64,000 nt of DNA, from IMG/VR virus record IMGVR_UViG_3300046694_000136, positions 1-64,000 of that record. One strand, written 5' to 3'. This document shows positions 1 to 64,000 of this stretch, in pieces (within the stretch, counting starts at the first letter, position 1; every line of letters begins with the position of its first letter). The notes under the pieces were generated by a model. That model was given only the letters and a program-made list of their open reading frames with translations, had not been told where the DNA came from and searched no databases. Position numbers and translations under genes: made by a program.

Positions 1-314
1 CACGTCAACATAATGAACGACTTGGCCCGACGGACCTTGGACCTTTCGGAAGTTGAAGAAGGTGGTGTTAGACAGTGTCAATGAAGACAGTTGGGCAACA
101 AACTCAGGGTTGGAGCTATACCGCCGTTTGTTGTATGCAATGAAGCGCTCCAGGAATAACTCGTCGTTTGGAAAGGCCATAAGAGAAGTATCCGTGGGTT
201 AGGACTGGGGTGGCGTTAGACCATAAAATCGTCAAAATAAAATTGTACTGTGTCTTCTATTTACTACCTGAGCAAACTACTAAAAAGGATTTAAGTTACA
301 GGTCATTTCAAACC

Positions 315-322
315 TATATTAC
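315..322 (+). promoter_or_regulatory. phiKZ-type early promoter motif TATATTAC
   Basis: Exact TATATTAC followed by CAGTCTGTATAACC, 38 nt before ATG 360; related to the copies at 5428 and 49957. Confidence 0.65.
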
Positions 323-359
323 CAGTCTGTATAACCAACACTTTATCAAAGGTGGTCTT

Positions 360-596
360 ATGACTAAGGTAGAAGAGCTCGCCAAAATGATTAGTTCTCG
401 AATCAACTCGCTTACGAAGTCGGCCGCACAGCTCTCCCGTATGGCGGGAGCTTCTACCTGTCCTCGTGAACGCCGTAATTTGAGAGATAAAAGTCGGGAA
501 GCCCGCAATAAAGCGGCCCTGATGCAAGCTCGTTTGGATAAGCTGAAGCCCTACGCTGACGATCAAGAATTAGATCTTCTTTCCAACGGGCAATGA
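360..596 (+). CDS. hypothetical early protein (78 aa, basic, helical)
   Basis: ORF 210..596 re-started at ATG 360 (GGTGG SD); the upstream part overlaps the promoter motif. Confidence 0.7.
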   Translation: MTKVEELAKMISSRINSLTKSAAQLSRMAGASTCPRERRNLRDKSREARNKAALMQARLDKLKPYADDQELDLLSNGQ

Positions 597-626
597 ACGT
601 AATGTACTTTGGGTAAGGAGCCCTTT

Positions 627-950
627 ATGAACGCGGTAGCAAGTTTTAATAAGAACCAACTGATGACAGTTCTGTTGGCTACAACGGTGCAGGTTAACCT
701 TGTAGACGAAAAACGAATTGTGATGGCGGCTGTCAGAAAGAAAGTTGGGAGTCGTCCTCGCTACCTCGTTGTTTTCGAAGAAGGACGTGACACCGAAAAG
801 ACCCGTTTCTTTTACACGAATAGCGGGGCTAAAAGTTATTACGAGTTCCTTACTGGCGCTCCTGGTGCGCGTCAGGGTAATCCTGACGTGTGGGGTCATA
901 AGTCCTTGGAGGAGCTCAAGCACATGATTGAAGGAGAAGGTCGTGGCTAA
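627..950 (+). CDS. hypothetical protein (107 aa)
   Basis: AAGGAG SD before ATG 627; phage-like codon use. Confidence 0.75.
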   Translation: MNAVASFNKNQLMTVLLATTVQVNLVDEKRIVMAAVRKKVGSRPRYLVVFEEGRDTEKTRFFYTNSGAKSYYEFLTGAPGARQGNPDVWGHKSLEELKHMIEGEGRG

Positions 951-1446
951 ACAACACATGCGCTTCACCACACTGGTACTTGACTATCTGGATGAAACCA
1001 GAATGAGTCCGGAAGAGTTCAGTGAGTTTCTGAAAGACTGGCGTCAAGGCGGTGTTTCGGTCAATGCCATTCTGGGCGGTCCCGAGACCATGGAGATGTT
1101 GTTGGCTATGATCTTCAGCGCTCGTCATACCCTTAAGAAAGAACTGTCTAATCCAGAGTTCGATCGGATGGGTTTCTTCGTGCAGTACCAGTTGAACCTT
1201 CCACTCGACGACTCTCCGTTGTTTGCAGAACTGTTCCGAGACCTCCCGACCGAACTCTACAGCGAGATTGCAGCGTCGTCGTTGAGTCTGGAGGCGATGT
1301 TTATTCCTCAACCTTCCCCTTGGACTCAACCAGCAATGATGGGTCCCGGTAAGGTTGAACTGGGTTACTTGCCTGAGCGTAGGGTTAAACCTAAGCCTAA
1401 GCCGTTACCTACCCCCACTCACAAAGCGCCATCAACTCTTCAATAA
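943..1446 (+). CDS. hypothetical protein with Pro-rich C-terminus
   Basis: AAGGAG SD before GTG 943, overlapping the previous stop. Confidence 0.7.
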   Translation: MAKQHMRFTTLVLDYLDETRMSPEEFSEFLKDWRQGGVSVNAILGGPETMEMLLAMIFSARHTLKKELSNPEFDRMGFFVQYQLNLPLDDSPLFAELFRDLPTELYSEIAASSLSLEAMFIPQPSPWTQPAMMGPGKVELGYLPERRVKPKPKPLPTPTHKAPSTLQ

Positions 1447-1457
1447 GGAATAAAGAC

Positions 1458-2225
1458 ATGAAAGGCAAGAAACCAGAAATTGTACAGAAACTCGTTAACT
1501 CAGCTATCCTCGACCCAATGCCGGGAACTTCCAAGACTCGGGAACTTGATACCATGGCGATGATTAAACGCAACAAGCTACGTGATCCAGAGGAACTCAC
1601 TGGGTGTTACGAGATCCGACCGATCATTACCAGCATTGATTTGAAGGGTGTGAAGAAGCCTCCATTCCCTGAAATCGAAAGCCGTTCCACTACCACGGAC
1701 CTGATCAAGACTACTCCGGAAAGCATTCGCAAGAGCTGGGGGATTGGTCAGGATTCGGTTCCTTCGGAATACATGGCTGGTCTCGAAAGGCTCTATGCGA
1801 TCCCTGGGACCATTGAGGACGAAATTCCTCCGGTATCCGAAGCATTTGCCCGGAAGGTTCACGAGTCCGGCGGCATGCTCACCATGATGGGAATCCTCTG
1901 CAACCCAGAGTTCCCTGTGACGGGTAAGCGTTACTGGCGCATTGCCAATGCTTTCTTCCGGACGCTGCACAGTGACCGGATGCGTACGGTAGCGGATGCC
2001 GAGTTCTTCATTCGTTCTCATCTCCAGCGTGACAAATCAAAACCGGACTGGGAAGGGATGTACACTTACTTCAGCAAGTGCATCAGCTTGGCTTTCAAAA
2101 TGCGTCACCGCCCGTACCGTCGCGCTGCTGTTCGTGCGAATCAGGAAGTGGTTATCAACAAGGATGCCTTGATCTTGTTGGAAAAACCTGATTTCCCAAT
2201 CGAGTCCCCTTTCAAGAAGGATTAG
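1458..2225 (+). CDS. hypothetical protein (255 aa)
   Basis: AAGGA SD; part of a tightly packed operon. Confidence 0.8.
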   Translation: MKGKKPEIVQKLVNSAILDPMPGTSKTRELDTMAMIKRNKLRDPEELTGCYEIRPIITSIDLKGVKKPPFPEIESRSTTTDLIKTTPESIRKSWGIGQDSVPSEYMAGLERLYAIPGTIEDEIPPVSEAFARKVHESGGMLTMMGILCNPEFPVTGKRYWRIANAFFRTLHSDRMRTVADAEFFIRSHLQRDKSKPDWEGMYTYFSKCISLAFKMRHRPYRRAAVRANQEVVINKDALILLEKPDFPIESPFKKD

Positions 2226-2229
2226 TCCC

Positions 2230-2607
2230 ATGAAGAAACATCCTCGTATGTTGAAGCTGGTAGCTAAGCTTTTGGTTGGTCAGAACATGATGTTTGTGGA
2301 TAAGTTCGCAGATGACTTCGCTAACTACCGCAATGGGACGTCCGATCTGCACCCTACACTCCAAGCCGCGTTCCAGCGTTTCGAGAGTAAGTTCCGCATT
2401 GCCTTTAAGCATCGGCACTTGATCGAGCAGAACCACAAGCTCCACACCGGTATCTTTGGTGACACGCTGCTCGCTCTGCTGGACCAGTTCGAGAGGACCG
2501 GGTCTTTGGCTCAGTACATGGAAGCTCCCCTTCCGTTCCCTGAGCCGGCTATTAAAAGTATAAACCCGGGTCAGTTCTTTGCAACACCCTCTAAAACCCT
2601 GCACTAG
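2230..2607 (+). CDS. hypothetical protein (125 aa)
   Basis: Packed ORF with phage-like codon use. Confidence 0.75.
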   Translation: MKKHPRMLKLVAKLLVGQNMMFVDKFADDFANYRNGTSDLHPTLQAAFQRFESKFRIAFKHRHLIEQNHKLHTGIFGDTLLALLDQFERTGSLAQYMEAPLPFPEPAIKSINPGQFFATPSKTLH

Positions 2608-2616
2608 GAATCAAAG

Positions 2617-2874
2617 ATGGAAAACAAGGTACAACAGGGTAAATGGTACGACGTACCAATGTCCAATCGAAACCCTTTCCAAGACGTCGAGCAGGTAACT
2701 AGCTACATGCAAGTTCCTGGTGGCGTGTTGGTAAGAAGCGTGACTTTTATCGGGGGTAACAAGTTCAGTAAGTTTGCTCCCGAGCAAAGCTCCGAGTCGA
2801 TGGCCTTTATTCCTCATGCCGTTCTTGGTATGGAGGGTGATCGCTGTATTTTCAATCGCGGACCTAACCGCTAG
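2617..2874 (+). CDS. small hypothetical phage protein (VPGGVLVR motif)
   Basis: AGGA SD; packed ORF. Confidence 0.75.
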   Translation: MENKVQQGKWYDVPMSNRNPFQDVEQVTSYMQVPGGVLVRSVTFIGGNKFSKFAPEQSSESMAFIPHAVLGMEGDRCIFNRGPNR

Positions 2875-2885
2875 GAGGGATTCTC

Positions 2886-3227
2886 ATGGGCGAAGTTGTC
2901 CGAATGGAAGATTGGCGTAAGCGCAAGCCTAAGCAAGATCCGCTTGGGCGTGGTAAGGCCTTTATCTACAACCCAAAGAAAGAGGACCCGGATGAGGACA
3001 AGACAGCGATCGTTGAACAGATTGCTATTTACCTTACCGAGTCGGTAGAAGCGGATCGTTCTATCCGTAGCCTTCCAACTGTTATCCAGCGTGAACAAGC
3101 TGCAATCAAGGCCTTGGAACTTCGCATGAAGGCAAGTAAATATGCGAAGGAACACGGATTCCGAATTGAACGGCTTGATCCGGAGGACGGTAACGGTTAT
3201 TTCAACATTATTCAAGTGACCAAGTAA
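2886..3227 (+). CDS. hypothetical protein (113 aa)
   Basis: GGAGG SD. Confidence 0.8.
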   Translation: MGEVVRMEDWRKRKPKQDPLGRGKAFIYNPKKEDPDEDKTAIVEQIAIYLTESVEADRSIRSLPTVIQREQAAIKALELRMKASKYAKEHGFRIERLDPEDGNGYFNIIQVTK

Positions 3228-3255
3228 GGTCGAACTGTAAATCAAGGAGAGTGTG

Positions 3256-3498
3256 ATGTCTGCAAGTGTACCTGACGTAAATGTAGCCCTCGAACGCGCC
3301 AGAATGACCGCTAAGATTAATCATCTGACTGCGGTAGGCACTGCACTGCTTTTGCAGAGTATCGCTGCCAGCGCACCTGTAGAGGCTAAGAGTCTGCAAG
3401 AGGAAGCCACTGCTTGCTTGAACCAGGCTGACCAAATTCGTGATTCCTTTGTTACACGTTTTCCTAAATCGCTTAACCTTTATCATCGAGGTGAGTAG
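3256..3498 (+). CDS. hypothetical protein (80 aa)
   Basis: AAGGAG SD 6 nt before ATG 3256. Confidence 0.7.
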   Translation: MSASVPDVNVALERARMTAKINHLTAVGTALLLQSIAASAPVEAKSLQEEATACLNQADQIRDSFVTRFPKSLNLYHRGE

Positions 3499-3801
3499 AT
3501 GGGTACTGTTACTAATCTGCAAGAGTACCGTAATAAAAGGTCGCTGGATACTCAGCCTCGCCCGATGACTCATGAGGAGTGGATTGACTATCTAAACTCT
3601 CCTGATTACGAGGGGGTGGGCAAGGCAATCGGGCGGTGTCTCGAAATCAGAGACGAGTTGACGGGTCTGGGTATCGCAGCTTTGATCGGTGACAATAAGC
3701 ATTACCGCTTCTCGCACGCATTTCACCGTTGTACTCTTCGGGTGGAGCTTGCGGGACTGGTTGAAAAATATGACTTGGCCTTATTTAAGGCTTGGATTTA
3801 A
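3499..3801 (+). CDS. hypothetical protein (100 aa)
   Basis: GAGGTG SD; abuts the previous stop. Confidence 0.75.
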   Translation: MGTVTNLQEYRNKRSLDTQPRPMTHEEWIDYLNSPDYEGVGKAIGRCLEIRDELTGLGIAALIGDNKHYRFSHAFHRCTLRVELAGLVEKYDLALFKAWI

Positions 3802-3812
3802 AGGGGAGTTTC

Positions 3813-4010
3813 ATGGGTAATAGCAAATCGCTGCAAGACCGTATTCAAGAAATCCAGAAACACTGCATCGAGTATCACGTCGATCTGGATATGACATTTG
3901 ATCCGGTCAATGAAATGTGGACTGGTTACGACCAGGACCAAGAGCTGACCGAACCTTGCGATAGTTTCGAGGGTTTGGTAGAGGCGCTCGAGGCCACGTT
4001 CGAACTGTAA
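3813..4010 (+). CDS. small acidic hypothetical protein (65 aa)
   Basis: GGGGAG SD before ATG 3813. Confidence 0.7.
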   Translation: MGNSKSLQDRIQEIQKHCIEYHVDLDMTFDPVNEMWTGYDQDQELTEPCDSFEGLVEALEATFEL

Positions 4011-4055
4011 TTTCTCTTTTCGTTGTAAAACTTTGACCTATTAGGGGTATTAGTA

Positions 4056-4394
4056 ATGAGCAATGTAGCTGGTGGTACTGTAAAACGTCATGTAACTGCA
4101 ACAATGCAACGCGGTAAGTCCAAGGACGTAATCCTCGTTCGCCGCTTTAGCTATTTCGACACAGCAATGCCCCGTATGTTGCAGCTGGCTCTCAGCTACT
4201 GCAACGAGGGTGACTTCGTTGAGTTCGTTAGCGAAGAGTACGGCTTTCATCTTGGAACGTTGCACGTCCGTCGTGGCGGTCGTTTCGAGGTGGATATGAA
4301 CCCTCTGATCAAATCCGCTCCATCCCTGCTCAAACTGATGTCTGAGGATCAGAACTGGACTAGTCCATTGATTTCCTCGGCCATGAAACGCTAA
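4056..4394 (+). CDS. hypothetical phage protein (112 aa)
   Basis: ORF with phage-like codon use; AGGGG upstream. Confidence 0.75.
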   Translation: MSNVAGGTVKRHVTATMQRGKSKDVILVRRFSYFDTAMPRMLQLALSYCNEGDFVEFVSEEYGFHLGTLHVRRGGRFEVDMNPLIKSAPSLLKLMSEDQNWTSPLISSAMKR

Positions 4395-4419
4395 CTCTTT
4401 GATTTATAAGGATATTTCC

Positions 4420-5040
4420 ATGCAACTTCATTCCCTAGCCCGTGCAGTAGGTCAGATCACTTTCCCTGAATTCTCCGGCGTCCATGTCTACATGGCACGC
4501 AATCTGGCAGGTCACCCGCTACAAGGCGTTCCTGAGTCTTATGAAACCCTGATTAACCAGATGCTCGCTGACGCCGGGATTCCTGAACACACTGGCTTCT
4601 ACGTGACCATCGATGAGCAACACCTGAAGAAAGATACCAAGCTCCGTCGTGGTGGCGTGCATATCGACGGCAACTACCTCTTCCCTCAGAGCGCTAGTAG
4701 CTGGGGTAGTAGTGGCGGTTGGCTGAATGGGGTTCCTGGTCGCATGTTGACCGCTGAACAGCAGGACCTCCAATACCACTCGGAAATGGGCGGTGTAATC
4801 ATGGCAAGCACCTTCGTTGCCTGTGAAGCCTTCATCGGGACTGTCAACGGCGTGGCTGGTCAAGGTGGTGACTGTGAACACTTGCGTGACCAGCTTAATG
4901 AGCTGGATCGTTTCTGGCTTCAGGAGAACGTTGTGTACCTCGGCAACTCCACATTTATCCACGAGGGACATATCGTCAGCAAAGACACTCCACGTCAGCT
5001 GGTTCGTCTTACCCTCGACACCACTTACAAATACCAGTAA
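4420..5040 (+). CDS. putative 2OG-Fe(II) dioxygenase-like protein
   Basis: RRGGVHIDG (HxD), distal FIHE (His) and PRQLVRL (2OG-binding Arg); AAGGA SD before ATG 4420. Confidence 0.6.
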   Translation: MQLHSLARAVGQITFPEFSGVHVYMARNLAGHPLQGVPESYETLINQMLADAGIPEHTGFYVTIDEQHLKKDTKLRRGGVHIDGNYLFPQSASSWGSSGGWLNGVPGRMLTAEQQDLQYHSEMGGVIMASTFVACEAFIGTVNGVAGQGGDCEHLRDQLNELDRFWLQENVVYLGNSTFIHEGHIVSKDTPRQLVRLTLDTTYKYQ

Positions 5041-5051
5041 GGAAACCGGTC

Positions 5052-5396
5052 ATGGCCAAGAGTAAACAACAAAAGCAAGAAGAAGCACTGGCTCGTAAGC
5101 GTCAGAACTACAACCTCCAACTGGAGCGTTGGAAAGACTGTCATCCAGGTGGGGAGAGCTACGAGAAATCTGTGTTGAAAGACGGTCTCGATAAAGCCCA
5201 TAAGCGTATGGACTGGGCTCACGTAAACTGGGTTCGTTACTTGATAGAAGCCAAACTAGATCCTCTTGGTAATCCGGTTACGATGTCCGAACTCGAACAC
5301 CTGAACTCATTCCTGAAAAGTTCTGCTGCTATCAATGCGGACAGCATTGGGCGAGCTGTCGCTAGCGGCCCGGTTATTTCCAGCTACTGGGGGTAA
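5052..5396 (+). CDS. hypothetical protein (114 aa)
   Basis: AAGGA SD. Confidence 0.75.
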   Translation: MAKSKQQKQEEALARKRQNYNLQLERWKDCHPGGESYEKSVLKDGLDKAHKRMDWAHVNWVRYLIEAKLDPLGNPVTMSELEHLNSFLKSSAAINADSIGRAVASGPVISSYWG

Positions 5397-5427
5397 GAGG
5401 TATTTAAGGTAAGGACCTTCTTGGGTC

Positions 5428-5435
5428 TATATTAC
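5428..5435 (+). promoter_or_regulatory. phiKZ-type early promoter motif TATATTAC
   Basis: Intergenic; followed by CAGTGTGAATAAA, identical to the 13-mer at 49965. Confidence 0.7.
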
Positions 5436-5475
5436 CAGTGTGAATAAACAACATTGATTTTTCTGGAGTTTAGTT

Positions 5476-6129
5476 ATGCAACAGTACTTTGAACTCAGCA
5501 ACGCCCTCATCAAAAGCGGTGGGGTAATCTGGGACGACCATAACGGTGGTTCCGAAGGTAAGTTGTTCGGTTTGGCTGCATTGTTCACCGGCAAAGAAGT
5601 TATTCCGGTGGGTCTGCACAAAGCTGATTACTTCAGCCTGAACCGTGTTTACCTGAAAGACGGTAAGGTTCACCTGAGCGACGAGTCGGTCGCTGGTACG
5701 CTGTTCCCGGTTAACTTCGACGGGGATGTGTGGGACTGCATCAACGACTACAACGAGAAGCAAGCTGGTAACAAGTTCTCGTGCGGTACGCTGGAAAACC
5801 CGATGGGTCTGGAACCAATCCCGGTTACCGTTATCACGATGACCATTGACGACTTCTGCGCCAAGATGGGATTGCCCGCTCCTGTTCATCCGGTACCCGA
5901 CCTCGTTATCGAGTACCCTACCCCGGAGATGAAGGCTCGTGCGGAGGAACTACGTGCCGGCATGAACCTCGGTAACTCCGCCTTAGTCATTCCCGTTGCG
6001 GGCGGCTTCAAAGGCGGTACCGACGGCGGTCAGAATCACCAGTTTGAAGGCGGGCGAGTCAAATCGCTCAACGTCGACTTCCACCCAACCGATGGCATTG
6101 GGGATTTTCCCGACAAGCCTAACTCTTAA
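5476..6129 (+). CDS. hypothetical early protein (217 aa)
   Basis: GGAG SD; strong codon bias; directly after the promoter motif. Confidence 0.85.
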   Translation: MQQYFELSNALIKSGGVIWDDHNGGSEGKLFGLAALFTGKEVIPVGLHKADYFSLNRVYLKDGKVHLSDESVAGTLFPVNFDGDVWDCINDYNEKQAGNKFSCGTLENPMGLEPIPVTVITMTIDDFCAKMGLPAPVHPVPDLVIEYPTPEMKARAEELRAGMNLGNSALVIPVAGGFKGGTDGGQNHQFEGGRVKSLNVDFHPTDGIGDFPDKPNS

Positions 6130-6157
6130 TCACTTAACCTTATAGAGGTGTAATGTC

Positions 6158-6406
6158 ATGGCTAAGCGTACCTTCGCTCAGTGCTCGTTTGAATACAAAG
6201 ATCTGTGGGACAAGGAAACTCTGTTGCTGGAAGAGATCCTTGGTTTATCTTTGGATGTAGACTTCGCAGCTGCCGTTGGTACCGACCAGGAATTCGTGCA
6301 AGCGAAAGCCAAGTTGGCCGAGGCAGAGGCGCAGTTGGATGTGGTACTGAAAGCGCAGGAGGGTCTGAGCATAGACTTCGATGCCTACTTTCCAGTTGCC
6401 GCCTAA
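6158..6406 (+). CDS. hypothetical protein (82 aa, helical)
   Basis: GAGGT SD. Confidence 0.75.
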   Translation: MAKRTFAQCSFEYKDLWDKETLLLEEILGLSLDVDFAAAVGTDQEFVQAKAKLAEAEAQLDVVLKAQEGLSIDFDAYFPVAA

Positions 6407-6419
6407 CCTTTAGGGTTAC

Positions 6420-6468
6420 TTACCTGCACCCTTAACTGGGTGCAGGTAATACTCTTTACTTTTTTTTT
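6420..6468 (+). terminator. Rho-independent terminator
   Basis: 12-bp stem TTACCTGCACCC/GGGTGCAGGTAA followed by a long T tract. Confidence 0.85.
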
Positions 6469-6518
6469 CATTTTTGTTTCCATCTTAATAGTCAGACAAA
6501 AAACTATTAGGAAAGGGA

Positions 6519-6992
6519 ATGAAAGGGAAATATAGACCGAAGCCCATCAAGCGCTATGACCATACTGGTAAGTTGGTTAACTATGGGACTCTGGAAGTCG
6601 GTATTGTTGCGGGTATCCGCTGCCTAGCGAATAAAGAAACGTTGCTCTTGATTGGGGCTGGCTTGGCTAAGCAAAAAGTTCCTGACTACTTTTATACTCA
6701 GCATCATGTTCTGGTGCCGTTGTCAAGCCAACGTACGTTGAAGATCTATGCGATAAAAGCAACTGATATATCCTCGTTAGCAGGTCGCATCTCTGCACGA
6801 GTACAGCTTAAGAAAGCTGAGTTGATCAACGCTCATACCGGTACGCCGGAAACGACGTGGATTAATGGCGAGAAAGAACGAGTAACCCAGCCTCCAGAGA
6901 TTCAAATGGAGCAGGTACAAATTAAGTACAAGACCCCACGCGTCGGGAAGATCCGTAAGCTGTGGTTGCTGGTCAAACGTTTGTTCTCGTAA
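6519..6992 (+). CDS. hypothetical basic protein (157 aa)
   Basis: AGGAAAGGG SD. Confidence 0.7.
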   Translation: MKGKYRPKPIKRYDHTGKLVNYGTLEVGIVAGIRCLANKETLLLIGAGLAKQKVPDYFYTQHHVLVPLSSQRTLKIYAIKATDISSLAGRISARVQLKKAELINAHTGTPETTWINGEKERVTQPPEIQMEQVQIKYKTPRVGKIRKLWLLVKRLFS

Positions 6993-7007
6993 AAAGAAAC
7001 GCATGAA

Positions 7008-7040
7008 TAACCCTACCAGCCTTATGGGCTGGTAGGGTTA
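7008..7040. terminator. bidirectional hairpin terminator at a convergent junction
   Basis: 14-bp perfect stem TAACCCTACCAGCC-TTATG-GGCTGGTAGGGTTA. Confidence 0.85.
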
Positions 7041-7048
7041 ACTATCAC

Positions 7049-8035
7049 TTAGATGATCACGACACAAGCGTTACCGATCATTCGAGCAATGTCCATCATC
7101 CACTTGATGACGTCTTTGCACTGGTTAACGATGGTAGTGATCCCCACCAACGACTCTTTGAGAGCAGTAGTTGACTTACCGAGCTCTTCCTTACCTTTAC
7201 CGCTTTCGATTTCAGAGATCATCTCTTTGTAACGAGTCTCTTGGTTCTCGATAGTGGTCAGGTTGTTGATCATGGCTTCCTTGCAGCGATACGCTTTCTT
7301 GATGTAAGCGTCAGCGCTCTGGAGGTCGGTGATCTTCCCTGCTACTTCCGGAAGACCGATCAGGCCATTGAGTACGATCTGGATCTCGTCGGAGAGTTCG
7401 TACTTGTTGCCGCTGGCCTTCTCTTTGTCACGGAGCTCTTCAAGCGTCTTGATGCTCGCTTTGAACTTACCGTCAAAAGCAGTCAGGATCAGGTCGTTGA
7501 GACGCCACGCTTGAAACACTTCGCCTGGCATGGTGTCAGCCACCTGAGCTTTGTGCTTAGGATCATCGCTGTCCTGAGCCGCGTTGACCTTCTCCTTGAG
7601 CTTGGTCTTCTCAGGACCGTCCTTCAATTTGTTGATGGCGGCATCGGCCTTCTTGAGGGCTGCGTCAGCGTTCTCTGGAGTAACGTTAGCCTTCTCCATG
7701 GCCTCCAGATCCTTCTCCACCTTCTTGAGGGCCTCGTCTACTTTCTTCTCCAGCTCTTTCTTTTCGCTCTTGAAGAAGAAGTCCCAGATAGCGCGGAACA
7801 TTTTCTTGATGTACTCGAGAGCAGCCTTAGCCCCGTCACCGACTTTGGAGAGGATCCCTTCAGTACCGCCTACCTCGTGATGACGAATGATGCCGTTGGA
7901 GAACAGAACGCCTTCCAGGTAGTGCTGGGCTTTGGTGAACCCCTCATTACCCGATACAGTGTCGATAAAGCCATTCATGACCTCTTCAACGTGAGCTGGT
8001 TCTGGTACGGATTCCAATTCTTCTACGTATTCCAT
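7049..8035 (-). CDS. internal head / virion protein of a phiKZ-like paralog family, likely protease-processed
   Basis: Acidic N-terminal propeptide with SGNE and GGTE sites, then the amphipathic GILSKVGDGAKAALEYIKKMFRAIWDFF segment and a coiled coil. Confidence 0.55.
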   Translation of the reverse strand: MEYVEELESVPEPAHVEEVMNGFIDTVSGNEGFTKAQHYLEGVLFSNGIIRHHEVGGTEGILSKVGDGAKAALEYIKKMFRAIWDFFFKSEKKELEKKVDEALKKVEKDLEAMEKANVTPENADAALKKADAAINKLKDGPEKTKLKEKVNAAQDSDDPKHKAQVADTMPGEVFQAWRLNDLILTAFDGKFKASIKTLEELRDKEKASGNKYELSDEIQIVLNGLIGLPEVAGKITDLQSADAYIKKAYRCKEAMINNLTTIENQETRYKEMISEIESGKGKEELGKSTTALKESLVGITTIVNQCKDVIKWMMDIARMIGNACVVII

Positions 8036-8044
8036 GATGCTTCC

Positions 8045-10873
8045 TTAACTGAAGATAGAAAAGACCCCAATAGGGGAACGTGGTTTGAGCGGAAAGGTGT
8101 ATTCTTCGTCCTGACTGATTTGATACATTTCAGTCCCGGCTACGTCACCGAAGATGTTGTGATCGTTCTCCTTGGTGAGGAGTGCATCCACTTGCTCTCT
8201 CGACCATTCCATGATGTTGATGCTTCGAGTGGTGATGTTGAGTTTATCTCCGGTATCCAAGTTCAGCAGTTTGAAGAAGCACGGCGAGTCTTGGCCGACC
8301 CGTACTGTACGAGCAACAATCTGTTTCATCTCATGTTCACGGAACGGAGAGTCAAGCAGAATGGTCAAGTTAGCCATGACCAACGGGTACCCTTCTTTGA
8401 GCGACTGAATCACTGCAACCAAAGGGTTAACACGAGGGTTATCCCGGAAGCGATCGATGTTAGCGTCTCGCTCTTTGGAGTTCTCTCCGTATACCGTGAT
8501 TGGGTCAAAGCCTTCCTTGATTAAGTACTCGTTACACATTGCCATCGATTCAACGTATGAAGTGAAGATCAATGTCTTCTTCTCCACACTATTGATCATC
8601 TCGGGAATACCGGCGTGAGCAATGAGATCTTTGATGGCGTTGATACGAGCACGACCCAAGACGTTACCGAGCGCTTCACCACGGAGTTTAAGGCCGAGGT
8701 ACTTCACAGCAGACTTCACGTTACGGAACTCTTTCAAAGCGTTGCCTTTCAGATCCGCTTCAATACGTTCTTCAACTTGCTTACAGAACATGCTGTCAGC
8801 AGAGTCAGTGAAGGTGCTATACCCAACAGTCCTGAACCGGTGCACGATCTCCTTATAACGCAAGAGATCTCCCATAGCGCGAGGGTCTTTACGGTTGGCT
8901 TGTTCGTACGACAGAATCACTTCGTTGTAGAACGCTAAGAACTCCGGCATGTGTCTGGTGTAGAAATCAATCCGCTCGCTGATATAGATCTGCATCTGCA
9001 AACGAATAGCGTCCAGCGTGTACTGATCGCCGTTAGGGATCTTCACGTTAACCAGTTCAACCGGCGGAGCGTCAGGTATTCCTACCAAGTCGCCAATGGT
9101 GAACTTACTTCGGCCAATACGCATAGCCAGCAGATCAGTCATTGCAGGACGGTTCTTACCGTACGACGCCAAGAAGGTATCACGAACTTTCCCTTTGAAG
9201 AAGCGGTCGATCAGACAGAGGACTGGATAGATCTCACTACCCATCGCTTTCAGCGGGGTGCCCGACATTGGCAAGTAGTGCCCGAAGCACTTGGTATCAG
9301 CCCAATCAATCAATCTCCTTGTTCGGGCAGCCTTCATCTCGTTGAAGTTGTGACACTCGTCGATGATGAGTTTACACTCTCCCTTATGCTTCTTGTTGAG
9401 CTCTATCAGGAACTTCTGAAGCTGAGCACCTGCACCGGACATCATGTAGTCATAATGCACGATGTAGTAGTCGTAACCTTCCGTAGGGAGAGTCCCTAGA
9501 AGACTCGTCCAGACCTTTGGAGCCTCTTTGTAGTGCAGAGGTAGTTCCGTTACCCAAACCTTGTTAACGATGTTCATAGGGCACAGGACGACCGTAGGTG
9601 CGTCGTTAAGCAGATGACTCCATGCAATCGACGTAAAGGTGTTGTGAGTAACGACGTAATCATCTACAACGTACAGACTGTCCTCACTGTCGATTGAGAT
9701 ACACAGGGTCTCTTCTGACTCACGTTGTTCATAGCTCACGATATCCAATCGCAGAGCTTTATTGTCAGGACCGTCCATATCCACGAAGTACTGCGCAAGC
9801 ACGTCTGAATCACGATGCTTGAAGCTAACCTCGTAACGGTTCCCGGTCTTAACCGGAGGATGGGCAATACCACCTGTGCTCCACATCAGTCGTCTGAAGT
9901 TCTCTGCGGCCACAGCGCAACCTGTGTAGAAATAGAGTCCCTCGTCATCAACCTTGAGCGATCCTTGCCAGATCATTTCCTTGATCAGGTCGAAACGGTT
10001 CTGGTATGAAAGTTCTAATACTGACTCATCAATACTTTGTCCACTCGTAAAGAGATCCTGTGCCAGTTGGACTATGTTTGAATATACAGAGCGGTGCGTA
10101 GCGCCATCAATCTTTGTAACCAGAGGGATGGAGTACTTGAAGTCGTCGAAGTGGTTGATGATGTCCTGAGTCGTAGTAACCTGAGGTCCCACAGCGTGAT
10201 CATCATGAGTCTCAACAACTTCCCACTGGTGATCTGGGTGAGAGTCAGCAGTCCGCCCATCGGCAAAGGTGAAGCGATAGACAGCAGTAACACCTTGCGG
10301 GTAGATTCCTACTATCGTTGCTATTCTACCGTTAGGAGTGATGACTTTCCCACCTTCCTTCAAATCCCCTAAACGGGTCCAGCCACCCGGTGTCTTCACT
10401 CGGGTACTAAGCGGCATGGCTTTACCGCTACCGGCCTTGGCATCCAACAGCAACCCATCCAAATGGTAACTGTAGGTAATGACTGGATACTGTTCGAGGA
10501 ATTCCAGTTGTTTAGGGAATGGGGTGGTCTTGAACGCCTTCAACCGTTTCATGTCGAATGGCTTGCCGGACATATTAATAGTGTCCTTAACCCAAGTGTT
10601 CAGCTCGATCTGTTCCTTGAGTTCGTTAAGCTTACGACGATTACTCCGGAGGTTCTTGATTTTCAAGAGTGCTATCAAGATATTCCGCAATTCCAGCAAG
10701 TAAAACTTCTGTAGTTTTACCGTGTCCCAAGTTTCTCGCTTTACCTGATGCTTTGTAATCAGAGAAGTGTTGTAGAACTTCTCAATGTCTTTGGCCAAAT
10801 CATAGTAGGACACCCCCATGATTTGAACCATCTCCCCTAGATCTTTAATGCTGACAGAAAACAAATTAAACAT
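8045..10873 (-). CDS. SF2 (SNF2-like) helicase with an intein
   Basis: Walker A AGSGK|T split by the intein; DECH; SGTP; motif VI QIVARTVRVGQ. Confidence 0.9.
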   Translation of the reverse strand: MFNLFSVSIKDLGEMVQIMGVSYYDLAKDIEKFYNTSLITKHQVKRETWDTVKLQKFYLLELRNILIALLKIKNLRSNRRKLNELKEQIELNTWVKDTINMSGKPFDMKRLKAFKTTPFPKQLEFLEQYPVITYSYHLDGLLLDAKAGSGKAMPLSTRVKTPGGWTRLGDLKEGGKVITPNGRIATIVGIYPQGVTAVYRFTFADGRTADSHPDHQWEVVETHDDHAVGPQVTTTQDIINHFDDFKYSIPLVTKIDGATHRSVYSNIVQLAQDLFTSGQSIDESVLELSYQNRFDLIKEMIWQGSLKVDDEGLYFYTGCAVAAENFRRLMWSTGGIAHPPVKTGNRYEVSFKHRDSDVLAQYFVDMDGPDNKALRLDIVSYEQRESEETLCISIDSEDSLYVVDDYVVTHNTFTSIAWSHLLNDAPTVVLCPMNIVNKVWVTELPLHYKEAPKVWTSLLGTLPTEGYDYYIVHYDYMMSGAGAQLQKFLIELNKKHKGECKLIIDECHNFNEMKAARTRRLIDWADTKCFGHYLPMSGTPLKAMGSEIYPVLCLIDRFFKGKVRDTFLASYGKNRPAMTDLLAMRIGRSKFTIGDLVGIPDAPPVELVNVKIPNGDQYTLDAIRLQMQIYISERIDFYTRHMPEFLAFYNEVILSYEQANRKDPRAMGDLLRYKEIVHRFRTVGYSTFTDSADSMFCKQVEERIEADLKGNALKEFRNVKSAVKYLGLKLRGEALGNVLGRARINAIKDLIAHAGIPEMINSVEKKTLIFTSYVESMAMCNEYLIKEGFDPITVYGENSKERDANIDRFRDNPRVNPLVAVIQSLKEGYPLVMANLTILLDSPFREHEMKQIVARTVRVGQDSPCFFKLLNLDTGDKLNITTRSINIMEWSREQVDALLTKENDHNIFGDVAGTEMYQISQDEEYTFPLKPRSPIGVFSIFS
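9641..10420 (-). mobile_element. class 3 intein (260 aa) in the helicase, with a truncated LAGLIDADG remnant
   Basis: Starts AMPLSTRVKTPGGW; block B DHQW; block F TLCISID; ends VVTHN followed by +1 Thr. Confidence 0.92.
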
Positions 10874-10899
10874 AACAGAAATCCCTTTAAGGAATAAAG

Positions 10900-12054
10900 A
10901 TGGAACTGATTAACCGAGATACCGCTGCTCACCTGAACCTGATGTTGATCCACGATCTGATCTGGGAGAAAGAAGAAGACGTTAAAATGCCCCAGATCTA
11001 CGTGTACTACAGTTGGTCCGATAAGGAGAACTGTGAGGTCGCTTGGGTGCGTTATGAGCGAGAAGACGGTCGTTCCACAAGCTTCAAGTTGAACAAGAAG
11101 CTGACCAATACGCTGGTGAAGTCTCCTATCGTTTGTATGGATATTCGTATCCGCCAAGAGCTGCAAGCGATGGAGTTGGCAAAGCACGAATTCCCCAAAG
11201 GATGGCTGACCGCTAACACCCCTCACCCTTTCGACGACTGCCGTCAGGAAGACCTGTGGAGCCTCGATCGTAATGCGTACGAGATCAACGTAAAGGTCGG
11301 TAAAGTTGTTAAGGAGATCCTGACTACCAGCCACCGTCTGCTTTCATTGACCACTGACCGGGTCTACGATCTGTACATGTCGTTGAACGTGGACTCACTG
11401 GATCTGACTCGCTTCAAGCTGCGTTTCGATCGCATCTATCCGAAACTGCCGGATCTGACCAACGAGAACGATGAGCTGGCTCCGATCATCATCGGTATTG
11501 GCGAAGACTTCGGTCTGGAACCAAACGACAACACTACTTATAACCAAGTGGTGGCTGAGCTCAAGCGTCATGAGCAAAACATCAATTCGATGATCCAGAA
11601 GCACCTCAAGAAGTCTCGCTTGAAAGGCGAACCGCTGGAGATGCTCAAGAAAGAGATCACCTCGATCTTGATGGCGACCAGTCACTACACCGGTAAGGTC
11701 TTCGGTTACGACGGGGTTCATGGCGCAGAGTTGTTGAACAAAGTGGCTAACGAGACTCTGGACACTCTGCACAAGTATCGTGATGGCGGTAAGCGTGATC
11801 TGCGTATGGACATCAGCAGCTGGTTCGTCTGGGAATATCCAGTAGACGGTGGTCAACCTCTTCGTGCGCCGGAACCTGAGCTGGACTTCCGTACGTTGAT
11901 CGTTGAAGGCTATACCGATACCTTCGTCGACCTGCTGGCTCCGATCCTGATGGACTCCGGTCACACTGACGTAATCAGTCCTTACAAGTTCCACGTTAAG
12001 GCTGACCTGTCTGACGGTCGTGCGATTGGTTCCATGACTCGTGTAACGAAGTAA
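10900..12054 (+). CDS. hypothetical protein (384 aa)
   Basis: AAGGA SD; strong codon bias. Confidence 0.85.
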   Translation: MELINRDTAAHLNLMLIHDLIWEKEEDVKMPQIYVYYSWSDKENCEVAWVRYEREDGRSTSFKLNKKLTNTLVKSPIVCMDIRIRQELQAMELAKHEFPKGWLTANTPHPFDDCRQEDLWSLDRNAYEINVKVGKVVKEILTTSHRLLSLTTDRVYDLYMSLNVDSLDLTRFKLRFDRIYPKLPDLTNENDELAPIIIGIGEDFGLEPNDNTTYNQVVAELKRHEQNINSMIQKHLKKSRLKGEPLEMLKKEITSILMATSHYTGKVFGYDGVHGAELLNKVANETLDTLHKYRDGGKRDLRMDISSWFVWEYPVDGGQPLRAPEPELDFRTLIVEGYTDTFVDLLAPILMDSGHTDVISPYKFHVKADLSDGRAIGSMTRVTK

Positions 12055-12065
12055 TAGCGTTAATA

Positions 12066-12097
12066 CTACCTCTGAGAGCCTAGGCTCTCAGAGGTAG
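12066..12097. terminator. perfect 32-bp palindrome at a convergent junction
   Basis: CTACCTCTGAGAGCCTAGGCTCTCAGAGGTAG equals its own reverse complement. Confidence 0.8.
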
Positions 12098-12111
12098 GTC
12101 TATGCATGCAA

Positions 12112-12747
12112 TTAAGGTACTGCGCCCAATCGGAGTTCCAAATCTTTAACGTAAGCCTGTAGATCCGCAACCTGCTTTTCCAACGCCACGTTCTTAGCCA
12201 AGTCACTGGTGTTATCAGTGATACGGTTCTTACGGGCAGTCTCCATGGTTTCATGTTCAAACTGAGAGACGTAACCGATAACCGGAACAGTACCCAGCTT
12301 CACTGTACTGGTGATACCGTAGTGCATCTTGATCCAGTCTTGGAAGTGAGTCATCGCCTCATCCAAAGCAGGTTTCATATCACTGGACAGCGCACCCAGA
12401 TCAGCTACCAACACCATGCGCTCATAGAGGAACCCATCAACTAGTGGGAAGCTCTTCAGATAGGTGCTAGGTACATATATAGGTACACCTTTCCGAGGAA
12501 TGAGACTGATGATCACCCCACCAGCATTCACGATCTGATCGATCATGGTCAGGTAGGTAGCTTGATCTACTGCCACCGGCGCAAAGACTTGCTGGAAGAT
12601 GTTTACACCCAACCCCTGCATCTCACCCACTGTCCGCATTGCTTCGACAGTATAGGAGGCCATGGGATTGATCACTCGATCAAACGGCGCTAGTGCTTCG
12701 AACCGTCCCGTTACCTTGAGGGAGGGGATGATGGTATTCTCAGCCAT
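12112..12747 (-). CDS. putative virion structural protein (211 aa)
   Basis: Co-oriented with 12752..14095 in the core region; function assigned by context only. Confidence 0.6.
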   Translation of the reverse strand: MAENTIIPSLKVTGRFEALAPFDRVINPMASYTVEAMRTVGEMQGLGVNIFQQVFAPVAVDQATYLTMIDQIVNAGGVIISLIPRKGVPIYVPSTYLKSFPLVDGFLYERMVLVADLGALSSDMKPALDEAMTHFQDWIKMHYGITSTVKLGTVPVIGYVSQFEHETMETARKNRITDNTSDLAKNVALEKQVADLQAYVKDLELRLGAVP

Positions 12748-12751
12748 AGGG

Positions 12752-14095
12752 TTACTCCGCTACGATTCCGTCTTGAATCAATTGGTATTTGGTGAAGGCC
12801 ACGTACTTGACCCGGTTGATACGTTTGGTTACACACAGTTTACCCAAACGCTCGACACGTTGAACACCCGGCGGGAGCAGCGAGATAGGAGTTACGATCT
12901 CAGCAGCAGCCATCAGTTCGTCCATGCCGTATGCAAAGTCCATGGACTCCTGAGACATGGTTCCGAACTCAGGTTCTTTGGACGCGATCAACTGGTAATC
13001 TTTGACGATAGCGTAGATCTTCTTCATCCCGTCCCGGTTGTTAACCTTAGCAACAAACAATGCTTGCAAAGATTTGTACATCAGCGGAACGGTCTGGGCG
13101 GATTTTATGAGATGGTCCGCTGGCATAGTAGGACCAAGGTACGCAGTTGCAATGTCCATCATGGTTTCACGATCGACAATTGGCGAGTACGTACTGGATC
13201 CATTGGTACGGTTCACGACACCAATACGGCCAAACTCTGGGAGGACGTAGAACTCCAACGGGTTGAAGAGATCTGGGATCTTTTCTTCCCAACGAGAGAG
13301 AGGGTATTGACTATCCTTCAGAATCTCGTTACGGATCTGTTCAAACAACTGGTCTTCTGCGTCTTCACCATTACCCCAGTGCCAGATAACCCAAGTACCA
13401 ACGTTGAACTTGCCCAGGTTGATCAAATCCATGATCTGGAATTCGATAGGGTTACGCTCGGTACCCGGCCACTCATAACCATTCGTTGCAAGCGATTCCC
13501 GCTTAGCCACGACCACAGGCGTTTCCAAAGCCAACCGCGTTGCGATGTCCTGGTAGTTGGCATTCATCAACCAATCCATTTCCCCCAGAGGAAGCGGATG
13601 AATGACGGTAAACTTAACATTTGGGTATTGCAGACGAAAATAAGCGTCAGCCATCCACATGTAGAACGGTTGTTGTTCCGATCCAACAATATGGTACCCT
13701 TTAACAAAGCTCGGTAACCAGATGGCGTTGTTAGTTGCCATCTCACCAATATCTTCAATGACGATGTTGGTGGTGAACTGGGTCTTAAGGATTTGCAGAC
13801 AGTTGGGACGACTGGAAGTTACATTACCAGCCAACGCTTGCGCATAGAGCCAGTTGGCGATACCAATTTGTACCTCAGCAATTTCCTGAGGCATCTTGAT
13901 GTCTTCGCCGTCTTGTGTCGACAAGAAGTTGACAAGGGAAGCAGCACTTGCTACGTTAACAGCCAGAGAGAACTTCCCTGGGTCTTTAGCGTAACTTAGT
14001 GCTTTGCCGCTCAGCTCACCAATGGCTGAAACGGTATTTGCTGTGTTGTTGTACAGTTTGGTGATAGTAGCAAACGACAGATAGGACGTGCTCAT
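12752..14095 (-). CDS. putative virion structural protein (447 aa)
   Basis: Long ORF in the conserved core region; function assigned by context only. Confidence 0.6.
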   Translation of the reverse strand: MSTSYLSFATITKLYNNTANTVSAIGELSGKALSYAKDPGKFSLAVNVASAASLVNFLSTQDGEDIKMPQEIAEVQIGIANWLYAQALAGNVTSSRPNCLQILKTQFTTNIVIEDIGEMATNNAIWLPSFVKGYHIVGSEQQPFYMWMADAYFRLQYPNVKFTVIHPLPLGEMDWLMNANYQDIATRLALETPVVVAKRESLATNGYEWPGTERNPIEFQIMDLINLGKFNVGTWVIWHWGNGEDAEDQLFEQIRNEILKDSQYPLSRWEEKIPDLFNPLEFYVLPEFGRIGVVNRTNGSSTYSPIVDRETMMDIATAYLGPTMPADHLIKSAQTVPLMYKSLQALFVAKVNNRDGMKKIYAIVKDYQLIASKEPEFGTMSQESMDFAYGMDELMAAAEIVTPISLLPPGVQRVERLGKLCVTKRINRVKYVAFTKYQLIQDGIVAE

Positions 14096-14133
14096 ATTAA
14101 AAAACTCTCACCGTGAAGTAAGGAAAAAGACCA

Positions 14134-14583
14134 ATGACGCTCGGTATAGCGAAGGAGATGGCCGACAGACTCATAGAATTCATAATAAAAATGTTTCAGG
14201 GAGAGTCTGTTGAAGATCAGTTAACGAAAGCAATTAAAGGCATTGGCCTAGTCTTGGCAGTGTCGTTATTTGTTAACTTTTCAATGTTCTTGGCTAACCT
14301 CAATCTGCGGATGGAACTGGACGCAACGCAGGGAAGCCTTGCTAAGGTTGGCGTGCTATTCGACGGAGGGGAAAGTTCTGCACTCAGTTCGTTCGTTCGG
14401 GTTAATAACCAGACGGGGAGTCAGATAGCACTTATACAAGAACAGAACAATTGGCTAGGGCGCTATGCAATTTCGTTGACGGTAGAGAACCTGTATCTCA
14501 AACGCTCTATTGTGGTTTTGGCAGCCACTAACCGTCGGATCATAACGAATAACAACATGCTTTTACAGATGTGTCAGCCTTAA
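14134..14583 (+). CDS. single-pass membrane protein with a coiled-coil C-terminal part
   Basis: Hydrophobic GIGLVLAVSLFVNFSMFLANL; AAGGA SD. Confidence 0.7.
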   Translation: MTLGIAKEMADRLIEFIIKMFQGESVEDQLTKAIKGIGLVLAVSLFVNFSMFLANLNLRMELDATQGSLAKVGVLFDGGESSALSSFVRVNNQTGSQIALIQEQNNWLGRYAISLTVENLYLKRSIVVLAATNRRIITNNNMLLQMCQP

Positions 14584-14641
14584 CATTTATCTACTGGGAG
14601 GTGCATTGTAGGAATGCACCAACCTTAGAAGAGACCTTCAA

Positions 14642-16144
14642 ATGGAAGAGATTGTACCGACCATTAACTTGGTCATGTATTTCATGTTGGACTCGATCAA
14701 ACAGAAGTCCATCCACCATTTCTTCGGGGCTCACGGTTATACGTACGATGTAACCGAGACGGGGAAGAAAAAACTGGTTAAAGATGTCCCGACGTCTTCG
14801 GGGTATTACACCAACAACGTACAGAAAGCTAATACGGTGGTGGTGGTCAAGGATATCGTCTCTCTAGAGATCACTGACAAACGCACTAAAACAGAAGCGC
14901 TATTGCAAGGTTTCTTAACGACTCTGGATCTGTTCAAGACACGTCCAGAGATGAAGAACCTGTGTGTCATCACGGTTCAGAAAGAATTGGGAACGATCGG
15001 TCGTTATAAAGAAACCGATCTGAAGAACAAAGAAGACTTGAAGTTTGGCGGTGAGGTCGTTAGCAATAAAGAACGTGAGTTGCTGACTGATATCTTCCAC
15101 ACGTTGGAATGGTTCAAGGATACCGGCAGATCGGTTGTCTTTGACTTCACTGGTATGGCTGAAGGCGGTGCAGGTGTTCGTGAGTGTCAGAAACGTCTGG
15201 ACTTGGCTCAGGTTATTACAGTTTGGGACTTCGAGTCGAAGGATGAGTTGGTTATCGTCCCTCGTAAGGAGTACGAAGACCCTGAGGTGCACTTTAACAA
15301 GTTGGTCGATGCTACCCGTTGGTATTGCAGCAGCGGTGAAGGTAGCACGTTCTACGAGCTCCACGAAGGTTACCGCGTTTATGATTTCGGCAAGGTAGAA
15401 CCGGACAAGAACTACTACGGTAAGTTGACTCCGGACGTTACCTTCGCCAAGTTGTTCACCAAGAAGCCGTTGGAGCTGCTGGACAAGCTGTACGAGTTCT
15501 GTAACAAACGTATCGAGAACAAAGACGGTTATCTGCTGGCTGGTGATCTTAACAACATCGTCAGTAAAGACTTGGCTCGTTTGATCGATCAAGTTCCCGG
15601 CGTTCCTAACAAGAAAGGCAAAGTCTTCAGCCCGTTCACTAAGCAGAAGAGTAAACCTTTGTTGATGGAGCTGATCAGTCCAGTTCTGATGTCGTATCGT
15701 GTCAAAGATTATCTGGGTGCCCTGAACATCATCTTCGAAGCTTTCATGAAGAAGGATGAAGAAGGTAAGTCCGGTTACTCGACGTTCTACGACATTACCG
15801 ACATGATCTACGTTAAAGAAGTCAACGGTAAGGGTATTACCAAGCTCAAACTGAACCCTGACTTCAATCAGGATCGTAAGACACTGGTGGTGAAGATTCA
15901 TCATCCGTCGGCCAAGAAGCCTGTACCTATCAACCTGTCGGTTGGTTATGATCTTCCTGATCGTAACTCGTTTAACAGCGTGGAGGATCCCAACGTTAAA
16001 GTGTGGTGCGTTACTGACACCCGGAACGAGAAAGGCCTGCGTTACTCGACTGTTGTTGAGACGGAGGAATTCATCTACGTTCACACTTCAGCGGTGGCGA
16101 ACTTGCGAGTACTGACGTTGAACGAATTAGGTAAAGACGCGTAA
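14642..16144 (+). CDS. RNase H-fold protein (phiKZ gp155-like)
   Basis: 500 aa; N-terminal GAHGYTY and TEALLQGF pattern recalls jumbo-phage RNase H-like proteins; the catalytic acids are not all evident. Confidence 0.45.
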   Translation: MEEIVPTINLVMYFMLDSIKQKSIHHFFGAHGYTYDVTETGKKKLVKDVPTSSGYYTNNVQKANTVVVVKDIVSLEITDKRTKTEALLQGFLTTLDLFKTRPEMKNLCVITVQKELGTIGRYKETDLKNKEDLKFGGEVVSNKERELLTDIFHTLEWFKDTGRSVVFDFTGMAEGGAGVRECQKRLDLAQVITVWDFESKDELVIVPRKEYEDPEVHFNKLVDATRWYCSSGEGSTFYELHEGYRVYDFGKVEPDKNYYGKLTPDVTFAKLFTKKPLELLDKLYEFCNKRIENKDGYLLAGDLNNIVSKDLARLIDQVPGVPNKKGKVFSPFTKQKSKPLLMELISPVLMSYRVKDYLGALNIIFEAFMKKDEEGKSGYSTFYDITDMIYVKEVNGKGITKLKLNPDFNQDRKTLVVKIHHPSAKKPVPINLSVGYDLPDRNSFNSVEDPNVKVWCVTDTRNEKGLRYSTVVETEEFIYVHTSAVANLRVLTLNELGKDA

Positions 16145-16156
16145 ACACGCTATAGC

Positions 16157-16184
16157 CCCTACCGGCCCCACAAGGCCGGTAGGG
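16157..16184. terminator. hairpin at a convergent junction
   Basis: 11-bp stem CCCTACCGGCC/GGCCGGTAGGG. Confidence 0.8.
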
Positions 16185-16197
16185 TGCTTGATGCGCT

Positions 16198-17067
16198 TTA
16201 GCCTTTCAGTGCTACCACTTCTTTGATCTGCTCACGGAAAACAGCGCTCAGCTCGTTAAGGAGGGTCATCATAGCGCCACTGATGTCTACCAGACGAACA
16301 AAGTTGTTAATAGTGAGTTCCAGGTCAGTCAACACACTACGCTCGAAGGTCAGCTGGTTAGACTTGATCTTCTCGATCAGCAGTTCGCCCAAGTGATACG
16401 TCTTGGTCAGTTCACTGGCCACGATCTCGATGTCACGAGCGCTGAGGGTCTTGAGGGACGTGTTGTACGTGTCCATCACTTCCATCATCTCGTTGAAGTT
16501 GACGTACACCTCGGACAGCGGAACCTTGTTACGACGTTGTTCATCCGGCAACGACTTGACGAACGTGTCGGCATTAAGGATGGATTCGTCGAGGTTGTTG
16601 ATGGTCCACTTGAAACGCTTGTCGCTACGACCGGTCTTGATCATCTGCTTCAAGAAGTCGTAAAGACGAGTGGTTTCAGTACGCAGAGAGCCCAGCAGGT
16701 AAACCCCCTCAACTGCACCTTTAACGTGGGCCATCATATTGGCGATGCCCGGGGTGTAGTTGGTAGGGACCGTGATAGGGACGGCGCTGTGACGCACGAA
16801 GCTGATTTCTTTTCGTGCAACCATATTACGCAATTTATTGTTGTCTACCACGTGGACAGGACGGGAGAAGAGAGCAACCTTCTTGTCAACCATGGTACCG
16901 AATTCGGAAAAGAACAGGCCGATGCCCTCACCCAAACTCAAGGATTCAATCCCTGCGATCTCCAGGGGTTCGTAGTTCTTGACCGCATCAATGAACTTAA
17001 GCTCTTCCAGTTCTTTCTGGAAGACAGTGTACTGACTCTCGAAACTGGTGTCGTCAATATTTTCCAT
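16198..17067 (-). CDS. putative virion/head protein with a propeptide
   Basis: Acidic N-terminus then an IAGIES site; start placed at ATG 17067. Confidence 0.6.
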   Translation of the reverse strand: MENIDDTSFESQYTVFQKELEELKFIDAVKNYEPLEIAGIESLSLGEGIGLFFSEFGTMVDKKVALFSRPVHVVDNNKLRNMVARKEISFVRHSAVPITVPTNYTPGIANMMAHVKGAVEGVYLLGSLRTETTRLYDFLKQMIKTGRSDKRFKWTINNLDESILNADTFVKSLPDEQRRNKVPLSEVYVNFNEMMEVMDTYNTSLKTLSARDIEIVASELTKTYHLGELLIEKIKSNQLTFERSVLTDLELTINNFVRLVDISGAMMTLLNELSAVFREQIKEVVALKG

Positions 17068-17156
17068 AACTGTAGCTCTTATCAGTATAGTTGGGGAAGT
17101 GTGATTTAGAGTATCCACCTCATTAATTTCATAAAATGACCGGGATTTATTAGAAC

Positions 17157-18626
17157 ATGGCGAGTCCTCTCAAGTTCATTTCAACACTTGAATCCTCCAG
17201 CACCATTACGCTGGACCTTCCGTTTTCACCAGTATTCGATATGCTGAACACGGAAATCGTTTACGGGATCCACGGGGAAGCTCTTAACAACGGCGGGATC
17301 CCTCGTAACGAAGCTGTAACCGGTGGTAACAACACACAGAAAACTGGGGTGTGTGTTCTTTCTATCGCTCGCGTTCTGTACCGGGTCGATGGCAGTATCG
17401 CAATCGTTAACGACATCGAGGATAACTTTAAGGTTAGCAGGCTAGCCGATGCAGTTGACAAGGAATTCGGTATTCCTGGTTACTTCGAAGAACACATCAA
17501 CGGGAAACGCTTCTTCTACTTCTCGAAGAGCGATATCAAGAATCCGTGCGACGGTAACTTCGTTAAAGCTAAGTTCCGCGAGATCAATGCTGCTGTTCGT
17601 GAGCAGTTGGCAGCAGGTGAAGACATCTTCGTCAAGACTCCTGTTGTCGATGAAAAGAAACAACCGATCAAGATTATTGTTCCGATTCTTATTGTCACTG
17701 ACTCCATCTCCGAAATGCACTTCGGGAAAATCTCCCAGCACTTCCAGGAAGGCGATGTAGACGAGGGCGGCGAGAAGCGTACTCGTGACCTGTCCATCGG
17801 TAACGCCCGCCGTATCGTGCACGAGGACGCCGACGTTCTGGGTTCGGTTTGTGGTATCTACCAAATCTGGGTAGCTCAGATCACCGAGAAGATCAACCTG
17901 ACTGGTCGTCCGGAAGAGAAAGAGTCAGTGTTCATCCGTCCTGGTCGTAAACTGAAGGGTCCTCGCTCGCTGCTGCGTATCCCCCAGATCGCTCACGAGA
18001 TCATTAAAGGTAGTCTGCTCAAAGAAGGCAACGAGTGGCTCTACCCGAATCCGTTCGGTCGTGATGTGGAACTGAACTCGGATTCGAAAGAAGTACCGGA
18101 TCTGATGCACTACGCTAACCAGCCGTATCGTAACAAAGCTGGCATGTCCGGGATCATGTCGTTCTTCATCGGCAGTCAGTCCATGGGGATCCAGGAAGGC
18201 CTGACCATGTACCACGCCTTGAAGTCGTCGAAGTACTTCGGTTTGGACGGCAGCAAGATCAGCCACTGGTCCACTCTTTATCCTGAGTGCAAAGTGGGTC
18301 GTACCACTGTATGGGCGAAGACTTTGGAAGACCCTAAGTTCGTTCGCGCCCTGACCATTATCTACCACCTGTGGTTTATGCGGACCTTCTGGTTTAAGTT
18401 GCCGTTGCACTATCGTCTGACCCCTCAGGAATTGTACGACAAGATTAAAGCACGTGGATTGGACTGGAACGACATCCTCGAGAACACCGTGGACTACTGG
18501 TTTACCAACCCATCGATCAAGAAACACACAGTCACCACCTTTGAACTGGTGCGCATCGCCTTGGGCGAACGGGATCCTTACTGGATCAAAGACTACAAAG
18601 ATCCGGCTAAGAAAGCAGACAAATAA
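17157..18626 (+). CDS. uvsX: UvsX/RecA-like recombinase
   Basis: Walker A variant GGNNTQKTG; Walker B LIVTDS; size and position match the phiKZ-family UvsX-like gene. Confidence 0.75.
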   Translation: MASPLKFISTLESSSTITLDLPFSPVFDMLNTEIVYGIHGEALNNGGIPRNEAVTGGNNTQKTGVCVLSIARVLYRVDGSIAIVNDIEDNFKVSRLADAVDKEFGIPGYFEEHINGKRFFYFSKSDIKNPCDGNFVKAKFREINAAVREQLAAGEDIFVKTPVVDEKKQPIKIIVPILIVTDSISEMHFGKISQHFQEGDVDEGGEKRTRDLSIGNARRIVHEDADVLGSVCGIYQIWVAQITEKINLTGRPEEKESVFIRPGRKLKGPRSLLRIPQIAHEIIKGSLLKEGNEWLYPNPFGRDVELNSDSKEVPDLMHYANQPYRNKAGMSGIMSFFIGSQSMGIQEGLTMYHALKSSKYFGLDGSKISHWSTLYPECKVGRTTVWAKTLEDPKFVRALTIIYHLWFMRTFWFKLPLHYRLTPQELYDKIKARGLDWNDILENTVDYWFTNPSIKKHTVTTFELVRIALGERDPYWIKDYKDPAKKADK

Positions 18627-18689
18627 ACTTTATTTAGAGGAAGGGTGACGGAGGTTGCCCTTACCTTTAGCTTTATAAGGAATGTGGAC

Positions 18690-19091
18690 ATGATGGACCC
18701 CGCCGAGCAACGTATCAACATCCTGGTGGTTGTAGAAAGTAATTTTGTTAACCTGTGTGAAAAGCCACAGGACTACATCAACAATTTCAAAGACAAAGTT
18801 TCTGCTAAGAACGACAATAAAGCGTCGCTCTTCACGGTGTCCGGTAAGTACGGTCTGACCAACGTTGATAGTACCATTCCTGCTATTGAAGTCATGGACA
18901 AGAACAAAACGATGTTCCGCCAGATGCTGGAGAACTCGTCGACTATGTTTGACGCGGTAGTCGTCATTACTTCTGTTCCTAACGATCCGTATATCGAATC
19001 GGCGCGTGAAGTAGCGACCAACACCAACAAGACCTTCACCCAGTACGGTTACCCAAGGAAAGAGAAAAATGGCCAATCGCAAAGCTTTTGA
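18690..19091 (+). CDS. hypothetical protein (133 aa)
   Basis: AAGGA SD 8 nt before ATG 18690. Confidence 0.65.
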   Translation: MMDPAEQRINILVVVESNFVNLCEKPQDYINNFKDKVSAKNDNKASLFTVSGKYGLTNVDSTIPAIEVMDKNKTMFRQMLENSSTMFDAVVVITSVPNDPYIESAREVATNTNKTFTQYGYPRKEKNGQSQSF

Positions 19092-19749
19092 GAAGCTGGT
19101 GCTGGACCGGATGGCTCGGGTTACTGACGGTGGCGGTAACAAAGTCATTTACGAGCGCATCTTTAAAGAAGCGTCGAACGAAGACATCGAATCGATGGTG
19201 CAGTTCCTTGAGCGGGGTAACTCCCTACCTATCTGGTCTCCGGGTGGTATCAAGAAAGAAGAATTGCGTTACGAAAACCTGATGGCGCTGTGTGAACTCG
19301 ACAAGGTCAAGATCATGCAGCGGGTGATCTCGTACGACGAAGACACCAACATCATGTCGATGTCTCCCAACGAGGCTATCGTCGGCCGGTCTGAACTCCG
19401 GGCTCAGCGTCAGTTCTGGGCCAAGAAGTTCAACGCAGCGAAGAACGACTACAAGATCGACGACCTCACTGGTCAGGTTTCGATGGAGAGTCGTGCTACG
19501 GGCATCAGTATGCCGGAGATCACAGTACTCCGGGGTCTGGGTCTACCCACCATGGCGAACGAGCTGTACAACGTCAAGGGTGGCGACCAAGACGCACTGA
19601 AGGCTTACAAGAACGACCTACTGACTACCGGCAAGACCACAACGGATGGCAGCCTCCGTAAAGGTTCCGGTACCAAGGTACTGAGCACTGTTCACTTCCT
19701 GCTCCGCGGTCGTTTGATCGACAACAATATTCACAGTAAGGCTGCCTGA
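19069..19749 (+). CDS. virion RNA polymerase beta C-terminal subunit (phiKZ gp149-like)
   Basis: ISMPEITVLRGLGLPTMANELYNVKGGD aligns by eye with the RpoB C-terminal [28 protein letters not shown]. Confidence 0.8.
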   Translation: MANRKAFEKLVLDRMARVTDGGGNKVIYERIFKEASNEDIESMVQFLERGNSLPIWSPGGIKKEELRYENLMALCELDKVKIMQRVISYDEDTNIMSMSPNEAIVGRSELRAQRQFWAKKFNAAKNDYKIDDLTGQVSMESRATGISMPEITVLRGLGLPTMANELYNVKGGDQDALKAYKNDLLTTGKTTTDGSLRKGSGTKVLSTVHFLLRGRLIDNNIHSKAA

Positions 19750-19750
19750 T

Positions 19751-20233
19751 ATGTCAACGGTGAAAATGGAAAACCTGCGGGACCTGAAGGACGTCATCAC
19801 GGTGGTTTATGCCAGGATGATTACTGAGAACCCGATGCGCAGTGATCTGGCCTCTTACTTGGTGGACATGACCAAGAAGTCGTTGCTGACCTTTACCAGC
19901 GGCTACGTTGATTTCGAGAAGCTTATTGGCGGGGAAACCGACCTTTACGCTCACTGGATGAACACCCAGCTTCAAGTCATGACCCTGCTGGATGGTGATG
20001 ATGCGCTGCTGGTGCGTCACACTCGAACGGTGTACGAGACCTTGCTAGGAACCACTGGTGGTCCTGCGGCTGACGTGTTCCCTAAAGACTTTGATTATGC
20101 CAAAAAGAGAGAGCTTCCTAACCCTTCTCGAAGTGTGATGATTGCTTTGGCTTTCCGGGTCTTTCTGGATAACATCGAGATTGTCGCCGCTCCTCCAGGG
20201 ACTCCGAATCCTCCACCTCAACCTAAGGCCTGA
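19751..20233 (+). CDS. hypothetical protein (160 aa)
   Basis: Coupled to the previous stop; Pro-rich tail. Confidence 0.75.
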   Translation: MSTVKMENLRDLKDVITVVYARMITENPMRSDLASYLVDMTKKSLLTFTSGYVDFEKLIGGETDLYAHWMNTQLQVMTLLDGDDALLVRHTRTVYETLLGTTGGPAADVFPKDFDYAKKRELPNPSRSVMIALAFRVFLDNIEIVAAPPGTPNPPPQPKA

Positions 20234-20235
20234 AC

Positions 20236-21012
20236 ATGAACCGTATCATTCAGTGCTATACCGAGGTCGACTCCATCTACGATCCTCGTCGTGGCATTCA
20301 CCAGAAGTGGTTGGTTCGTGATCTGATCAACCCTAACGCTGACCAGTTGTCGGATGAAGAGTACGAAGCTTACGTAAAGATGTTGCGTTACGAAGGTGAT
20401 GCTCGCTGGGAGAAGTATGTCCAGACCAACTACAAAGAACGGCGGATGGACCGTTTCGAGTACCCGGGGTTAACCTTCGATCGGAAACAGTTCAGTGAGC
20501 TGTATAAAGAACGAAGCTTGGGTGATTTCAAGTTCGGGTACTACAAGACCAAGTTCACACAGAACTTCTTGAAGACCCTGATCGATCTAGAGCTGATGAC
20601 TGAAACGCCGAACATGTTCAGCAAGATCGTATTGCACGTCAACATCTACCCTTACGTAATGGATGAAGCCATGCGTCAGGATCTGGTGGACCACCTCCAG
20701 TTGCGCTTCGGGGGTAAGGTCGAGGTCAAGACGATCAACAGTCGCAGTACCAGCCATGATGTGGGGTTCTACAAACAGTTCGATTACGTGCTGAAGTACG
20801 ACCTGCTGATTGGTGAAGATAGCAAAACGTTGGCTGAAAGCGTCGGCAGTATTCCAATACCGGGGACTACATTTATTATCCCTGATATTTTAGTTAAAGA
20901 GTCCGACGAATTTACGGGAGAGATTGCTGATCGCATCTTCTCATCGACGCTGCAATTGGCGCCGGTGTTCAAGCTGATGCCTATCCATCACTCTTTCTAC
21001 GATTATGCGTAA
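20236..21012 (+). CDS. hypothetical protein (258 aa)
   Basis: Packed ORF with phage-like codon use. Confidence 0.8.
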   Translation: MNRIIQCYTEVDSIYDPRRGIHQKWLVRDLINPNADQLSDEEYEAYVKMLRYEGDARWEKYVQTNYKERRMDRFEYPGLTFDRKQFSELYKERSLGDFKFGYYKTKFTQNFLKTLIDLELMTETPNMFSKIVLHVNIYPYVMDEAMRQDLVDHLQLRFGGKVEVKTINSRSTSHDVGFYKQFDYVLKYDLLIGEDSKTLAESVGSIPIPGTTFIIPDILVKESDEFTGEIADRIFSSTLQLAPVFKLMPIHHSFYDYA

Positions 21013-21021
21013 TGGACTTAC

Positions 21022-21052
21022 TAACCAGGCAGGGGACTCCCCTGCCTGGTTA
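21022..21052. terminator. hairpin at a convergent junction
   Basis: TAACCAGGCAGGGGA-C-TCCCCTGCCTGGTTA inverted repeat. Confidence 0.8.
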
Positions 21053-21064
21053 TGTTTGCAATCG

Positions 21065-21589
21065 TCAAATTTTGTTGCCATCAAAGTCCAGTTGCTGGAT
21101 ACCTTGATCGAGCTCGTATTCGTTAATAGGGTTGAAGAAGACCTTATCACCCATGATCGGTTTGCTTGGATCGAGGATGTAATCACCGAAGTCGAACACT
21201 GGCATCTTGATACTGCCGTTGTTGATATTGGTGAGGGCTTCCATCATCTGGTTGAAGGTTATCGCGTTGTCTTCCTTCTCTTTCTTCTTAGCTCGTTCTT
21301 TACGGTCCTCACGGATCGTTCTTTCCAGAGCATCGATGATGGACTTCACGCTACCCAGCAGCTCACCGTTCTTCGGGTTGTCGAGGTAAGCACCCATGGC
21401 GTATTCCAACAGGAAGGCACGGTTCTTCTGAATCATCTTGACCATTTCGGTTTGGTCAATGTCTTCATCGTTCCCGACCATCACTGCACGCAGCTCCTCG
21501 ATAACGACTTTCATTTTGTCGGAATCGTAAGGATCTGCCTTCTTTGCTTCTTTTAGCTCTTTTGGTTTGTCGTTCGCAGGACTGTCCAT
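21065..21589 (-). CDS. hypothetical protein (174 aa, coiled coil)
   Basis: Phage-like codon use; ends at the convergent hairpin. Confidence 0.75.
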   Translation of the reverse strand: MDSPANDKPKELKEAKKADPYDSDKMKVVIEELRAVMVGNDEDIDQTEMVKMIQKNRAFLLEYAMGAYLDNPKNGELLGSVKSIIDALERTIREDRKERAKKKEKEDNAITFNQMMEALTNINNGSIKMPVFDFGDYILDPSKPIMGDKVFFNPINEYELDQGIQQLDFDGNKI

Positions 21590-21602
21590 TGGATTATAAA
21601 CC

Positions 21603-21610
21603 TATATTAC
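21603..21610 (+). promoter_or_regulatory. TATATTAC motif, possible early promoter
   Basis: Exact motif in a divergent intergenic gap, 33 nt before ATG 21643. Confidence 0.5.
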
Positions 21611-21642
21611 TTGGGTAGATTAGGATAAGGAGAGCTTTATCG

Positions 21643-22224
21643 ATGGGCCTAACACGTAAGCAAAAATATGGCATGCTAGGCACACTCCCCTTTGTTGGGA
21701 AGTACGTGCGCATGCAAGTGGATAAAGCAACACTCAAAGAACTGTTGTTGATCGAAAAGAAGTTTACTTCGTCGACAATAAGGTTTGATACGCTGATTCA
21801 CGATCTATACGATTGCCTCAAGGACCTAGAACGGCCCTTGCTGGTTAATCCGCATAAATTCCATAACTATGGGTGTCTTATCCATACTCGCAGCTCTAAA
21901 ACGATTGCAATCTACTTAGAGCGTATCTATAACAACGAAAATTTAAACATTGATACTTACTTCAGTGTGTACGCTAATTCAAAGCAAGTTGCTTTCTTGG
22001 ATTGGTTCAGCACTGAGGAAAGCGTAGAGCAGTTCGTAGATCAGATGATGGGTCTGCTGGTGTTGTCGTGTATACGGTTCAAGTGTGACGGTTATGAAAC
22101 TTTGGAAGCACCTAAGAGTAACGTAGCACTGGATCAATTGGTATCCAGTCGTTGGCTGAAACTGTTGGTTATGGACCTCATACAGGTTTTGGTCACGGTA
22201 CTCGAAGAGCGCATTGGAGGGTAG
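21643..22224 (+). CDS. hypothetical protein (193 aa)
   Basis: AAGGAG SD. Confidence 0.8.
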   Translation: MGLTRKQKYGMLGTLPFVGKYVRMQVDKATLKELLLIEKKFTSSTIRFDTLIHDLYDCLKDLERPLLVNPHKFHNYGCLIHTRSSKTIAIYLERIYNNENLNIDTYFSVYANSKQVAFLDWFSTEESVEQFVDQMMGLLVLSCIRFKCDGYETLEAPKSNVALDQLVSSRWLKLLVMDLIQVLVTVLEERIGG

Positions 22225-22680
22225 ATGGATAAAGGAGAACGCAAGCTTCGGTCAAGAGAGCTGAGCAGCATTTCTCAAAAGTTTATACCCGATGATTTAC
22301 TTAGAGATACTCCGGCTATACTTTTCCGAAAGATACTCCGTAAACTGGATATGGATCCACAAAAATGGGTTCGTTACTTAAGAGATTACCTAGATAGGGT
22401 TATTGATGAATCAGATCCCGCAGAGGCCAAGAAAGATCGCTTGACCAAAACGGGGAACATTAAAGATACCTACTTTCAAAAACCGGGACTGACGTTCAGT
22501 AAATTGTTGGAAGGCCTGACAATTGTACGGATGCGTTCAGTGAAGATCATCATTGAAGTTACAGACGAAGATGGTAATGTGCATGTAGTGGACGACACTG
22601 TTCGGCTTTTGAGTAAAGAGCAGATGAAGAACCCACCGCCCAAAGACCCATCCCCATCCACTGACCCGGGTTCAGATTGA
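22225..22680 (+). CDS. hypothetical protein (151 aa)
   Basis: GGAGG SD; abuts the previous stop. Confidence 0.8.
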   Translation: MDKGERKLRSRELSSISQKFIPDDLLRDTPAILFRKILRKLDMDPQKWVRYLRDYLDRVIDESDPAEAKKDRLTKTGNIKDTYFQKPGLTFSKLLEGLTIVRMRSVKIIIEVTDEDGNVHVVDDTVRLLSKEQMKNPPPKDPSPSTDPGSD

Positions 22681-22709
22681 TTGAACCTATAGCCCAGAAT
22701 AGCAATACG

Positions 22710-22752
22710 GAGTAGCTGGGTATACCCAGCTACTCTAGACTGTCTTTTTTTT
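22710..22752 (+). terminator. Rho-independent terminator
   Basis: Perfect palindrome GAGTAGCTGGGTATACCCAGCTACTC followed by a T tract. Confidence 0.8.
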
Positions 22753-22767
22753 TCGGAGATTTTGGAC

Positions 22768-23889
22768 ATGGCAGGTTTATTGGAAGGACTTGACCTAGGT
22801 AAAGACGTAAAGGCCTTTAAGACCAGTACCAACACTTCAATGCGTTCGGTGCGAGGCAGTACCCTTACGCCTATCAATACCACCACTGCACGTTTGGATG
22901 AAGGCGTTGCACTGGTTAACCCTAACGATACCACGCTTAAAGATCGGATCACCAACTACCGCGGTCAGTACATTGAGCAGCTGGACGGTGTAATCGGCGC
23001 TCTCTCTGGCGGGTTCCTGAATACCAAGGACATTACCAAGGCGATCAAAGTTGGTCGTGACGGTGTAGTGTTCGACACAAACAATATCCTTAGCGCTGTC
23101 AGTACTAAGCTGGGTTTCCCGGTGAGTAGTGAAGCAGGTGCTATGCGTAAGCTGGCGAGCGGACTCAATAAAGAGTTCAACCGCTTGACTGGCTTGAACA
23201 TCGATCAGCTCTTGACAGTTGACGGTGAAAAGATTCGTATGGACGGCAACTGGCGTGGGCAGATCGGCGAGAGCTTGCTGGACACGTTGGTGGATTACGC
23301 AGGGATCGATGAGTTCGTCGACGTATCGCTGAAGACCTCCCTGTACAACAACGTGATCTACAACAGCTCGATCTTTGGCATGGCTGACATGTACCAGAGC
23401 CTCTGGGATAACTACCCGTACGCGGCTACTCGTCAGGATGCGTTTATCGAAGCCATCAACATCATGATCAAGAAAGGCGACGTTATCAGCATCGATAAGG
23501 TCATGGGGATGTTGGATGAGCAGGGTAAGAACAGCCTGTTGAACAAGTACCCTGATTTCATTGAGAAGCTGTTCACTGGCTTTACCTTTGATCAGGGTGC
23601 CCTGCCTGAAGAATACCCGGCTTTGAAAGCCAAGCTCATTGCCATTCTGGAACGGGTAGCGGGTACTCGCTGGATGTATCGTGACACTCAGTTCGGTGAG
23701 GCTTATAACCTAGGTCTGGTTTCCTCTATCAGTCCTGACATGATCACCCTGTTGAGTCCAGTTACCGTTGAAGAAGCAACCAACGAGTACATTCCTCTGC
23801 TTGCCTGTAACGGGATGTTCAAAGAAGAAAGTGCGTTGGAAGTACTGGATAAATCTTTTGAGAATCCACCGATCGTTTTGATGGGATAA
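22768..23889 (+). CDS. putative virion (tail/baseplate) protein
   Basis: GGAG SD; lies next to the tail module; function assigned by context only. Confidence 0.6.
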   Translation: MAGLLEGLDLGKDVKAFKTSTNTSMRSVRGSTLTPINTTTARLDEGVALVNPNDTTLKDRITNYRGQYIEQLDGVIGALSGGFLNTKDITKAIKVGRDGVVFDTNNILSAVSTKLGFPVSSEAGAMRKLASGLNKEFNRLTGLNIDQLLTVDGEKIRMDGNWRGQIGESLLDTLVDYAGIDEFVDVSLKTSLYNNVIYNSSIFGMADMYQSLWDNYPYAATRQDAFIEAINIMIKKGDVISIDKVMGMLDEQGKNSLLNKYPDFIEKLFTGFTFDQGALPEEYPALKAKLIAILERVAGTRWMYRDTQFGEAYNLGLVSSISPDMITLLSPVTVEEATNEYIPLLACNGMFKEESALEVLDKSFENPPIVLMG

Positions 23890-23902
23890 CAAACCTTTAG
23901 TA

Positions 23903-23935
23903 AACCCTACCTAGCCTTATGGGCTAGGTAGGGTT
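23903..23935. terminator. hairpin at a convergent junction
   Basis: 14-bp stem AACCCTACCTAGCC-TTATG-GGCTAGGTAGGGTT, nearly identical to the hairpin at 7008. Confidence 0.85.
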
Positions 23936-23954
23936 ATTAATGCAACTTTATTTT

Positions 23955-26120
23955 TCAGCGTGCAAGAGGACGGATGAACAGACGAGACAAGTCACCGATC
24001 ACACTGTCGTTCAGCTTAGCTGCAATGTTGTCAGCACGGAAGCTCTGCTCAACACCCAAGATAGCTTGAGAGATCTGACGATTCAAACGAGCGTACTTCA
24101 GAACAGTGTCCAGGTAATCCAAACCGCCGATACGAGAAGCCATGTTAGTCCAAGGACTGTCATCGTTCAGGATGGTGTTAACAACTGCCGCCGGGTTGGT
24201 CAAATCCGCAATACCGATCGAACGGTCAATTGGAATGGTAACCAACGACTCCAAGTCTACCCAGTTAGCAGTAACCGACAAGTTCAATGGCTTACGGTCA
24301 CGTGTCCAACCAGCAGGACCTTCACCAAAGGTAAACTGCATGCTTTCACACATTGCAGTCCGCATGATCTGACGAGACTTGCAGAACACCCTGTGGTAGA
24401 AAGGTGTGGTGTAAGTGGAACCACCTGTGGTGAAACCAGCAACCATGGTTACCAAGATGGAGAACGGAACAAAGATCTTGGTAATGATCTCGAACGGGTG
24501 AGCGTAGTTGCAACGGAAGTTGAACTGGTAGCTTTCCCGGTGAAGACTAGCCGAAGACTCAGCCCAGTGGTTAGGGATCTTGACGTAAGCGTTACCCGCC
24601 AATGCCAGAGGAATGTTCCCGATCACTGTACCGGACAAGGCACCAATAGCACCTTCTTTGATCGTGTTGATAATCCCATCGATCAGAACGTTACCGATGT
24701 TACCGCCGGCTACGTCGAAACGGAAGTCGTTGGCAGAACGAACCAAGTTGTTGAACTTATCAGCCAATGGCGATGGAGCACTGCTGCTACTGAAGCTGTC
24801 AGTAACCGGACCACTACCACCTTCACAACGGATAGTAATGGCGTCCATACCACCATGTACCGCCGTGTTAACCAAGTCGAAGATGTCACCCATCCATGTA
24901 CGGTTGTCTGGGTTGTCCTCGTAATAGATCTGCTGACCCCCCGCCACGTTAGGATCTGCTCCGGTGGTAGTTCCGGGACGACCTTGTGTTTCATTGGGGT
25001 TAGTGCTCGTAGTGGGCTGAGTGAACTGGTTAGCGGCATCCATGCCGGCGTTACCGCCAGTCGTACCGCCACCTGCCCCCATTGAAGTACCTAGACCACC
25101 CAAGCCAGTTTCAGCGTTGTTGATGTTCTGGTAAGCTTTCTGGTCGAGGTAAGCACTGTCCTGCTCAACGTACAGGCCTTCATCATCACCGCGGTACTTA
25201 CCAACGGTGTTCATCTCTTTCTCGATGTAGTCCTGAGAAGGATTGCCAGAGATAACCCCTTGGTCAAAGGTTACTTCTTCAAGGATCTGTCTTGCTCGGT
25301 TAAGCTTCTGATCTACTGTCTGGATACTTGGGTCGTTATCCATCTCAGCCAAACGGTTCAGCAGTACCCGATGCTTACGAGCACCTTTACCCAAGAAGCG
25401 CATCAGGTCGAACGTACCATCACTGTTAAACGTATCAGGCGCCAGCTTGTTAAGACTAGCCACACTGTTAGCAGCGTTGTAATCAGGCTTGAGACCGTGC
25501 AGCGGGTCTGTCTGTTCCTGAGTGCGCTTAGGGAGCACTGGGTCGATATAACCCGACTTAACCATCAGGTCGTTCAGTACGCCTGTGGCCGCCATGGTAA
25601 ACGCACCCATCGCAGGCTTAGCAGTCCAGAACTGGTGACGAGGTGATTCAGCCAAGAAAGCAATAAACTGTGTACTGATACTAATCAACTGCATCGGCCA
25701 GAATGCAATGGAACCCAATGCCTGACCCATGTAGAACGCTGGCCCCGGTGCCCGACCTTTGTTAGCAATGATCGCAGCTGTCGGGGAGAACATATTCGTA
25801 ACGAAGCTGAGTACCCCTGCAAACTGAGCGGTACACGGAGTAATGGTTACCGTAGTAACGTTGTTCTCGAAGATCTCTTTGTACATGCCACCGAATGAAC
25901 CCTCTTCACTCACCATCAACCGTCCATAACGAGGATCAGTTGCGGGGTCCCATTGAGAAATGGGGTTGAAGTAACGGTTGTCGCCCATGGCACTACTGAA
26001 TACGTTGAAGTACTTATCCCAATCCAATATTTCCAAAATCTGGGTAGGTGCTACACCTCCCGTCAAAAGCCTGAAAGACTTTGTGACAATATCCCGGTCT
26101 CTCGTAGATACCTTCGCCAT
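23955..26120 (-). CDS. virion structural protein (phiKZ gp182-like by synteny)
   Basis: 721 aa, directly downstream of the giant tail protein. Confidence 0.6.
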   Translation of the reverse strand: MAKVSTRDRDIVTKSFRLLTGGVAPTQILEILDWDKYFNVFSSAMGDNRYFNPISQWDPATDPRYGRLMVSEEGSFGGMYKEIFENNVTTVTITPCTAQFAGVLSFVTNMFSPTAAIIANKGRAPGPAFYMGQALGSIAFWPMQLISISTQFIAFLAESPRHQFWTAKPAMGAFTMAATGVLNDLMVKSGYIDPVLPKRTQEQTDPLHGLKPDYNAANSVASLNKLAPDTFNSDGTFDLMRFLGKGARKHRVLLNRLAEMDNDPSIQTVDQKLNRARQILEEVTFDQGVISGNPSQDYIEKEMNTVGKYRGDDEGLYVEQDSAYLDQKAYQNINNAETGLGGLGTSMGAGGGTTGGNAGMDAANQFTQPTTSTNPNETQGRPGTTTGADPNVAGGQQIYYEDNPDNRTWMGDIFDLVNTAVHGGMDAITIRCEGGSGPVTDSFSSSSAPSPLADKFNNLVRSANDFRFDVAGGNIGNVLIDGIINTIKEGAIGALSGTVIGNIPLALAGNAYVKIPNHWAESSASLHRESYQFNFRCNYAHPFEIITKIFVPFSILVTMVAGFTTGGSTYTTPFYHRVFCKSRQIMRTAMCESMQFTFGEGPAGWTRDRKPLNLSVTANWVDLESLVTIPIDRSIGIADLTNPAAVVNTILNDDSPWTNMASRIGGLDYLDTVLKYARLNRQISQAILGVEQSFRADNIAAKLNDSVIGDLSRLFIRPLAR

Positions 26121-26149
26121 AAAAAGAAATCCTTCAGAATGAAAAAGAA

Positions 26150-26173
26150 AAGAGGGGACGTTACTCCCCTCTT
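26150..26173 (-). terminator. Rho-independent terminator after the tail protein gene
   Basis: 9-bp stem AAGAGGGGA/TCCCCTCTT with an A-rich flank (U tract on the minus strand). Confidence 0.7.
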
Positions 26174-26186
26174 AACACTTACAGCT

Positions 26187-29100
26187 TTAGTTCATCGACA
26201 CGTACCCATCCTTGTCACCACCGCCACTACTGCTCTTAGCGATAGTGTTACCTTCTTGAGCTGTCTTGACCAAGATCGCGAGCAACTGTTTAACCTCGTC
26301 GTCCGATTTCTTGTTCTGACCCACTATGTCCTTCAACCCAGACAACAGATCATTAACGACAGAACCGTCATGACCAGCCGCAGCGTTCCGTCGCTGGTTG
26401 GCATCGTATCCTTCCGGAGTCGCCTGAGGTTGCGGACCACGAGGGTCTTTAGGCAGAGGAAGGCCGGTGAGGTTAGGCTTACCTTGGAACTCGTCGTCAG
26501 GTTCACCCACACCTTCAGGCGCTTTAGGTTCACCCACTGGAGGAGGCGGAGGAGTAGGCATGGTCCTAGGTTGCTGTGGTACCTGTGGCTGTGCAGCTGG
26601 TGCTTCTGCCGCAGGCTCGCCAGTAGGAGCAGAACCACCCGGTTGCTGAGTAGGCTGTACCATCCCGCCACCTGCACCCGTTGTATCCTGTCCATTAGGT
26701 TGAGTCCCACCACTGGCTTGCAAGAACTTCTCAGCAGCCCCAGGTGTTTTAAACCCAGCGTGGATGTGACCACCCGTACCAATCGCAGTCTTCACCATGT
26801 ACTCGTTAATAACCGAATACTCCGACGGCGACAACCCAGCGCCGCGCATGATCTCAGTAACAATAGCTACAGCACGCTGACTTCCTTGAGCGCCCATTGT
26901 TAACGTAAAATCGGCAGCCAACCCTTTAGGGTGCAATCCCTTAGACCCTTTCTCAACATGGTAGCGGTCATTCAGTGCAGTAAATCGATTGAATCCAGGG
27001 ACTCGAGACTGAATGATTTTGCACAACGCTTCCAAGCCAGGGTGATGCGCTCCGCCACCAGTAGTTTCTTCACTCTTGAGAATGAGTCCGCTACCAGCAC
27101 CTGTGTTGGTGTAGTTGCCCTCGGTACCGTAGTTGGCAAAGTCACTGCCACCTTGAGGAGTACCTGAGTAAGCCCCACCTCCACCACCAGCAGGACCACC
27201 AGTATAAGCAGGCGCTCCTGTTGCTCCACCACCGTAGCTAGCCGGGGTCTTCATTTCAGAAGGACCAGTGCTCCCGTACATCTCAGTAGGAGTCTGGCTA
27301 CCCGAGTTCTCGGCCAAGAACTTATCGTCAGCACCCAAGGTTTTCTCTTGGATCTGTTTCAGATAGTCCATGTACAAGGCGTAACGCTTCTGCATATCCG
27401 GGAGTGCATTACCTCCGTTCAACCCAGCAGCAGCCTTACCGAAGTCACCGTCCTCAGAGATACCCCGCAACAGCTTGGAGTTCTTAAAGAAGGCAACTGC
27501 TACTTGTGCCATTACGTTTGGATCGGTACTCAGTAGTTCTGGCTTGTTGACCAGATCAATCCCCAGCTCCTTACCGTACTTCTCGTAGTTGGCTCGGCCA
27601 GTGAGTTGTACCATCCCTCGACCCCGGTACTTGTAACCATCACCCGGATCTTTGTTACCAAGGGACGCACCTTTACCACCACCGTAAACAGTGTTGGCAA
27701 TCTCGACCTCACCCATCGCGATCAGTTGCTTGGCTTGATCAATGGAGCGCACTTCCTTAAACACTTTCATCAGCTGTTCAGGAGTGGAGTACTTCATATT
27801 CTCCACAGTACGTTTGTAGCCACCCGTTTCGTAGTTAGTCAAAGCCAACATCTCAGCGATTGCTCGCGGATCTGTAAAGCCCTGCTTCATCATCTCACGG
27901 ATAACCAACTGTTCCGCCAGTTTCTTCGGAACAGATACACCACTGTCCTTACCTTGTTGGGCTGTTACACCCGACATGTCCAAGTGATCCGTACTACTAT
28001 CACCCGACATTGGTTGGAAGCCAAACTGGTTCTCAGGTGTTTTGAACGCGCCATTCAAACCGGAGATGTTGCCAGCTGGAGAACCGTTGGTACTGAACTG
28101 CCCACCTCGCATTGCATCGGCTCCAGTCTTGAACTGGGACGCATCTTGAGTGTTGGCGTACTTCTCGGTAAACCCACCGCCGGTCTTGTGAGGACTGATG
28201 GCATTAGCCCATGTTTGTGCGTTCGTTTTCCCTGCTTCCATTTCAGGGTCTTTCAAACGAGCGGTCACAGAGGCTTCGCTCAGGATCTGCAACATCTTGT
28301 CGACTTTATCCGAGCGATCAGGAGACGATCCGTCTTTAAACGGAGCAGCTCTGACATACCAGATACTGGTGATCAAACCAGCACCTACTTCTACCTTCGA
28401 ATCTACCAGCGCTTTAGCAATCTCATACCGTGCAGTGACCGAGAGTGATTTCCATACCACACCTGGACGACCTTTACGGTACTTGGCGACTTGGATCATG
28501 TAGTTCGTCAATACCGGAAGGAAACGGTCTTTGAACCACAGACACCAAGTTGGCGCATAGCCGGGCTCAGTTCGGAATGCATCTTTGAACTGAGGGAAGA
28601 GATCACCAATCTGACCAGTGAACTCTGCGGTATCCCCGTTAACTTTGAAATACTGTTCGCAATAGCGTTCGAGCTTAAGCACAGCCTCTACACGCCAAGG
28701 GATGTTCTCATCGTTACCATAGGCCGCCAAACGGATAGCCGTGAGCATGTCGATCGGACGACCGTCAGGGAGCATGTCCTTGACGAAGATCTCAGCAATG
28801 GCAGTACCCGCTTTGTACGCTTCGTTAAGCTTACCGATTTCACCCTGAACCTCATTCAACCTAGACTCAGCTTTGCTTCTACCAAACCAACCCTCAAATT
28901 CAGCATTAGGGTCACGCAGTTTGGTTTCCAGTCGAACCTTCTCCTGTTGCAGGGCTTCAACGCTAGCCCCTTTAACAGTCTCAACCGCAGCAAGTGGTTC
29001 AACACCAGCCAAACGGTCAGCGGTATCCGAGTTCTCCTTCAACTCAGTCAGATAGTTGTTAACCCGGATGATCGTAGTTTCACGTTCCAGGATTGGGTTT

Positions 29101-32100
29101 TCAGGATCTACCTTAGCAGTAATGGTGTACGGGAAAGGAACCAACAGACTGATAGCTTCATGAGTCTGCTTAGCCACTCGGTAGACATCACCGTTGCGCA
29201 GCTTGTCGTAGTCTTTGAGAGACTTGATCTTGACGACGTCCAAGCAGGCCATATACGTCATGAATACTGGCTTGAATCGACCGTTAAACCAAGACAGGGC
29301 ATCACTCACCCCTTTCTTGTCCGGAATAGTCCCAGTGAGCATTTGAACAACTTTGTCAATGGGAGCACTCTGCGACAGACTAGCCTTACCGTTACCTATC
29401 ACTACATACTCGGTCAACATCTCCTCAATTTGCAGAAGCTTCTCAGCCAGATCACCGTTAGGGTCAGAAAGACCGTACTGGGTCATGCGAATCAGGAACT
29501 GTCTAGGCTGCATGGCTTTAACCAACTGCCAACTCTTGTACATAGTCCCGCCAACAATCGCGGCACCAACAGCAACAGGAGCTGACAACAACCCACCGAT
29601 CACAGCAGGCAATGCACGGAGACCAGCCATCGCCATGGAACCAACCGTTCCACCGCCACCGATACCCATCCACTTGAGTGCAGTCAAGCCCATCTGACCA
29701 ACGCCAATAGCAGTAACTGCGTTACCGGCGTAATCCAGAGTCTGACCCATCCCGCTGTCTTTATCGATGTAACCAGCTTCCATCGCTGCGTTAGCCGCGG
29801 AGCTGATCCCTAGACCCAGACCAACCTTACCGAGACCACCGCCCAGACCACCCAGTACCCCACCAGGACCACCACCAATACCACCGGCTTTAATCAAGGC
29901 AACGATACCACTACCGATAGCACCAATCCCTGTCAGTAGTTTAGGGAACGTCCGTAGACCGAAGGACGCAAAGCTGAACAGAGTGCTCAAGCCTCTCCAG
30001 AGGATCCCGCTGGTGAAGAAGCTAGTCAGTTGCCCAATACCAGTAGCAATGCCACCGATCATGGAGCCTATCATCGCAAAGAGACCTTTAGGACGTTCCT
30101 TCTGCTCCTGACCTCTTTGTTCACCGAAGCCAAAGTTCTTGGCGATCTCGATGATAGCGTCTTGAACTTCTTCCTCCTTCTTCATGTACTCTTTGTTCTT
30201 CTTGTCCGCCAGCGAGTTCAAACGATCAGGGTCGTTGGTATCAGCCGGTTTATCAGCCTCTTCCCCGTTCATCTCTTTCTGACGGTCTTCATAACGCTTA
30301 CGGTACTTCTCCACCTCATCAGCCATGAGCGGGAAGCGCTTCTTCATATCGTCGTAATCCCGCTTGAAGATCCACGTCCGAGGAGGTGCATCATCAGGAG
30401 CGTCAGCAGGAGTGATGATAGGCTTAGGCGGTTCTGCTTCAGGACCCCCTTCCGGAGTAGGAGTCTTGAACGGCATCGGTCCTACGAAATCAGGAGCAGG
30501 GGTTTGACGACGCAACTTAAGAAGCTTACGACGTGCTACCAGATCTTCTTCCGACTCTTTAGGCGTTCCGTCCATTGCCTCTGGGTTAACAGGAACCGTG
30601 ATATCACTTTCCGGTGTAGGGAAAGGACCCGGTGCAGGAGGACCCATGACTGGAGCAGGGATAGGTGCATCAGGATCCGTTGGAGGAACATACCCCTCGT
30701 AACCCCAGTGACTCAGCAGCAAGTTGTAGATGCGGTCAACCGCACTCACGATAGGGGTGTAGTCAGCCTTCAAGGCTCCCTTCCCTTTGTCCATCGCTTT
30801 CTTGGCCCAAGGCATTGCGTGTTCCTTAGCCTTGTTGAAAAGATCGAGACCCCACTTCTTAGCTACCTGAGCGCCTTTACCCAGTTTGTTGATGTTCAAA
30901 CCCATCGAGGTCTTCAGGCCAGCGTCGTACTCTTCTTCCGTAATGAGCACACTGCCATTCTTGTCGTAGACTGCACCAGTGATCTCGTTCCAACCACTGA
31001 TCGAGACGAAGTTACCGTCACTGTCTTTGACGTAGTAATGACCTTTACTGAAACGGTTACCGTAGAGGGCAGGTTCACTCTCACCTTCCACGTACACATC
31101 CATTTGGTAGAACCGCTCAGCGACCTTACCCATCATCCCTTTAATACGACCAACTGGATCAAACCACTTGAAGGCTTTAACCATCAGGTCACGGACTTTA
31201 CTTAACCCAGCCAAGAAGACTTCCTTGTTGTCTTCAGTGAAGAGTTTGTTAGCCAAACGTTTAGCACCAATAACGGTGTTGTTCGACAAGTCCATCACAG
31301 CGCCTGTGATGGCATCCCACGTATCAATCGCCTTACCGGTAAGCTGATCGTAGTAATCGCCACGACGGAGCTTCCAGGCCTCCAGGATCGGTATATCAGA
31401 CCCTTCCTCGTAAAGGTCTTGGTCATCCATTGCTTTACGAGCCAATGCCATGGAACGGAACTTCCCGTAAGCCATTGCCACTGCAATACCGCCACCTGCA
31501 ATAGCCGCTGCTTTAGGGTTGTAGATCGCCATACCAGCCAAACCACCCAACAGTCCACCCAGTACCAGCGGTTCGTGTTTGAGGAGGGTATCCATGCCCT
31601 TGTTGAAGATGTCCTTGAAGCTGGTTTGTTTCAGGCGATCCAGAATCGAGAGCTTCTCAGCCTTGACTTCAGCACTTTCTGTTTCGTCCAACTTATCTTC
31701 AGCCGCTACAGTCTTGGCTTCCAAGATCTTCAACAACGTACCGTTCCGGTCAGTTGCCAAAGTCACCAAGGTTTCCAGCTGAGCGTTAGTACGGTCAATC
31801 CGCTCACCCAGCTTATCGACGTAAGAGCCGATGTTGGTAGAACGGCCGTCCAACAGAGTCGACTTGGTGTTCTCAGCTACCTGATCCATCGAAGCTTTCA
31901 TAGCCTTCATGGTTTCCTGGAACTCATCCGGAGCATCAGGACCTGTTACGTCAGGGGTAGGTTTAGGACCTATAGGAGCGACGTCAGCATCAGGGGTAGG
32001 GAAAGGGTTGCCAAAGGAACGCGTGCGGCGGTACGGCTCTGCCTGAGGGTCAGGACGGGTGATACGCTTGTTCGGGTCGTTAACGAACTGTTGGAACAGC

Positions 32101-34235
32101 TCCCAGACCTTATCCTCGTCCATCCGATCACGACCATACTCAGTCTTGGTCATTCCCCATTCTTTCATCAGGTCATGATAGCCGCTGTTCCGTGCGACAT
32201 CGATGTTACCTGCCAAGTCAGGAGCGAAGTTACCCAAACGGATCGCTTCATCAATGATCTTAGCCGCCAGTTCCCGACCAGACTCAGTTGGGAGGTAGGT
32301 AAGCTTGGCTTTACGCTGAACGTGGTCACCTTCCTTGAACTCATCGAAGATCTCATCCGTGATCCCGAAGTTACGTTGCATCAATCCACGGATCTCAGCA
32401 GCGTCGTTAGGGTTAAGGTGAGGAAGCTCCATGTAGTTGTACGGACTGAACCCTTTCTTACGGTCTGCCTGCTTAGCCATTTCCATAGCCAAAGCGTTAG
32501 CAGCCGATTCAGTCAGCTCCTTATTGGGATCCAACTGCTTAGAAGTACGCAATGCCATGTCAGCATAGTTACGGAAGTCGTTCTGCTGAAAGGTACGGTT
32601 AAACGCATCCGATACCTTTTGACGATGGTCGATCAACTTACCCCGAACATAGTCGTAAGACCGTGCTTTAAGGGTGTCATCACCAGTACGGATCTTTTCC
32701 AGACTCAGTTCAATCGCGCCCAGCAAAGCAGGGATTGCTTCGTTAAGGGTACGGGAGTCCTGACGACGCCAGACCTCAGCCTCAAAGTTATCCTTCAAGG
32801 TACGACGTTGCAGGTTGTACTGAGTAGCGGTGCTGGAGTACATGTCGTCCAACACAGCAGATGTACCCTTGTTGACCGCATTGCGGGCAAAGGTCTTCAT
32901 CTTCCACTCGTACTTACCCATTGGTTTACCTTCGCCAGTGTGCTGGTCCAGGTAATCCTCGTACGTCATGTCGTCGTCTTGATAGAAATCATTCTTGTTG
33001 AAATCCACCAAGGTGTTAGCCATACCTTCAAGGTTAGCCAACCCGTAGTTCGTCACGTTACCCAAGTCTTCCAGACGAATGTAAGCATCTTCTGCTTTCT
33101 TCGCTGCTTCAGGGAAACGTTTCTTAAGCTTGTCCAGCGCAGCTTTCGCTTTACCGGTACGGAGCAGTCTAGGAAGGCTGCTAATGAACATACCAGCGGC
33201 AGCGTTACCCATCATGCTACCGAAGTTGAAGTCCATCCCCTCGGTCATCTCAAGGGCCATGCGGAGGCTGCTGGCAATCTCACCAACACTACCTACTGCA
33301 TCACTGCGAGCTGATTTACCAAAACGCTCACTGAAGTAATCCGCAACGCCACCGAACTGTCCTTTAACAGTAGTGAACACCGAGTCACGAATGCTCTTCT
33401 TAGCCGCTTGACTGTGAGTGGTCTTCTCGTAATCAGACTTAGCCGAGTTAGTCGCAATAGCTTTCAACTCACGGATGATGCGGTGGTTGGAAGCTTCTTG
33501 GAACTTGTAGTACTTGCTATCGGTCAAGAACGAACGAGCAGCCAGAGTCAAACGCATGGCATCGTTACGAGCCTGTACCTTGCGCTGGTAATCCAGGATC
33601 CCTTCCAAGAGCATGTTGCTCCGGACGAGTTGCTGGTTCATGACGGTCAGGCCACCGATGGTACGACCACCAATCTCTGCCATCATACCAATCTGTGCAT
33701 TACCAACATCTACTGCTGTTTCACGCTCAGCGATAGAGTTAGCGCCCGCTTGGTCGACGACGTCATTAACTTCGCCTTCCTCAACGGTTTGCATGGAGTC
33801 AGGGGTGTCGCTACGGTTACCTCCAGTGTTCTCCCAGCTGCTGTAATCGTTCTTACTGAACTCGATTAAACCGCCGGCGATTTTATTAGGAAAGGATTTC
33901 TGAAGCCTTTCACCCGCACGTCTGGCCAGATACTGAAGGTCGTCCATCGACCCGTGGATCTCGCCCTGTAACTCTCGGGTCAGTTCACGACGCTTACGGT
34001 TCAGTTGGTCCAGTGTATTGAAGGCACGGGTCCAAGTTTTTGGAAGCACCATCTTCAGGGTATCGATACGAGCATCCGTATCCCCAACGGTCTTTTCTAC
34101 GACGCCAGACAGAAAGCCAGTAGCAAAAGATCGGATGAAACCATGCTTCTCTGCTTTATCAAAATCTGAATCGAAGTCAATATCCCCATCAAAGGGATCA
34201 TTGCCCCAATCATAGTTGCCAACGTCATCAGCCAT
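26187..34235 (-). CDS. giant tail-associated / tape-measure protein with peptidoglycan hydrolase domains (phiKZ gp181-like)
   Basis: 2682 aa; Gly-rich hydrophobic segments; duplicated D-x-Y-x-x-G-x-x-x-P-x-L repeat; GH19 motifs NYETGG and YRGRGMVQLTGRANY; M15-like HPKGLAAD and GGHIH; adjacent to vRNAP genes. Confidence 0.85.
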   Translation of the reverse strand: MADDVGNYDWGNDPFDGDIDFDSDFDKAEKHGFIRSFATGFLSGVVEKTVGDTDARIDTLKMVLPKTWTRAFNTLDQLNRKRRELTRELQGEIHGSMDDLQYLARRAGERLQKSFPNKIAGGLIEFSKNDYSSWENTGGNRSDTPDSMQTVEEGEVNDVVDQAGANSIAERETAVDVGNAQIGMMAEIGGRTIGGLTVMNQQLVRSNMLLEGILDYQRKVQARNDAMRLTLAARSFLTDSKYYKFQEASNHRIIRELKAIATNSAKSDYEKTTHSQAAKKSIRDSVFTTVKGQFGGVADYFSERFGKSARSDAVGSVGEIASSLRMALEMTEGMDFNFGSMMGNAAAGMFISSLPRLLRTGKAKAALDKLKKRFPEAAKKAEDAYIRLEDLGNVTNYGLANLEGMANTLVDFNKNDFYQDDDMTYEDYLDQHTGEGKPMGKYEWKMKTFARNAVNKGTSAVLDDMYSSTATQYNLQRRTLKDNFEAEVWRRQDSRTLNEAIPALLGAIELSLEKIRTGDDTLKARSYDYVRGKLIDHRQKVSDAFNRTFQQNDFRNYADMALRTSKQLDPNKELTESAANALAMEMAKQADRKKGFSPYNYMELPHLNPNDAAEIRGLMQRNFGITDEIFDEFKEGDHVQRKAKLTYLPTESGRELAAKIIDEAIRLGNFAPDLAGNIDVARNSGYHDLMKEWGMTKTEYGRDRMDEDKVWELFQQFVNDPNKRITRPDPQAEPYRRTRSFGNPFPTPDADVAPIGPKPTPDVTGPDAPDEFQETMKAMKASMDQVAENTKSTLLDGRSTNIGSYVDKLGERIDRTNAQLETLVTLATDRNGTLLKILEAKTVAAEDKLDETESAEVKAEKLSILDRLKQTSFKDIFNKGMDTLLKHEPLVLGGLLGGLAGMAIYNPKAAAIAGGGIAVAMAYGKFRSMALARKAMDDQDLYEEGSDIPILEAWKLRRGDYYDQLTGKAIDTWDAITGAVMDLSNNTVIGAKRLANKLFTEDNKEVFLAGLSKVRDLMVKAFKWFDPVGRIKGMMGKVAERFYQMDVYVEGESEPALYGNRFSKGHYYVKDSDGNFVSISGWNEITGAVYDKNGSVLITEEEYDAGLKTSMGLNINKLGKGAQVAKKWGLDLFNKAKEHAMPWAKKAMDKGKGALKADYTPIVSAVDRIYNLLLSHWGYEGYVPPTDPDAPIPAPVMGPPAPGPFPTPESDITVPVNPEAMDGTPKESEEDLVARRKLLKLRRQTPAPDFVGPMPFKTPTPEGGPEAEPPKPIITPADAPDDAPPRTWIFKRDYDDMKKRFPLMADEVEKYRKRYEDRQKEMNGEEADKPADTNDPDRLNSLADKKNKEYMKKEEEVQDAIIEIAKNFGFGEQRGQEQKERPKGLFAMIGSMIGGIATGIGQLTSFFTSGILWRGLSTLFSFASFGLRTFPKLLTGIGAIGSGIVALIKAGGIGGGPGGVLGGLGGGLGKVGLGLGISSAANAAMEAGYIDKDSGMGQTLDYAGNAVTAIGVGQMGLTALKWMGIGGGGTVGSMAMAGLRALPAVIGGLLSAPVAVGAAIVGGTMYKSWQLVKAMQPRQFLIRMTQYGLSDPNGDLAEKLLQIEEMLTEYVVIGNGKASLSQSAPIDKVVQMLTGTIPDKKGVSDALSWFNGRFKPVFMTYMACLDVVKIKSLKDYDKLRNGDVYRVAKQTHEAISLLVPFPYTITAKVDPENPILERETTIIRVNNYLTELKENSDTADRLAGVEPLAAVETVKGASVEALQQEKVRLETKLRDPNAEFEGWFGRSKAESRLNEVQGEIGKLNEAYKAGTAIAEIFVKDMLPDGRPIDMLTAIRLAAYGNDENIPWRVEAVLKLERYCEQYFKVNGDTAEFTGQIGDLFPQFKDAFRTEPGYAPTWCLWFKDRFLPVLTNYMIQVAKYRKGRPGVVWKSLSVTARYEIAKALVDSKVEVGAGLITSIWYVRAAPFKDGSSPDRSDKVDKMLQILSEASVTARLKDPEMEAGKTNAQTWANAISPHKTGGGFTEKYANTQDASQFKTGADAMRGGQFSTNGSPAGNISGLNGAFKTPENQFGFQPMSGDSSTDHLDMSGVTAQQGKDSGVSVPKKLAEQLVIREMMKQGFTDPRAIAEMLALTNYETGGYKRTVENMKYSTPEQLMKVFKEVRSIDQAKQLIAMGEVEIANTVYGGGKGASLGNKDPGDGYKYRGRGMVQLTGRANYEKYGKELGIDLVNKPELLSTDPNVMAQVAVAFFKNSKLLRGISEDGDFGKAAAGLNGGNALPDMQKRYALYMDYLKQIQEKTLGADDKFLAENSGSQTPTEMYGSTGPSEMKTPASYGGGATGAPAYTGGPAGGGGGAYSGTPQGGSDFANYGTEGNYTNTGAGSGLILKSEETTGGGAHHPGLEALCKIIQSRVPGFNRFTALNDRYHVEKGSKGLHPKGLAADFTLTMGAQGSQRAVAIVTEIMRGAGLSPSEYSVINEYMVKTAIGTGGHIHAGFKTPGAAEKFLQASGGTQPNGQDTTGAGGGMVQPTQQPGGSAPTGEPAAEAPAAQPQVPQQPRTMPTPPPPPVGEPKAPEGVGEPDDEFQGKPNLTGLPLPKDPRGPQPQATPEGYDANQRRNAAAGHDGSVVNDLLSGLKDIVGQNKKSDDEVKQLLAILVKTAQEGNTIAKSSSGGGDKDGYVSMN

Positions 34236-34264
34236 GTTGGTTATTCTCTTTAAAGGATAAAGTA

Positions 34265-35890
34265 ATGAAGCCCACTAACTTAACACTCTTAGACCCCCGG
34301 ACGATTGTCCCGGGTGTCTTTAAACCTATTACGTCCACTGACGCGTTCGAAGGGATGACCCAGAACCTCAACGACGACGGTTTGTATTCCATTGAAATCT
34401 TTGGGAAAGTAGGGAGTAAGGAGCGGGATAAGACTGAAGCTTACATTGACGTAAAGCTCCCTATCTTCAACCCTACTTACCTCAAAGCCCTCATTTTGGT
34501 GAAAGCACTTTACCAAGGAATTTTGAGAGGTGCGGAATACGCCGTCTTCGACGAGGAGAAGGGTGATTTCATAAAATCGAACATCCTCGAAGGGGAGTCC
34601 GGTTTTTCTTTCTTTGTCCGTAAATTAAAGGAGATTGTTTTCAGCACGACTGCTTCGTATAAGCGTGGTCAGCGTGTAAAACTCTTGATTGATTTCCGTG
34701 ACATTGCGATGACTGACAAGGTGTTGGTTATCCCTGCTGGTCTGCGTGATATTCAGTTCGGGGCTAACGGTGCTCCTACTGAACCGGAGATCACAGAGCT
34801 CTATCGCGCACTGATCTTCCGTACTCGGGTAATCCTCGGTGGTAAGGGTGATTCCGAGAACCCTCTCTACGACAGCGTCCGGTGGGGTGTGCAGACTGCG
34901 TTCAACGATATCGACCAATACCTCTTCGACCTGTTACAAGGCAAGGGCGGTATTCTCCAGCGTCGTATGTCGACACGTGGTGTGGTAGGCGGTACTCGTA
35001 ACGTTATTACTGCTCGTAAAGTCAGCCGTAAGAACCTGAAGGCTCCAATGCTGGTTTCACCTAACTCGGTGGACATGGGCCTCTTCCAAGGCTTGCTGAA
35101 CTATCAGTACGTCTGTGCTCACGGTGTCATGAACGAATACCTAACGAACGTCTTCACTATTGGTAACCAAAGCGCCAAGTTGGTGAACAAGAAGACATTG
35201 GAGTTTGAATACGTTGAAGTAGCCCCGGCTATCGTGGACAAGTGGACCACCTTTACTGGGATCAACAAACTCTTCAACGGTTTCGCTGACGCTTCGATTC
35301 GTAACAAAGAGATTGTTATTGACCATCGGTTCCTCATGCTGGTTTACGATGACGGTACTGATGTGTGTGTTCTGCATGACATCAACGATCTCCCTGAAGG
35401 TAAGGACAAGAAGTTCGTTAAACCTATTACCTACATGGAGTTCTTCTACCTCAGCTGCTACAAAGCGATTGGGGATCAGGTGAGTCAGCAGACACGTTAC
35501 CCGATTATTGGTATTGGTTCGATCTTCCCTGCTGCGGTGAACCTTATCACAACCGAAGGTGCTGGCTCCCGGACTATCCGTGATCCGTACGACTGGTCTG
35601 AGCGTGATGTGTGTCACTCGTACCCGTCTCGTCGTGATAAGCAGGACTTCTTCGACGCAATGTCGGTTGACCCGTCTCGTGAAGCCGGCCTCGACTCTGA
35701 CCACGACGGCGACCAATTGAACAGTAACTCGGTCTGTGCAGAAGACAGTAAGGAACAAGTTAAGGAGTTGTTCGGTAAGCGTTCATACTACATCAGCGGG
35801 ACTGGACGTTTCCTGTACGACCCTATTAACGAACCCATTCAATTCATGTTTAAATCTGCTACCAGTGGGTTAGAAGGACTTGAGCAATGA
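34265..35890 (+). CDS. virion RNA polymerase beta' middle (catalytic) subunit (phiKZ gp180-like)
   Basis: VLVIPAGLRD, TRYP and the catalytic DxDGD loop (DSDHDGD). Confidence 0.9.
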   Translation: MKPTNLTLLDPRTIVPGVFKPITSTDAFEGMTQNLNDDGLYSIEIFGKVGSKERDKTEAYIDVKLPIFNPTYLKALILVKALYQGILRGAEYAVFDEEKGDFIKSNILEGESGFSFFVRKLKEIVFSTTASYKRGQRVKLLIDFRDIAMTDKVLVIPAGLRDIQFGANGAPTEPEITELYRALIFRTRVILGGKGDSENPLYDSVRWGVQTAFNDIDQYLFDLLQGKGGILQRRMSTRGVVGGTRNVITARKVSRKNLKAPMLVSPNSVDMGLFQGLLNYQYVCAHGVMNEYLTNVFTIGNQSAKLVNKKTLEFEYVEVAPAIVDKWTTFTGINKLFNGFADASIRNKEIVIDHRFLMLVYDDGTDVCVLHDINDLPEGKDKKFVKPITYMEFFYLSCYKAIGDQVSQQTRYPIIGIGSIFPAAVNLITTEGAGSRTIRDPYDWSERDVCHSYPSRRDKQDFFDAMSVDPSREAGLDSDHDGDQLNSNSVCAEDSKEQVKELFGKRSYYISGTGRFLYDPINEPIQFMFKSATSGLEGLEQ

Positions 35891-38800
35891 CGCCTATTCT
35901 TTATAACGACTTCTTCCGGACTATGGTCCTACGGAAGAAGCAGGATCTGGTTAATCCAGTTTTCCATGGCATCAGTGAAGTCAACTTACCGAAAAACAGC
36001 TTGCTGCAATTCGTTCCTAAGAACCCAGCTGATTACGGCCCAAGTAACAGTGAAGCGTTCATCAGCAACTATCCGGCGGAGATCTACATTGACTTCGTGC
36101 AGGACCTGCTGCATCCAGTAATGGGTAATGGTCGGGTCGCTACCTTCGATCTGAAGAAAGCGATCAGTAACTATCGTGCCGGTCATTACAACTACAACTG
36201 GACTCGTGACATCACCACGGTGTACGAGAAGGAACGTGTACTGGTTGTCCGTAACTACGGCCTGATTCCTCATCGGTTCATTTATCGTGCAAGTCTGTAC
36301 GTGAACTATGAGAAGTACTACAACCAGATGGCGATGGTTATTGAGGGGATCAACAAGGAAGCCGAACGTGGGAACCGTCACCAGTTCCTGCGCATTGAGC
36401 TTCCACTGAACCTGCCTAGTTTTACGGAGTTGTTCGACGACTACCGTTTGCTGATTAAGAGTTTTAAAGACGGGTTGCCAGTATTGAGCCCGCAAGTGAT
36501 CGGCGCTACTAAAGCCGAGAACACTTATTGGTTACTAGACCTGTTGGGTTGGTTGTTGGGTCAGTCTGAGTTTACCCTGTTTGGGAAAATCAGCGAGAAG
36601 GCCTTGGGGGATCTGCACTTCATCTTCACTTACCAAAGCAAGGCGCTGGTGTTGAAAGCCAGTCTTGTGAAGGAGTGGCTGGATGAGGTTGGTTTGAAAC
36701 CCGGTCAAGAGTTTAAAACTCCCCTGCTGGAGCTGGAAGGACTGAAGAGTACCAAGCGGATGAACGTTGTGAAACGTTTCTACTTGGTCTTCCTTACCTT
36801 AACGAGAGACCTGGTTCCTGAGAAAGAAATTGCTAAAGAGGAACAAGGAAATGTCGGAATTGGAGGAGCCGGTGAAACCGGTAACCCGTCGGATTCCAAA
36901 GTGGATCCAGGAACGGCGGGAGAAACGTCGACAGGGCAACGGCAAGGCAACGGAAAAGACGGGAAGCTTCCTGGCTCGGGCCAGCCCCCTGACGCTGGTA
37001 ATGATTCTGGTAATATCCTTGACATTTTCGCTAATGATGCGAAGAACGATCGAGGACTTCCTGAAGCCGAAGGAAGTGCGGGAACGGGAAGTATTGATGA
37101 AGGTGCTGCGGAATGGTCAGCCGAAGTAGCTGACGAGCTGCTGGAGGTTGAAGCTGCCGGCGGTGAGATCAATACCAGCAAGGTGGCTTTCCCTACTCCT
37201 GAGAGCGGCGTGAAGCTGTTGCTGGCTGAACGGGCTCGTGACGGTAAAGTGACTGTTAACGAGCAAGAGTTCTTCATGCGCAAAGGAACGCGCTACCAGC
37301 ACATCGAGATGCCTAACGGTCAAACCTTCTGGGAGTACATTCAAGTCTCTCAAGAAGAACTCGATGGCTTGGCGAAGGAATCGAAGATCGAGGCTAACAT
37401 CGCCACGGTTACCGACGAGAGCATGATGTACAGTCGGGCGACTGAACTCAAGAACGGTTACGCCGCTAAGTTCTTGCAGAAAGATATCGGCTCCATGGCA
37501 CTGGCTTTCCAGAACGCCGGCTTTGCAATGAACGACTACCGAGTTGAAAACCACAGCAGTGTGGAAGGTAGTTACAACGTTCACAGCATTCAGTTCCACC
37601 ACGTTAACGGTGATCAGACAACTATCCATCCACGCTTCCCTGTGGTGAATGACGATGGCAGTTTCATCATTGACAGCGTTAAGCAGCACTTCCAGTTGCA
37701 GCGTAAGGAACGAGTCTTCCGCAAGATCTCCTCGTGGGAAGTAGCACTGACTACCTACTACGACCGTAAGCTGATGATTACCAGAAGTCGAAAGGTTGTC
37801 GACGATCTGGAGAAGTTCATGGTTAAACAGATTGCCCTGCAAAGCAAGGTTAAGAAGTACACCTTCAGTAAGGGCGGTAAGTTTGACCGTAGTTACAAAG
37901 CCCCTCGTATCTACTCCATGTTGGCTAAGCAGTACAAGTCCATCACGGTTGGTGATACGGTTCTGGATTTCAACGTAGCTGCACTGCTGGAGAAACATCC
38001 AGACTTCAAGAAGTACACCAAGGAGGATCGCTTCCTGATTGGTGTGAGTGGTGATGAACCACTGACCATCGATGACTACGGCAACCTCTACAAAGGGGAT
38101 ACCAGCACTGGTACCGTAGAAAGCCTGTTGGGTGTAGACCTGACCAAGGCTCCGTTGGAACATGCACTTATCAACATCAGTGGGTATCAATTCCCGTTGG
38201 GCGTTGTACTGTGCTACTACTTCGGCATTGATGAACTGTTGAAGGTTATTAAGGCCACGACTCGTAGCGTTCCTATCACTACCCGTCTGAAACTGGAAAG
38301 CGATGAGTTCGCGATCAAGTTCAACGACCAGTATCTGGTAATGAGTCGTCGTGAGAAACTGACCACCATGATTTTTGGTGGCATGCCTAAACTAACCAAC
38401 ATTAGTAACTTCAGTAAGTCGGACTTGAACAACAACACCATCTGGACCGCATTGATGGGCGATGCTCGGGTACGTCCTGCTCAGTTCCAAGAGATGAACA
38501 ACCTTTATAAGCTGTTCCTTGACCCGATCGCTCGGGAAGAGTTGCGGAAGTACAAGTTGCCTGACTCGTTCCACTATCTGCTGATCGAGGCTGCTAAGGT
38601 CCTAGGGACTGACTACAGCCGTCATGAGGTGGAGATTGAGGAACAACGCTTCGTGGGCTATGAGCGTTTCGCAGGGCTGTTCTATCGGGAGTTGTGTAAG
38701 GCTAACCGTCAGTTCCAGAACAAGGGTACTGGCCGTCGTCACAAACTGGACTTCAACCCGGATGCCGTTATCATCGCTATTGGTGAAGACAACTCCGGTC

Positions 38801-40221
38801 AACAGGTGGAAGAGGTTAACCCTGTTCACCAAGTGAAGGATCAGGAGGAGGTTACCTTTGGTGGTACTGGTGGTCGTAACGAGATTACAGTGGTTAAGCG
38901 AGCTCGTACCCAACTGGTCAGCTATCAGGGTCGTATCTCTGAGGCGAACAAGGACAGTGGCAAAGTTGGCTTCGTAACGTACACCAGTTCTGATCCAGCG
39001 GTTATCGACTACCGTGGGAACATGGACCTGAACAAGCCACGGACTCCTTGTGGTGATGGTTCGGTTACAATGAACCTGATGTACGGCGGTCGTCACGATG
39101 ATGCAAAACGTGCGGTGTTTACTTCGACGCAGTGGAGTCAGGCGATCAGTGCTAGCAACTATGGCATTGTGTCTCTCCGTACCGGTTATGAAAACGTTCT
39201 CCCTCACCGGACTTCTGAGCTGTACAGTAAGGTTGCGAAAGCTAACGGTACTGTTACTGAAGTCAAAGACGACGAGTTGGTAATTACCTACGACGATAAG
39301 TCTGTGGACCGTTACCCGCTGGGCTTGTACGTCGGCGAAGCAAGTGGTGAATACCATCGACACACTCGTGTTACCGATATGAAAGTCGGTGATAGCTTCA
39401 AGAAGGGTGACGTTGTTGGTTGGAACGACAACTGGTTCATGCGCGATCACTTCTGCCCGGGTCAAGTGGGTCTGAAAGGTGGGTTCATGGTTCGCGTAGG
39501 TCTGTTCGAGGACCAAGACACCTATGAAGACTCCATCGCAATCAGCAGTCGGATTGCGAATGAAACACTGATCCCGTATATCAAACCTACCCCCTTCACG
39601 ATGAACATTGGGTTTAACCTGGTCATGAGGGCTAAAGTAGGGGACGAGATCGAGCAAGACTCGATTTTATGCGATATTGAAGAACCGCATTTGGTGGAGG
39701 GAAATCATGATGCTTCGTTTGTTGCTGAAGTGAACAAGCTGGGCATCAAGCAAGTCAGAGCGACACACCACGGGAAGATTGTGGATATCCGGGTACAGTA
39801 CAACGGTGCTCTGGAAACCATGTCGGAATCGGTACGTCAGTTCGTTGCTAAAGCGAACAAGTTGACTAAGCGTCAGAACCAGATCGTCGGGAAGAATGTT
39901 GAAACTAACGCTGTGTCTGGTGTCTTTAACGTTAACCGTCCGAGCATCCAGCCCGATACCCTCTTGGTGATTTTCTTCGTAGAGTCCCTTGATGGTCGTA
40001 CCCGTGCTGACAAGTTCGTATTCGGTAACCAGCTCAAAGCCACGGCAGGTCGAATCATGACCAAGAAGATGTTCACCGAGGACAAGCAAGAGATCGATGC
40101 GAAAACGAGCTTTAAGGCACCTTTCAACCGGATGGTGATTTCCTTCCGCAACCGACTCATTGTGAACGAATGGTCTTTCCAATTCACGAAGCGAGCGATC
40201 GCCGTTTATCGAGGTAATTAA
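35887..40221 (+). CDS. virion RNA polymerase beta N-terminal subunit (phiKZ gp178-like)
   Basis: 1444 aa; RpoB-like NPVHQVKDQEEVTFGGTGGR, DDAKRAVFTSTQ, YEDSIAIS and ADKFVFGNQLKA. Confidence 0.9.
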   Translation: MTPILYNDFFRTMVLRKKQDLVNPVFHGISEVNLPKNSLLQFVPKNPADYGPSNSEAFISNYPAEIYIDFVQDLLHPVMGNGRVATFDLKKAISNYRAGHYNYNWTRDITTVYEKERVLVVRNYGLIPHRFIYRASLYVNYEKYYNQMAMVIEGINKEAERGNRHQFLRIELPLNLPSFTELFDDYRLLIKSFKDGLPVLSPQVIGATKAENTYWLLDLLGWLLGQSEFTLFGKISEKALGDLHFIFTYQSKALVLKASLVKEWLDEVGLKPGQEFKTPLLELEGLKSTKRMNVVKRFYLVFLTLTRDLVPEKEIAKEEQGNVGIGGAGETGNPSDSKVDPGTAGETSTGQRQGNGKDGKLPGSGQPPDAGNDSGNILDIFANDAKNDRGLPEAEGSAGTGSIDEGAAEWSAEVADELLEVEAAGGEINTSKVAFPTPESGVKLLLAERARDGKVTVNEQEFFMRKGTRYQHIEMPNGQTFWEYIQVSQEELDGLAKESKIEANIATVTDESMMYSRATELKNGYAAKFLQKDIGSMALAFQNAGFAMNDYRVENHSSVEGSYNVHSIQFHHVNGDQTTIHPRFPVVNDDGSFIIDSVKQHFQLQRKERVFRKISSWEVALTTYYDRKLMITRSRKVVDDLEKFMVKQIALQSKVKKYTFSKGGKFDRSYKAPRIYSMLAKQYKSITVGDTVLDFNVAALLEKHPDFKKYTKEDRFLIGVSGDEPLTIDDYGNLYKGDTSTGTVESLLGVDLTKAPLEHALINISGYQFPLGVVLCYYFGIDELLKVIKATTRSVPITTRLKLESDEFAIKFNDQYLVMSRREKLTTMIFGGMPKLTNISNFSKSDLNNNTIWTALMGDARVRPAQFQEMNNLYKLFLDPIAREELRKYKLPDSFHYLLIEAAKVLGTDYSRHEVEIEEQRFVGYERFAGLFYRELCKANRQFQNKGTGRRHKLDFNPDAVIIAIGEDNSGQQVEEVNPVHQVKDQEEVTFGGTGGRNEITVVKRARTQLVSYQGRISEANKDSGKVGFVTYTSSDPAVIDYRGNMDLNKPRTPCGDGSVTMNLMYGGRHDDAKRAVFTSTQWSQAISASNYGIVSLRTGYENVLPHRTSELYSKVAKANGTVTEVKDDELVITYDDKSVDRYPLGLYVGEASGEYHRHTRVTDMKVGDSFKKGDVVGWNDNWFMRDHFCPGQVGLKGGFMVRVGLFEDQDTYEDSIAISSRIANETLIPYIKPTPFTMNIGFNLVMRAKVGDEIEQDSILCDIEEPHLVEGNHDASFVAEVNKLGIKQVRATHHGKIVDIRVQYNGALETMSESVRQFVAKANKLTKRQNQIVGKNVETNAVSGVFNVNRPSIQPDTLLVIFFVESLDGRTRADKFVFGNQLKATAGRIMTKKMFTEDKQEIDAKTSFKAPFNRMVISFRNRLIVNEWSFQFTKRAIAVYRGN
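36851..37129 (+). CDS. putative overprinted single-pass membrane protein (92 aa) in the +1 frame of vRNAP betaN
   Basis: AGAGGA SD 8 nt before ATG; 20-residue uncharged stretch (residues 44-63); host-frame Gly codons switch to GGA over this ORF. Confidence 0.6.
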   Translation: MSELEEPVKPVTRRIPKWIQERREKRRQGNGKATEKTGSFLARASPLTLVMILVISLTFSLMMRRTIEDFLKPKEVREREVLMKVLRNGQPK

Positions 40222-40224
40222 GTT

Positions 40225-41139
40225 ATGGACTTCCGTACTCAGAACGGTTTCAAGGACACTCAGGTGATCCTCAAGGAACTGAACCTGTACGGCGGTGATA
40301 TCGACGGCATCTGGGGGTCTAAGTCGGCCTCCGGTGTTGTTGAACTCATGCGCACGTATGCCTCATTCATTGGTCGTGGTATTTTCACTGCGGCCAGCAT
40401 GCCAACCAAAGCCTCGGCTGATGGCAAGAACATTGTTGAACAGCTCCAGCTGTACATGAAAGACCTGGGTGTTTACCTGACCAGTGTTGACGGTACTTGG
40501 GGTAAGGGATCGTTGGGTGGCCTTGAGCTGCTTGCTTCACATTACCGCCGGACCAACAAACTCCCAACCTACGACATGGCTTGGAGCAAGAAGGTCTCGA
40601 AGGAATTCCGTGCAAAGATTTACGCATGGTGTTCTAAGCAGGGTTACGACCCGATCGTTGCCAGTTGGTTGATGGCTTGCATGCACTTCGAGTCGGGCGG
40701 TACTTTCAGTCCGAGCAAACAGAACAACGGTGGGTCTAACTTCTTCGGTCTTATCCAGTTCGGTGAAGATGCTGCTAAAGATCTGGGCACTACCTTGTCT
40801 AAGTTGATTGCCATGTCTCAACTGGAACAGCTCGACTACGTGTTCAAGTACTTCGAGATGTGGGCGAAGCGTGGCAAGAAGTCCACTCAGTTGGAAGACT
40901 TCTACTTGACAATCTTCTACCCGGCTGCTGTTGGTAAGAAGGCTGATACGGCACTGTTCCGTGAACGTACCGCTGAAAACCAAAAGCTCGTCGGTGACTT
41001 CGAAGCCAAAGCGTTCATCCAGAACAAGGGCTTCGATCGGGACAAGGATCGCATCATCACCATTGGTGAGATCTGCACCACTATCTACAACACTTATTAC
41101 ACAGGCATGGATCCAGTCAACCGCCTGCAACTTTCTTAA
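40225..41139 (+). CDS. modular endolysin: two PG-binding repeats plus a lytic transglycosylase domain (EL188-like)
   Basis: IDGIWG and VDGTWG repeats; catalytic HFES; GLIQF; QLDYVFKYF. Confidence 0.9.
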   Translation: MDFRTQNGFKDTQVILKELNLYGGDIDGIWGSKSASGVVELMRTYASFIGRGIFTAASMPTKASADGKNIVEQLQLYMKDLGVYLTSVDGTWGKGSLGGLELLASHYRRTNKLPTYDMAWSKKVSKEFRAKIYAWCSKQGYDPIVASWLMACMHFESGGTFSPSKQNNGGSNFFGLIQFGEDAAKDLGTTLSKLIAMSQLEQLDYVFKYFEMWAKRGKKSTQLEDFYLTIFYPAAVGKKADTALFRERTAENQKLVGDFEAKAFIQNKGFDRDKDRIITIGEICTTIYNTYYTGMDPVNRLQLS

Positions 41140-41151
41140 GGACGTCTCCTC

Positions 41152-41334
41152 ATGACCCCTACCCAGATCAACAACGTGATCACGATCGCCAACTCCGTGG
41201 CCTTCATCCGCAAGACCATCGAAAAGGTCGGGCTGGAATACATCGCGCCGCTGGATCCTGCTGAGCAATCGGAAAAGATCAGCAAAGCCCTCAACCATAA
41301 GGTTCAATCCTCCCTGATTAAGGATCCTCAATAA
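41152..41334 (+). CDS. small hypothetical protein (60 aa)
   Basis: AAGGA SD; TAATG overlap with the next gene. Confidence 0.7.
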   Translation: MTPTQINNVITIANSVAFIRKTIEKVGLEYIAPLDPAEQSEKISKALNHKVQSSLIKDPQ

Positions 41335-42911
41335 TGCTCAGTAAAGACGATTTGATTCTCGCGCAACTGATCTCTAGCGGTCTGCCCGAGAACATTGAGG
41401 TGAAAGCCTCCGGCATCATTGCAGGGTTGAACGAAGTCAGTTACGCAGTTAGCCCGTACGCACCGACTGCTTTGATTGACCAAGCGATGGAAGTCACCCG
41501 CAACCTGACGCCCCACAACGACGTCATGGAACTGGCCACCACTGAAATGGCGAAAGTCGTTCGTGGTGCTTTCGACATGGTCAAGACCTACGGCGTTCCG
41601 ATGGCTCTGGCTATCGCTGACGGCGTGAGCTGTCTGTACTCGATGGAATCGGTTCTCCGCACCATTCGTTCGGAACTGGACATCAAGTACATCAATGTTG
41701 ACGATCCACTGTTCAACTTGGGTATCTACCCGGTACAAGTGGCCAACAAGTCACTGTCTTTCGAGTCGGTCAACTTCGGCATGCTGGAACGCCTGAAGTT
41801 CGGTTACGTCTCGGACTCCGACCTGGTCGAGTGGGTCAACAGCAAACACCCTGAGATCGTTGCTGTGCTGGAAGACAAATCCACCAGTACCTACACCGCT
41901 CTCTGGAACATGACCAGTCCTGACGGCATGCGCGGCGTCTTCAAGGTAATGGAAAACGGCCAGATCAACTTCGCCGACATCCGTACCATCGACGTTCCGT
42001 TGCTGATGAAGATGTTCGTCATCGCTTCGAAGATGTTCATGACCGACAAGCCAGTGCCTTGGCTGGAAGAAGGTTCGCTGGAAGACTACCGTGAGTTCAC
42101 CAGTTTGATCTGGAACGGTATCTCCCGCTACCTGATCGGTCTGAAGCATATCACCGGCCTGTACCGTGCCCGTGAGATGGTGATCACTGACGTTACTCCG
42201 GTACGTTACAAAGAGATCACTCCTCACGAAGCGCTGGGCGTTAAAGTGAATGTGGTTGAAGGCAAGGTACTGGTGTTCTACACCGGTGCAATCATGCGCG
42301 CTATCACCGAGAGCGGTACTGCCATCAGCGACGTAACGGTGGCTTACCTGTACTCCCGTGTTAAAGGCAAGAGCTTCAGCCTGAGCGAGCTGGCCAACAA
42401 CAAGCTGCGTGTAAGCGAACTGATGTCCCAGTACGTTGACGAAGTTTCGGGCGTTATCCACAACCGCGCCAAGGATGTCTTCTGTGAAAGTGCAGCGATC
42501 GCTATCGCTCAGTTCATTGATGGCAACCAAGCCGCCAAGGAAGCGCTGTACACCTCGATCGGCGAGAAGGGTAGCATGACTGCCACTGTCGTCCGTCAAC
42601 GTCTGGGAGCGGCTATCAGCAAGCTCTACAGCATCTACAGTTCCCGTGTCGGTAAGAACGACGAACTGGTTGCTGAAGCCGACGGCGGCAGTACTCAGAC
42701 TCTGATCGGTGAACGTAAGAAAGAGTGCATCAACATCATTCTTTCCACTGACATCGTTCCGGTGTTCCTGAACCTGCTGGGTTGCAACATGGCTGCTGCG
42801 ATCATCGCCGCTACCTACGTGACTCAGGACAAGGTCTTCACTGCCGTGGATGAGCGTAAGCAACTCCACTGCGCCTTGATTCAGGTAATGGCAAACCTTT
42901 CCCTGGAGTAA
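41334..42911 (+). CDS. virion head protein (phiKZ gp177-like by synteny)
   Basis: 525 aa; strong codon bias; lies between the vRNAP betaN and beta'C genes. Confidence 0.6.
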   Translation: MLSKDDLILAQLISSGLPENIEVKASGIIAGLNEVSYAVSPYAPTALIDQAMEVTRNLTPHNDVMELATTEMAKVVRGAFDMVKTYGVPMALAIADGVSCLYSMESVLRTIRSELDIKYINVDDPLFNLGIYPVQVANKSLSFESVNFGMLERLKFGYVSDSDLVEWVNSKHPEIVAVLEDKSTSTYTALWNMTSPDGMRGVFKVMENGQINFADIRTIDVPLLMKMFVIASKMFMTDKPVPWLEEGSLEDYREFTSLIWNGISRYLIGLKHITGLYRAREMVITDVTPVRYKEITPHEALGVKVNVVEGKVLVFYTGAIMRAITESGTAISDVTVAYLYSRVKGKSFSLSELANNKLRVSELMSQYVDEVSGVIHNRAKDVFCESAAIAIAQFIDGNQAAKEALYTSIGEKGSMTATVVRQRLGAAISKLYSIYSSRVGKNDELVAEADGGSTQTLIGERKKECINIILSTDIVPVFLNLLGCNMAAAIIAATYVTQDKVFTAVDERKQLHCALIQVMANLSLE

Positions 42912-42914
42912 GGT

Positions 42915-43640
42915 ATGGACGTTGGCTCTCTGGTCAGGGACCGAGCCAAGATCAAGAAAGCTTATACGGTTCAAGATGACTTCTCAGTTATTGCGAACCG
43001 TACGCTCGAAGTACACATTCCTCGACGGTTTGTGGAGAACGGGTTTACTACTCTCGATAACCATGTGTCGTCTACAGTGGTAATGGGCATTGTGATACCG
43101 GGGGAGTGCTACACTCCTCTGATTGCTTTGGCTGACTTGATTCTGGCTCCGTCTGGTATTCGTGATGTAATGATTAATGGAGTGCCGTACGTTATTCTGG
43201 AGTTTGAAGAAGGGGACACGTTGTTCGAAACCCTTCACTACATTCAAGACCCCAACAAGAACTACGGTTACTTCATGGAGTTTAACTTCTACGCTAAACT
43301 CCCTTGGTACATGAGCGATGATGATTTCACGTCCTTGTATGACCATGCAGCCCAGCAGTGTGGTGCTGAAATGGGGGGTACTCCTGAGCATATGCGCGTT
43401 TATGCGTCGTTGCAGATGCGAGACCCTGACAACTTGGACAACCAGTACCGTAACAGTAAAGCAATGTTGGAAGGACGCCCTGCGGTTATTGTAGGGCTTA
43501 ATAACGGTGCCATGTTGATTGATGGTACTATTCCGAAGTTGACGGGTGGTTATCTGCAAGACAACACCATTGCAGCGATCGTTAATCCGGATACCAAAGT
43601 CACTGACCTCGAGAAGATTCTCAAAGGAGTTCCGGGATGA
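42915..43640 (+). CDS. virion RNA polymerase beta' C-terminal subunit (phiKZ gp176-like)
   Basis: HMRVYASLQMR...IVGLNNGAM...DLEKILKG resembles RpoC HIEVIVRQMLR...LLGITKASL...LKENVIVG; directly precedes the protease. Confidence 0.7.
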   Translation: MDVGSLVRDRAKIKKAYTVQDDFSVIANRTLEVHIPRRFVENGFTTLDNHVSSTVVMGIVIPGECYTPLIALADLILAPSGIRDVMINGVPYVILEFEEGDTLFETLHYIQDPNKNYGYFMEFNFYAKLPWYMSDDDFTSLYDHAAQQCGAEMGGTPEHMRVYASLQMRDPDNLDNQYRNSKAMLEGRPAVIVGLNNGAMLIDGTIPKLTGGYLQDNTIAAIVNPDTKVTDLEKILKGVPG

Positions 43641-44494
43641 GTCAAATTATTACACTGGGGAACACTATCCTCGGTCCGGGTAAACGGGGGATGCTCAAGC
43701 CTCTCTCCGATGGCTCGGGTTACTATCGCATGCCAGGTGGTGGGTTCAACATTCCTAACCGTCACGGGGTCACGTATCCCATGAACGATTACCTGAAGGA
43801 GTGCATGGGGCAGGATAGCGATTTCGAACGCCGTATTAAAGACGGTCAGATGTTCTCGGAATTGGATCACCCTAAGCCTTACTACAACTTGGTTATTGGC
43901 GGGCAGATTGTCCGTAAAGAGATCACCGAGCTGTGGGAGTGGGTGAACCGTCTGAAGATGATCGACATGGACAACATTGCCGGTCACATCCGCAAGATCA
44001 TCTGGGATACCACCAAAGGTATGTCGGGTGCTGTACTGTGGGACGTCGAGATCTGCCCATTCGGCGATAAGAAGTGGTTCCTGGAAGAAAGCCTGCCAAA
44101 CCCTGACATCAACACCGCTCTGAGTGTTCGTACAGTAACCACGCCAATGAAAACGGGTGATACTACTCGTAACGTGGAATACTGGAGCACTGTGGACGTT
44201 GTTCCTGAGCAAGGCGTGCTGCGTGCCTGCAAACACCTCAGTGCCGGCATGGAAAGCTTCCTCACCTCGTTCCGCCCAAGCGATATCGCTCAGGACGTCT
44301 ACGAGACCACTGTGGACGAGCTGATCTACATCTGCGACAAGAAGATCAACAACCCGGCAGTTAAAGAGCAGTACGCCGGTAACGAGAGCTTCAACCAAGT
44401 CGTCAAAATGGTTGAGCACTTCAAGAACACCGTTGGTCGCGGTCGTGCTCCTGCTGTACTGGTTAACGCCAACAGCCTGGGTGCTTTCCGTTAA
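43637..44494 (+). CDS. prohead (head maturation) protease (phiKZ gp175 / T4 gp21-like)
   Basis: SELDHP, AGHI and ALSVRT motifs; C-terminal AGME and AGNE possible autocleavage sites. Confidence 0.8.
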   Translation: MSQIITLGNTILGPGKRGMLKPLSDGSGYYRMPGGGFNIPNRHGVTYPMNDYLKECMGQDSDFERRIKDGQMFSELDHPKPYYNLVIGGQIVRKEITELWEWVNRLKMIDMDNIAGHIRKIIWDTTKGMSGAVLWDVEICPFGDKKWFLEESLPNPDINTALSVRTVTTPMKTGDTTRNVEYWSTVDVVPEQGVLRACKHLSAGMESFLTSFRPSDIAQDVYETTVDELIYICDKKINNPAVKEQYAGNESFNQVVKMVEHFKNTVGRGRAPAVLVNANSLGAFR

Positions 44495-44509
44495 GTAACC
44501 TACTTACCT

Positions 44510-44551
44510 CCTAGAGTCGGTCACCCGACTCTAGGGGTTGAGTGTTCTTTT
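44510..44551 (+). terminator. Rho-independent terminator
   Basis: 11-bp stem CCTAGAGTCGG/CCGACTCTAGG with a downstream T-rich run. Confidence 0.75.
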
Positions 44552-44564
44552 GCTGCAATTTCAT

Positions 44565-44572
44565 TATATTGC
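44565..44572 (+). promoter_or_regulatory. TATATTGC, one-mismatch early promoter motif
   Basis: Between the terminator and the first accessory gene (44600). Confidence 0.45.
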
Positions 44573-44599
44573 GAATAATCACATTTAAAGGATTTCTTC

Positions 44600-45277
44600 A
44601 TGTCTCCAGCTATCAGCAAGCGTCTCAACTTCATCTCTGGTGTTATGCGTCTTCGTGGTGCTTTCCACGCCGTTAACACTGTAGCGGCGTTGCATGAAGC
44701 CTCGAAGCAGGAATGGTTGCGCTGCATCAATCCCGATGACGACACCAACTACATCACTGAATTCCAACTGGATGGTCGTAAGACTGACGCGGTCATCAAT
44801 TACACCACCAAGCTGGCTGCGATCTACATGAACGCTACCGGCGCTCTCCCGGGCACTCTGTCGAAAGAAACGCTGGCCTCCGACAACGTTATCACCATGG
44901 CCATCATTCGTCGTCTGACTGGTATCCAGATCAAGAACAACGAAGAAATGTTCACGCACGTCGCTACCCGTCTGCTGGGCATCGACAGTGCGCTGGTGAA
45001 AGCCGGTATGACCACTGACGAAGTGCGTTACTCGTTGCTGGTTACTTATCTGGTGGACGCACTGGGTGAAGAGTTCACCGAAGACAGTCTGGCAACCCTG
45101 AGCGGTTACATCGTGAAGTTCGGTGTCAACGGTCAGCTCACCGACAAGTTCTTCACCCGCCTCCTCGAAGAAGGCGAGCAGTTCTACGCCGATCAGCCGG
45201 ACAGCATCAGCGACGCTATCGACGTTATCGATCTGCTGGTTGACCGTATTGCCGGTGACAGCAAGTTCGTAGGCTAA
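44600..45277 (+). CDS. hypothetical protein (225 aa)
   Basis: AAAGGA SD; strong codon bias. Confidence 0.85.
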   Translation: MSPAISKRLNFISGVMRLRGAFHAVNTVAALHEASKQEWLRCINPDDDTNYITEFQLDGRKTDAVINYTTKLAAIYMNATGALPGTLSKETLASDNVITMAIIRRLTGIQIKNNEEMFTHVATRLLGIDSALVKAGMTTDEVRYSLLVTYLVDALGEEFTEDSLATLSGYIVKFGVNGQLTDKFFTRLLEEGEQFYADQPDSISDAIDVIDLLVDRIAGDSKFVG

Positions 45278-45290
45278 ATATTTTCAAGCC

Positions 45291-45298
45291 TACATTAC
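45291..45298 (+). promoter_or_regulatory. TACATTAC, one-mismatch early promoter motif
   Basis: Preceded by CC like the other copies; immediately upstream of a structured leader. Confidence 0.5.
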
Positions 45299-45299
45299 T

Positions 45300-45370
45300 A
45301 GGGTGACCAAGATCGGAGCCATCCGACAAGGGAATACACCAATCCCTTGGCTTACGCTTTAGGTCATCCT
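45300..45370 (+). ncRNA. putative structured 5' leader or small RNA (multi-branch junction)
   Basis: 9-bp closing stem 45300-08/45362-70 enclosing abutting 5-bp and 7-bp hairpins. Confidence 0.4.
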
Positions 45371-45431
45371 TTGTTACTCGCGGAATTCTCAAAGAAGAAT
45401 AACCGTTACATTTACCTTATGGAGTTTCACA

Positions 45432-45887
45432 ATGACTACCAAGAAAAACCTGAACAAAGAATTCGGCGAATCGATGGACCTGGGTATCAAGAACCTGGTG
45501 GACAACCACAAGTTCCACAAGGCCACCAACCACGTCGAATTCGACACCAGCAAACTGGAAATGCCAGAAGGCGTCACTCTCGAATCCATTGGTGTTGTCA
45601 GCGACTACATCAATAACCTGGCCCTGCAAGCTGAATCGGCCACCAGCCAGATCGCCCGTACCCTGCACGGCGAGAACAAAGATCTGACCACTCTGGACAG
45701 TACCCTGAAACTGGGCAATGCTCTGGACATCAACTCCACCCACCATCTGCGTCAACAAGTGGGCGAAGAGTTCATCTACGGCGGTCACACCACCGCGGTC
45801 GATTTCCACCACAACCAAGTGCAGGCTGATTGGTTGAGCAGCAACCGTGCTGCCGATCAAGACCTGGCCGCTAAGCTGTTTGGTTAA
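45432..45887 (+). CDS. highly expressed hypothetical protein, possibly of a jumbo-phage DNA-binding family
   Basis: GGAG SD; very strong codon bias; the MPEGVT-x-ES motif recalls a conserved jumbo-phage family (low certainty). Confidence 0.7.
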   Translation: MTTKKNLNKEFGESMDLGIKNLVDNHKFHKATNHVEFDTSKLEMPEGVTLESIGVVSDYINNLALQAESATSQIARTLHGENKDLTTLDSTLKLGNALDINSTHHLRQQVGEEFIYGGHTTAVDFHHNQVQADWLSSNRAADQDLAAKLFG

Positions 45888-45902
45888 GTCTTTTTGAGTA
45901 AT

Positions 45903-45950
45903 GGGTAGTCAGGGGGACCTGGCTACCTCTTATTCCGCATTTTTATTTTT
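45903..45950 (+). terminator. Rho-independent terminator
   Basis: GGGTAGTCAGG-GGGA-CCTGGCTACCT stem with G-U pairs, followed by T-rich runs. Confidence 0.65.
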
Positions 45951-45962
45951 GGAGTAGTTGTT

Positions 45963-46268
45963 ATGGCTCGTGTAATCTCGTTTGAAATGGCCCTGGATAA
46001 AGAACCTGAACGGGTTCGTAACTGGGAGTACAAAGCGCTTTCTTTGAAGATCTCTAAGAAGGCTGCTGCCAAAGGTAAACGTCCTACCTTCCTCGTTGTT
46101 GAGAAAGGTGTAGGGGTTACTCAGATGACTGTCAAGCAGGATGCTGAGGGTACTCACTTTATTCTGTCTGAGAACTCCGAGTTCAGCCAAGCTGACTGCC
46201 AGCGCGCAGTAGGCCTGATCAGCACAGCAATGTTCCAGATCATGAGCGAACGTGGCGTCATCAACTAA
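45963..46268 (+). CDS. hypothetical protein (101 aa)
   Basis: GGAG SD. Confidence 0.8.
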   Translation: MARVISFEMALDKEPERVRNWEYKALSLKISKKAAAKGKRPTFLVVEKGVGVTQMTVKQDAEGTHFILSENSEFSQADCQRAVGLISTAMFQIMSERGVIN

Positions 46269-46282
46269 GTAGTGAGGGTGGT

Positions 46283-46960
46283 ATGTCTAATAACTTTGTT
46301 TTGGGATGCACTCGTGAGTTCTTAGAAGCTCAGCTCGGTAACATTCCGCTGAGGCTCATGGGGGAACAGACTCGAGAGATTCTGGATCTGGCGTCTTGCG
46401 GCGCCATGATCGTTAATACCGAGCGCTTGGAACACCATGTTGACCACAGTCTTCGTCTGACAGCGTTCAGTGTCATCATGAAACGTTATCAGGACCAACG
46501 CATTGCGTTCATGGTACTGGGGAGGGAGAACGGTCATTTCAGCATCGGGTTAACGCAAGAGGTTCCTCTTAACCAGATTGTCACTACTCCTCTGGGCGGT
46601 TCCAATATTAACATTTCGGAATCCCTACTCCGTGCTGATTCCACGAATCGTTGCAAGGTAGTCATTAAAGACGAAGGGAAGGAAATCATCATCCCTACAG
46701 TTTACCCTGTTGGGTTTGTACGGGGTGGTTTCGAGTTGACTAAGAAATACACCAGAAACATCGGTGTATTGTTTCCTCACGTTATTGAGTTCAATAGTTT
46801 CATGCTTCACCAGGAAGATGGCGAGGACTTCAACGGCATTAACTGGATGAGTTTGGAGCAGTTGGAGGAGTTTCGTAAAGAACACACTTTCGATCCTTGG
46901 TCCGAAGAGCTTATCAAGGCTATCGATAAGTTTGTAATTTTCGTTAATAAAACACCTTAA
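46283..46960 (+). CDS. degenerate Nudix-like protein, probable paralog of the next gene
   Basis: FSIGLTQEV, RNIGVLF and PWSEELIKAI parallel LSLGVGGHV, IHFGVLT and PWSKLIIVKI of the neighbour. Confidence 0.5.
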   Translation: MSNNFVLGCTREFLEAQLGNIPLRLMGEQTREILDLASCGAMIVNTERLEHHVDHSLRLTAFSVIMKRYQDQRIAFMVLGRENGHFSIGLTQEVPLNQIVTTPLGGSNINISESLLRADSTNRCKVVIKDEGKEIIIPTVYPVGFVRGGFELTKKYTRNIGVLFPHVIEFNSFMLHQEDGEDFNGINWMSLEQLEEFRKEHTFDPWSEELIKAIDKFVIFVNKTP

Positions 46961-46988
46961 CCCACCCAGCCAATCAAAGGAATACTTG

Positions 46989-47783
46989 ATGTTCAACTAT
47001 ATCACCGAAGCAATGGAAAACGCTCGTGCGCAAGAAAAGAACGCTGAGTTCACTTTCGGCGTTCATGCACCGTCTCTGCTGGAACAGGTTCCTGATAACC
47101 AGGCTACCATTCTCGAACCACTCGCCGCTGAAACCATTCTCCACAACCTCGGCGGTGCGGTCATGGGTTCCGTGCGTTCCCTGAACGAGAAGTACGGTCT
47201 GCTGCGCCAAGCGATCATGTACGGTCTCATCTGGCGGGTGCACCCTGAGAAGGGCATCCAGTTCTTCGTATACCGTCGTACCAAGCGGAACAACGTCGGT
47301 CAGCTGGCTCAGCGTCTCAGCTTGGGTGTCGGCGGTCACGTCGATCTAGGCGATGTGCATATCTACGATCACGAGAAAGACGACGGCTCGGGTCAGGTCA
47401 TTGATCTCCCTCAAACCCTGGCTGAGAACTATCATCGTGAACGCGGTCAAGAAGTTGATGGTGATGACCGTACTGTTGCTGCGTACGAAGCACCGACCAT
47501 TAATGGCTTCGTGATGGACAGTCAACCGGTTGAAGGTTATGTGGGTAACATCCACTTCGGCGTGCTGACTGCGGTTAAGGTTCATAACACCAACATCGAA
47601 CTGAAGATGAAAGAGTCTCACAATGACGCAGAAGGCTGGTTCACTCCCGCTGAGCTGGTCTCGATTGTCGACGGTAAAACCAAGATCGCCCACGACGAGC
47701 AAGACGTCAACTTCGAACCGTGGTCTAAGCTCATCATCGTCAAGATCGAAGAGCTGGTCGCTACTCTGGATGTAGCAGCTTAA
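46989..47783 (+). CDS. Nudix/MutT-like phosphoesterase (COG4112-like)
   Basis: YRR...RLSLGVGGHV, Nudix-box remnant YHRERGQEV, VGNIHFG and EPWS. Confidence 0.65.
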   Translation: MFNYITEAMENARAQEKNAEFTFGVHAPSLLEQVPDNQATILEPLAAETILHNLGGAVMGSVRSLNEKYGLLRQAIMYGLIWRVHPEKGIQFFVYRRTKRNNVGQLAQRLSLGVGGHVDLGDVHIYDHEKDDGSGQVIDLPQTLAENYHRERGQEVDGDDRTVAAYEAPTINGFVMDSQPVEGYVGNIHFGVLTAVKVHNTNIELKMKESHNDAEGWFTPAELVSIVDGKTKIAHDEQDVNFEPWSKLIIVKIEELVATLDVAA

Positions 47784-47790
47784 TTGTTCT

Positions 47791-47828
47791 GGTGGTGGGC
47801 TTCGGCTCACCATCGTTTCTTTATTTTT
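47791..47828 (+). terminator. Rho-independent terminator with a cUUCGg tetraloop
   Basis: GGTGGTGGGC-TTCG-GCTCACCATC followed by a T tract. Confidence 0.85.
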
Positions 47829-47867
47829 GACCCAATACTACGATACCAATCAATTGAGGGTCTAGTC

Positions 47868-48050
47868 ATGGGTGATGTAAAGTTTGATCCGGAACTGCTC
47901 AATAGTCTGGGTGTAGTACAAAAGGGGTTCCCTGAGGAGCCTATTCCTTATAACCCCCGTAACCCTAAGCCGTTCAATATTCAACGGGCTAACGAAGCCC
48001 CTAAACACTTTGATTTTGGCATGGATCTTAGCCTGCCTAAAAAGGATTGA
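47868..48050 (+). CDS. small hypothetical protein (60 aa)
   Basis: GAGGG SD before ATG 47868; the longer predicted N-terminus is the terminator. Confidence 0.7.
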   Translation: MGDVKFDPELLNSLGVVQKGFPEEPIPYNPRNPKPFNIQRANEAPKHFDFGMDLSLPKKD

Positions 48051-48053
48051 TTA

Positions 48054-48716
48054 ATGTTTATTGCACTTGAAGGGATTGGTGGTACAGGAAAGGGTACTCT
48101 GAAAACTCAGCTGTTCGAGTTGATGGAGAAGAAAGGTATTCCTCATATCAAAACCCGCGAGCCCGGCGGTACTCCCATTGCGGAGCATTTGCGAGAACTG
48201 ACCCGTAGCGGGTTCAGGATTGATGGCGGGGTAGAGTTCGCTACTCCAATGGCTACTGCACTGTTGTTCAACGCGGCTCGTAGCGAGCATTGGGCGACAC
48301 TCATCGAACCTGCTCTGAAAGACGATTACTTGGTACTGACTGATCGCTTCTGCGACTCGACCTTCACGTATCAAAGCGTGTTCATGGGTATCGACATCGA
48401 GAAGCTGAAACAGTTACACGACATGGTGATCGGTGTTTACCCAACAATGACTTTCTTGCTGGACTGTCCTGCTGAGATCGCAATGGCTCGGGTAACTGAC
48501 TTTGAAAAGAGTCGTGACCAGTTCGACCGCATTGGGGTGGAGAAGCAGGAGCGTATGCGGGAAGTCTATCTGGAGCTCGCTGCCGCGGAACCGCACCGTT
48601 ACTACGTAATTGATGCGTCCGGTACCCCTGAACATGTTTGGGCTCAAGTAGAACCTCTTTTCCTCAAGACAGTACTTCCAAGCGCTGCATTCGCCGAGTA
48701 CGTCTATAGCAGTTAA
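48054..48716 (+). CDS. tmk: thymidylate (dTMP) kinase
   Basis: FIALEGIGGTGKGT P-loop, REPGGT, DRFCDSTFTYQ, DQFD. Confidence 0.95.
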   Translation: MFIALEGIGGTGKGTLKTQLFELMEKKGIPHIKTREPGGTPIAEHLRELTRSGFRIDGGVEFATPMATALLFNAARSEHWATLIEPALKDDYLVLTDRFCDSTFTYQSVFMGIDIEKLKQLHDMVIGVYPTMTFLLDCPAEIAMARVTDFEKSRDQFDRIGVEKQERMREVYLELAAAEPHRYYVIDASGTPEHVWAQVEPLFLKTVLPSAAFAEYVYSS

Positions 48717-48729
48717 CAAGGAGTAAATC

Positions 48730-48999
48730 ATGGACAATATCTTCAGACCGTCTACCGCCTTCCCAGCAGTAGAAGATAACCTGTCAGTCTTTCATGATCT
48801 GATCGGTAATCAGATTGCCAAAGATATCGAGAAGATCGCTGCGGAAGCTTGGGGTAAGTTTGCTGGAACACGGGCTACCCCTGAAGAAGAGCAGTCGTAC
48901 TTCCGTAAAGTCTACGAGGCTAAAGCGGTAGAACTCGGTCTTACCCCGGTACGGATTACTCAAACCTTTGATGTCATTGCTACAAGGACGGAAGAGTGA
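48730..48999 (+). CDS. hypothetical protein (89 aa)
   Basis: AAGGAG SD. Confidence 0.8.
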   Translation: MDNIFRPSTAFPAVEDNLSVFHDLIGNQIAKDIEKIAAEAWGKFAGTRATPEEEQSYFRKVYEAKAVELGLTPVRITQTFDVIATRTEE

Positions 49000-49364
49000 T
49001 GGAAAATAAGAACCTGAAACAGGAACTGGAATGGATCGATAAGAATCCCCAGTACTACAAGAACGCTCAGCATCAGGAAGATGTGAAACACAACATCACG
49101 GTTAACTACGAGATCCGTGAACTTGAGAGTCAGTTGAATATTGTGGCTATCCATGAGCGAGCTGCGCTGGAGCTGCGCATTGGCGATCTCAAGGATTCTC
49201 GTCGTGAAGTCGATCTGAAGTACTGCTCGATCAAGTGTCCTCCTATTCCGAAAACCAAGGATGAGTTGAAAAATAAAGTAGACTCCAGTAAGCATCTGTC
49301 CAACCCACGTCGATCACCTATCTCGACTAAGTACCCGGTTGAAAACAAAAAGATTCCTCTCTAG
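48999..49364 (+). CDS. hypothetical coiled-coil protein (121 aa)
   Basis: TGATG overlap with the previous gene. Confidence 0.7.
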   Translation: MENKNLKQELEWIDKNPQYYKNAQHQEDVKHNITVNYEIRELESQLNIVAIHERAALELRIGDLKDSRREVDLKYCSIKCPPIPKTKDELKNKVDSSKHLSNPRRSPISTKYPVENKKIPL

Positions 49365-49373
49365 GAGTATTTC

Positions 49374-49871
49374 GTGGAAAAGACTGAACTGCAATACCAG
49401 CTGAATGTTAAGACACTTCGTCAGTTCGAAGAAACGTTCCAAAAGATCCAAACCGAAGTAGCACTGGAAGATCCATGGCAAGGCATGAGTTCTGCTATGG
49501 ATGTGCTGGCCAAGAACTTGAAGCCTGGGCAAGTCGTTAAAGCAGTTACTCGGGCTTGGCGTGGTAACAACAGCAGTGACAGTAAGCTGATCGTCATTGG
49601 TACTCCTGCCGGTCCGCTGTGTCTCTATCAGGTTACTCAAGGGAGCAGTACGGGTAAACCGACTATTGAAGAGCGGACGTTCATTCAGCCGCATATTCCC
49701 GGTGGTATTTACGGGCTGCTTTTCAAGCGGTTGAATAACCCAATGGATCCGGAAGATCTTGCTTGGCTCCTTAATCCGGATGAGCCTGACACCAAGAACA
49801 TCGGGATCGACCTGACTTACTTTACCTGTAACCTCGCGCCGGGGTTCAAGTTCAAAGAAGTTGAAGACTAA
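49374..49871 (+). CDS. hypothetical protein, paralog of 50011..50475
   Basis: AGGAG SD; LKPGQV...IVIGT motif. Confidence 0.75.
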   Translation: MEKTELQYQLNVKTLRQFEETFQKIQTEVALEDPWQGMSSAMDVLAKNLKPGQVVKAVTRAWRGNNSSDSKLIVIGTPAGPLCLYQVTQGSSTGKPTIEERTFIQPHIPGGIYGLLFKRLNNPMDPEDLAWLLNPDEPDTKNIGIDLTYFTCNLAPGFKFKEVED

Positions 49872-49880
49872 TCGTAATTA

Positions 49881-49908
49881 CCAGTACTTGCCCAAGGGCA
49901 AGTACTGG
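49881..49908 (+). terminator. hairpin terminator
   Basis: CCAGTACTTGCCC-AA-GGGCAAGTACTGG inverted repeat. Confidence 0.75.
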
Positions 49909-49956
49909 GGTTATGTATGCTCCTGTTTATTTTTCACTTATAGGGCTTCTCAGGCC

Positions 49957-49977
49957 TATATCATCAGTGTGAATAAA
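49957..49977 (+). promoter_or_regulatory. early promoter-like motif TATATCAT-CAGTGTGAATAAA
   Basis: The 13-mer is identical to 5436-5448; intergenic after a terminator. Confidence 0.6.
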
Positions 49978-50010
49978 GACCAACCTTTATTTAACCATTA
50001 GGAGTTTGTC

Positions 50011-50475
50011 ATGAGTCTTAAAGCACTTGATGAAAGCATCGAATTGGCTAAACGTTTCGAGAACGTTTTCGCCGCCACCACTCGCGTGTTGGCTTTCCAG
50101 GATAACTGGAGAAGTTCGGTAGGTCCTGGCTATGATGGCGCAGTGAACCTGATCCTCAAACCGGGTGAAGTGGCTCGTACCACTGACCTCGAAAACAAAG
50201 TTCGGATGATCCTCATTGGGACCGATCTGGACACCGTGGTAGTTTATGAGCGAGTTACTGGTTCCAGTTTCTCTCTTGTGTACAACGCCAACGCTGCACT
50301 GGACTTTCTGCTGGGCGGCAGTTACCTGTCCATTGCACAATTCAGCTTGGTCATCACTGACTACGATATCAAAGAAAATATCGGGACCAGTCTGGCTAAT
50401 CTGTACAACCGTATCGGTCGCCGCAAGGCTCACGCTGCCGATAAGCCACGGGAGCTTAATGCTGTCCCAAAGTGA
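50011..50475 (+). CDS. hypothetical early protein, paralog of 49374..49871
   Basis: AGGAG SD; LKPGEV...ILIGT...VVVYER motif. Confidence 0.85.
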   Translation: MSLKALDESIELAKRFENVFAATTRVLAFQDNWRSSVGPGYDGAVNLILKPGEVARTTDLENKVRMILIGTDLDTVVVYERVTGSSFSLVYNANAALDFLLGGSYLSIAQFSLVITDYDIKENIGTSLANLYNRIGRRKAHAADKPRELNAVPK

Positions 50476-50557
50476 ATGCCCAGGTAGAAGGGTTCTTTAA
50501 CCGTTTTCTTTCCTGGGCTTCGTAGTACTTAGGATCAATCCTCAACAGGAGTTGCAC

Positions 50558-51001
50558 ATGAAGAAGTTGCTGTTGGCTGCGCTCATGGCGTTTGCAGCTA
50601 TCACCCCCACCGCCCAAGCACAAGACGAGGTGATACTGTTCTGTCGGTTGGACGTTCCCGGAGATGTGTTACTCATTCTCCAGAATGATCCGGATACAGA
50701 CCTCTGGACTGTGCAAGAAGTTTCCGATACGTATCGCAAGAAAGAATCCCACCCCGCTATTAGTGTAGCTATCTCGGTCAGCGGGGCGGAGCCTAATGAT
50801 GCAACGATCGAATTGAGTTTCCCTCAATCTAAAGGCATGTTAGTAGTAACGGCCAGCAAGAAGGACTGGGAACTTAGCGGTCATGTAAAAGAGCTCGATC
50901 ATGGAAAGGAAACAAACTATAGGGAATGTAAGCCCAACGGCATGCGTTTCTACATTAATCATAAAGCGCTTCAATCGGAGAACCTCACCCACGTTGACTG
51001 A
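50558..51001 (+). CDS. secreted/periplasmic protein with a Sec signal peptide
   Basis: MKKLLLAALMAFAAITPTAQA|Q with an A-x-A cleavage site; two Cys; AGGAG SD. Confidence 0.8.
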   Translation: MKKLLLAALMAFAAITPTAQAQDEVILFCRLDVPGDVLLILQNDPDTDLWTVQEVSDTYRKKESHPAISVAISVSGAEPNDATIELSFPQSKGMLVVTASKKDWELSGHVKELDHGKETNYRECKPNGMRFYINHKALQSENLTHVD

Positions 51002-51007
51002 CCGAAG

Positions 51008-51049
51008 TAGGGAGTGATAATTCACTCCCTAACTCTCTTATTTTTTTTT
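51008..51049 (+). terminator. Rho-independent terminator
   Basis: 10-bp stem TAGGGAGTGA/TCACTCCCTA followed by a T9 tract. Confidence 0.85.
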
Positions 51050-51061
51050 GTCGGAGTTTGT

Positions 51062-51736
51062 ATGGCAAGTAGGCCCGATACGTTAAAGGACATGACGGTC
51101 TTGAAGGATATTCACGGGATACTGTCCGCTTATTTCCCTGACCGATTCATTTCGGCGGTCTATGACCACATGCGGGGTAACGATGAGGACAGTTTCAATC
51201 ACGAGTACCTGAGAGACAGTCTGTTTGTCATGCGTCGGTTGATTGAGAGTACAGATGATCTGGAACCGGATGATCCTAAGCTCCTGTACGGCATTATGGC
51301 GTTGATGGAGGCAGGTCACCCCTACACTAGGGATAAACCCTACGAACTGTCTCCAGGGATCTCTTGGGTCTTCCTGAGGCTATATGCACCGGAGGTCTTC
51401 AGTAGAGATGACCTTGCGTTCATTAGTAAGACCTGTAAACCCCTCATGCCTCAATCCTTGCGTCCTTCCCACCGCGTTAAGTTGCAGCTTATGGTCCACA
51501 ATACCAAGCACTTGACTAACGTTGTCCATTTTAAGTACCAAAGACTTTACGACAACTTCACAGGAGGTAAAACACGAAGAAACCCTGATGACAATATGCA
51601 CGAGCTTTTCTTAGAGTACTACGGCCCCAATGGGAATGTATGGAGTGCCATTTCAGATTCTGCTAAACGGATTTTCAGCACTGAGGTTGGCAAATTTAAA
51701 CGAGAAGTAGAGGCCGCAGTCAAACGTATCCGCTAG
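51062..51736 (+). CDS. hypothetical protein, possibly a degenerate HD-domain protein
   Basis: GGAG SD before ATG 51062; the layout recalls jumbo-phage HD hydrolases but the HD dyad is absent. Confidence 0.7.
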   Translation: MASRPDTLKDMTVLKDIHGILSAYFPDRFISAVYDHMRGNDEDSFNHEYLRDSLFVMRRLIESTDDLEPDDPKLLYGIMALMEAGHPYTRDKPYELSPGISWVFLRLYAPEVFSRDDLAFISKTCKPLMPQSLRPSHRVKLQLMVHNTKHLTNVVHFKYQRLYDNFTGGKTRRNPDDNMHELFLEYYGPNGNVWSAISDSAKRIFSTEVGKFKREVEAAVKRIR

Positions 51737-51748
51737 GAGAGAACCCTC

Positions 51749-52165
51749 ATGTACGACAGTTTGTATGAAATCGCCATGAACCTTATCTTTTTAGCCGTGT
51801 ACGCCGCGCTTGGTCTAGTGTTGCTGTACAGGTACTTAGCTTCCAAGGATTTGGACTATACACTTGTAAAGATCACGAGCGGCTACGTCTTCAGCTTTAA
51901 AGTAGGAATATTCGCAGGGAAGCTCAAGCTTATTCGACAACGTGGCTGTGCAGTACCGCGTTTCGTTAAGCACCTCGACGGTTGGGAAATAGTCTTTCCC
52001 GTCTTCTACACCGACAACCAGATCAATTCTTTCATAATGCGAAATAACCCACCCGGAAGTAAGACAGCGTCTCACGCTAAAGACTTAGAAGTCTACCGGG
52101 AAGTCGTTATCAAGCGGAATGAAAACCTTGTCTGTAAGGCAGGGACGATCTGCAAATTACGCTGA
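51749..52165 (+). CDS. membrane-anchored hypothetical protein (138 aa)
   Basis: Hydrophobic LIFLAVYAALGLVLLY near the N-terminus; GGAG SD. Confidence 0.75.
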   Translation: MYDSLYEIAMNLIFLAVYAALGLVLLYRYLASKDLDYTLVKITSGYVFSFKVGIFAGKLKLIRQRGCAVPRFVKHLDGWEIVFPVFYTDNQINSFIMRNNPPGSKTASHAKDLEVYREVVIKRNENLVCKAGTICKLR

Positions 52166-52175
52166 TGCATAATAA

Positions 52176-52204
52176 CCCCTCCCAGCCTTACGGGCTGGGA
52201 GGGG
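52176..52204. terminator. hairpin at a convergent junction
   Basis: 12-bp stem CCCCTCCCAGCC-TTACG-GGCTGGGAGGGG. Confidence 0.85.
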
Positions 52205-52230
52205 GTACACTGCTTTGCTTCTTTTACAAC

Positions 52231-53187
52231 TTAACCCAGGTAACCAACGTCGTCCGCCGAGATCGCACCAGGCATGGCCGCAGCTTCCGCAGCGATACCA
52301 GCACCCGCAGCAACCTGCGCCTTCTCAACGGTCATCTGAGGAATGGTACCGCCCTTCGCAGCGTTGACAGTTGCCGATGGATTAATGAACCCAGCCGGTG
52401 CTGCTACTGCATCAGGGTTGTACAACGGCAGACGCTTGAGGAAGGTCCTGGCGATTTGTTTCACCGCCAGGGTATCCCACTCGAGCAGACCGGTGAACTC
52501 CATCTGGATGGAACGCATTTCACGCTCAGAGCTCTTGTCACGCTTGATCTCGATCGGAACCAAGGAGCGTGGCATCATCCCGAGGTTCAGAGCAGCGTGA
52601 GCAATGTCGCGCATGTTCCGAGTCGGAGTGAGGTAGATGTTCGAGCAGGACTGGTCATCCAGCAGCATCGGACCTGGATCGTCGAGGATCACGATCTTGG
52701 CGTTCTGGAGTTCCGGGTCCATGATCAACCAACGGCCCCAAACGTCGAACAGCTTGGTGAAGACTTCACCCTCGACGTCGATGGCGGTGTGGGTAACCGA
52801 ACCCTGGCTACGAGTAGCGCCAGAAGGAATGGACATGATGTGACCAGTCCACTCAACCGATTGGAAGCTGAAGTCCACGGTCAGACGGAGACCGTCGAAG
52901 CTCTGGGAACGGTTCTCGAAGAACGCCTTGCAGAGCGACGCGAAGGTCTTACCAGCTGGAAGCCGCGCGAACGCGGCAGGACCGGTAAGCTGGAAGCACC
53001 AGCCCATCTGTTCCAGGTGAGGTTGTTGGTTCAGGTAGTTGTACACCAGACCTGCCCAACCGTAAACACCGTGCAACTCGCCCTTAATAACCGGACGGTT
53101 ATCCAGGCCCAACGCCGTGACGAACTCATCACTCGCCGAGTACAGCGTGTCCGCATTACGATGCGGATAGTTAGTGTTGTTAGCCAT
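52231..53187 (-). CDS. tail tube protein (phiKZ gp30-like)
   Basis: Directly downstream of the sheath; strong codon bias; YGWAG...NYLNQQPH N-terminal motif. Confidence 0.7.
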   Translation of the reverse strand: MANNTNYPHRNADTLYSASDEFVTALGLDNRPVIKGELHGVYGWAGLVYNYLNQQPHLEQMGWCFQLTGPAAFARLPAGKTFASLCKAFFENRSQSFDGLRLTVDFSFQSVEWTGHIMSIPSGATRSQGSVTHTAIDVEGEVFTKLFDVWGRWLIMDPELQNAKIVILDDPGPMLLDDQSCSNIYLTPTRNMRDIAHAALNLGMMPRSLVPIEIKRDKSSEREMRSIQMEFTGLLEWDTLAVKQIARTFLKRLPLYNPDAVAAPAGFINPSATVNAAKGGTIPQMTVEKAQVAAGAGIAAEAAAMPGAISADDVGYLG

Positions 53188-53197
53188 GTATCAATCC

Positions 53198-55366
53198 TCA
53201 GTTCGAACTGTTCAGTTCGTTGCTGTTGTGGGCATAGAGGTCGAACTCCATCATGTACTTCGCCTTGTTGAAGTAGCCGTGAACCACTACGTTCAAAATA
53301 GCGAGGTCGCCGACCTGACCGGAGTCGTACGAGGTTTCAGCCACGATACCTTGAACAGCGCCGCCCAGACCATCACGGCATTGCTCTTCGATCGAGTCCT
53401 TCATGATGGCCTCGTAGGAATCCTGGTCGAGGCTGCGGTCACCCACAACACGCTTCCATTGATCCGCCGAGATCTTCTCGATGCACACGCAGTTGAATAC
53501 GTTGATCTCGTCTTTCAAGACCGAGTCAGGGCTTGGGTGAACAGTCGGGAGACCCGGACGATACACCTGACCATTCCAATCCCAAGGGATGAGAGTGGTG
53601 TGGCCTTTGGAGAACCCGTCCGCTTGGATCTCAGGGGATTCGAACTCGATGGTCGAACCGTAGCCGATGGTCAGACGACGGTTGTCACCGGTATCTGGAG
53701 CCTTGGCAACGTTGACGCGACCGTTATCAGCACCGGCGTAGCCCGCATACTTCTGAGCCTTGTCGATGTTGGCCGAGAAGTACCAGCCGGTAGTTTCACC
53801 GGTCAGCTTAACTTCAGCCTTGTTGATCGACGCACGGCACGCAGGAGTACCCCACTTCTCGGATTCCGGAGTCATCCGCAGGTTGGTGGTCTGCATGTCA
53901 GCACGTGCATACACCTCATCCAGAGGGTTCGCTTCACCTGGAGTCCAGATGGTGGCGTCCTGTTGGACGAAGATGTCTTTACGAGCGCCCAGGAACTGGA
54001 CAGCAACGTCCTTAACTTCTTGGGAGAAGCCAACGTCCCACCAGATCGACTGACGGTTACGGGTAACGTCCTTCTGAGCCGAGCTGTTCACGTAAGTGGT
54101 CAAGTCAGCAACCATCAGGCTGTTGGTGATTTCCCAACCCTGCTTGATGGTAGTCGGCGTTTTCAGGCCAACCAGAAGACCGAACGGATCCGGTACGTTA
54201 TCCGGAGTGGTACCAGCAGGAAGCTGACCGGTGTTGTCGAGGAACGGGGACAGGCCACCGCTTACCTTAACAGCGCCGCTGAGGTCCCACTTGATCACGC
54301 CAGAGCTGGTGCACGCGTAGTACGGAGCGCCGGTGTGGTCTTGGCAGGTGAACGGGTTCATCTGCTTGTACTGCTCACCAGGACGACCGGAGTCAACCAG
54401 GTTGTCGTTCACCGGGCTTTCCAGGTGGTACATCAGCTGGCAGAGCGCAGCGATGTTCTCGTGGTAAACCACGGTACCGTTGATCGGAGCCGGGATTGCG
54501 CGCTGAGGACGGTTGACGTTGGTACCAGTGAAGGTACGGAACGCGTTGTCCAGACCGTACTTGACGTTCTTGACAGTCACGTCGAACAGAGTCGCCGGAA
54601 CGACTTCGTTGCTGCTGGACGGCGCTTTAACGAACGAGCGAACGCCAGCCTTGGTGTCAGTGAACTCACGCAGCTGGTACGGGAACACGCCGTTCTTACG
54701 AACGAAGTCCGAAGTCGCGCGCCATGCAGCGGTGGTGTTCTGAACGCCGAACTGGAAGCCGTTGCGGTTGTAATCTTCGCCGACGCCAGCCAGAGCTTCG
54801 TACAGTGGGTAAACCACGGTTTCCGGCGCACCGCCAACAGCAGCGATGGTACGCACTTCCAGCTCACCTGGGAGTTTACCGGTGATGTCGTCCAGTTTGA
54901 TCTGGATGTCGATACCCGGAATCGTAGCGCCTTGACCTACGATCGGGATGCGAGCACCGCTGGTGTCGTATTTGAAACGACCGGAAACATCGCGTTCAAA
55001 TTGCGGTACTTCAAGCTGGTAGACGAACGCCGACACTGCCGCACGGGCTTTGACGTTGTTTGCCGACAGACGACGGAAACCGATGGTGCCTTGGGCGCCG
55101 TCAGCCAACGCTGCGATCAGACGACCGATTGGGCCGTAGTACGGAGTTTCTGGGTCCAGAATGTCACCGAACGTTTTGGCGAAATCTTTGATGGCAACCC
55201 ATTGGGTACCAACTTCCGAGGCCAAACCGCCGATAGGAGACGTACCGGAAATAACAGGAAGGTGAAGCGGAGCCGTGGCAATAGTGACGTCATACTCAGG
55301 GACCGATACATCATTGATCCCGTTGTTGATCACCGAGCCAGGTACGATCTGGTTGAAAATACTCAT
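53198..55366 (-). CDS. contractile tail sheath protein (phiKZ gp29-like)
   Basis: 722 aa; PLHLP N-terminal motif, IWWDVGFS, and LPTVHPSPDSVL near the C-terminus; very strong codon bias. Confidence 0.8.
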   Translation of the reverse strand: MSIFNQIVPGSVINNGINDVSVPEYDVTIATAPLHLPVISGTSPIGGLASEVGTQWVAIKDFAKTFGDILDPETPYYGPIGRLIAALADGAQGTIGFRRLSANNVKARAAVSAFVYQLEVPQFERDVSGRFKYDTSGARIPIVGQGATIPGIDIQIKLDDITGKLPGELEVRTIAAVGGAPETVVYPLYEALAGVGEDYNRNGFQFGVQNTTAAWRATSDFVRKNGVFPYQLREFTDTKAGVRSFVKAPSSSNEVVPATLFDVTVKNVKYGLDNAFRTFTGTNVNRPQRAIPAPINGTVVYHENIAALCQLMYHLESPVNDNLVDSGRPGEQYKQMNPFTCQDHTGAPYYACTSSGVIKWDLSGAVKVSGGLSPFLDNTGQLPAGTTPDNVPDPFGLLVGLKTPTTIKQGWEITNSLMVADLTTYVNSSAQKDVTRNRQSIWWDVGFSQEVKDVAVQFLGARKDIFVQQDATIWTPGEANPLDEVYARADMQTTNLRMTPESEKWGTPACRASINKAEVKLTGETTGWYFSANIDKAQKYAGYAGADNGRVNVAKAPDTGDNRRLTIGYGSTIEFESPEIQADGFSKGHTTLIPWDWNGQVYRPGLPTVHPSPDSVLKDEINVFNCVCIEKISADQWKRVVGDRSLDQDSYEAIMKDSIEEQCRDGLGGAVQGIVAETSYDSGQVGDLAILNVVVHGYFNKAKYMMEFDLYAHNSNELNSSN

Positions 55367-55485
55367 ATCGAGTCAGCCTCGTGATGAAATTTGATGGGTG
55401 GAGCAATCGTATGCACCCAATTTTTAGGGCCTTAATGTGTCATTTACACTTAACACATAACATGTTATTTAAGGAAATACCGCCC

Positions 55486-56367
55486 ATGCTCATTAATGCT
55501 TACGATTCCTCAGCCGGCAGGGTCTTGCGGTCTCTCCATAAGGTGGATGAAATCATCAAGCTTCTGCACCTAAAGCAGAACCTGACCCCCACCAGTAAGA
55601 AAGATGTGTTTGTTCTGACGTTCGCCAATAACGTTCCGTTTGATACACTTGCATTCCCGATTACGCTGGAAACACATACTCGCGAAACCATCACGGTTTA
55701 CGACGAGCGCCCTTACCGAGATAGTCAGAACCGCCCAGTCAATACCAACGACATCACCATCATGAAGCTTTGCGCTTTCCTACAGCAGGACTGTGCGAAC
55801 AAGAAGTTGGGTACGTTGAAGAACATGCGGGCTATGACAGCTCGTGGTTTTGCTGAAGGCTTCTCTGCCCGTATCAGCAGCCGGGCTACTCTAACGACTG
55901 ATGAGACCAAAGTGTTCAAAGCTTTGGCTGTCTACTACGTCACTTGCTTGATGGAGCTCCAGGGTACCGATCTGACCTTCGTCGGCGTCAACACCATCCG
56001 CACCGTTTATAACTGGCAGCAGGACTTCAGTCTTGGTGTTATCGAGGACCTTCCTCACATGAAGACTTTGGAGGATCTGCTCAAAGCAATCCACAAAGAG
56101 CCAATCCTTTATAAGCTGAAGGGTACGGACCTCAAGGACTTCATGGCGTTGGGTTCCTCGATCGTATCGACTGCACTGAAAGGTCCGGTTATCGGTGCTG
56201 CTCTGGAATCCCCTTGCCTGCTGGCAGCTTTTGCCTACGGCGCCTCTAAGTTCAAGTTGTTGAATAAAAGCCCTATGGGTATGGCGTTCGATCCTAAGTA
56301 CGCAGGCCAAGCCGCTTTGGAAGCGTTCTGGAAGAACATTGATTACACGTACGACCTGAATCGGTAA
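55486..56367 (+). CDS. virion structural protein (phiKZ gp28-like by synteny)
   Basis: AAGGA SD before ATG 55486; divergent from the sheath gene. Confidence 0.65.
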   Translation: MLINAYDSSAGRVLRSLHKVDEIIKLLHLKQNLTPTSKKDVFVLTFANNVPFDTLAFPITLETHTRETITVYDERPYRDSQNRPVNTNDITIMKLCAFLQQDCANKKLGTLKNMRAMTARGFAEGFSARISSRATLTTDETKVFKALAVYYVTCLMELQGTDLTFVGVNTIRTVYNWQQDFSLGVIEDLPHMKTLEDLLKAIHKEPILYKLKGTDLKDFMALGSSIVSTALKGPVIGAALESPCLLAAFAYGASKFKLLNKSPMGMAFDPKYAGQAALEAFWKNIDYTYDLNR

Positions 56368-56373
56368 TCGCCT

Positions 56374-58989
56374 ATGAGCATTATTGGCTTCGAGTCCAAC
56401 AATCCGTTGTTGGACTATGCCATCGGTAATCTCTGGGGTAATCCTGAGGAGAATCACCAGCGTCAAGTAGACATGGTACGGATCTCGGATTACTACGGAA
56501 GCATCGATAACTTCGGTTACATGGAAGCGTGGAGAAGTCTACCTAAGAAGGGTAAGTTCTTCCACGTATTTAGTGTGGGTGGTCTGGATCCAGGTTTCTG
56601 GAACTTCAGGACTGGTCATAGTCGACGCAATCCGCTGGACCGCTGGGTTAACCTCGGCGATCTGTGTACACGTCGCGGTTCCATGATTAACATCTATAAC
56701 ACGTTCGGTTTCAACTACACCAAAGCTAAAGCGTGGGTGATGTGTACTTATGACGGGCTGGTCTTCGTTGCACTGGAGAAGCTTAAGTCATACCCGGTTC
56801 CGATCAACATGGAAATGTTCTTCCGGGTCTACACCCCGACCGTACCGGTGCCTCGTAATGAAACGGTAGACGTACCGGGGATCAACTCCTTCATCTACGA
56901 GACCATGGTCTACGAGTACGCTACAGAGCTGAACCAGTTCATCGTTAGGTACGCGTTCCTGAAGACCTTGCCGGGGTTCACCTTCGTTTACCATAATGGG
57001 GCTTACTTCCACGGAGCTCCTAACCAGATCCCTAACTTGGTGATCGGTGATGTGGTAGAGATCATCCACGACCCAACCGTTATCCGAGCTGAGCTGTATC
57101 GGTACGACCAACTCCCTGCGTTCTACAGTGAGCTGGACAAGGTTCGTAAGCTGATCATCCACCCACCTAAAGTGGAAGGTGATTTCAAGTTACGTTATTT
57201 CGATGACAACGATTACTTCTTGGTAGGTCCAAAGAACTACGGCCTGTACTTCCACCGGAACAACGAGCGTTCGGTTCGGCAGATGACTCACCAGGACGTG
57301 GCCATCTCTGACTACGACATTCAAATGGCCAGCGGTCATCACCCTGATCTGGGTAACTTGGCGAGTAACCGTATCTTGGTGCTGGTCCGGAAGACTGATT
57401 GGGAATACCAGTGGCCGTGGGAGCACAACCGGGTTCGTTACCTATACCGTTTGCCTGATGCAGATATCCTGCGGGCTATGACGGGTGCTCGGGCTACTGT
57501 TCCTGAATGGGCAGCATCCAACCTCGAGCAAGGGCCGGTTATGTCCTTCACTCGTAGTCAGTGGAAGAACCTCTCCAGAGAAAGTGCGAAGAAGGCATTT
57601 GGTTACAACGCTTCTACTTTGATCCTGAGTAATACTCCGGTTAAGGTTGACCACATTCCCGGTACATTGGGTCTGGAGATACCGGTTACCTACCGTGCTG
57701 CGTGCAGTGCTTGGGAGTACGACGCTGAAGGCAAACTGCTGGGTTGGTGGAACATGACCAACCGTCTGTACTTCATTCCGAAGTACGCAGATTGCAAGAT
57801 GGTCGAGTTCACTCTGGGTACCGCTGGACGTAACGTGGACTACAAGGTGGTTAACACAACTACTGAAGTGGATCCATTGAACAACGTTCGGGTCTATGTT
57901 TCTTCGTGGAGCATTGATTCGCAGAAGCTGGTCGGTGAGATGGTGGACGTGACCGGTGATGATTCGATCTACTACATCGAGAACGGTCTTCTCTTCTGGA
58001 AGGAGCTGGATCCGGTTAACCAACGTGGGGTGTTGCTGTTTAACACCAAGTGCTTGGGGTATAGCTTTGAGCTGGATCACATTGACCACAGCCTGAGCTT
58101 TGCACAAACCCACATGTACGACGGTGGCGGCCTGATCTTCCCGACGGCGTTCGCTAACTACTCGATCTGGTTGAACGGTCATCCTTTGATCGACAATGTG
58201 GACTGGTTCTTTGATGGGGACTACTTCTACATCGTTAACAAACAGTTCATTGTGGAAGGGCCGCAACAGATCACCTTCCGAGCTGACCAATTCCATCCCG
58301 ATCAGAAGTTGCCTGTTCGTAAGACGGAGTTGGGTTTTGTAGACGGTGGGGTGATTGGTCGTTTCCCTCGTTATAACCTGCGAGATGATCGGGTAACCCG
58401 TTGTGTGATCGGTGGTCGACTGTTCCGCACTGCTGATGTTCCTAGTGCTGAGAAGCGTTCCCCTGATGATCTGTGGGACACCCTGAACGGGTTGCCTTAC
58501 ATGGTCAAGTACACCTACACCCCGATGTGGTACGTTGAGGAGTATAACAACTTCCCAGGGTACGAACTGGCTCAAGAGGTTGACAAGCGGATCAGTGACT
58601 ATATGACACTGTACGCTGTTAAGCCGAACCAACAACCGGTGATCCATAACCAGCAAGACAAGTATCGTCTGTTCAGTCCGTTCTTGAGCGTGATTGTCAA
58701 TGCTCTCCTGAACCGGCTGCTGGTACTTCCTGCATTGGAAGATATGGAAGAGGGTTACACCGATCGGTTCGTCCGGGATCAGGTTGCCAGTTATATGTGG
58801 TGGCTGAAGTACGACCCTGTTCCTCTCAAGTTCGACCTGCGTTATTTCGCAGTGATGCCTTACGCAAACTACGGGATCCAGACGATCACTTCTGACGAGA
58901 TGGTCTTCATTCGTCAGGTCAATGATTTGTTCCTGAACTCCGTGTGTCAGATTGAAGGACACTTCCAAGTAAACGATAACGTTCGCTAG
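56374..58989 (+). CDS. large virion structural protein (phiKZ gp27-like by synteny)
   Basis: 871 aa, beta-rich, between the sheath and terminase genes. Confidence 0.65.
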   Translation: MSIIGFESNNPLLDYAIGNLWGNPEENHQRQVDMVRISDYYGSIDNFGYMEAWRSLPKKGKFFHVFSVGGLDPGFWNFRTGHSRRNPLDRWVNLGDLCTRRGSMINIYNTFGFNYTKAKAWVMCTYDGLVFVALEKLKSYPVPINMEMFFRVYTPTVPVPRNETVDVPGINSFIYETMVYEYATELNQFIVRYAFLKTLPGFTFVYHNGAYFHGAPNQIPNLVIGDVVEIIHDPTVIRAELYRYDQLPAFYSELDKVRKLIIHPPKVEGDFKLRYFDDNDYFLVGPKNYGLYFHRNNERSVRQMTHQDVAISDYDIQMASGHHPDLGNLASNRILVLVRKTDWEYQWPWEHNRVRYLYRLPDADILRAMTGARATVPEWAASNLEQGPVMSFTRSQWKNLSRESAKKAFGYNASTLILSNTPVKVDHIPGTLGLEIPVTYRAACSAWEYDAEGKLLGWWNMTNRLYFIPKYADCKMVEFTLGTAGRNVDYKVVNTTTEVDPLNNVRVYVSSWSIDSQKLVGEMVDVTGDDSIYYIENGLLFWKELDPVNQRGVLLFNTKCLGYSFELDHIDHSLSFAQTHMYDGGGLIFPTAFANYSIWLNGHPLIDNVDWFFDGDYFYIVNKQFIVEGPQQITFRADQFHPDQKLPVRKTELGFVDGGVIGRFPRYNLRDDRVTRCVIGGRLFRTADVPSAEKRSPDDLWDTLNGLPYMVKYTYTPMWYVEEYNNFPGYELAQEVDKRISDYMTLYAVKPNQQPVIHNQQDKYRLFSPFLSVIVNALLNRLLVLPALEDMEEGYTDRFVRDQVASYMWWLKYDPVPLKFDLRYFAVMPYANYGIQTITSDEMVFIRQVNDLFLNSVCQIEGHFQVNDNVR

Positions 58990-59009
58990 AACTTATCCGA
59001 GGACTAAAT

Positions 59010-60737
59010 ATGTTCAGTGATACTCCCAGTACGTCCGCTGAACGGGCAGTAGCCGCAACCAACCTGGCTGTAGCCAACGTAGGTGAACGCTTCCAGCCCT
59101 TCATGCTCCACCTTCAAGATATTTATGATCCGGACATCCATCCGGTCGATGACATCAAGCGTTACGTGGTTCCTAAAGAAGACTGGCTGGTCTTCAACGT
59201 TCCAGGTGGGGTGATCCTTCGGGTTGCTCACGTGGATACTGAAGCTACCAACAAGTCGACTCTGGTTCCATGGGCGATGATCAACGGCGATGCTTCGCAG
59301 ACCACTGAGCAGGATTGGATCTTCGGTCTGAAAGGTGGTCCAATGATCGGTGAGGCTCTGCTCTCTATCGATTACACCCAGCGCCCTAACGTGGCCAAGA
59401 TCGACAGTACCATCATGCGTCCGGGTGCTGCTTACGCCAAGGTCTTCAAAGGCAACGCGGCTATTGAGTCGTTGAACATCGGGGTTCAGTACAACTCGAA
59501 CCTGGTGATCACCAGCAAGCAAGTACCGGTTAAGTTGGCAGAGATCATTGACCGGACTAACGTCAGTATCATGACGACGGGTTCGTTCTCTGTAACTGAA
59601 AACGAAGAAGCTCTGCCTAACGGCGAACGTTGCTACTTGGCGTTCTACGATGAAGGCGATAACTTCATTCCTCCAGCGGCACTGTTGCGGGTTCAGCACT
59701 CGTCCTACATGAAGGACCACCAGCTGGGTACCAAGTACCTCGAGTCGGTCGAACTGCTTAGCCCATGGTTTACCAACACGATGGATCCGAAGCTGTTGGT
59801 GGTTCCGATCAACGTGGTGATCCCTGCGGTAGAGTTGCGTGCTATTGCGCATTACTCTGACGGCAGCAGTTCTGTACCTTCGCCAGTTAACGCGCCACCA
59901 TGGAACCTGATCGGGTTGTCGGAATACCGCCCTACCTATCCTGGTAATGGCGGTGAGCTGGTTCTGACTCGTAAGCTGTTGGATAACGAACAGCATGCGG
60001 TAGCGGAGCCGGGTAACCCTGACTTCAAGAAGCAGATCTACCGTATCGAAGCAGGTGCTGTTAAAGGTGCATGGTCGCCGAAGCTTTACACCTTCCCTGT
60101 TTGGGATCCGGCCATCAGTGGTTACAGCCTGCGTCATTGGTTGTACGACTTGGATCGGAAGTACGTGATCGACGTTACTCAGTTCGTCACGTTCAACCAG
60201 CAGAGTCAGCCATGGCGTCCAACAGCGTACGGTGTGTCTCAGTCGTTGGTGTTCAACTTGAACCTGCGGGATGTTTCGATTCTGAACGCATCCATCACGT
60301 TCTTCCAATACACCACGATTATCTTGCGCGCTCCGATCAGTGGGACTGGGAAACGTTGGGAAGTGTCTTTCGCCCCAACCACTCCGTTCTTCGGTGGTAT
60401 GTTCGCTCAGGTAACCAACGCTGGGGTTAACACTCGCTTCAACGTTAAGAACGGCTTCGCTAACCAGAAGGCGTGGTTGGAAGGGATGTACCGGGCAGTC
60501 TCCCCAAGCTACAACCGTTGGGATGAAGAGAAAGCTCCGGAACCAACTCACTTCTACCTGACTCATCCAACCGATGGACGGAAGTGGTTGTTCTCCATCG
60601 CTTTGTGGGATCAGGACAACGGCATGCCGATCGAACTGCAACACGGTCAAACCTGGGTACTTCAGTGGGTTAACCGTAGCAGTGCGGGCGTTGAGCTTCA
60701 GTTGGCTGCGTCGGGTATTACCATTAACGCTGGTTGA
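59010..60737 (+). CDS. virion structural protein (phiKZ gp26-like by synteny)
   Basis: 575 aa, beta-rich; GAGGA SD. Confidence 0.65.
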   Translation: MFSDTPSTSAERAVAATNLAVANVGERFQPFMLHLQDIYDPDIHPVDDIKRYVVPKEDWLVFNVPGGVILRVAHVDTEATNKSTLVPWAMINGDASQTTEQDWIFGLKGGPMIGEALLSIDYTQRPNVAKIDSTIMRPGAAYAKVFKGNAAIESLNIGVQYNSNLVITSKQVPVKLAEIIDRTNVSIMTTGSFSVTENEEALPNGERCYLAFYDEGDNFIPPAALLRVQHSSYMKDHQLGTKYLESVELLSPWFTNTMDPKLLVVPINVVIPAVELRAIAHYSDGSSSVPSPVNAPPWNLIGLSEYRPTYPGNGGELVLTRKLLDNEQHAVAEPGNPDFKKQIYRIEAGAVKGAWSPKLYTFPVWDPAISGYSLRHWLYDLDRKYVIDVTQFVTFNQQSQPWRPTAYGVSQSLVFNLNLRDVSILNASITFFQYTTIILRAPISGTGKRWEVSFAPTTPFFGGMFAQVTNAGVNTRFNVKNGFANQKAWLEGMYRAVSPSYNRWDEEKAPEPTHFYLTHPTDGRKWLFSIALWDQDNGMPIELQHGQTWVLQWVNRSSAGVELQLAASGITINAG

Positions 60738-60755
60738 TGTGGATTGTATGTTCAA

Positions 60756-60797
60756 CTAACCCTCCGCCCTTAGGGCGGAGGGTTAGGATACCTTTTC
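60756..60797 (+). terminator. hairpin terminator before the terminase gene
   Basis: 14-bp stem CTAACCCTCCGCCC-TTA-GGGCGGAGGGTTAG followed by a short T run. Confidence 0.75.
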
Positions 60798-60810
60798 AAG
60801 GAATTCGTAT

Positions 60811-63800
60811 ATGTCTACTGAAACAGATGAAGACTATAATCGGTTATTAGAGTTTGCTACCAAAGTCAAGAATTACCTTGGGGTTACCAATCTCACCAAG
60901 AAGTTAGTAGACGACAAGCGCCTCCGTATCGACTCGGAAGCGCGCAGTGAAGAAGAAACCTTGATGGCGCATTTCAAGGAAGACAGTTTGTGGGGTATCA
61001 AAACCGCACGCTTCCTGAAAGACTTCCATCTGTACAAAGCTGCGCCGGACATGGACACGAAGAACGAGTCCTTTCTGCGTACAGCAGAGATCTTCCGGTT
61101 ACAGGGGATCAAGAACTATTACTTTATCCTTCAGCTGAATAACCCGATGTTGAAAGGGGTGGATCCTCACGCTCCTGATTTGACAGATCTTCAGAAGACC
61201 ATGATCGCTAAGGAGTCCAAAGAGAACTTCTGGTATTTCCTGCGAGAAGTGTGTCGGATTAAAGGCGGTATGCCGTTCTTGGCTAACCGCGGTAACGTCA
61301 GTTTCATGTGGTCTTATCTGAACCACGTTACCACGCACATGATCATGCCTCGTCAGCAAGGCAAGCCGCAACCTGACAGCAGCGAGATCCGTGTTATCCC
61401 TGATGACCCAGCAACCGCCAAGTCTGCTGACTTCTGGAAGAAGATGGGTCACATGAAGGTCGGTGACGTGGTCATGGATCAGAAGGGTGAACCTGCCAAC
61501 GTGATTGGTGTTCACCCTCAGGGTAAGATCCGGGTCTACCGTATTACTGGTAGTGACGGTCGTTCTACTGATGCAGGGGTTGGTCACCTGTGGACCATGA
61601 AGAACTCGCTGGACAGCATCAATGATCGTGGCCTGTGGAGTGAGTACACCACGGCTGACATGATTCACTTGTTGAAGCAGAAAGCTGTTCTGCAATTCCC
61701 ACTGGTAGAACCAGAACTGGGTGTTAAGCGAGATCATGCAATCGATCCATACGTCATGGGTTTGATGGCTACGGCCAGAAACACCAACGGTGGTCTTCAG
61801 TTCAATGTCCTCAACGATGCGCAAGCTAACTACGTTGAAGCTAACCTGCCTAAGTACACCCGTCTGACTAAAGGTAAGGGTGAATGGACCTTTGCTCGTG
61901 ATGACGGTAACCCGATTACGTTCGATAAAGAAGTAGGACTTCCCGCTGCCTACTTGGAAGGGGCTCTGGAAGACCGTATAAGCCTCCTGCAAGCGTTCTG
62001 TGACAACCGGGGTATCATTGGCGATAAGAACGTCTACATCGCTGTAAACCGTGCTATCGGAGCTCAGCTGAAATATCTGGTACGTGGGTTGGGCGGTACT
62101 GCTGCTAACAAAGGCAACGGTATCGTCATTACACTGCCGGAAACCATCCCTTACTTCAAGACCCGTGAACAGGAACGTCCGGTTAATGAGGTGAATGCTC
62201 TGTTCGTTAAGTCGATCAAGTATCTGTGGGAAGAGAAGTCTACCTGCATTGAGATTGACTCTTCGGAACACTTGTACGTTACCGATGACTTCATGGTGAC
62301 CCACAACACGGTGTCGGTTCAGGTCATTAACTTCTGGCTGACCTACATCATGGGTCGAGGGTATACATCTCACCTCATTACCCTGAAGAGTGATAACCGG
62401 GCTCAGTTCGTCAACGCCATTAAGACGATCCGTAGCAGTATTCCTAAGTTCTTGGTTAACTCGACCTATAAGGACAAGGACGCTGGTACATCGTTAACGT
62501 ATAAAGCGTTTGGTGAGGATCAGGTTAATACCCTGTACATCAACGTTCCGCAACAAGGGGCTGACGCAGCAGGCGACTTGGCACGTGGTCTGACAGTAGG
62601 TTCTGGTTGGTACGACGAATCAGCGTACATCAAGTACATCGACTTGATCATCGACGGTTCTGGTCCTTCCATGCTAACCGAGATGGCTGTATGTCGTTCT
62701 AAAGGCCTGCCACACGGGATCAGTCACATCACAACACCGAACACAACGCTGCACCCAAGTGGTCAGTTCATGTTCAAACGTTTGATGGACTCTACCGAAT
62801 GGCGAGAGAAGTTCTTTGACTGCTTCAGCGAGTCCGATCTGCATGACAAGCTGATTAAAGCGTCTCCAGTCGAAACCACGTCTCCTAAACTGGCGATGGT
62901 GTATAACTACCTCCAGCTGGGTAAAGACAAGGACTGGGTGAAGTGGGTTATCGACGACCTTAACTTGAGTAAAGCTAAGGCCAAGATCGACTTGCTGTTG
63001 ATGTGGGTGGAAGACGGGGAGAACCGGTTGTTTGATGACCAGACCCGTGAAGCCATTAACAACATGAAGCGGGACGTAGTGTGGAGCAAAGAGTACAAGG
63101 ACTTTAACCTTTACATGGACTTCTTTGTTACACAGAACGAACTGGCTGAAATGTGCGCGAAGTCTTACAACGACTTCTTCTTGATCGGTTGCGATACTTC
63201 CTCCGCTATCAACAAGGACGCCTGCACCATCGTAATCCGCAGTATGAAGACTGGTAAGGTCGTTGGGGTAGGTCGATACGCTCTTACCTATCTGGACCAC
63301 GTAGCGAGCATCTTGGTGGACTTGCTGGAATGCATTCAGAACAGTATCCTGATCCCTGAACGCAACTATGCTCACCACATGATCGATACGCTCCTGATCA
63401 CGCTGCCTGCTAAGGGTATGGATCCATTCACCCGGATCTACAACACGGTCTACAACGACACGGTTGGTCACGAGAAGGAGTACGAAGAAGTTAGACGTAC
63501 TGGGTTCGCTACTCGTAGCAAGAACTTCTACCTGAAGTTCAAGCAGCACTTTGGGTTCCTCACCACAGGTACTTCTCGTAAGACACTTTACGGGTTGATC
63601 ATCGAAGCGGTAGGGAACACGGGTTATGGGTTGGCGTACAGCAAGCTTGCGGATGAACTGATTAACCTGCGGCTTAAGGCAGACCGGATTGACCACGACT
63701 CTAAGCAACACGATGACTTGGTTATTTCGTGGCTGTTGAGTTACTGGTTCATTAAGCTGGGGATGAACAAATCGCTATACGGGATTCCTCCTGGACTGGC

Positions 63801-64000
63801 ATTGACTGAAACCCGTAACTTGATGAACGAAGCAGCAGGTGTGAAGACTCCAGAAACGGAACCTCACATTATCCACTTGCTCCAGAAAGTCAGAGCGAAG
63901 ATCACTACACTTACGGATGAGTTGTTGTCTACGAACGATAACCTGCTGGCCTTGCGTCTGGAAGCAGAGATTCGGAAGCTGACGAAGTACCTCCCACCTG
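60811..64000 (+). CDS. terL: terminase large subunit with an intein (3' truncated by the window; absent from the ORF track)
   Basis: Open frame from ATG 60811 to the window end; Walker A PRQQGK|T, Walker B WYDE, nuclease GCDTS and HDDLVISW. Confidence 0.92.
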   Translation, partial: MSTETDEDYNRLLEFATKVKNYLGVTNLTKKLVDDKRLRIDSEARSEEETLMAHFKEDSLWGIKTARFLKDFHLYKAAPDMDTKNESFLRTAEIFRLQGIKNYYFILQLNNPMLKGVDPHAPDLTDLQKTMIAKESKENFWYFLREVCRIKGGMPFLANRGNVSFMWSYLNHVTTHMIMPRQQGKPQPDSSEIRVIPDDPATAKSADFWKKMGHMKVGDVVMDQKGEPANVIGVHPQGKIRVYRITGSDGRSTDAGVGHLWTMKNSLDSINDRGLWSEYTTADMIHLLKQKAVLQFPLVEPELGVKRDHAIDPYVMGLMATARNTNGGLQFNVLNDAQANYVEANLPKYTRLTKGKGEWTFARDDGNPITFDKEVGLPAAYLEGALEDRISLLQAFCDNRGIIGDKNVYIAVNRAIGAQLKYLVRGLGGTAANKGNGIVITLPETIPYFKTREQERPVNEVNALFVKSIKYLWEEKSTCIEIDSSEHLYVTDDFMVTHNTVSVQVINFWLTYIMGRGYTSHLITLKSDNRAQFVNAIKTIRSSIPKFLVNSTYKDKDAGTSLTYKAFGEDQVNTLYINVPQQGADAAGDLARGLTVGSGWYDESAYIKYIDLIIDGSGPSMLTEMAVCRSKGLPHGISHITTPNTTLHPSGQFMFKRLMDSTEWREKFFDCFSESDLHDKLIKASPVETTSPKLAMVYNYLQLGKDKDWVKWVIDDLNLSKAKAKIDLLLMWVEDGENRLFDDQTREAINNMKRDVVWSKEYKDFNLYMDFFVTQNELAEMCAKSYNDFFLIGCDTSSAINKDACTIVIRSMKTGKVVGVGRYALTYLDHVASILVDLLECIQNSILIPERNYAHHMIDTLLITLPAKGMDPFTRIYNTVYNDTVGHEKEYEEVRRTGFATRSKNFYLKFKQHFGFLTTGTSRKTLYGLIIEAVGNTGYGLAYSKLADELINLRLKADRIDHDSKQHDDLVISWLLSYWFIKLGMNKSLYGIPPGLALTETRNLMNEAAGVKTPETEPHIIHLLQKVRAKITTLTDELLSTNDNLLALRLEAEIRKLTKYLPP
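61366..62307 (+). mobile_element. class 3 intein (314 aa) in the terminase, with an inactive-looking LAGLIDADG domain
   Basis: Starts with Pro (PQPDSS); block B GHLW; block F STCIEID; ends MVTHN followed by +1 Thr. Confidence 0.9.

Follow-up and report, generated by a model that had tools for sequence, protein, structure and literature searches.

Within the 64,000-nucleotide stretch of IMG/VR virus record IMGVR_UViG_3300046694_000136 analysed here (positions 1 to 64,000; hereafter the window), a gene for a virion RNA polymerase beta-like subunit is followed on a tightly packed + strand gene train by a gene for an EL188-type endolysin. Inside the polymerase gene, in the +1 frame and across the disordered acidic linker that separates the N-terminal domain of the protein from its polymerase core, lies a second open reading frame of 92 codons whose predicted product has a basic N-terminus, a single hydrophobic segment and a charged tail (Table 1). 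The original prediction held that selection acts on this +1 frame, and that a genuine nested gene for a membrane protein, perhaps a holin, antiholin or lysis regulator, therefore occupies the linker. All of the sequence features on which that proposal was based are present, and its central inference is supported by the comparative evidence set out below, whereas the proposed function remains a hypothesis.

Table 1. Features of the polymerase-endolysin locus and other elements of the window considered in the text (window coordinates).
Feature	Coordinates	Strand	Description
Shine-Dalgarno-like motif	36837..36842	+	AGAGGA, followed by 8 nt before the nested ATG
Nested +1-frame gene	36851..37129	+	92 codons plus TAG (37127-37129); ATG at 36851
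Basic N-terminal motif	36893..36931	+	IPKWIQERREKRR, residues 15-27; part of the predicted helix 17-33 (AlphaFold2); family consensus W-L-x-E-R-R-E; host frame highly variable here
Single transmembrane segment (predicted)	36983..37042	+	ASPLTLVMILVISLTFSLMM, residues 45-64; ends in SLTFS with the family's only invariant residue, S60; AlphaFold2 helix at residues 46-71 with the model's highest pLDDT
Short C-terminal charged helix (predicted)	37070..37114	+	Residues 74-88; family motif E-x-R-E-x-E ... (R/K)NG
Host gene, virion RNA polymerase beta-like subunit	35887..40221	+	1444 aa; PHROG 3148, E=0; 61% identity to EL-like phages
Host-frame linker	36850..37128	+	Residues 322-414, rich in G/S/N/D/E; overprinted by the nested gene; contains the conserved host motif ILDIF
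EL188-type endolysin gene	40225..41139	+	304 aa; next gene after the host gene; 50% identity to EL gp188, E=1e-107; no hydrophobic N-terminus; EL188 has measured muralytic activity (PMC3352856); a similar-sized gene (about 286-328 aa), annotated as or alignable to a peptidoglycan hydrolase in most, occupies the same position in EL, RisingSun, Miami, N1M2, pEt-SU, AH04 and D6
Small membrane protein of unknown function	14134-14583		
Small membrane protein of unknown function	51749-52165		
Antisense ORF	36780-37283	antisense	167 aa
Lipobox hit	17516-17707	antisense	Only hit of the window's lipobox scan; implausible

An open alternative frame is, by itself, poor evidence for a gene. A hydrophilic linker lacks T at the second codon position, so its +1 frame may be open and rich in K, R and E by chance, whilst T-ending codons can produce a hydrophobic stretch from which nothing is translated. 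When the host protein was kept and its codons redrawn, the +1 frame remained open in 70% of synonymous shuffles of the window sequence, and in 6-82% of trials across lineages. Likewise, the upstream motif and the ATG carry little weight alone, as the Glu and Asp codons of the host frame readily generate GAGGA and GATG. The hydrophobic stretch, in contrast, is unusual: its hydropathy maximum of 2.46 over 17 residues was reached in only 0.4% of shuffles (P=0.004), and the stretch was significant at P<=0.01 in 10 of 15 lineages. Codon usage is similarly difficult to attribute to composition. The original prediction had counted GGA in 11 of 21 Gly codons of the polymerase frame at 36841-37140 and in 0 of 26 at 38761-39480, and this count is exact; in the rest of the gene GGA accounts for 3 of 90. 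Its further claim that the alternative frame uses the preferred codons of this phage also holds, with the nested frame scoring 0.21 bits per codon and a relative synonymous score of 0.08, against 0.32+-0.25 and 0.17+-0.18 for true genes of the window, and none of 79 gene chunks read in their own +1 frame reaching the nested value.

The nested ORF is widely conserved. It is present in all 42 relatives examined of the EL, RisingSun, Vibrio, Klebsiella, Aeromonas and Shewanella jumbo-phage branch (35 IMG/VR loci and 7 further isolate phages), down to about 30% host-protein identity, as an ORF of 80-122 aa with an ATG, a stop and one predicted transmembrane helix. The stop is TAG in 22 of 24 representatives, and GAGG-type motifs lie within about 5-14 nt upstream of the ATG in about 18 of 24. 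It is absent from phiKZ-type phages, and the acidic linkers of phiKZ, 201phi2-1, Goslar and SPN3US give no such ORF.

Substitution patterns provide evidence that the nested frame is under selection. Inside the ORF, variable sites at host codon positions 1, 2 and 3 number 46, 23 and 16 of 89 each, compared with 54, 26 and 200 upstream and 128, 90 and 534 downstream. Thus, the most variable position becomes the third codon position of the nested frame within the ORF and returns to that of the host frame just outside it. The same flip occurs in six separate clades, with chi-square P from 1.5e-5 to 2.8e-16, and its boundaries match the ORF, with +1-frame periodicity confined to 36874-37098. In the overlap, dN/dS is 0.14-0.20 in the nested frame, whose dS of 0.39-0.89 is close to the flank dS of 0.62-0.96, whereas apparent host-frame dN/dS is 0.95-3.9 here and 0.05-0.08 in the rest of the gene. 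The antisense ORF was rejected as the selected frame, as its second codon position would then be the most variable. Nor is the host frame simply abandoned: it stays open through the overlap in all relatives, although its chance openness given the nested peptide is only 0-0.019 per lineage. At deep divergence the nested peptide is only slightly better conserved than the host frame (28.5% against 26.7% identity, and higher in 67 of 105 pairs), a marginal difference that we do not use as main evidence. A by-product of composition cannot explain a flip confined to the ORF in six clades, the low +1-frame dN/dS, the hydrophobic stretch or the gene-like codon usage, and is very unlikely. We conclude with high confidence that this is a real protein-coding gene created by overprinting, although its translation in vivo is inferred from sequence alone.

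The +1 frame might alternatively be reached by ribosomal frameshifting from the polymerase frame, giving a membrane-anchored fusion of the polymerase N-terminal domain rather than an independent 92-aa protein. The +1 frame is open for up to 19 codons upstream of the ATG in some lineages, and such a fusion would fit the alternative suggestion of the original prediction that the product is a membrane tether co-produced with the virion RNA polymerase (vRNAP). However, in one locus (L025, on the same contig as locus L003) a +1-frame stop directly precedes the ATG, an ATG is present in all lineages and most have a GAGG-type motif upstream, and no shared slippery site was noticed in the alignment inspected. 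A frameshift fusion is therefore highly unlikely, although a tether in the form of an independent protein is not excluded.

The product is very probably a single-pass inner-membrane protein. AlphaFold2 gave three helices at modest confidence (pLDDT 68), and the presence of just one transmembrane segment holds in all 24 family representatives. N-terminal net charge is +2 to +11 and C-terminal net charge is -2 to +5 across these representatives, which favours an N-in/C-out layout, though in the window's clade both sides are net positive. The strongly basic N-terminal helix is predicted to be cytoplasmic, and the C-terminal part of about 28 residues periplasmic. Searches for homologues gave no indication of function. 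There was no Pfam or PHROG hit at E<=1, and nothing was found in the ESM Atlas or in a word-indexed search of 5.8 billion proteins. A profile search of 1.84 billion representatives returned six significant hits, all short proteins of the same family, of which the one traced is the nested ORF on a contig that ends inside the polymerase gene, together with two weak hits to long proteins that were not pursued.

Gene context nevertheless makes a role in lysis more plausible. The nested gene lies 3.1 kb upstream of an endolysin without a signal sequence, rather than adjacent to it, and there is no terminator-like site above shuffle expectation between them, although a promoter and terminator scan of 33500-45500 found fewer sites than in shuffles and was uninformative. 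The order of vRNAP then hydrolase is conserved in every ORF-bearing phage whose downstream region was read, spanning seven genera, and the six lineages checked that lack that hydrolase downstream also lack the nested ORF. Conversely, Ea35-70 has a hydrolase-like gene after its polymerase gene but no nested transmembrane ORF, and the co-distribution could reflect a single ancestral event. The original prediction that no holin is evident in the window is only partly right, since two other small membrane proteins of unknown function are encoded there, and the window covers only 64 kb of a genome of ~234 kb. The papers describing Miami and ZPAH34 do not name a holin.

The closest parallel is with gp142 of phiKZ, an experimentally demonstrated class III (‘IIIB’) holin (PMC12894885). 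Both come from nucleus-forming jumbo phages of the same broad group, both have one transmembrane domain, with an N-in/C-out layout, a soluble cytoplasmic N-terminal part and a short periplasmic tail of about 28 residues (all three only predicted here), and both serve, or would serve, a soluble modular transglycosylase-type endolysin (KZ144 and EL188). That homologues of gp142 are detectable only in phiKZ-type Pseudomonas phages also makes a holin role here more plausible. However, there is no detectable homology between the two proteins (hhalign probability 0.2%). Furthermore, gp142 is a free-standing gene of 131 aa beside the endolysin, spanins and a regulator, whereas the gene described here is embedded in another, encodes a much shorter and very basic N-terminal part, and has no identified spanins or regulator nearby. 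Holin T of T4, the class III prototype (as described in PMC12894885), similarly has one transmembrane domain, N-in/C-out, and a short cytoplasmic N-terminus, but carries a large periplasmic regulatory domain and shows no homology.

Embedded lysis genes are already known from other phages. The o-spanin genes Rz1 inside Rz of lambda and 18.7 inside 18.5 of T7 are +1-frame embedded genes of double-stranded DNA phages, conserved as dual-coding regions (PMC6139136), but o-spanins are outer-membrane lipoproteins with a lipobox cysteine, whereas the nested product contains no cysteine and has a transmembrane helix instead, and its host gene encodes an RNA polymerase subunit rather than a partner spanin. 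A lipobox scan of the window found nothing at this locus. An i-spanin, with an N-terminal transmembrane domain and a long periplasmic coiled coil, is equally unsupported, because the transmembrane domain here is central and only 28 residues follow it; the spanin-like role also raised in the original prediction thus fails. Gene E of phiX174, which probably likewise lies in the +1 frame of an essential structural gene (D), appears to differ in having an N-terminal transmembrane domain and in acting, through MraY, in a phage without an endolysin; in the present case an endolysin is encoded downstream, and a genome of over 200 kb is under no obvious pressure to compress.

Taken together, we tentatively infer that the protein acts in lysis as a class III-like holin, or as a holin-timing partner, giving the signal-less endolysin access to the cell wall, a reading that is no better than even. 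A real membrane protein with a different task is just as likely, and might act in virion or vRNAP packaging at the membrane, in the early membrane-bound infection vesicle of nucleus-forming phages, in superinfection exclusion or in another interaction with the host membrane. All evidence for a real gene applies equally to this alternative; the surrounding genes are virion and head-maturation genes, holin homology is lacking, other membrane-protein candidates for a holin exist in the window, and Ea35-70 carries the hydrolase without the ORF. Yet none of these roles has specific support, whilst the predicted topology, size, late gene context and position relative to the endolysin are what one would expect of a holin. 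It is possible, though somewhat less likely than not, that a previously unrecognised holin family was born de novo by overprinting on this linker and has long been fixed across at least ten genera of nucleus-forming jumbo phages infecting Pseudomonas, Erwinia, Klebsiella, Vibrio, Aeromonas, Edwardsiella and Shewanella, where it would tie lysis timing to late expression of the vRNAP-endolysin gene train and fill the holin gap in these phages.

We found no annotation or paper describing this gene: none of the 40 GenBank records listed annotates it, and literature searches returned nothing on an embedded gene in jumbo-phage polymerase genes. Overprinted genes are classic in tiny viruses, where genome space is scarce, but a long-conserved dual-coding segment inside an essential polymerase subunit of phages of 200-250 kb shows that gene birth by overprinting also happens, and persists, where space is not limiting, and that standard annotation misses such genes. 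The gene adds a conserved, predicted membrane protein to a phage group used for therapy and for studies of the phage nucleus, and warns that ‘silent’ edits or codon optimisation in this linker are not silent. It also offers a concrete candidate for the unidentified holin of the EL-type phages, whose endolysin EL188 is already well studied.

The long open reading frame that hosts the nested gene matches the jumbo-phage virion RNA polymerase beta (vRNAP beta) family (PHROG 3148, E=0) and is 61% identical to the Pseudomonas phage EL group, although no phage record in the collection matched it at the DNA level with megablast. Two IMG/VR contigs, one of them 234,503 bp long, carry an identical vRNAP beta protein. 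The nested product has a basic N-terminus, one 20-residue hydrophobic segment at residues 45-64 and a charged tail, whereas the host frame across this span (residues 322-414) is a linker rich in G/S/N/D/E. The glycine codon bias noted in the original prediction was counted exactly: GGA makes up 11 of 21 glycine codons inside the region and 0 of 26 in the comparison stretch of the same gene, and we found 3 of 90 in the rest of the gene.

Features of the window and of two related phages, with their coordinates
Feature	Coordinates	Strand	Description
vRNAP beta-like gene (host gene)	35887-40221	+	1444 aa; one uninterrupted ORF
Nested +1-frame ORF	36851-37129	+	ATG to TAG, 92 residues; AGAGGA 8 nt upstream
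Nested-frame substitution pattern	36874-37098		Extent of the switch in 15-codon blocks
Host-frame motif	36964-37010		G-N-I-L-D-I-F
Nested stop site	37124-37129		TAG formed by host-frame Val codon GTA and a G-starting codon
Antisense ORF	36780-37283	antisense	167 aa
Long antisense ORFs in the polymerase gene, among others	37117-38190 and 38602-39657	-	357 and 351 aa
Packed genes	34265-44494	+	Overlaps or gaps of a few bases
Endolysin homolog	40225-41139	+	Next gene after the polymerase gene; 50% identical to EL gp188
Small ORF after the endolysin	41152-41334	+	60 aa, no membrane segment; PHROG 17945
Small membrane protein	14134-14583	+	149 aa; one transmembrane segment at residues 36-54, long C-terminal part; PHROG 18283, unknown function
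Small membrane protein	51749-52165	+	138 aa; N-terminal transmembrane segment at residues 8-26; weak PHROG 35362 hit, function unknown
Phage EL (locus L009), HNH endonuclease gene and split beta-like gene	3619-4890 and 8688-9146		gp185 between the gp184 and gp186 polymerase genes; beta-like gene split into gp186 and gp187
Erwinia phage Ea35-70 (locus L019), gene after the polymerase gene	4906-5166		Hydrolase-like; motif SYDLAWSAKV

An open +1 frame is not surprising on its own and could be a by-product of composition, as a stop in this frame requires T at host codon position 2, which hydrophilic linkers rarely have. When the host protein was kept and its codons were redrawn from the gene's own usage, the +1 frame stayed open in 70% of trials for the window and in 6-82% across 15 lineages, and ATG and GAGGA also arise easily from Asp and Glu codons. 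The hydrophobic stretch is different, in that it needs a run of T at host position 3, and was reached in only 0.4% of shuffles for the window and in 1% or fewer for 10 of 15 lineages.

Conservation of the ORF extends well beyond close relatives. Three IMG/VR relatives at 87-89% host-protein identity keep the ATG and the frame, and two of them keep the same stop. Phage EL has a homologous, unannotated +1 ORF, as do RisingSun, Vibrio pTD1, Photobacterium PDCC-1, Klebsiella Miami and N1M2, Aeromonas ZPAH34 and D6, Shewanella FishSpeaker, Edwardsiella pEt-SU and Erwinia AH04. A profile-guided scan of IMG/VR returned 36 loci, of which 35 were surveyed, and every one of these has an 80-122 aa +1 ORF with an ATG and one transmembrane segment. 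Among 24 non-redundant representatives, about 18 have a GAGG-type motif within about 5-14 nt upstream of the ATG, and the stop is TAG in 22; its formation from a conserved host-frame Val codon, in the window and at the same site in relatives (loci L023-L058), implies a synonymous constraint on that codon. The alignment shows the family motifs W-L-x-E-R-R-E, L-A-R, S-L-(M/T)-F-S with an invariant serine, E-x-R-E-x-E and (R/K)-N-G. In contrast, the acidic linkers of phiKZ-like OMKO1, 201phi2-1, Goslar, Ea35-70, RTH11, RSL2 and SPN3US contain no such ORF. The ORF is therefore a trait of one branch, rather than a general by-product of acidic linkers.

The decisive evidence comes from selection. 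In a codon alignment of the window and its three close relatives, variable columns by host codon position 1/2/3 numbered 54/26/200 upstream and 128/90/534 downstream, but 46/23/16 inside the ORF. Host position 1 is position 3 of the nested frame and host position 3 is its position 2, and thus the pattern inside is the normal 3>1>2 order of a coding gene read in the +1 frame. The same flip appeared in five other clades analysed separately, with chi-square P ranging from 1.5e-5 to 2.8e-16. Nei-Gojobori estimates in the overlap gave dN/dS of 0.14-0.20 in the nested frame, with dS of 0.39-0.89 compared to 0.62-0.96 in the flanks, whereas the host frame showed an apparent dN/dS of 0.95-3.9, against 0.05-0.08 in the rest of the gene. 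Codon usage agrees: the nested frame scores like real genes and above all 79 control chunks read in their +1 frame, while the host frame in the overlap falls in the lowest 5% of true-frame chunks. The 167-aa antisense ORF spanning the region cannot explain the signal, because the most variable position would be its second codon position; the very long antisense ORFs inside the polymerase gene we read as a side effect of codon bias.

Both frames count. When the nested peptide was kept and its codons were redrawn, the host frame stayed open in 0-1.9% of trials per lineage, yet it is open in every relative. The polymerase is therefore read through the overlap, and this is true dual coding. A frameshift fusion, in which the +1 frame would be reached from the polymerase frame, is unlikely, as in one relative a +1 stop directly precedes the ATG. 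The G-N-I-L-D-I-F motif is the only well-conserved part of the host-frame linker, and looser forms are visible even in phiKZ (NLIDIG) and 201phi2-1 (DLDILQ).

Structure prediction by AlphaFold2 with the family alignment gave three helices, at residues 17-33, 46-71 and 74-88, with a mean pLDDT of 68 that was highest over the transmembrane helix. In all 24 representatives the N-terminal part is net positive (+2 to +11) and always at least as positive as the C-terminal part (-2 to +5), which favours an N-in/C-out topology. There is no cysteine, so the protein is not an o-spanin, and only 28 residues follow the membrane helix, so it is not an i-spanin.

No terminator-like site in the packed genes around the nested ORF exceeds shuffle expectation. 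EL gp188, to which the product of the gene after the polymerase gene is related, is the endolysin EL188, with measured muralytic activity (PMC3352856); the window's protein has no signal or membrane segment, so it needs a holin. A similar-sized gene (about 286-328 aa) follows the polymerase gene in EL, RisingSun, Miami, N1M2, pEt-SU, AH04 and D6, all seven of which carry the nested ORF. Most records annotate it as a peptidoglycan hydrolase, transglycosylase or peptidase, or it carries a peptidoglycan-binding domain, although N1M2 and pEt-SU label it otherwise. In these same seven phages a 53-65 aa gene occupies the position of the window's small ORF after the endolysin, whereas in phiKZ (gp177.1) and 201phi2-1 (gp272) a gene of that size directly follows the polymerase gene. 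In ZPAH34 the authors list RNA polymerase ORFs 36-37 and endolysin ORF 38 together (PMC10321303). phiKZ, 201phi2-1, RTH11, RSL2, Goslar and SPN3US lack both the hydrolase gene at this position and the nested ORF. Ea35-70 is an exception, in that the gene after its polymerase gene looks like the same peptidoglycan hydrolase family but its longer linker has no transmembrane +1 ORF; the hydrolase may have been placed there before the nested gene arose.

In phiKZ the holin is now known: gp142 has one N-in/C-out transmembrane domain, a cytoplasmic N-terminal domain and a small periplasmic tail (PMC12894885), and its homologs are detectable only in phiKZ-type Pseudomonas phages. The nested protein has, as far as can be predicted, the same gross layout, but no homology to gp142. 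Together, these points make a holin or lysis-timing role the best single guess, albeit a tentative one. The co-distribution of ORF and hydrolase may reflect one ancestral event, and even within the window, which is only part of the genome, there are two other small membrane proteins. Of these, the 149-aa protein, whose homologs occur only in EL-like phages and RisingSun/Joad, is an alternative holin or i-spanin candidate, although no overlapping lipoprotein ORF was found. A membrane role unrelated to lysis is about equally likely.

None of the 40 listed GenBank records annotates a second gene under this region, and literature searches found no description of it. A profile of the family searched against 1.84 billion representative proteins found six short proteins of the same family, of which the one traced (P0001) lies on a contig that ends inside the polymerase gene; a word-indexed search found nothing, and no clear free-standing homolog was found, leaving aside two weak profile hits to long proteins that were not pursued. 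Embedded +1-frame genes for small membrane proteins in phages are known from phiX174 E and lambda Rz1, whereas the protein family, the host gene and the jumbo-phage setting are new. The gene most likely arose de novo on the linker in the ancestor of this branch, with its transmembrane part overlying the one conserved host motif of the linker, ILDIF.

What the first reader, a model, noticed from the sequence alone, without database searches (positions are those of the whole stretch)
45291..45431. Multi-branched structured RNA directly after an early-promoter motif
Seen: a 154-nt intergenic gap, unusually long for this genome, starting with TACATTAC. AGGGTGACC (45300-08) pairs with GGTCATCCT (45362-70; 9 bp, one G-U). 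This stem encloses two abutting hairpins, TCGGA-GCCA-TCCGA (45313-26) and CAAGGGA-9nt-TCCCTTG (45327-49), plus a weak GC-TTAC-GC loop. The 71-nt cloverleaf-like fold has no T-loop or CCA. About 50 nt of AU-rich sequence, a GGAG SD and a very highly biased gene follow. Inference: a 5' stabiliser, an autoregulatory operator for the downstream putative DNA-binding protein, or an independent small RNA or tRNA mimic.
Basis: partly seen in the sequence, partly recalled or inferred. Interest (0 to 1): 0.6.

Follow-up and report, generated by a model that had tools for sequence, protein, structure and literature searches.

The report
Conserved folded leader RNA, jumbo-phage gene
The gap in front of the most codon-biased gene of this nucleus-forming jumbo phage encodes a three-armed folded RNA, placed right at an early-type phage promoter and kept by compensating mutations across several phage genera; it is most likely a built-in leader that protects or throttles that gene's messenger RNA.

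Summary
Window 45300-45370 folds into a three-way junction: P1 45300-08/45362-70, P2 45313-26, P3 45327-49 (z -4.3 against shuffles). It lies directly after a promoter motif that occurs about 24 times in this 234.5-kb chimallivirus, including upstream of the chimallin and PhuZ genes. The same layout precedes the orthologous 151-aa gene in EL, RisingSun, Miami, FishSpeaker and seven uncultured phages. All three helices covary: 17 of 21 pairs carry double changes, 98% of cells are paired, and 0 of 500 shuffles reach this. G-U pairs make the fold specific to the sense strand. Rfam and ARAGORN find nothing, and the genome holds one copy.

By analogy with AR9 early promoters, transcription probably starts at G45305, inside the P1 5' strand, leaving a 4-bp P1 that pairs the first nucleotide. 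In most relatives P3 is followed by a U-run and looks like a terminator. In the window it is not.

My best reading is a cis-acting 5' leader that stabilises the mRNA end, with an embedded attenuator in relatives. It belongs to the class of 5'UTR structured RNAs reported for phiKZ and 201phi2-1, but it is a different, undescribed family. Nothing supports DNA binding by the downstream protein.

The parts
45278..45298 (+). Early-type (virion-RNAP-type) promoter: a T-rich element (ATATTTTCAAG) followed by CCTACATTAC.
   Evidence: The consensus ttcaaaCCTATATTAC-N6-G/A occurs about 24 times on the + strand of the genome, including upstream of chimallin and PhuZ. It is conserved at the orthologous locus in all relatives.
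45305..45305 (+). Inferred transcription start (G), 7 nt after TACATTAC.
   Evidence: This is an inference. AR9 early promoters read motif-(6N)-G(+1) (PMC5312081). The early motif is centred at about -10 (PMC7598289). Position 7 is a purine in all clear promoter copies of this genome. It was not measured.
45300..45308 (+). P1 5' strand (AGGGTGACC). It overlaps promoter positions -5 to +4.
45313..45326 (+). P2 hairpin (5 bp, loop GCCA).
   Evidence: All 5 pairs show double changes. Own-versus-cross permutation gives p<5e-5.
45327..45349 (+). P3 hairpin (7 bp, loop AUACACCAA with a conserved ACAC motif). It is followed by a U-run in most relatives but not here.
   Evidence: The terminator scan does not flag it in the window. 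The equivalent hairpin is annotated as a terminator in the Klebsiella phage Miami record.
45350..45361 (+). J3/1 linker, including the weak GC-TTAC-GC hairpin. Not conserved.
   Evidence: It is deleted in L004 and replaced in the wastewater relatives.
45362..45370 (+). P1 3' strand (GGTCATCCT).
   Evidence: L003 has GGTCACCCT, a G-U to G-C change. The strand is kept in relatives whose spacer is replaced. Covariation.
45371..45420 (+). AU-rich spacer with a lineage-specific hairpin (45381-45405). Not conserved beyond the closest relatives.
45421..45424 (+). Shine-Dalgarno GGAG.
45432..45887 (+). The 151-aa gene (EL gp194 family, phrog_13587). It is the most codon-biased ORF of the genome and its function is unknown.
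44600..45277 (+). Upstream 225-aa gene (EL gp193 family). No terminator lies between it and the element, so read-through RNA would carry the full P1.

Best explanation
The element is a conserved cis-acting 5' leader of the mRNA for the 151-aa gene. That gene belongs to the EL gp194 family and is probably a very abundantly made early protein.

A virion-RNAP-type early promoter (45278-45298) most likely starts transcription at G45305. The first transcribed nucleotides, GACC, pair with GGUC (45362-65) and close a three-way junction that encloses hairpins P2 and P3. The 5' end of the mRNA is thus buried in a compact, stable fold. This is the arrangement known to shield bacterial mRNAs from 5'-end-dependent decay by RppH and RNase E, which fits the need for high expression.

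Read-through RNA from the upstream gene forms the same junction with the full 9-bp P1. There it would act as an intercistronic stability or insulation element.

In most related phages P3 is followed by a U-run. There it probably also acts as a promoter-proximal attenuator that releases a short RNA of roughly 50 nt. In the window's lineage the U-run has decayed, so the structural role is what is retained.

Shown: the fold, its covariation, its strand specificity, its fixed position at the promoter, and its uniqueness in the genome. Inferred: the transcription start, the stabilising effect, and termination at P3.
For: - Fold and z-scores: -30.1 kcal/mol, z -4.26. From the inferred +1 the same junction forms, z -3.10.
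- Same architecture at the orthologous locus in EL, HHBS8_1, RisingSun, FishSpeaker, Miami and IMG/VR loci L004, L019, L022, L023, L025, L026, L027.
- Alignment-free own-versus-cross duplex permutation tests over 11 lineages: P1 p about 5e-5, post-start part of P1 alone 5.5e-4, P2 and P3 each <5e-5.
- The covariance model recovers non-seed members L027 (E 1.8e-7) and L019 (E 0.012), and places weak hits exactly on the element in RisingSun, FishSpeaker and Aphrodite1.
- On the 10-sequence alignment, 98.1% of cells are paired and 17 of 21 pairs have changes on both sides. 0 of 500 shuffles reach this. Slid controls give 39-51% paired. RNAalifold predicts the same structure on that alignment.
- G-U pairs on the + strand, and much weaker minus-strand model scores (20.7 against 104.6 bits), point to sense RNA rather than DNA.
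- The promoter class also precedes chimallin and PhuZ.
- The other 22 leaders behind this promoter motif are unstructured (z between about -1 and +1) and mostly shorter, against 127 nt here.
- The chimallin leader and the L023 copy of the element have closing stems that begin exactly at the predicted +1.
- The gene has the lowest ENC in the genome.
- In wastewater relatives, 45288-45349 is 62/62 identical while the flanking coding sequence is about 87% identical. GGTCATCC is retained although the spacer is replaced.
- The genome holds a single copy.
Against: - No transcript data exist for this phage or for EL. The start site is inferred from AR9 and phiKZ geometry only.
- If the start is G45305, only 4 of the 9 P1 pairs lie in the primary transcript. 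Yet the nucleotides upstream of it (45300-04) are also paired and covary: FishSpeaker TTACCT/AGGTAA gives 6 bp own against at most 1 cross, and L025 gives 4 against at most 2. A pure '5'-end cap of the primary transcript' model does not explain this. It needs read-through or processed RNA, or a start further upstream.
- A free-duplex test of the upstream 6 nt alone is not significant (p 0.27).
- In EL and RisingSun an alternative fold, a long P1 that absorbs P2, is about 8 kcal/mol more stable than the junction.
- Vibrio and Photobacterium relatives keep the promoter, P2 and the P3 terminator but have no clear P1. PS1, OBP, N1M2, Yubaba and others lack the element altogether.
- The conserved ACAC in the P3 loop, and 100% sequence identity among strains, suggest a sequence-specific partner that the stabiliser model does not require.
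Confidence: 0.5

Rival explanations
1. Promoter-proximal attenuator with a 5'UTR-derived small RNA. Transcription from the early promoter mostly stops after P3. This releases a short, abundant RNA made of a 5' single strand, P2 and the P3 terminator. The short RNA either simply throttles expression of the downstream gene or acts in trans, as proposed for the short 5'UTR RNAs of phiKZ and 201phi2-1.
For: - The order promoter, hairpins, U-run, gene is that of an attenuator.
- P3 is followed by UUUUGUUU-like runs in RisingSun, FishSpeaker, Miami, L019, L025 and the Vibrio and Photobacterium phages.
- The Miami record annotates P3 as a terminator.
- phiKZ has 17, and 201phi2-1 has 8, such 5'UTR-derived RNAs. 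Two of the phiKZ RNAs were confirmed by northern blot, and for the one upstream of PHIKZ221 more than 90% of transcripts terminate prematurely (PMC10914365; PMC11512511).
- The Vibrio clade keeps P2 and the P3 terminator without P1.
Against: - In the window and its closest relatives (L003, L004 and the wastewater variants) the tail after P3 is not U-rich: GCUUACGC, CUUAGG, AUUAGG. The terminator scan does not flag it.
- The P1 3' strand lies beyond the would-be stop point, yet it is conserved and covaries. Selection therefore acts on the read-through RNA.
- No transcript data exist.
Confidence: 0.2
2. Protein-binding operator. The junction, especially the P3 loop with its conserved ACAC(C), is recognised by a phage protein. 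This could be the 151-aa product itself, acting as a feedback regulator, or another phage RNA-binding factor. Binding would control read-through, translation, stability or localisation of this mRNA.
For: - The 62-nt 5' part is 100% identical between strains whose coding sequence differs by about 13%.
- The P3 apical ACAC(C) motif recurs in distant lineages: win, EL, L023, FishSpeaker, L025, L019.
- The element is tied to one gene family across genera.
- The genome holds a single copy.
Against: - Nothing indicates nucleic-acid binding by the 151-aa protein: no Pfam match, no PDB fold match, and only uncharacterised viral structural relatives.
- The Shine-Dalgarno sequence and start codon are 50 nt or more from the fold in the window and are not sequestered.
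- Junction nucleotides are not conserved in length or sequence: J1/2 is AAGA, ACA, A, or absent.
Confidence: 0.15
3. Intercistronic processing or 3'-stability element of the longer gp193-gp194 transcript. The full 9-bp P1 forms only in read-through RNA. It would mark an RNase III or RNase E processing site, or block exonucleases, so that the two cistrons acquire different stabilities. On this view the overlap with the promoter is secondary.
For: - P1 pairing extends into nucleotides upstream of the inferred start and covaries there (FishSpeaker, L025).
- In L004 it reaches into the promoter motif itself.
- No terminator lies between the upstream gene and the element in the window, L004, FishSpeaker, L025 and Miami.
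- L019, which has a strong hairpin upstream of the promoter, shows little pairing upstream of the start.
Against: - P1 is only 9-14 bp, shorter than a classical RNase III substrate.
- The strictly fixed 1-2 nt spacing to the promoter motif in every lineage is most simply explained by a link to initiation.
- In L023, P1 begins exactly at the predicted +1 with no upstream pairing.
Confidence: 0.1
4. tRNA-like molecule, known riboswitch, or chance fold.
For: Only a loose resemblance: about 71 nt and multi-branched.
Against: - ARAGORN finds no tRNA or tmRNA in the window.
- No Rfam family matches this region even at E<=10.
- There are three arms rather than four, with no T-loop or CCA.
- Chance is excluded by the z-scores and covariation.
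Confidence: 0.02

Closest known systems
5'UTR-derived short RNAs made by promoter-proximal termination in phiKZ and 201phi2-1 (Putzeys et al. 2024, PMC10914365; 201phi2-1 ONT-cappable-seq study, PMC11512511)
   Same: - Found in a jumbo nucleus-forming phage.
- A structured RNA directly follows a phage promoter in a 5'UTR.
- A hairpin with a U-run (in most relatives of the window) lies ahead of the gene.
- Size class is about 50-140 nt.
- The element is conserved at the same gene in related phages.
   Different: - The gene and the sequence differ. The reported conserved sRNA005 lies upstream of the 664-aa phiKZ gp182 family.
- The covariance model of the present element finds nothing in phiKZ or 201phi2-1, and no sequence homologue of the 151-aa gene was detected in those genomes with a profile of the family.
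- The three phiKZ examples I inspected start at late TATG promoters, not early ones.
- Here a closing helix P1 spans the would-be terminator, and the window's own copy lacks a U-run.
5'-terminal stabiliser stem-loops of bacterial and phage mRNAs (ompA 5'UTR type; established knowledge, recalled rather than tested here)
   Same: - Base pairing begins at, or within a nucleotide or two of, the 5' end under the inferred start.
- The leader is long and sits in front of a very highly expressed gene.
- The Shine-Dalgarno sequence is left free.
   Different: - The fold is a three-way junction rather than a single hairpin.
- Pairing also extends upstream of the inferred start.
- No half-life data exist.
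Virion-RNAP early promoters of phiKZ-like and AR9-like jumbo phages
   Same: - An AT-rich TATATTAC-type motif centred near -10, with a T-rich element upstream and a purine 7 nt downstream.
- It is present upstream of chimallin and PhuZ in this genome.
   Different: - Here the conserved initiation region (tagGGTGA) doubles as one strand of an RNA helix.
- The start site was not measured for this clade.
Riboswitch or attenuator leaders (multi-helix junction closed by P1)
   Same: - A P1-closed junction in a 5' leader.
- A terminator-like hairpin in relatives.
- EL and RisingSun show two mutually exclusive folds.
   Different: - The terminator lies inside the junction, not after it, so P1 cannot decide termination.
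- Junction nucleotides are not conserved.
- There is no Rfam match.

Membership tests
tRNA / tRNA-like / tmRNA | Cloverleaf recognised by ARAGORN, or a T-loop and acceptor end. | tested here: not met
   ARAGORN finds 0 genes in the window. The fold has three helices and no T-loop or CCA.
Any Rfam 15 family | Covariance-model match at or near the gathering score. | tested here: not met
   cmscan at E<=10 over 44800-46000 gives no hit on 45291-45431.
Intrinsic (factor-independent) terminator, for P3 | G+C-rich stem-loop followed at once by a U-run. | tested here: not met
   Window: the loop is 9 nt, the tail is GCUUACGC, and the scan does not flag it. The feature is met in relatives: RisingSun, FishSpeaker, Miami, L019, L025 and the Vibrio phages.
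Jumbo-phage 5'UTR-derived ncRNA (premature termination class) | A phage promoter or TSS immediately upstream. | tested here: met
   Met by sequence only. The early-type motif lies 1 nt upstream of P1, and the same motif precedes chimallin and PhuZ.
Jumbo-phage 5'UTR-derived ncRNA (premature termination class) | A transcript 3' end inside the 5'UTR that gives an abundant short RNA. | not testable with these tools
   No RNA run holds the phage. The runs that were laid are contigs, probably DNA.
201phi2-1 sRNA005 / phiKZ gp182 5'UTR sRNA family | Located upstream of the gp182-family tail gene, with shared sequence and structure. | tested here: not met
   phiKZ gp182 is a 664-aa gene at a different locus. 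Model R3 has no hit in phiKZ or 201phi2-1, and only the gp194 locus in EL.
5'-terminal mRNA stabiliser | The helix begins within about 0-2 nt of the 5' end of the transcript. | tested here: inconclusive
   Under the inferred start G45305, nucleotide 1 is paired. The start itself is inferred, not measured.
5'-terminal mRNA stabiliser | Removing the helix shortens mRNA half-life. | not testable with these tools
   This needs an experiment.
phiKZ/AR9-type virion-RNAP early promoter | A conserved AT-rich motif centred near -10, a T-rich upstream element, a purine start about 7 nt downstream, and location before early genes. | tested here: met
   About 24 copies of ttcaaaCCTATATTAC-N6-R occur in the genome, before chimallin and PhuZ among others. 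The geometry matches the literature. Promoter activity was not measured.
Riboswitch | Conserved junction or pocket nucleotides, with P1 competing with an expression platform. | tested here: not met
   Junction strands vary in length and sequence. P1 encloses P3 rather than competing with it. There is no Rfam match.

The most novel reading that the evidence does not exclude
The junction could be a dedicated regulatory RNA switch for the most strongly expressed early gene of a whole clade of nucleus-forming phages (EL-, RisingSun-, Miami- and FishSpeaker-like). A phage or host factor would read the conserved P3 loop. It would set whether virion-RNAP transcripts stop after P3, releasing a small RNA, or continue and lock into the P1-closed stable form. 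Because one strand of P1 is the promoter's own initiation region, the same sequence would act both as DNA (promoter) and as RNA (helix). This would be a new coupling of initiation site and leader fold.
Probability: 0.2. Interest if true: 0.75.

Novelty: new member of a known kind. Interest (0 to 1): 0.52.

Why it matters
Little is known about post-transcriptional control in nucleus-forming jumbo phages. Structured 5'UTR RNAs have only recently been catalogued, in phiKZ and 201phi2-1, and none has a function or a covariation-supported structure.

This element offers four things:
- A small RNA fold of about 70 nt with strong comparative support across several genera.
- A fixed relation to the virion-RNAP promoter.
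- A cultivable model (EL on P. aeruginosa; also RisingSun, Miami and FishSpeaker) in which it can be mutated.
- A link to an uncharacterised protein that is probably among the most abundant early products.

It could also serve as a portable leader for high expression from phage promoters. It would be a useful addition to Rfam for annotating chimallivirus genomes.

Tried and rejected
- Rfam and ARAGORN found nothing.
- MAFFT alignments of the leaders (A2, A3, A5) misaligned P1. I did not use them for pair counts. I used alignment-free permutation tests and an iterated covariance model instead.
- Two model searches pulled in reverse-strand self-hits and were repeated with tighter thresholds.
- A profile of the 151-aa family found no homologue in phiKZ or 201phi2-1. 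BLASTP against PHIKZ221, whose 5'UTR yields the published 71-nt RNA, shows it is unrelated.
- Sequencing-run search found no RNA holder. The four wastewater 'RNA-Seq' runs I laid are contigs, probably DNA. They say nothing about transcription, starts or ends. They were useful only for showing that relatives carry an identical 5' leader. The short replaced-spacer strings they printed were not fed to other tools.
- The Ceyssens 2014 phiKZ transcription paper is not held. No supplement tables with TSS coordinates were available. The start site therefore rests on analogy.
- A literature search for TATATTAC and one for EL transcriptomics gave nothing relevant.
- ESM Atlas feature search gave no usable hit. 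PDB Foldseek gave no hit at E<=0.001.
- A degenerate-pattern scan of IMG/VR for the Pseudomonas-type subfamily returned only 5 contigs, one of them new (L049).
- Structured leaders are not a general feature behind this promoter motif. The other 22 leaders have z between about -1 and +1.
- Complex prediction was not used, because no protein-protein claim is made.

Full report
**What the window is**

The window is the first 64 kb of a 234,503-bp viral record with terminal repeats. The genome encodes a nuclear-shell protein (chimallin), the tubulin PhuZ and a phiKZ-type major capsid protein. It is therefore a nucleus-forming jumbo phage (chimallivirus).

Its nearest cultured relatives at this locus are the Pseudomonas phage EL group, with 53% protein identity for the downstream gene. 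The local gene order matches EL gp191-194:
- a virion protein;
- the S80 head-maturation protease (43637-44494);
- a 225-aa gene (44600-45277);
- the 154-nt gap;
- a 151-aa gene (45432-45887).

**Checking the observation**

RNAfold returns exactly the described fold as both MFE and centroid:
- 75 nt: -30.1 kcal/mol, z -4.26, with 0 of 200 dinucleotide shuffles as good.
- Whole gap: z -3.75.

The gap is long for this genome. The median gap is 22 nt and the 90th percentile is 129 nt. The gene behind it has the lowest effective number of codons of 221 ORFs, 32.9 against a median of 49.4. This puts it in the company of the capsid, chimallin and PhuZ genes.

**The promoter motif**

TACATTAC belongs to a longer consensus, ttcaaaCCTATATTAC-tagtGT-G/A-Ataaa. 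It occurs about 24 times on the + strand of the genome and essentially never convincingly on the other strand. It lies in front of chimallin and PhuZ among other genes. Published work describes early (virion RNA polymerase) promoters in similar terms:
- phiKZ-like phages: an AT-rich element centred near -10 with a T-rich element upstream of -19 (PMC7598289; PMC8244752).
- AR9: motif-(6N)-G, with G as the start point (PMC5312081).

In this genome the seventh base after ...TAC is a purine in all clear promoter copies. I therefore infer that transcription starts at G45305. This is an inference, not a measurement. The key phiKZ paper and all TSS tables were unavailable.

**Conservation**

A tblastn search found the 151-aa protein in 68 phage records. 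I also fetched IMG/VR relatives. The same layout precedes the orthologous gene in these phages:
- EL and HHBS8_1;
- Erwinia phage RisingSun;
- Shewanella phage FishSpeaker;
- Klebsiella phage Miami;
- uncultured phages L003, L004, L019, L022, L023, L025, L026 and L027.

The layout is: promoter motif, 1-2 nt, P1 5' strand, hairpin P2, hairpin P3, a pyrimidine/U-rich linker, P1 3' strand, an AU-rich spacer, and the Shine-Dalgarno sequence.

Other relatives differ:
- Vibrio and Photobacterium phages keep the promoter, a small P2 and a P3 terminator, but have no clear P1.
- LAh10 has a different single hairpin.
- PS1 has the promoter only.
- OBP, N1M2, Yubaba, pEt-SU, Kc263 and Survivor have short gaps without the element.

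The small third hairpin in the window is absent from L004 and from the wastewater relatives.

**Covariation**

MAFFT could not align P1, so I used two independent routes.

Route (i) was an alignment-free test. For 11 lineages I computed duplex energies of each phage's own 5' arm with its own 3' arm, and compared them with energies after permuting partners among phages:
- P1: own sum -158.6, permuted mean -109.4 +/- 9.1, p about 5e-5.
- The part of P1 downstream of the inferred start, taken alone: p 5.5e-4.
- P2: -51.9 against -22.9, p<5e-5.
- P3: -88.5 against -50.0, p<5e-5.

Route (ii) was an iterated covariance model (R1 to R3). The final model:
- recovers L027 (E 1.8e-7) and L019 (E 0.012), which were not in its seed;
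- puts its weak hits in RisingSun, FishSpeaker and Aphrodite1 exactly on the element.

On the resulting 10-sequence alignment:
- 98.1% of cells are standard pairs.
- 17 of 21 pairs have changes on both sides.
- None of 500 column shuffles reaches any of the five measures.
- Sliding the 3' partners by 1-3 columns drops pairing to 39-51%.
- RNAalifold predicts the same structure on that alignment, with 16 compensatory pairs.

The alignment is fitted to the model, so these counts lean towards the structure. Route (i) does not have that bias.

Frequent G-U pairs would be C-A on the other strand; for example, the second pair of P3 is G-U in 7 of 10 sequences. The minus-strand model score is also much lower (20.7 against 104.6 bits). 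Both points indicate a sense-strand RNA rather than a DNA feature.

**Uniqueness**

- The genome has one copy.
- EL has one copy, at the gp194 locus. phiKZ and 201phi2-1 have none.
- The other 22 leaders behind this promoter motif are unstructured (z between about -1 and +1) and mostly 20-70 nt long, against 127 nt here.
- In wastewater data sets, relatives carry 45288-45349 with 62 of 62 identical bases, while the neighbouring coding sequence is only about 87% identical. The GGTCATCC strand is kept although the intervening spacer is replaced.

These runs are contigs and probably DNA. They give no information on transcription.

**The start-site puzzle**

If RNA starts at G45305, the primary transcript keeps only GACC/GGUC of P1. 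It still folds into the same junction (-19.7 kcal/mol, z -3.10), with nucleotide 1 paired.

In three cases the closing stem begins exactly at the predicted +1:
- L023 (GAGCAA/UUGCUU);
- the chimallin leader of this genome (GAAUCG/CGAUUC);
- approximately, the leader at 207841.

This supports both the inferred start and a design in which the 5' end is base-paired.

In most lineages, however, the 3' strand is also complementary to the 3-6 nt upstream of that start. Where the promoter-proximal sequence deviates, the partner compensates:
- FishSpeaker TTACCT/AGGTAA: 6 contiguous pairs own, at most 1 with any other phage's strand.
- L025: 4 pairs own, at most 2 cross.

A looser free-duplex test of those 6 nt alone is not significant (p 0.27).

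The simplest reconciliation is that read-through RNA from the upstream gene also folds the junction, with a full-length P1. No terminator lies between that gene and the element in the window. Alternatively, the start in this clade is a few nucleotides further upstream. Only end mapping can decide.

**P3 as terminator**

In RisingSun, FishSpeaker, Miami, L019, L025 and the Vibrio phages, P3 is followed by UUUUGUUU-like runs. The Miami record annotates it as a terminator. In the window, L003, L004 and the wastewater variants the tail is not U-rich, and the scan does not flag P3.

The P1 3' strand lies beyond the putative stop point and is under selection. The read-through RNA must therefore be functional in every lineage.

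In EL and RisingSun the linker after P3 is complementary to the P2 5' arm. This gives an alternative long-P1 fold about 8 kcal/mol more stable than the junction. It may be a lineage-specific switch.

**The downstream protein**

- There is no Pfam match. PHROG 13587 has unknown function.
- A confident AlphaFold model (pLDDT 87.8; helix, beta-hairpin, long helix, five- to six-stranded sheet, helix) has no PDB match at E<=0.001.
- It matches only uncharacterised proteins of other jumbo phages, including phiKZ-like KTN4, Phabio and Psa21.

Nothing supports the label 'DNA-binding'.

**Comparison with what is known**

ONT-cappable-seq studies report 17 (phiKZ) and 8 (201phi2-1) short 5'UTR-derived RNAs generated by termination just after a promoter. 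Two in phiKZ were confirmed by northern blot. One (sRNA005) is conserved upstream of the gp182-family tail gene in phiKZ, 201phi2-1, PA3 and EL.

The present element belongs to that general kind but is a different family:
- It sits at a different gene. phiKZ gp182 is 664 aa.
- It has no model hit in phiKZ or 201phi2-1.
- It follows an early-type rather than a late TATG promoter. The phiKZ examples upstream of PHIKZ221, 297 and 302 all start at TATG.
- It has a P1 helix that spans the terminator-like hairpin.

I found no description of it in the held literature.

**Verdict**

The element is a conserved, covariation-supported, sense-strand three-way-junction RNA, locked to an early-type promoter in front of the most codon-biased gene of the genome.

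The most likely mechanism is a cis-acting leader that base-pairs and protects the mRNA 5' end (confidence about 0.5). In read-through RNA it would insulate the cistron boundary. In most relatives it has an embedded attenuator hairpin. The rivals are:
- a trans-acting terminated small RNA (0.2);
- a protein-binding operator (0.15);
- a processing or 3'-stability site of the bicistronic RNA (0.1).

A tRNA mimic and a chance fold are rejected.

Noticed in passing
Whole genome G000; in the window at 313, 5426, 21601 and 45289 (+): About 24 + strand copies of ttcaaaCCTATATTAC-N6-G/A-Ataaa form an early (virion-RNAP-type) promoter class. Copies precede chimallin (motif at 79798) and PhuZ (motif at 71425). 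In many copies the core is itself a short palindrome, CCTA-TATTAC-TAGG.
   Followed up: partly
window 45432-45887: This 151-aa gene of unknown function has the lowest effective number of codons of all 221 ORFs, 32.9 against a median of 49.4. It is more biased than the capsid, chimallin and PhuZ genes. The fold is confidently predicted, has no PDB match, and is shared with uncharacterised proteins of phiKZ-like phages.
   Followed up: partly
G000:C1:79814-79886 (L043): The chimallin leader is 72 nt. A closing stem GAAUCG/CGAUUC begins exactly at the predicted +1 and encloses a hairpin. The leader as a whole is not significant against shuffles (z about 0).
   Followed up: partly
G000:C1:148535-148606 (L045): This is a second promoter-proximal hairpin with a U-run, in front of a 114-aa gene that is strongly codon-biased (ENC 34.1). 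Its outer stem GGUGAA/UUCACC also reaches 3 nt upstream of the predicted start. Seen by eye only.
   Followed up: no
window 44511-44537, with a T-run to about 44552: A strong hairpin, CCTAGAGTCGG-TCAC-CCGACTCTAGG, with a T-rich tail follows the protease gene directly. It is a likely terminator that separates the protease from the 225-aa gene. The equivalent hairpin in L027 gave a spurious covariance-model hit.
   Followed up: partly
L001 (EL) 2389-2465; L005 (RisingSun) 1096-1172: The linker after P3 is complementary to the 5' arm of P2. An alternative fold, a long P1 without P2, is therefore about 8 kcal/mol more stable than the three-way junction. This may be a co-transcriptional switch in these two lineages only.
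   Followed up: partly
window 45288-45349 against wastewater runs X1, X2, X5, X6: Several related phages in wastewater share an identical promoter-plus-leader 5' part. It is joined to at least three different upstream sequences and to a shorter, different spacer. De Bruijn contigs break at this shared node.
   Followed up: partly
L031 2486-2597 (-), L031 about 6000-6150 (-), L042 7862-7935 (+) (phiKZ): The published short 5'UTR RNAs of phiKZ upstream of PHIKZ297, PHIKZ302 and PHIKZ221 all begin at a late-type TATG motif and end at a hairpin with a U-rich tail.
   Followed up: yes
window 61484-61518 (-): A weak partial hit of models R1 and R2 (14-16 bits, E 0.25-1.2). Probably chance.
   Followed up: no
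window 45418-45421: A TATG, the late-promoter core of phiKZ-like phages, overlaps the Shine-Dalgarno region here and in L004 but not in EL. If it were used, it would give an 11-nt leader. Probably coincidental.
   Followed up: no
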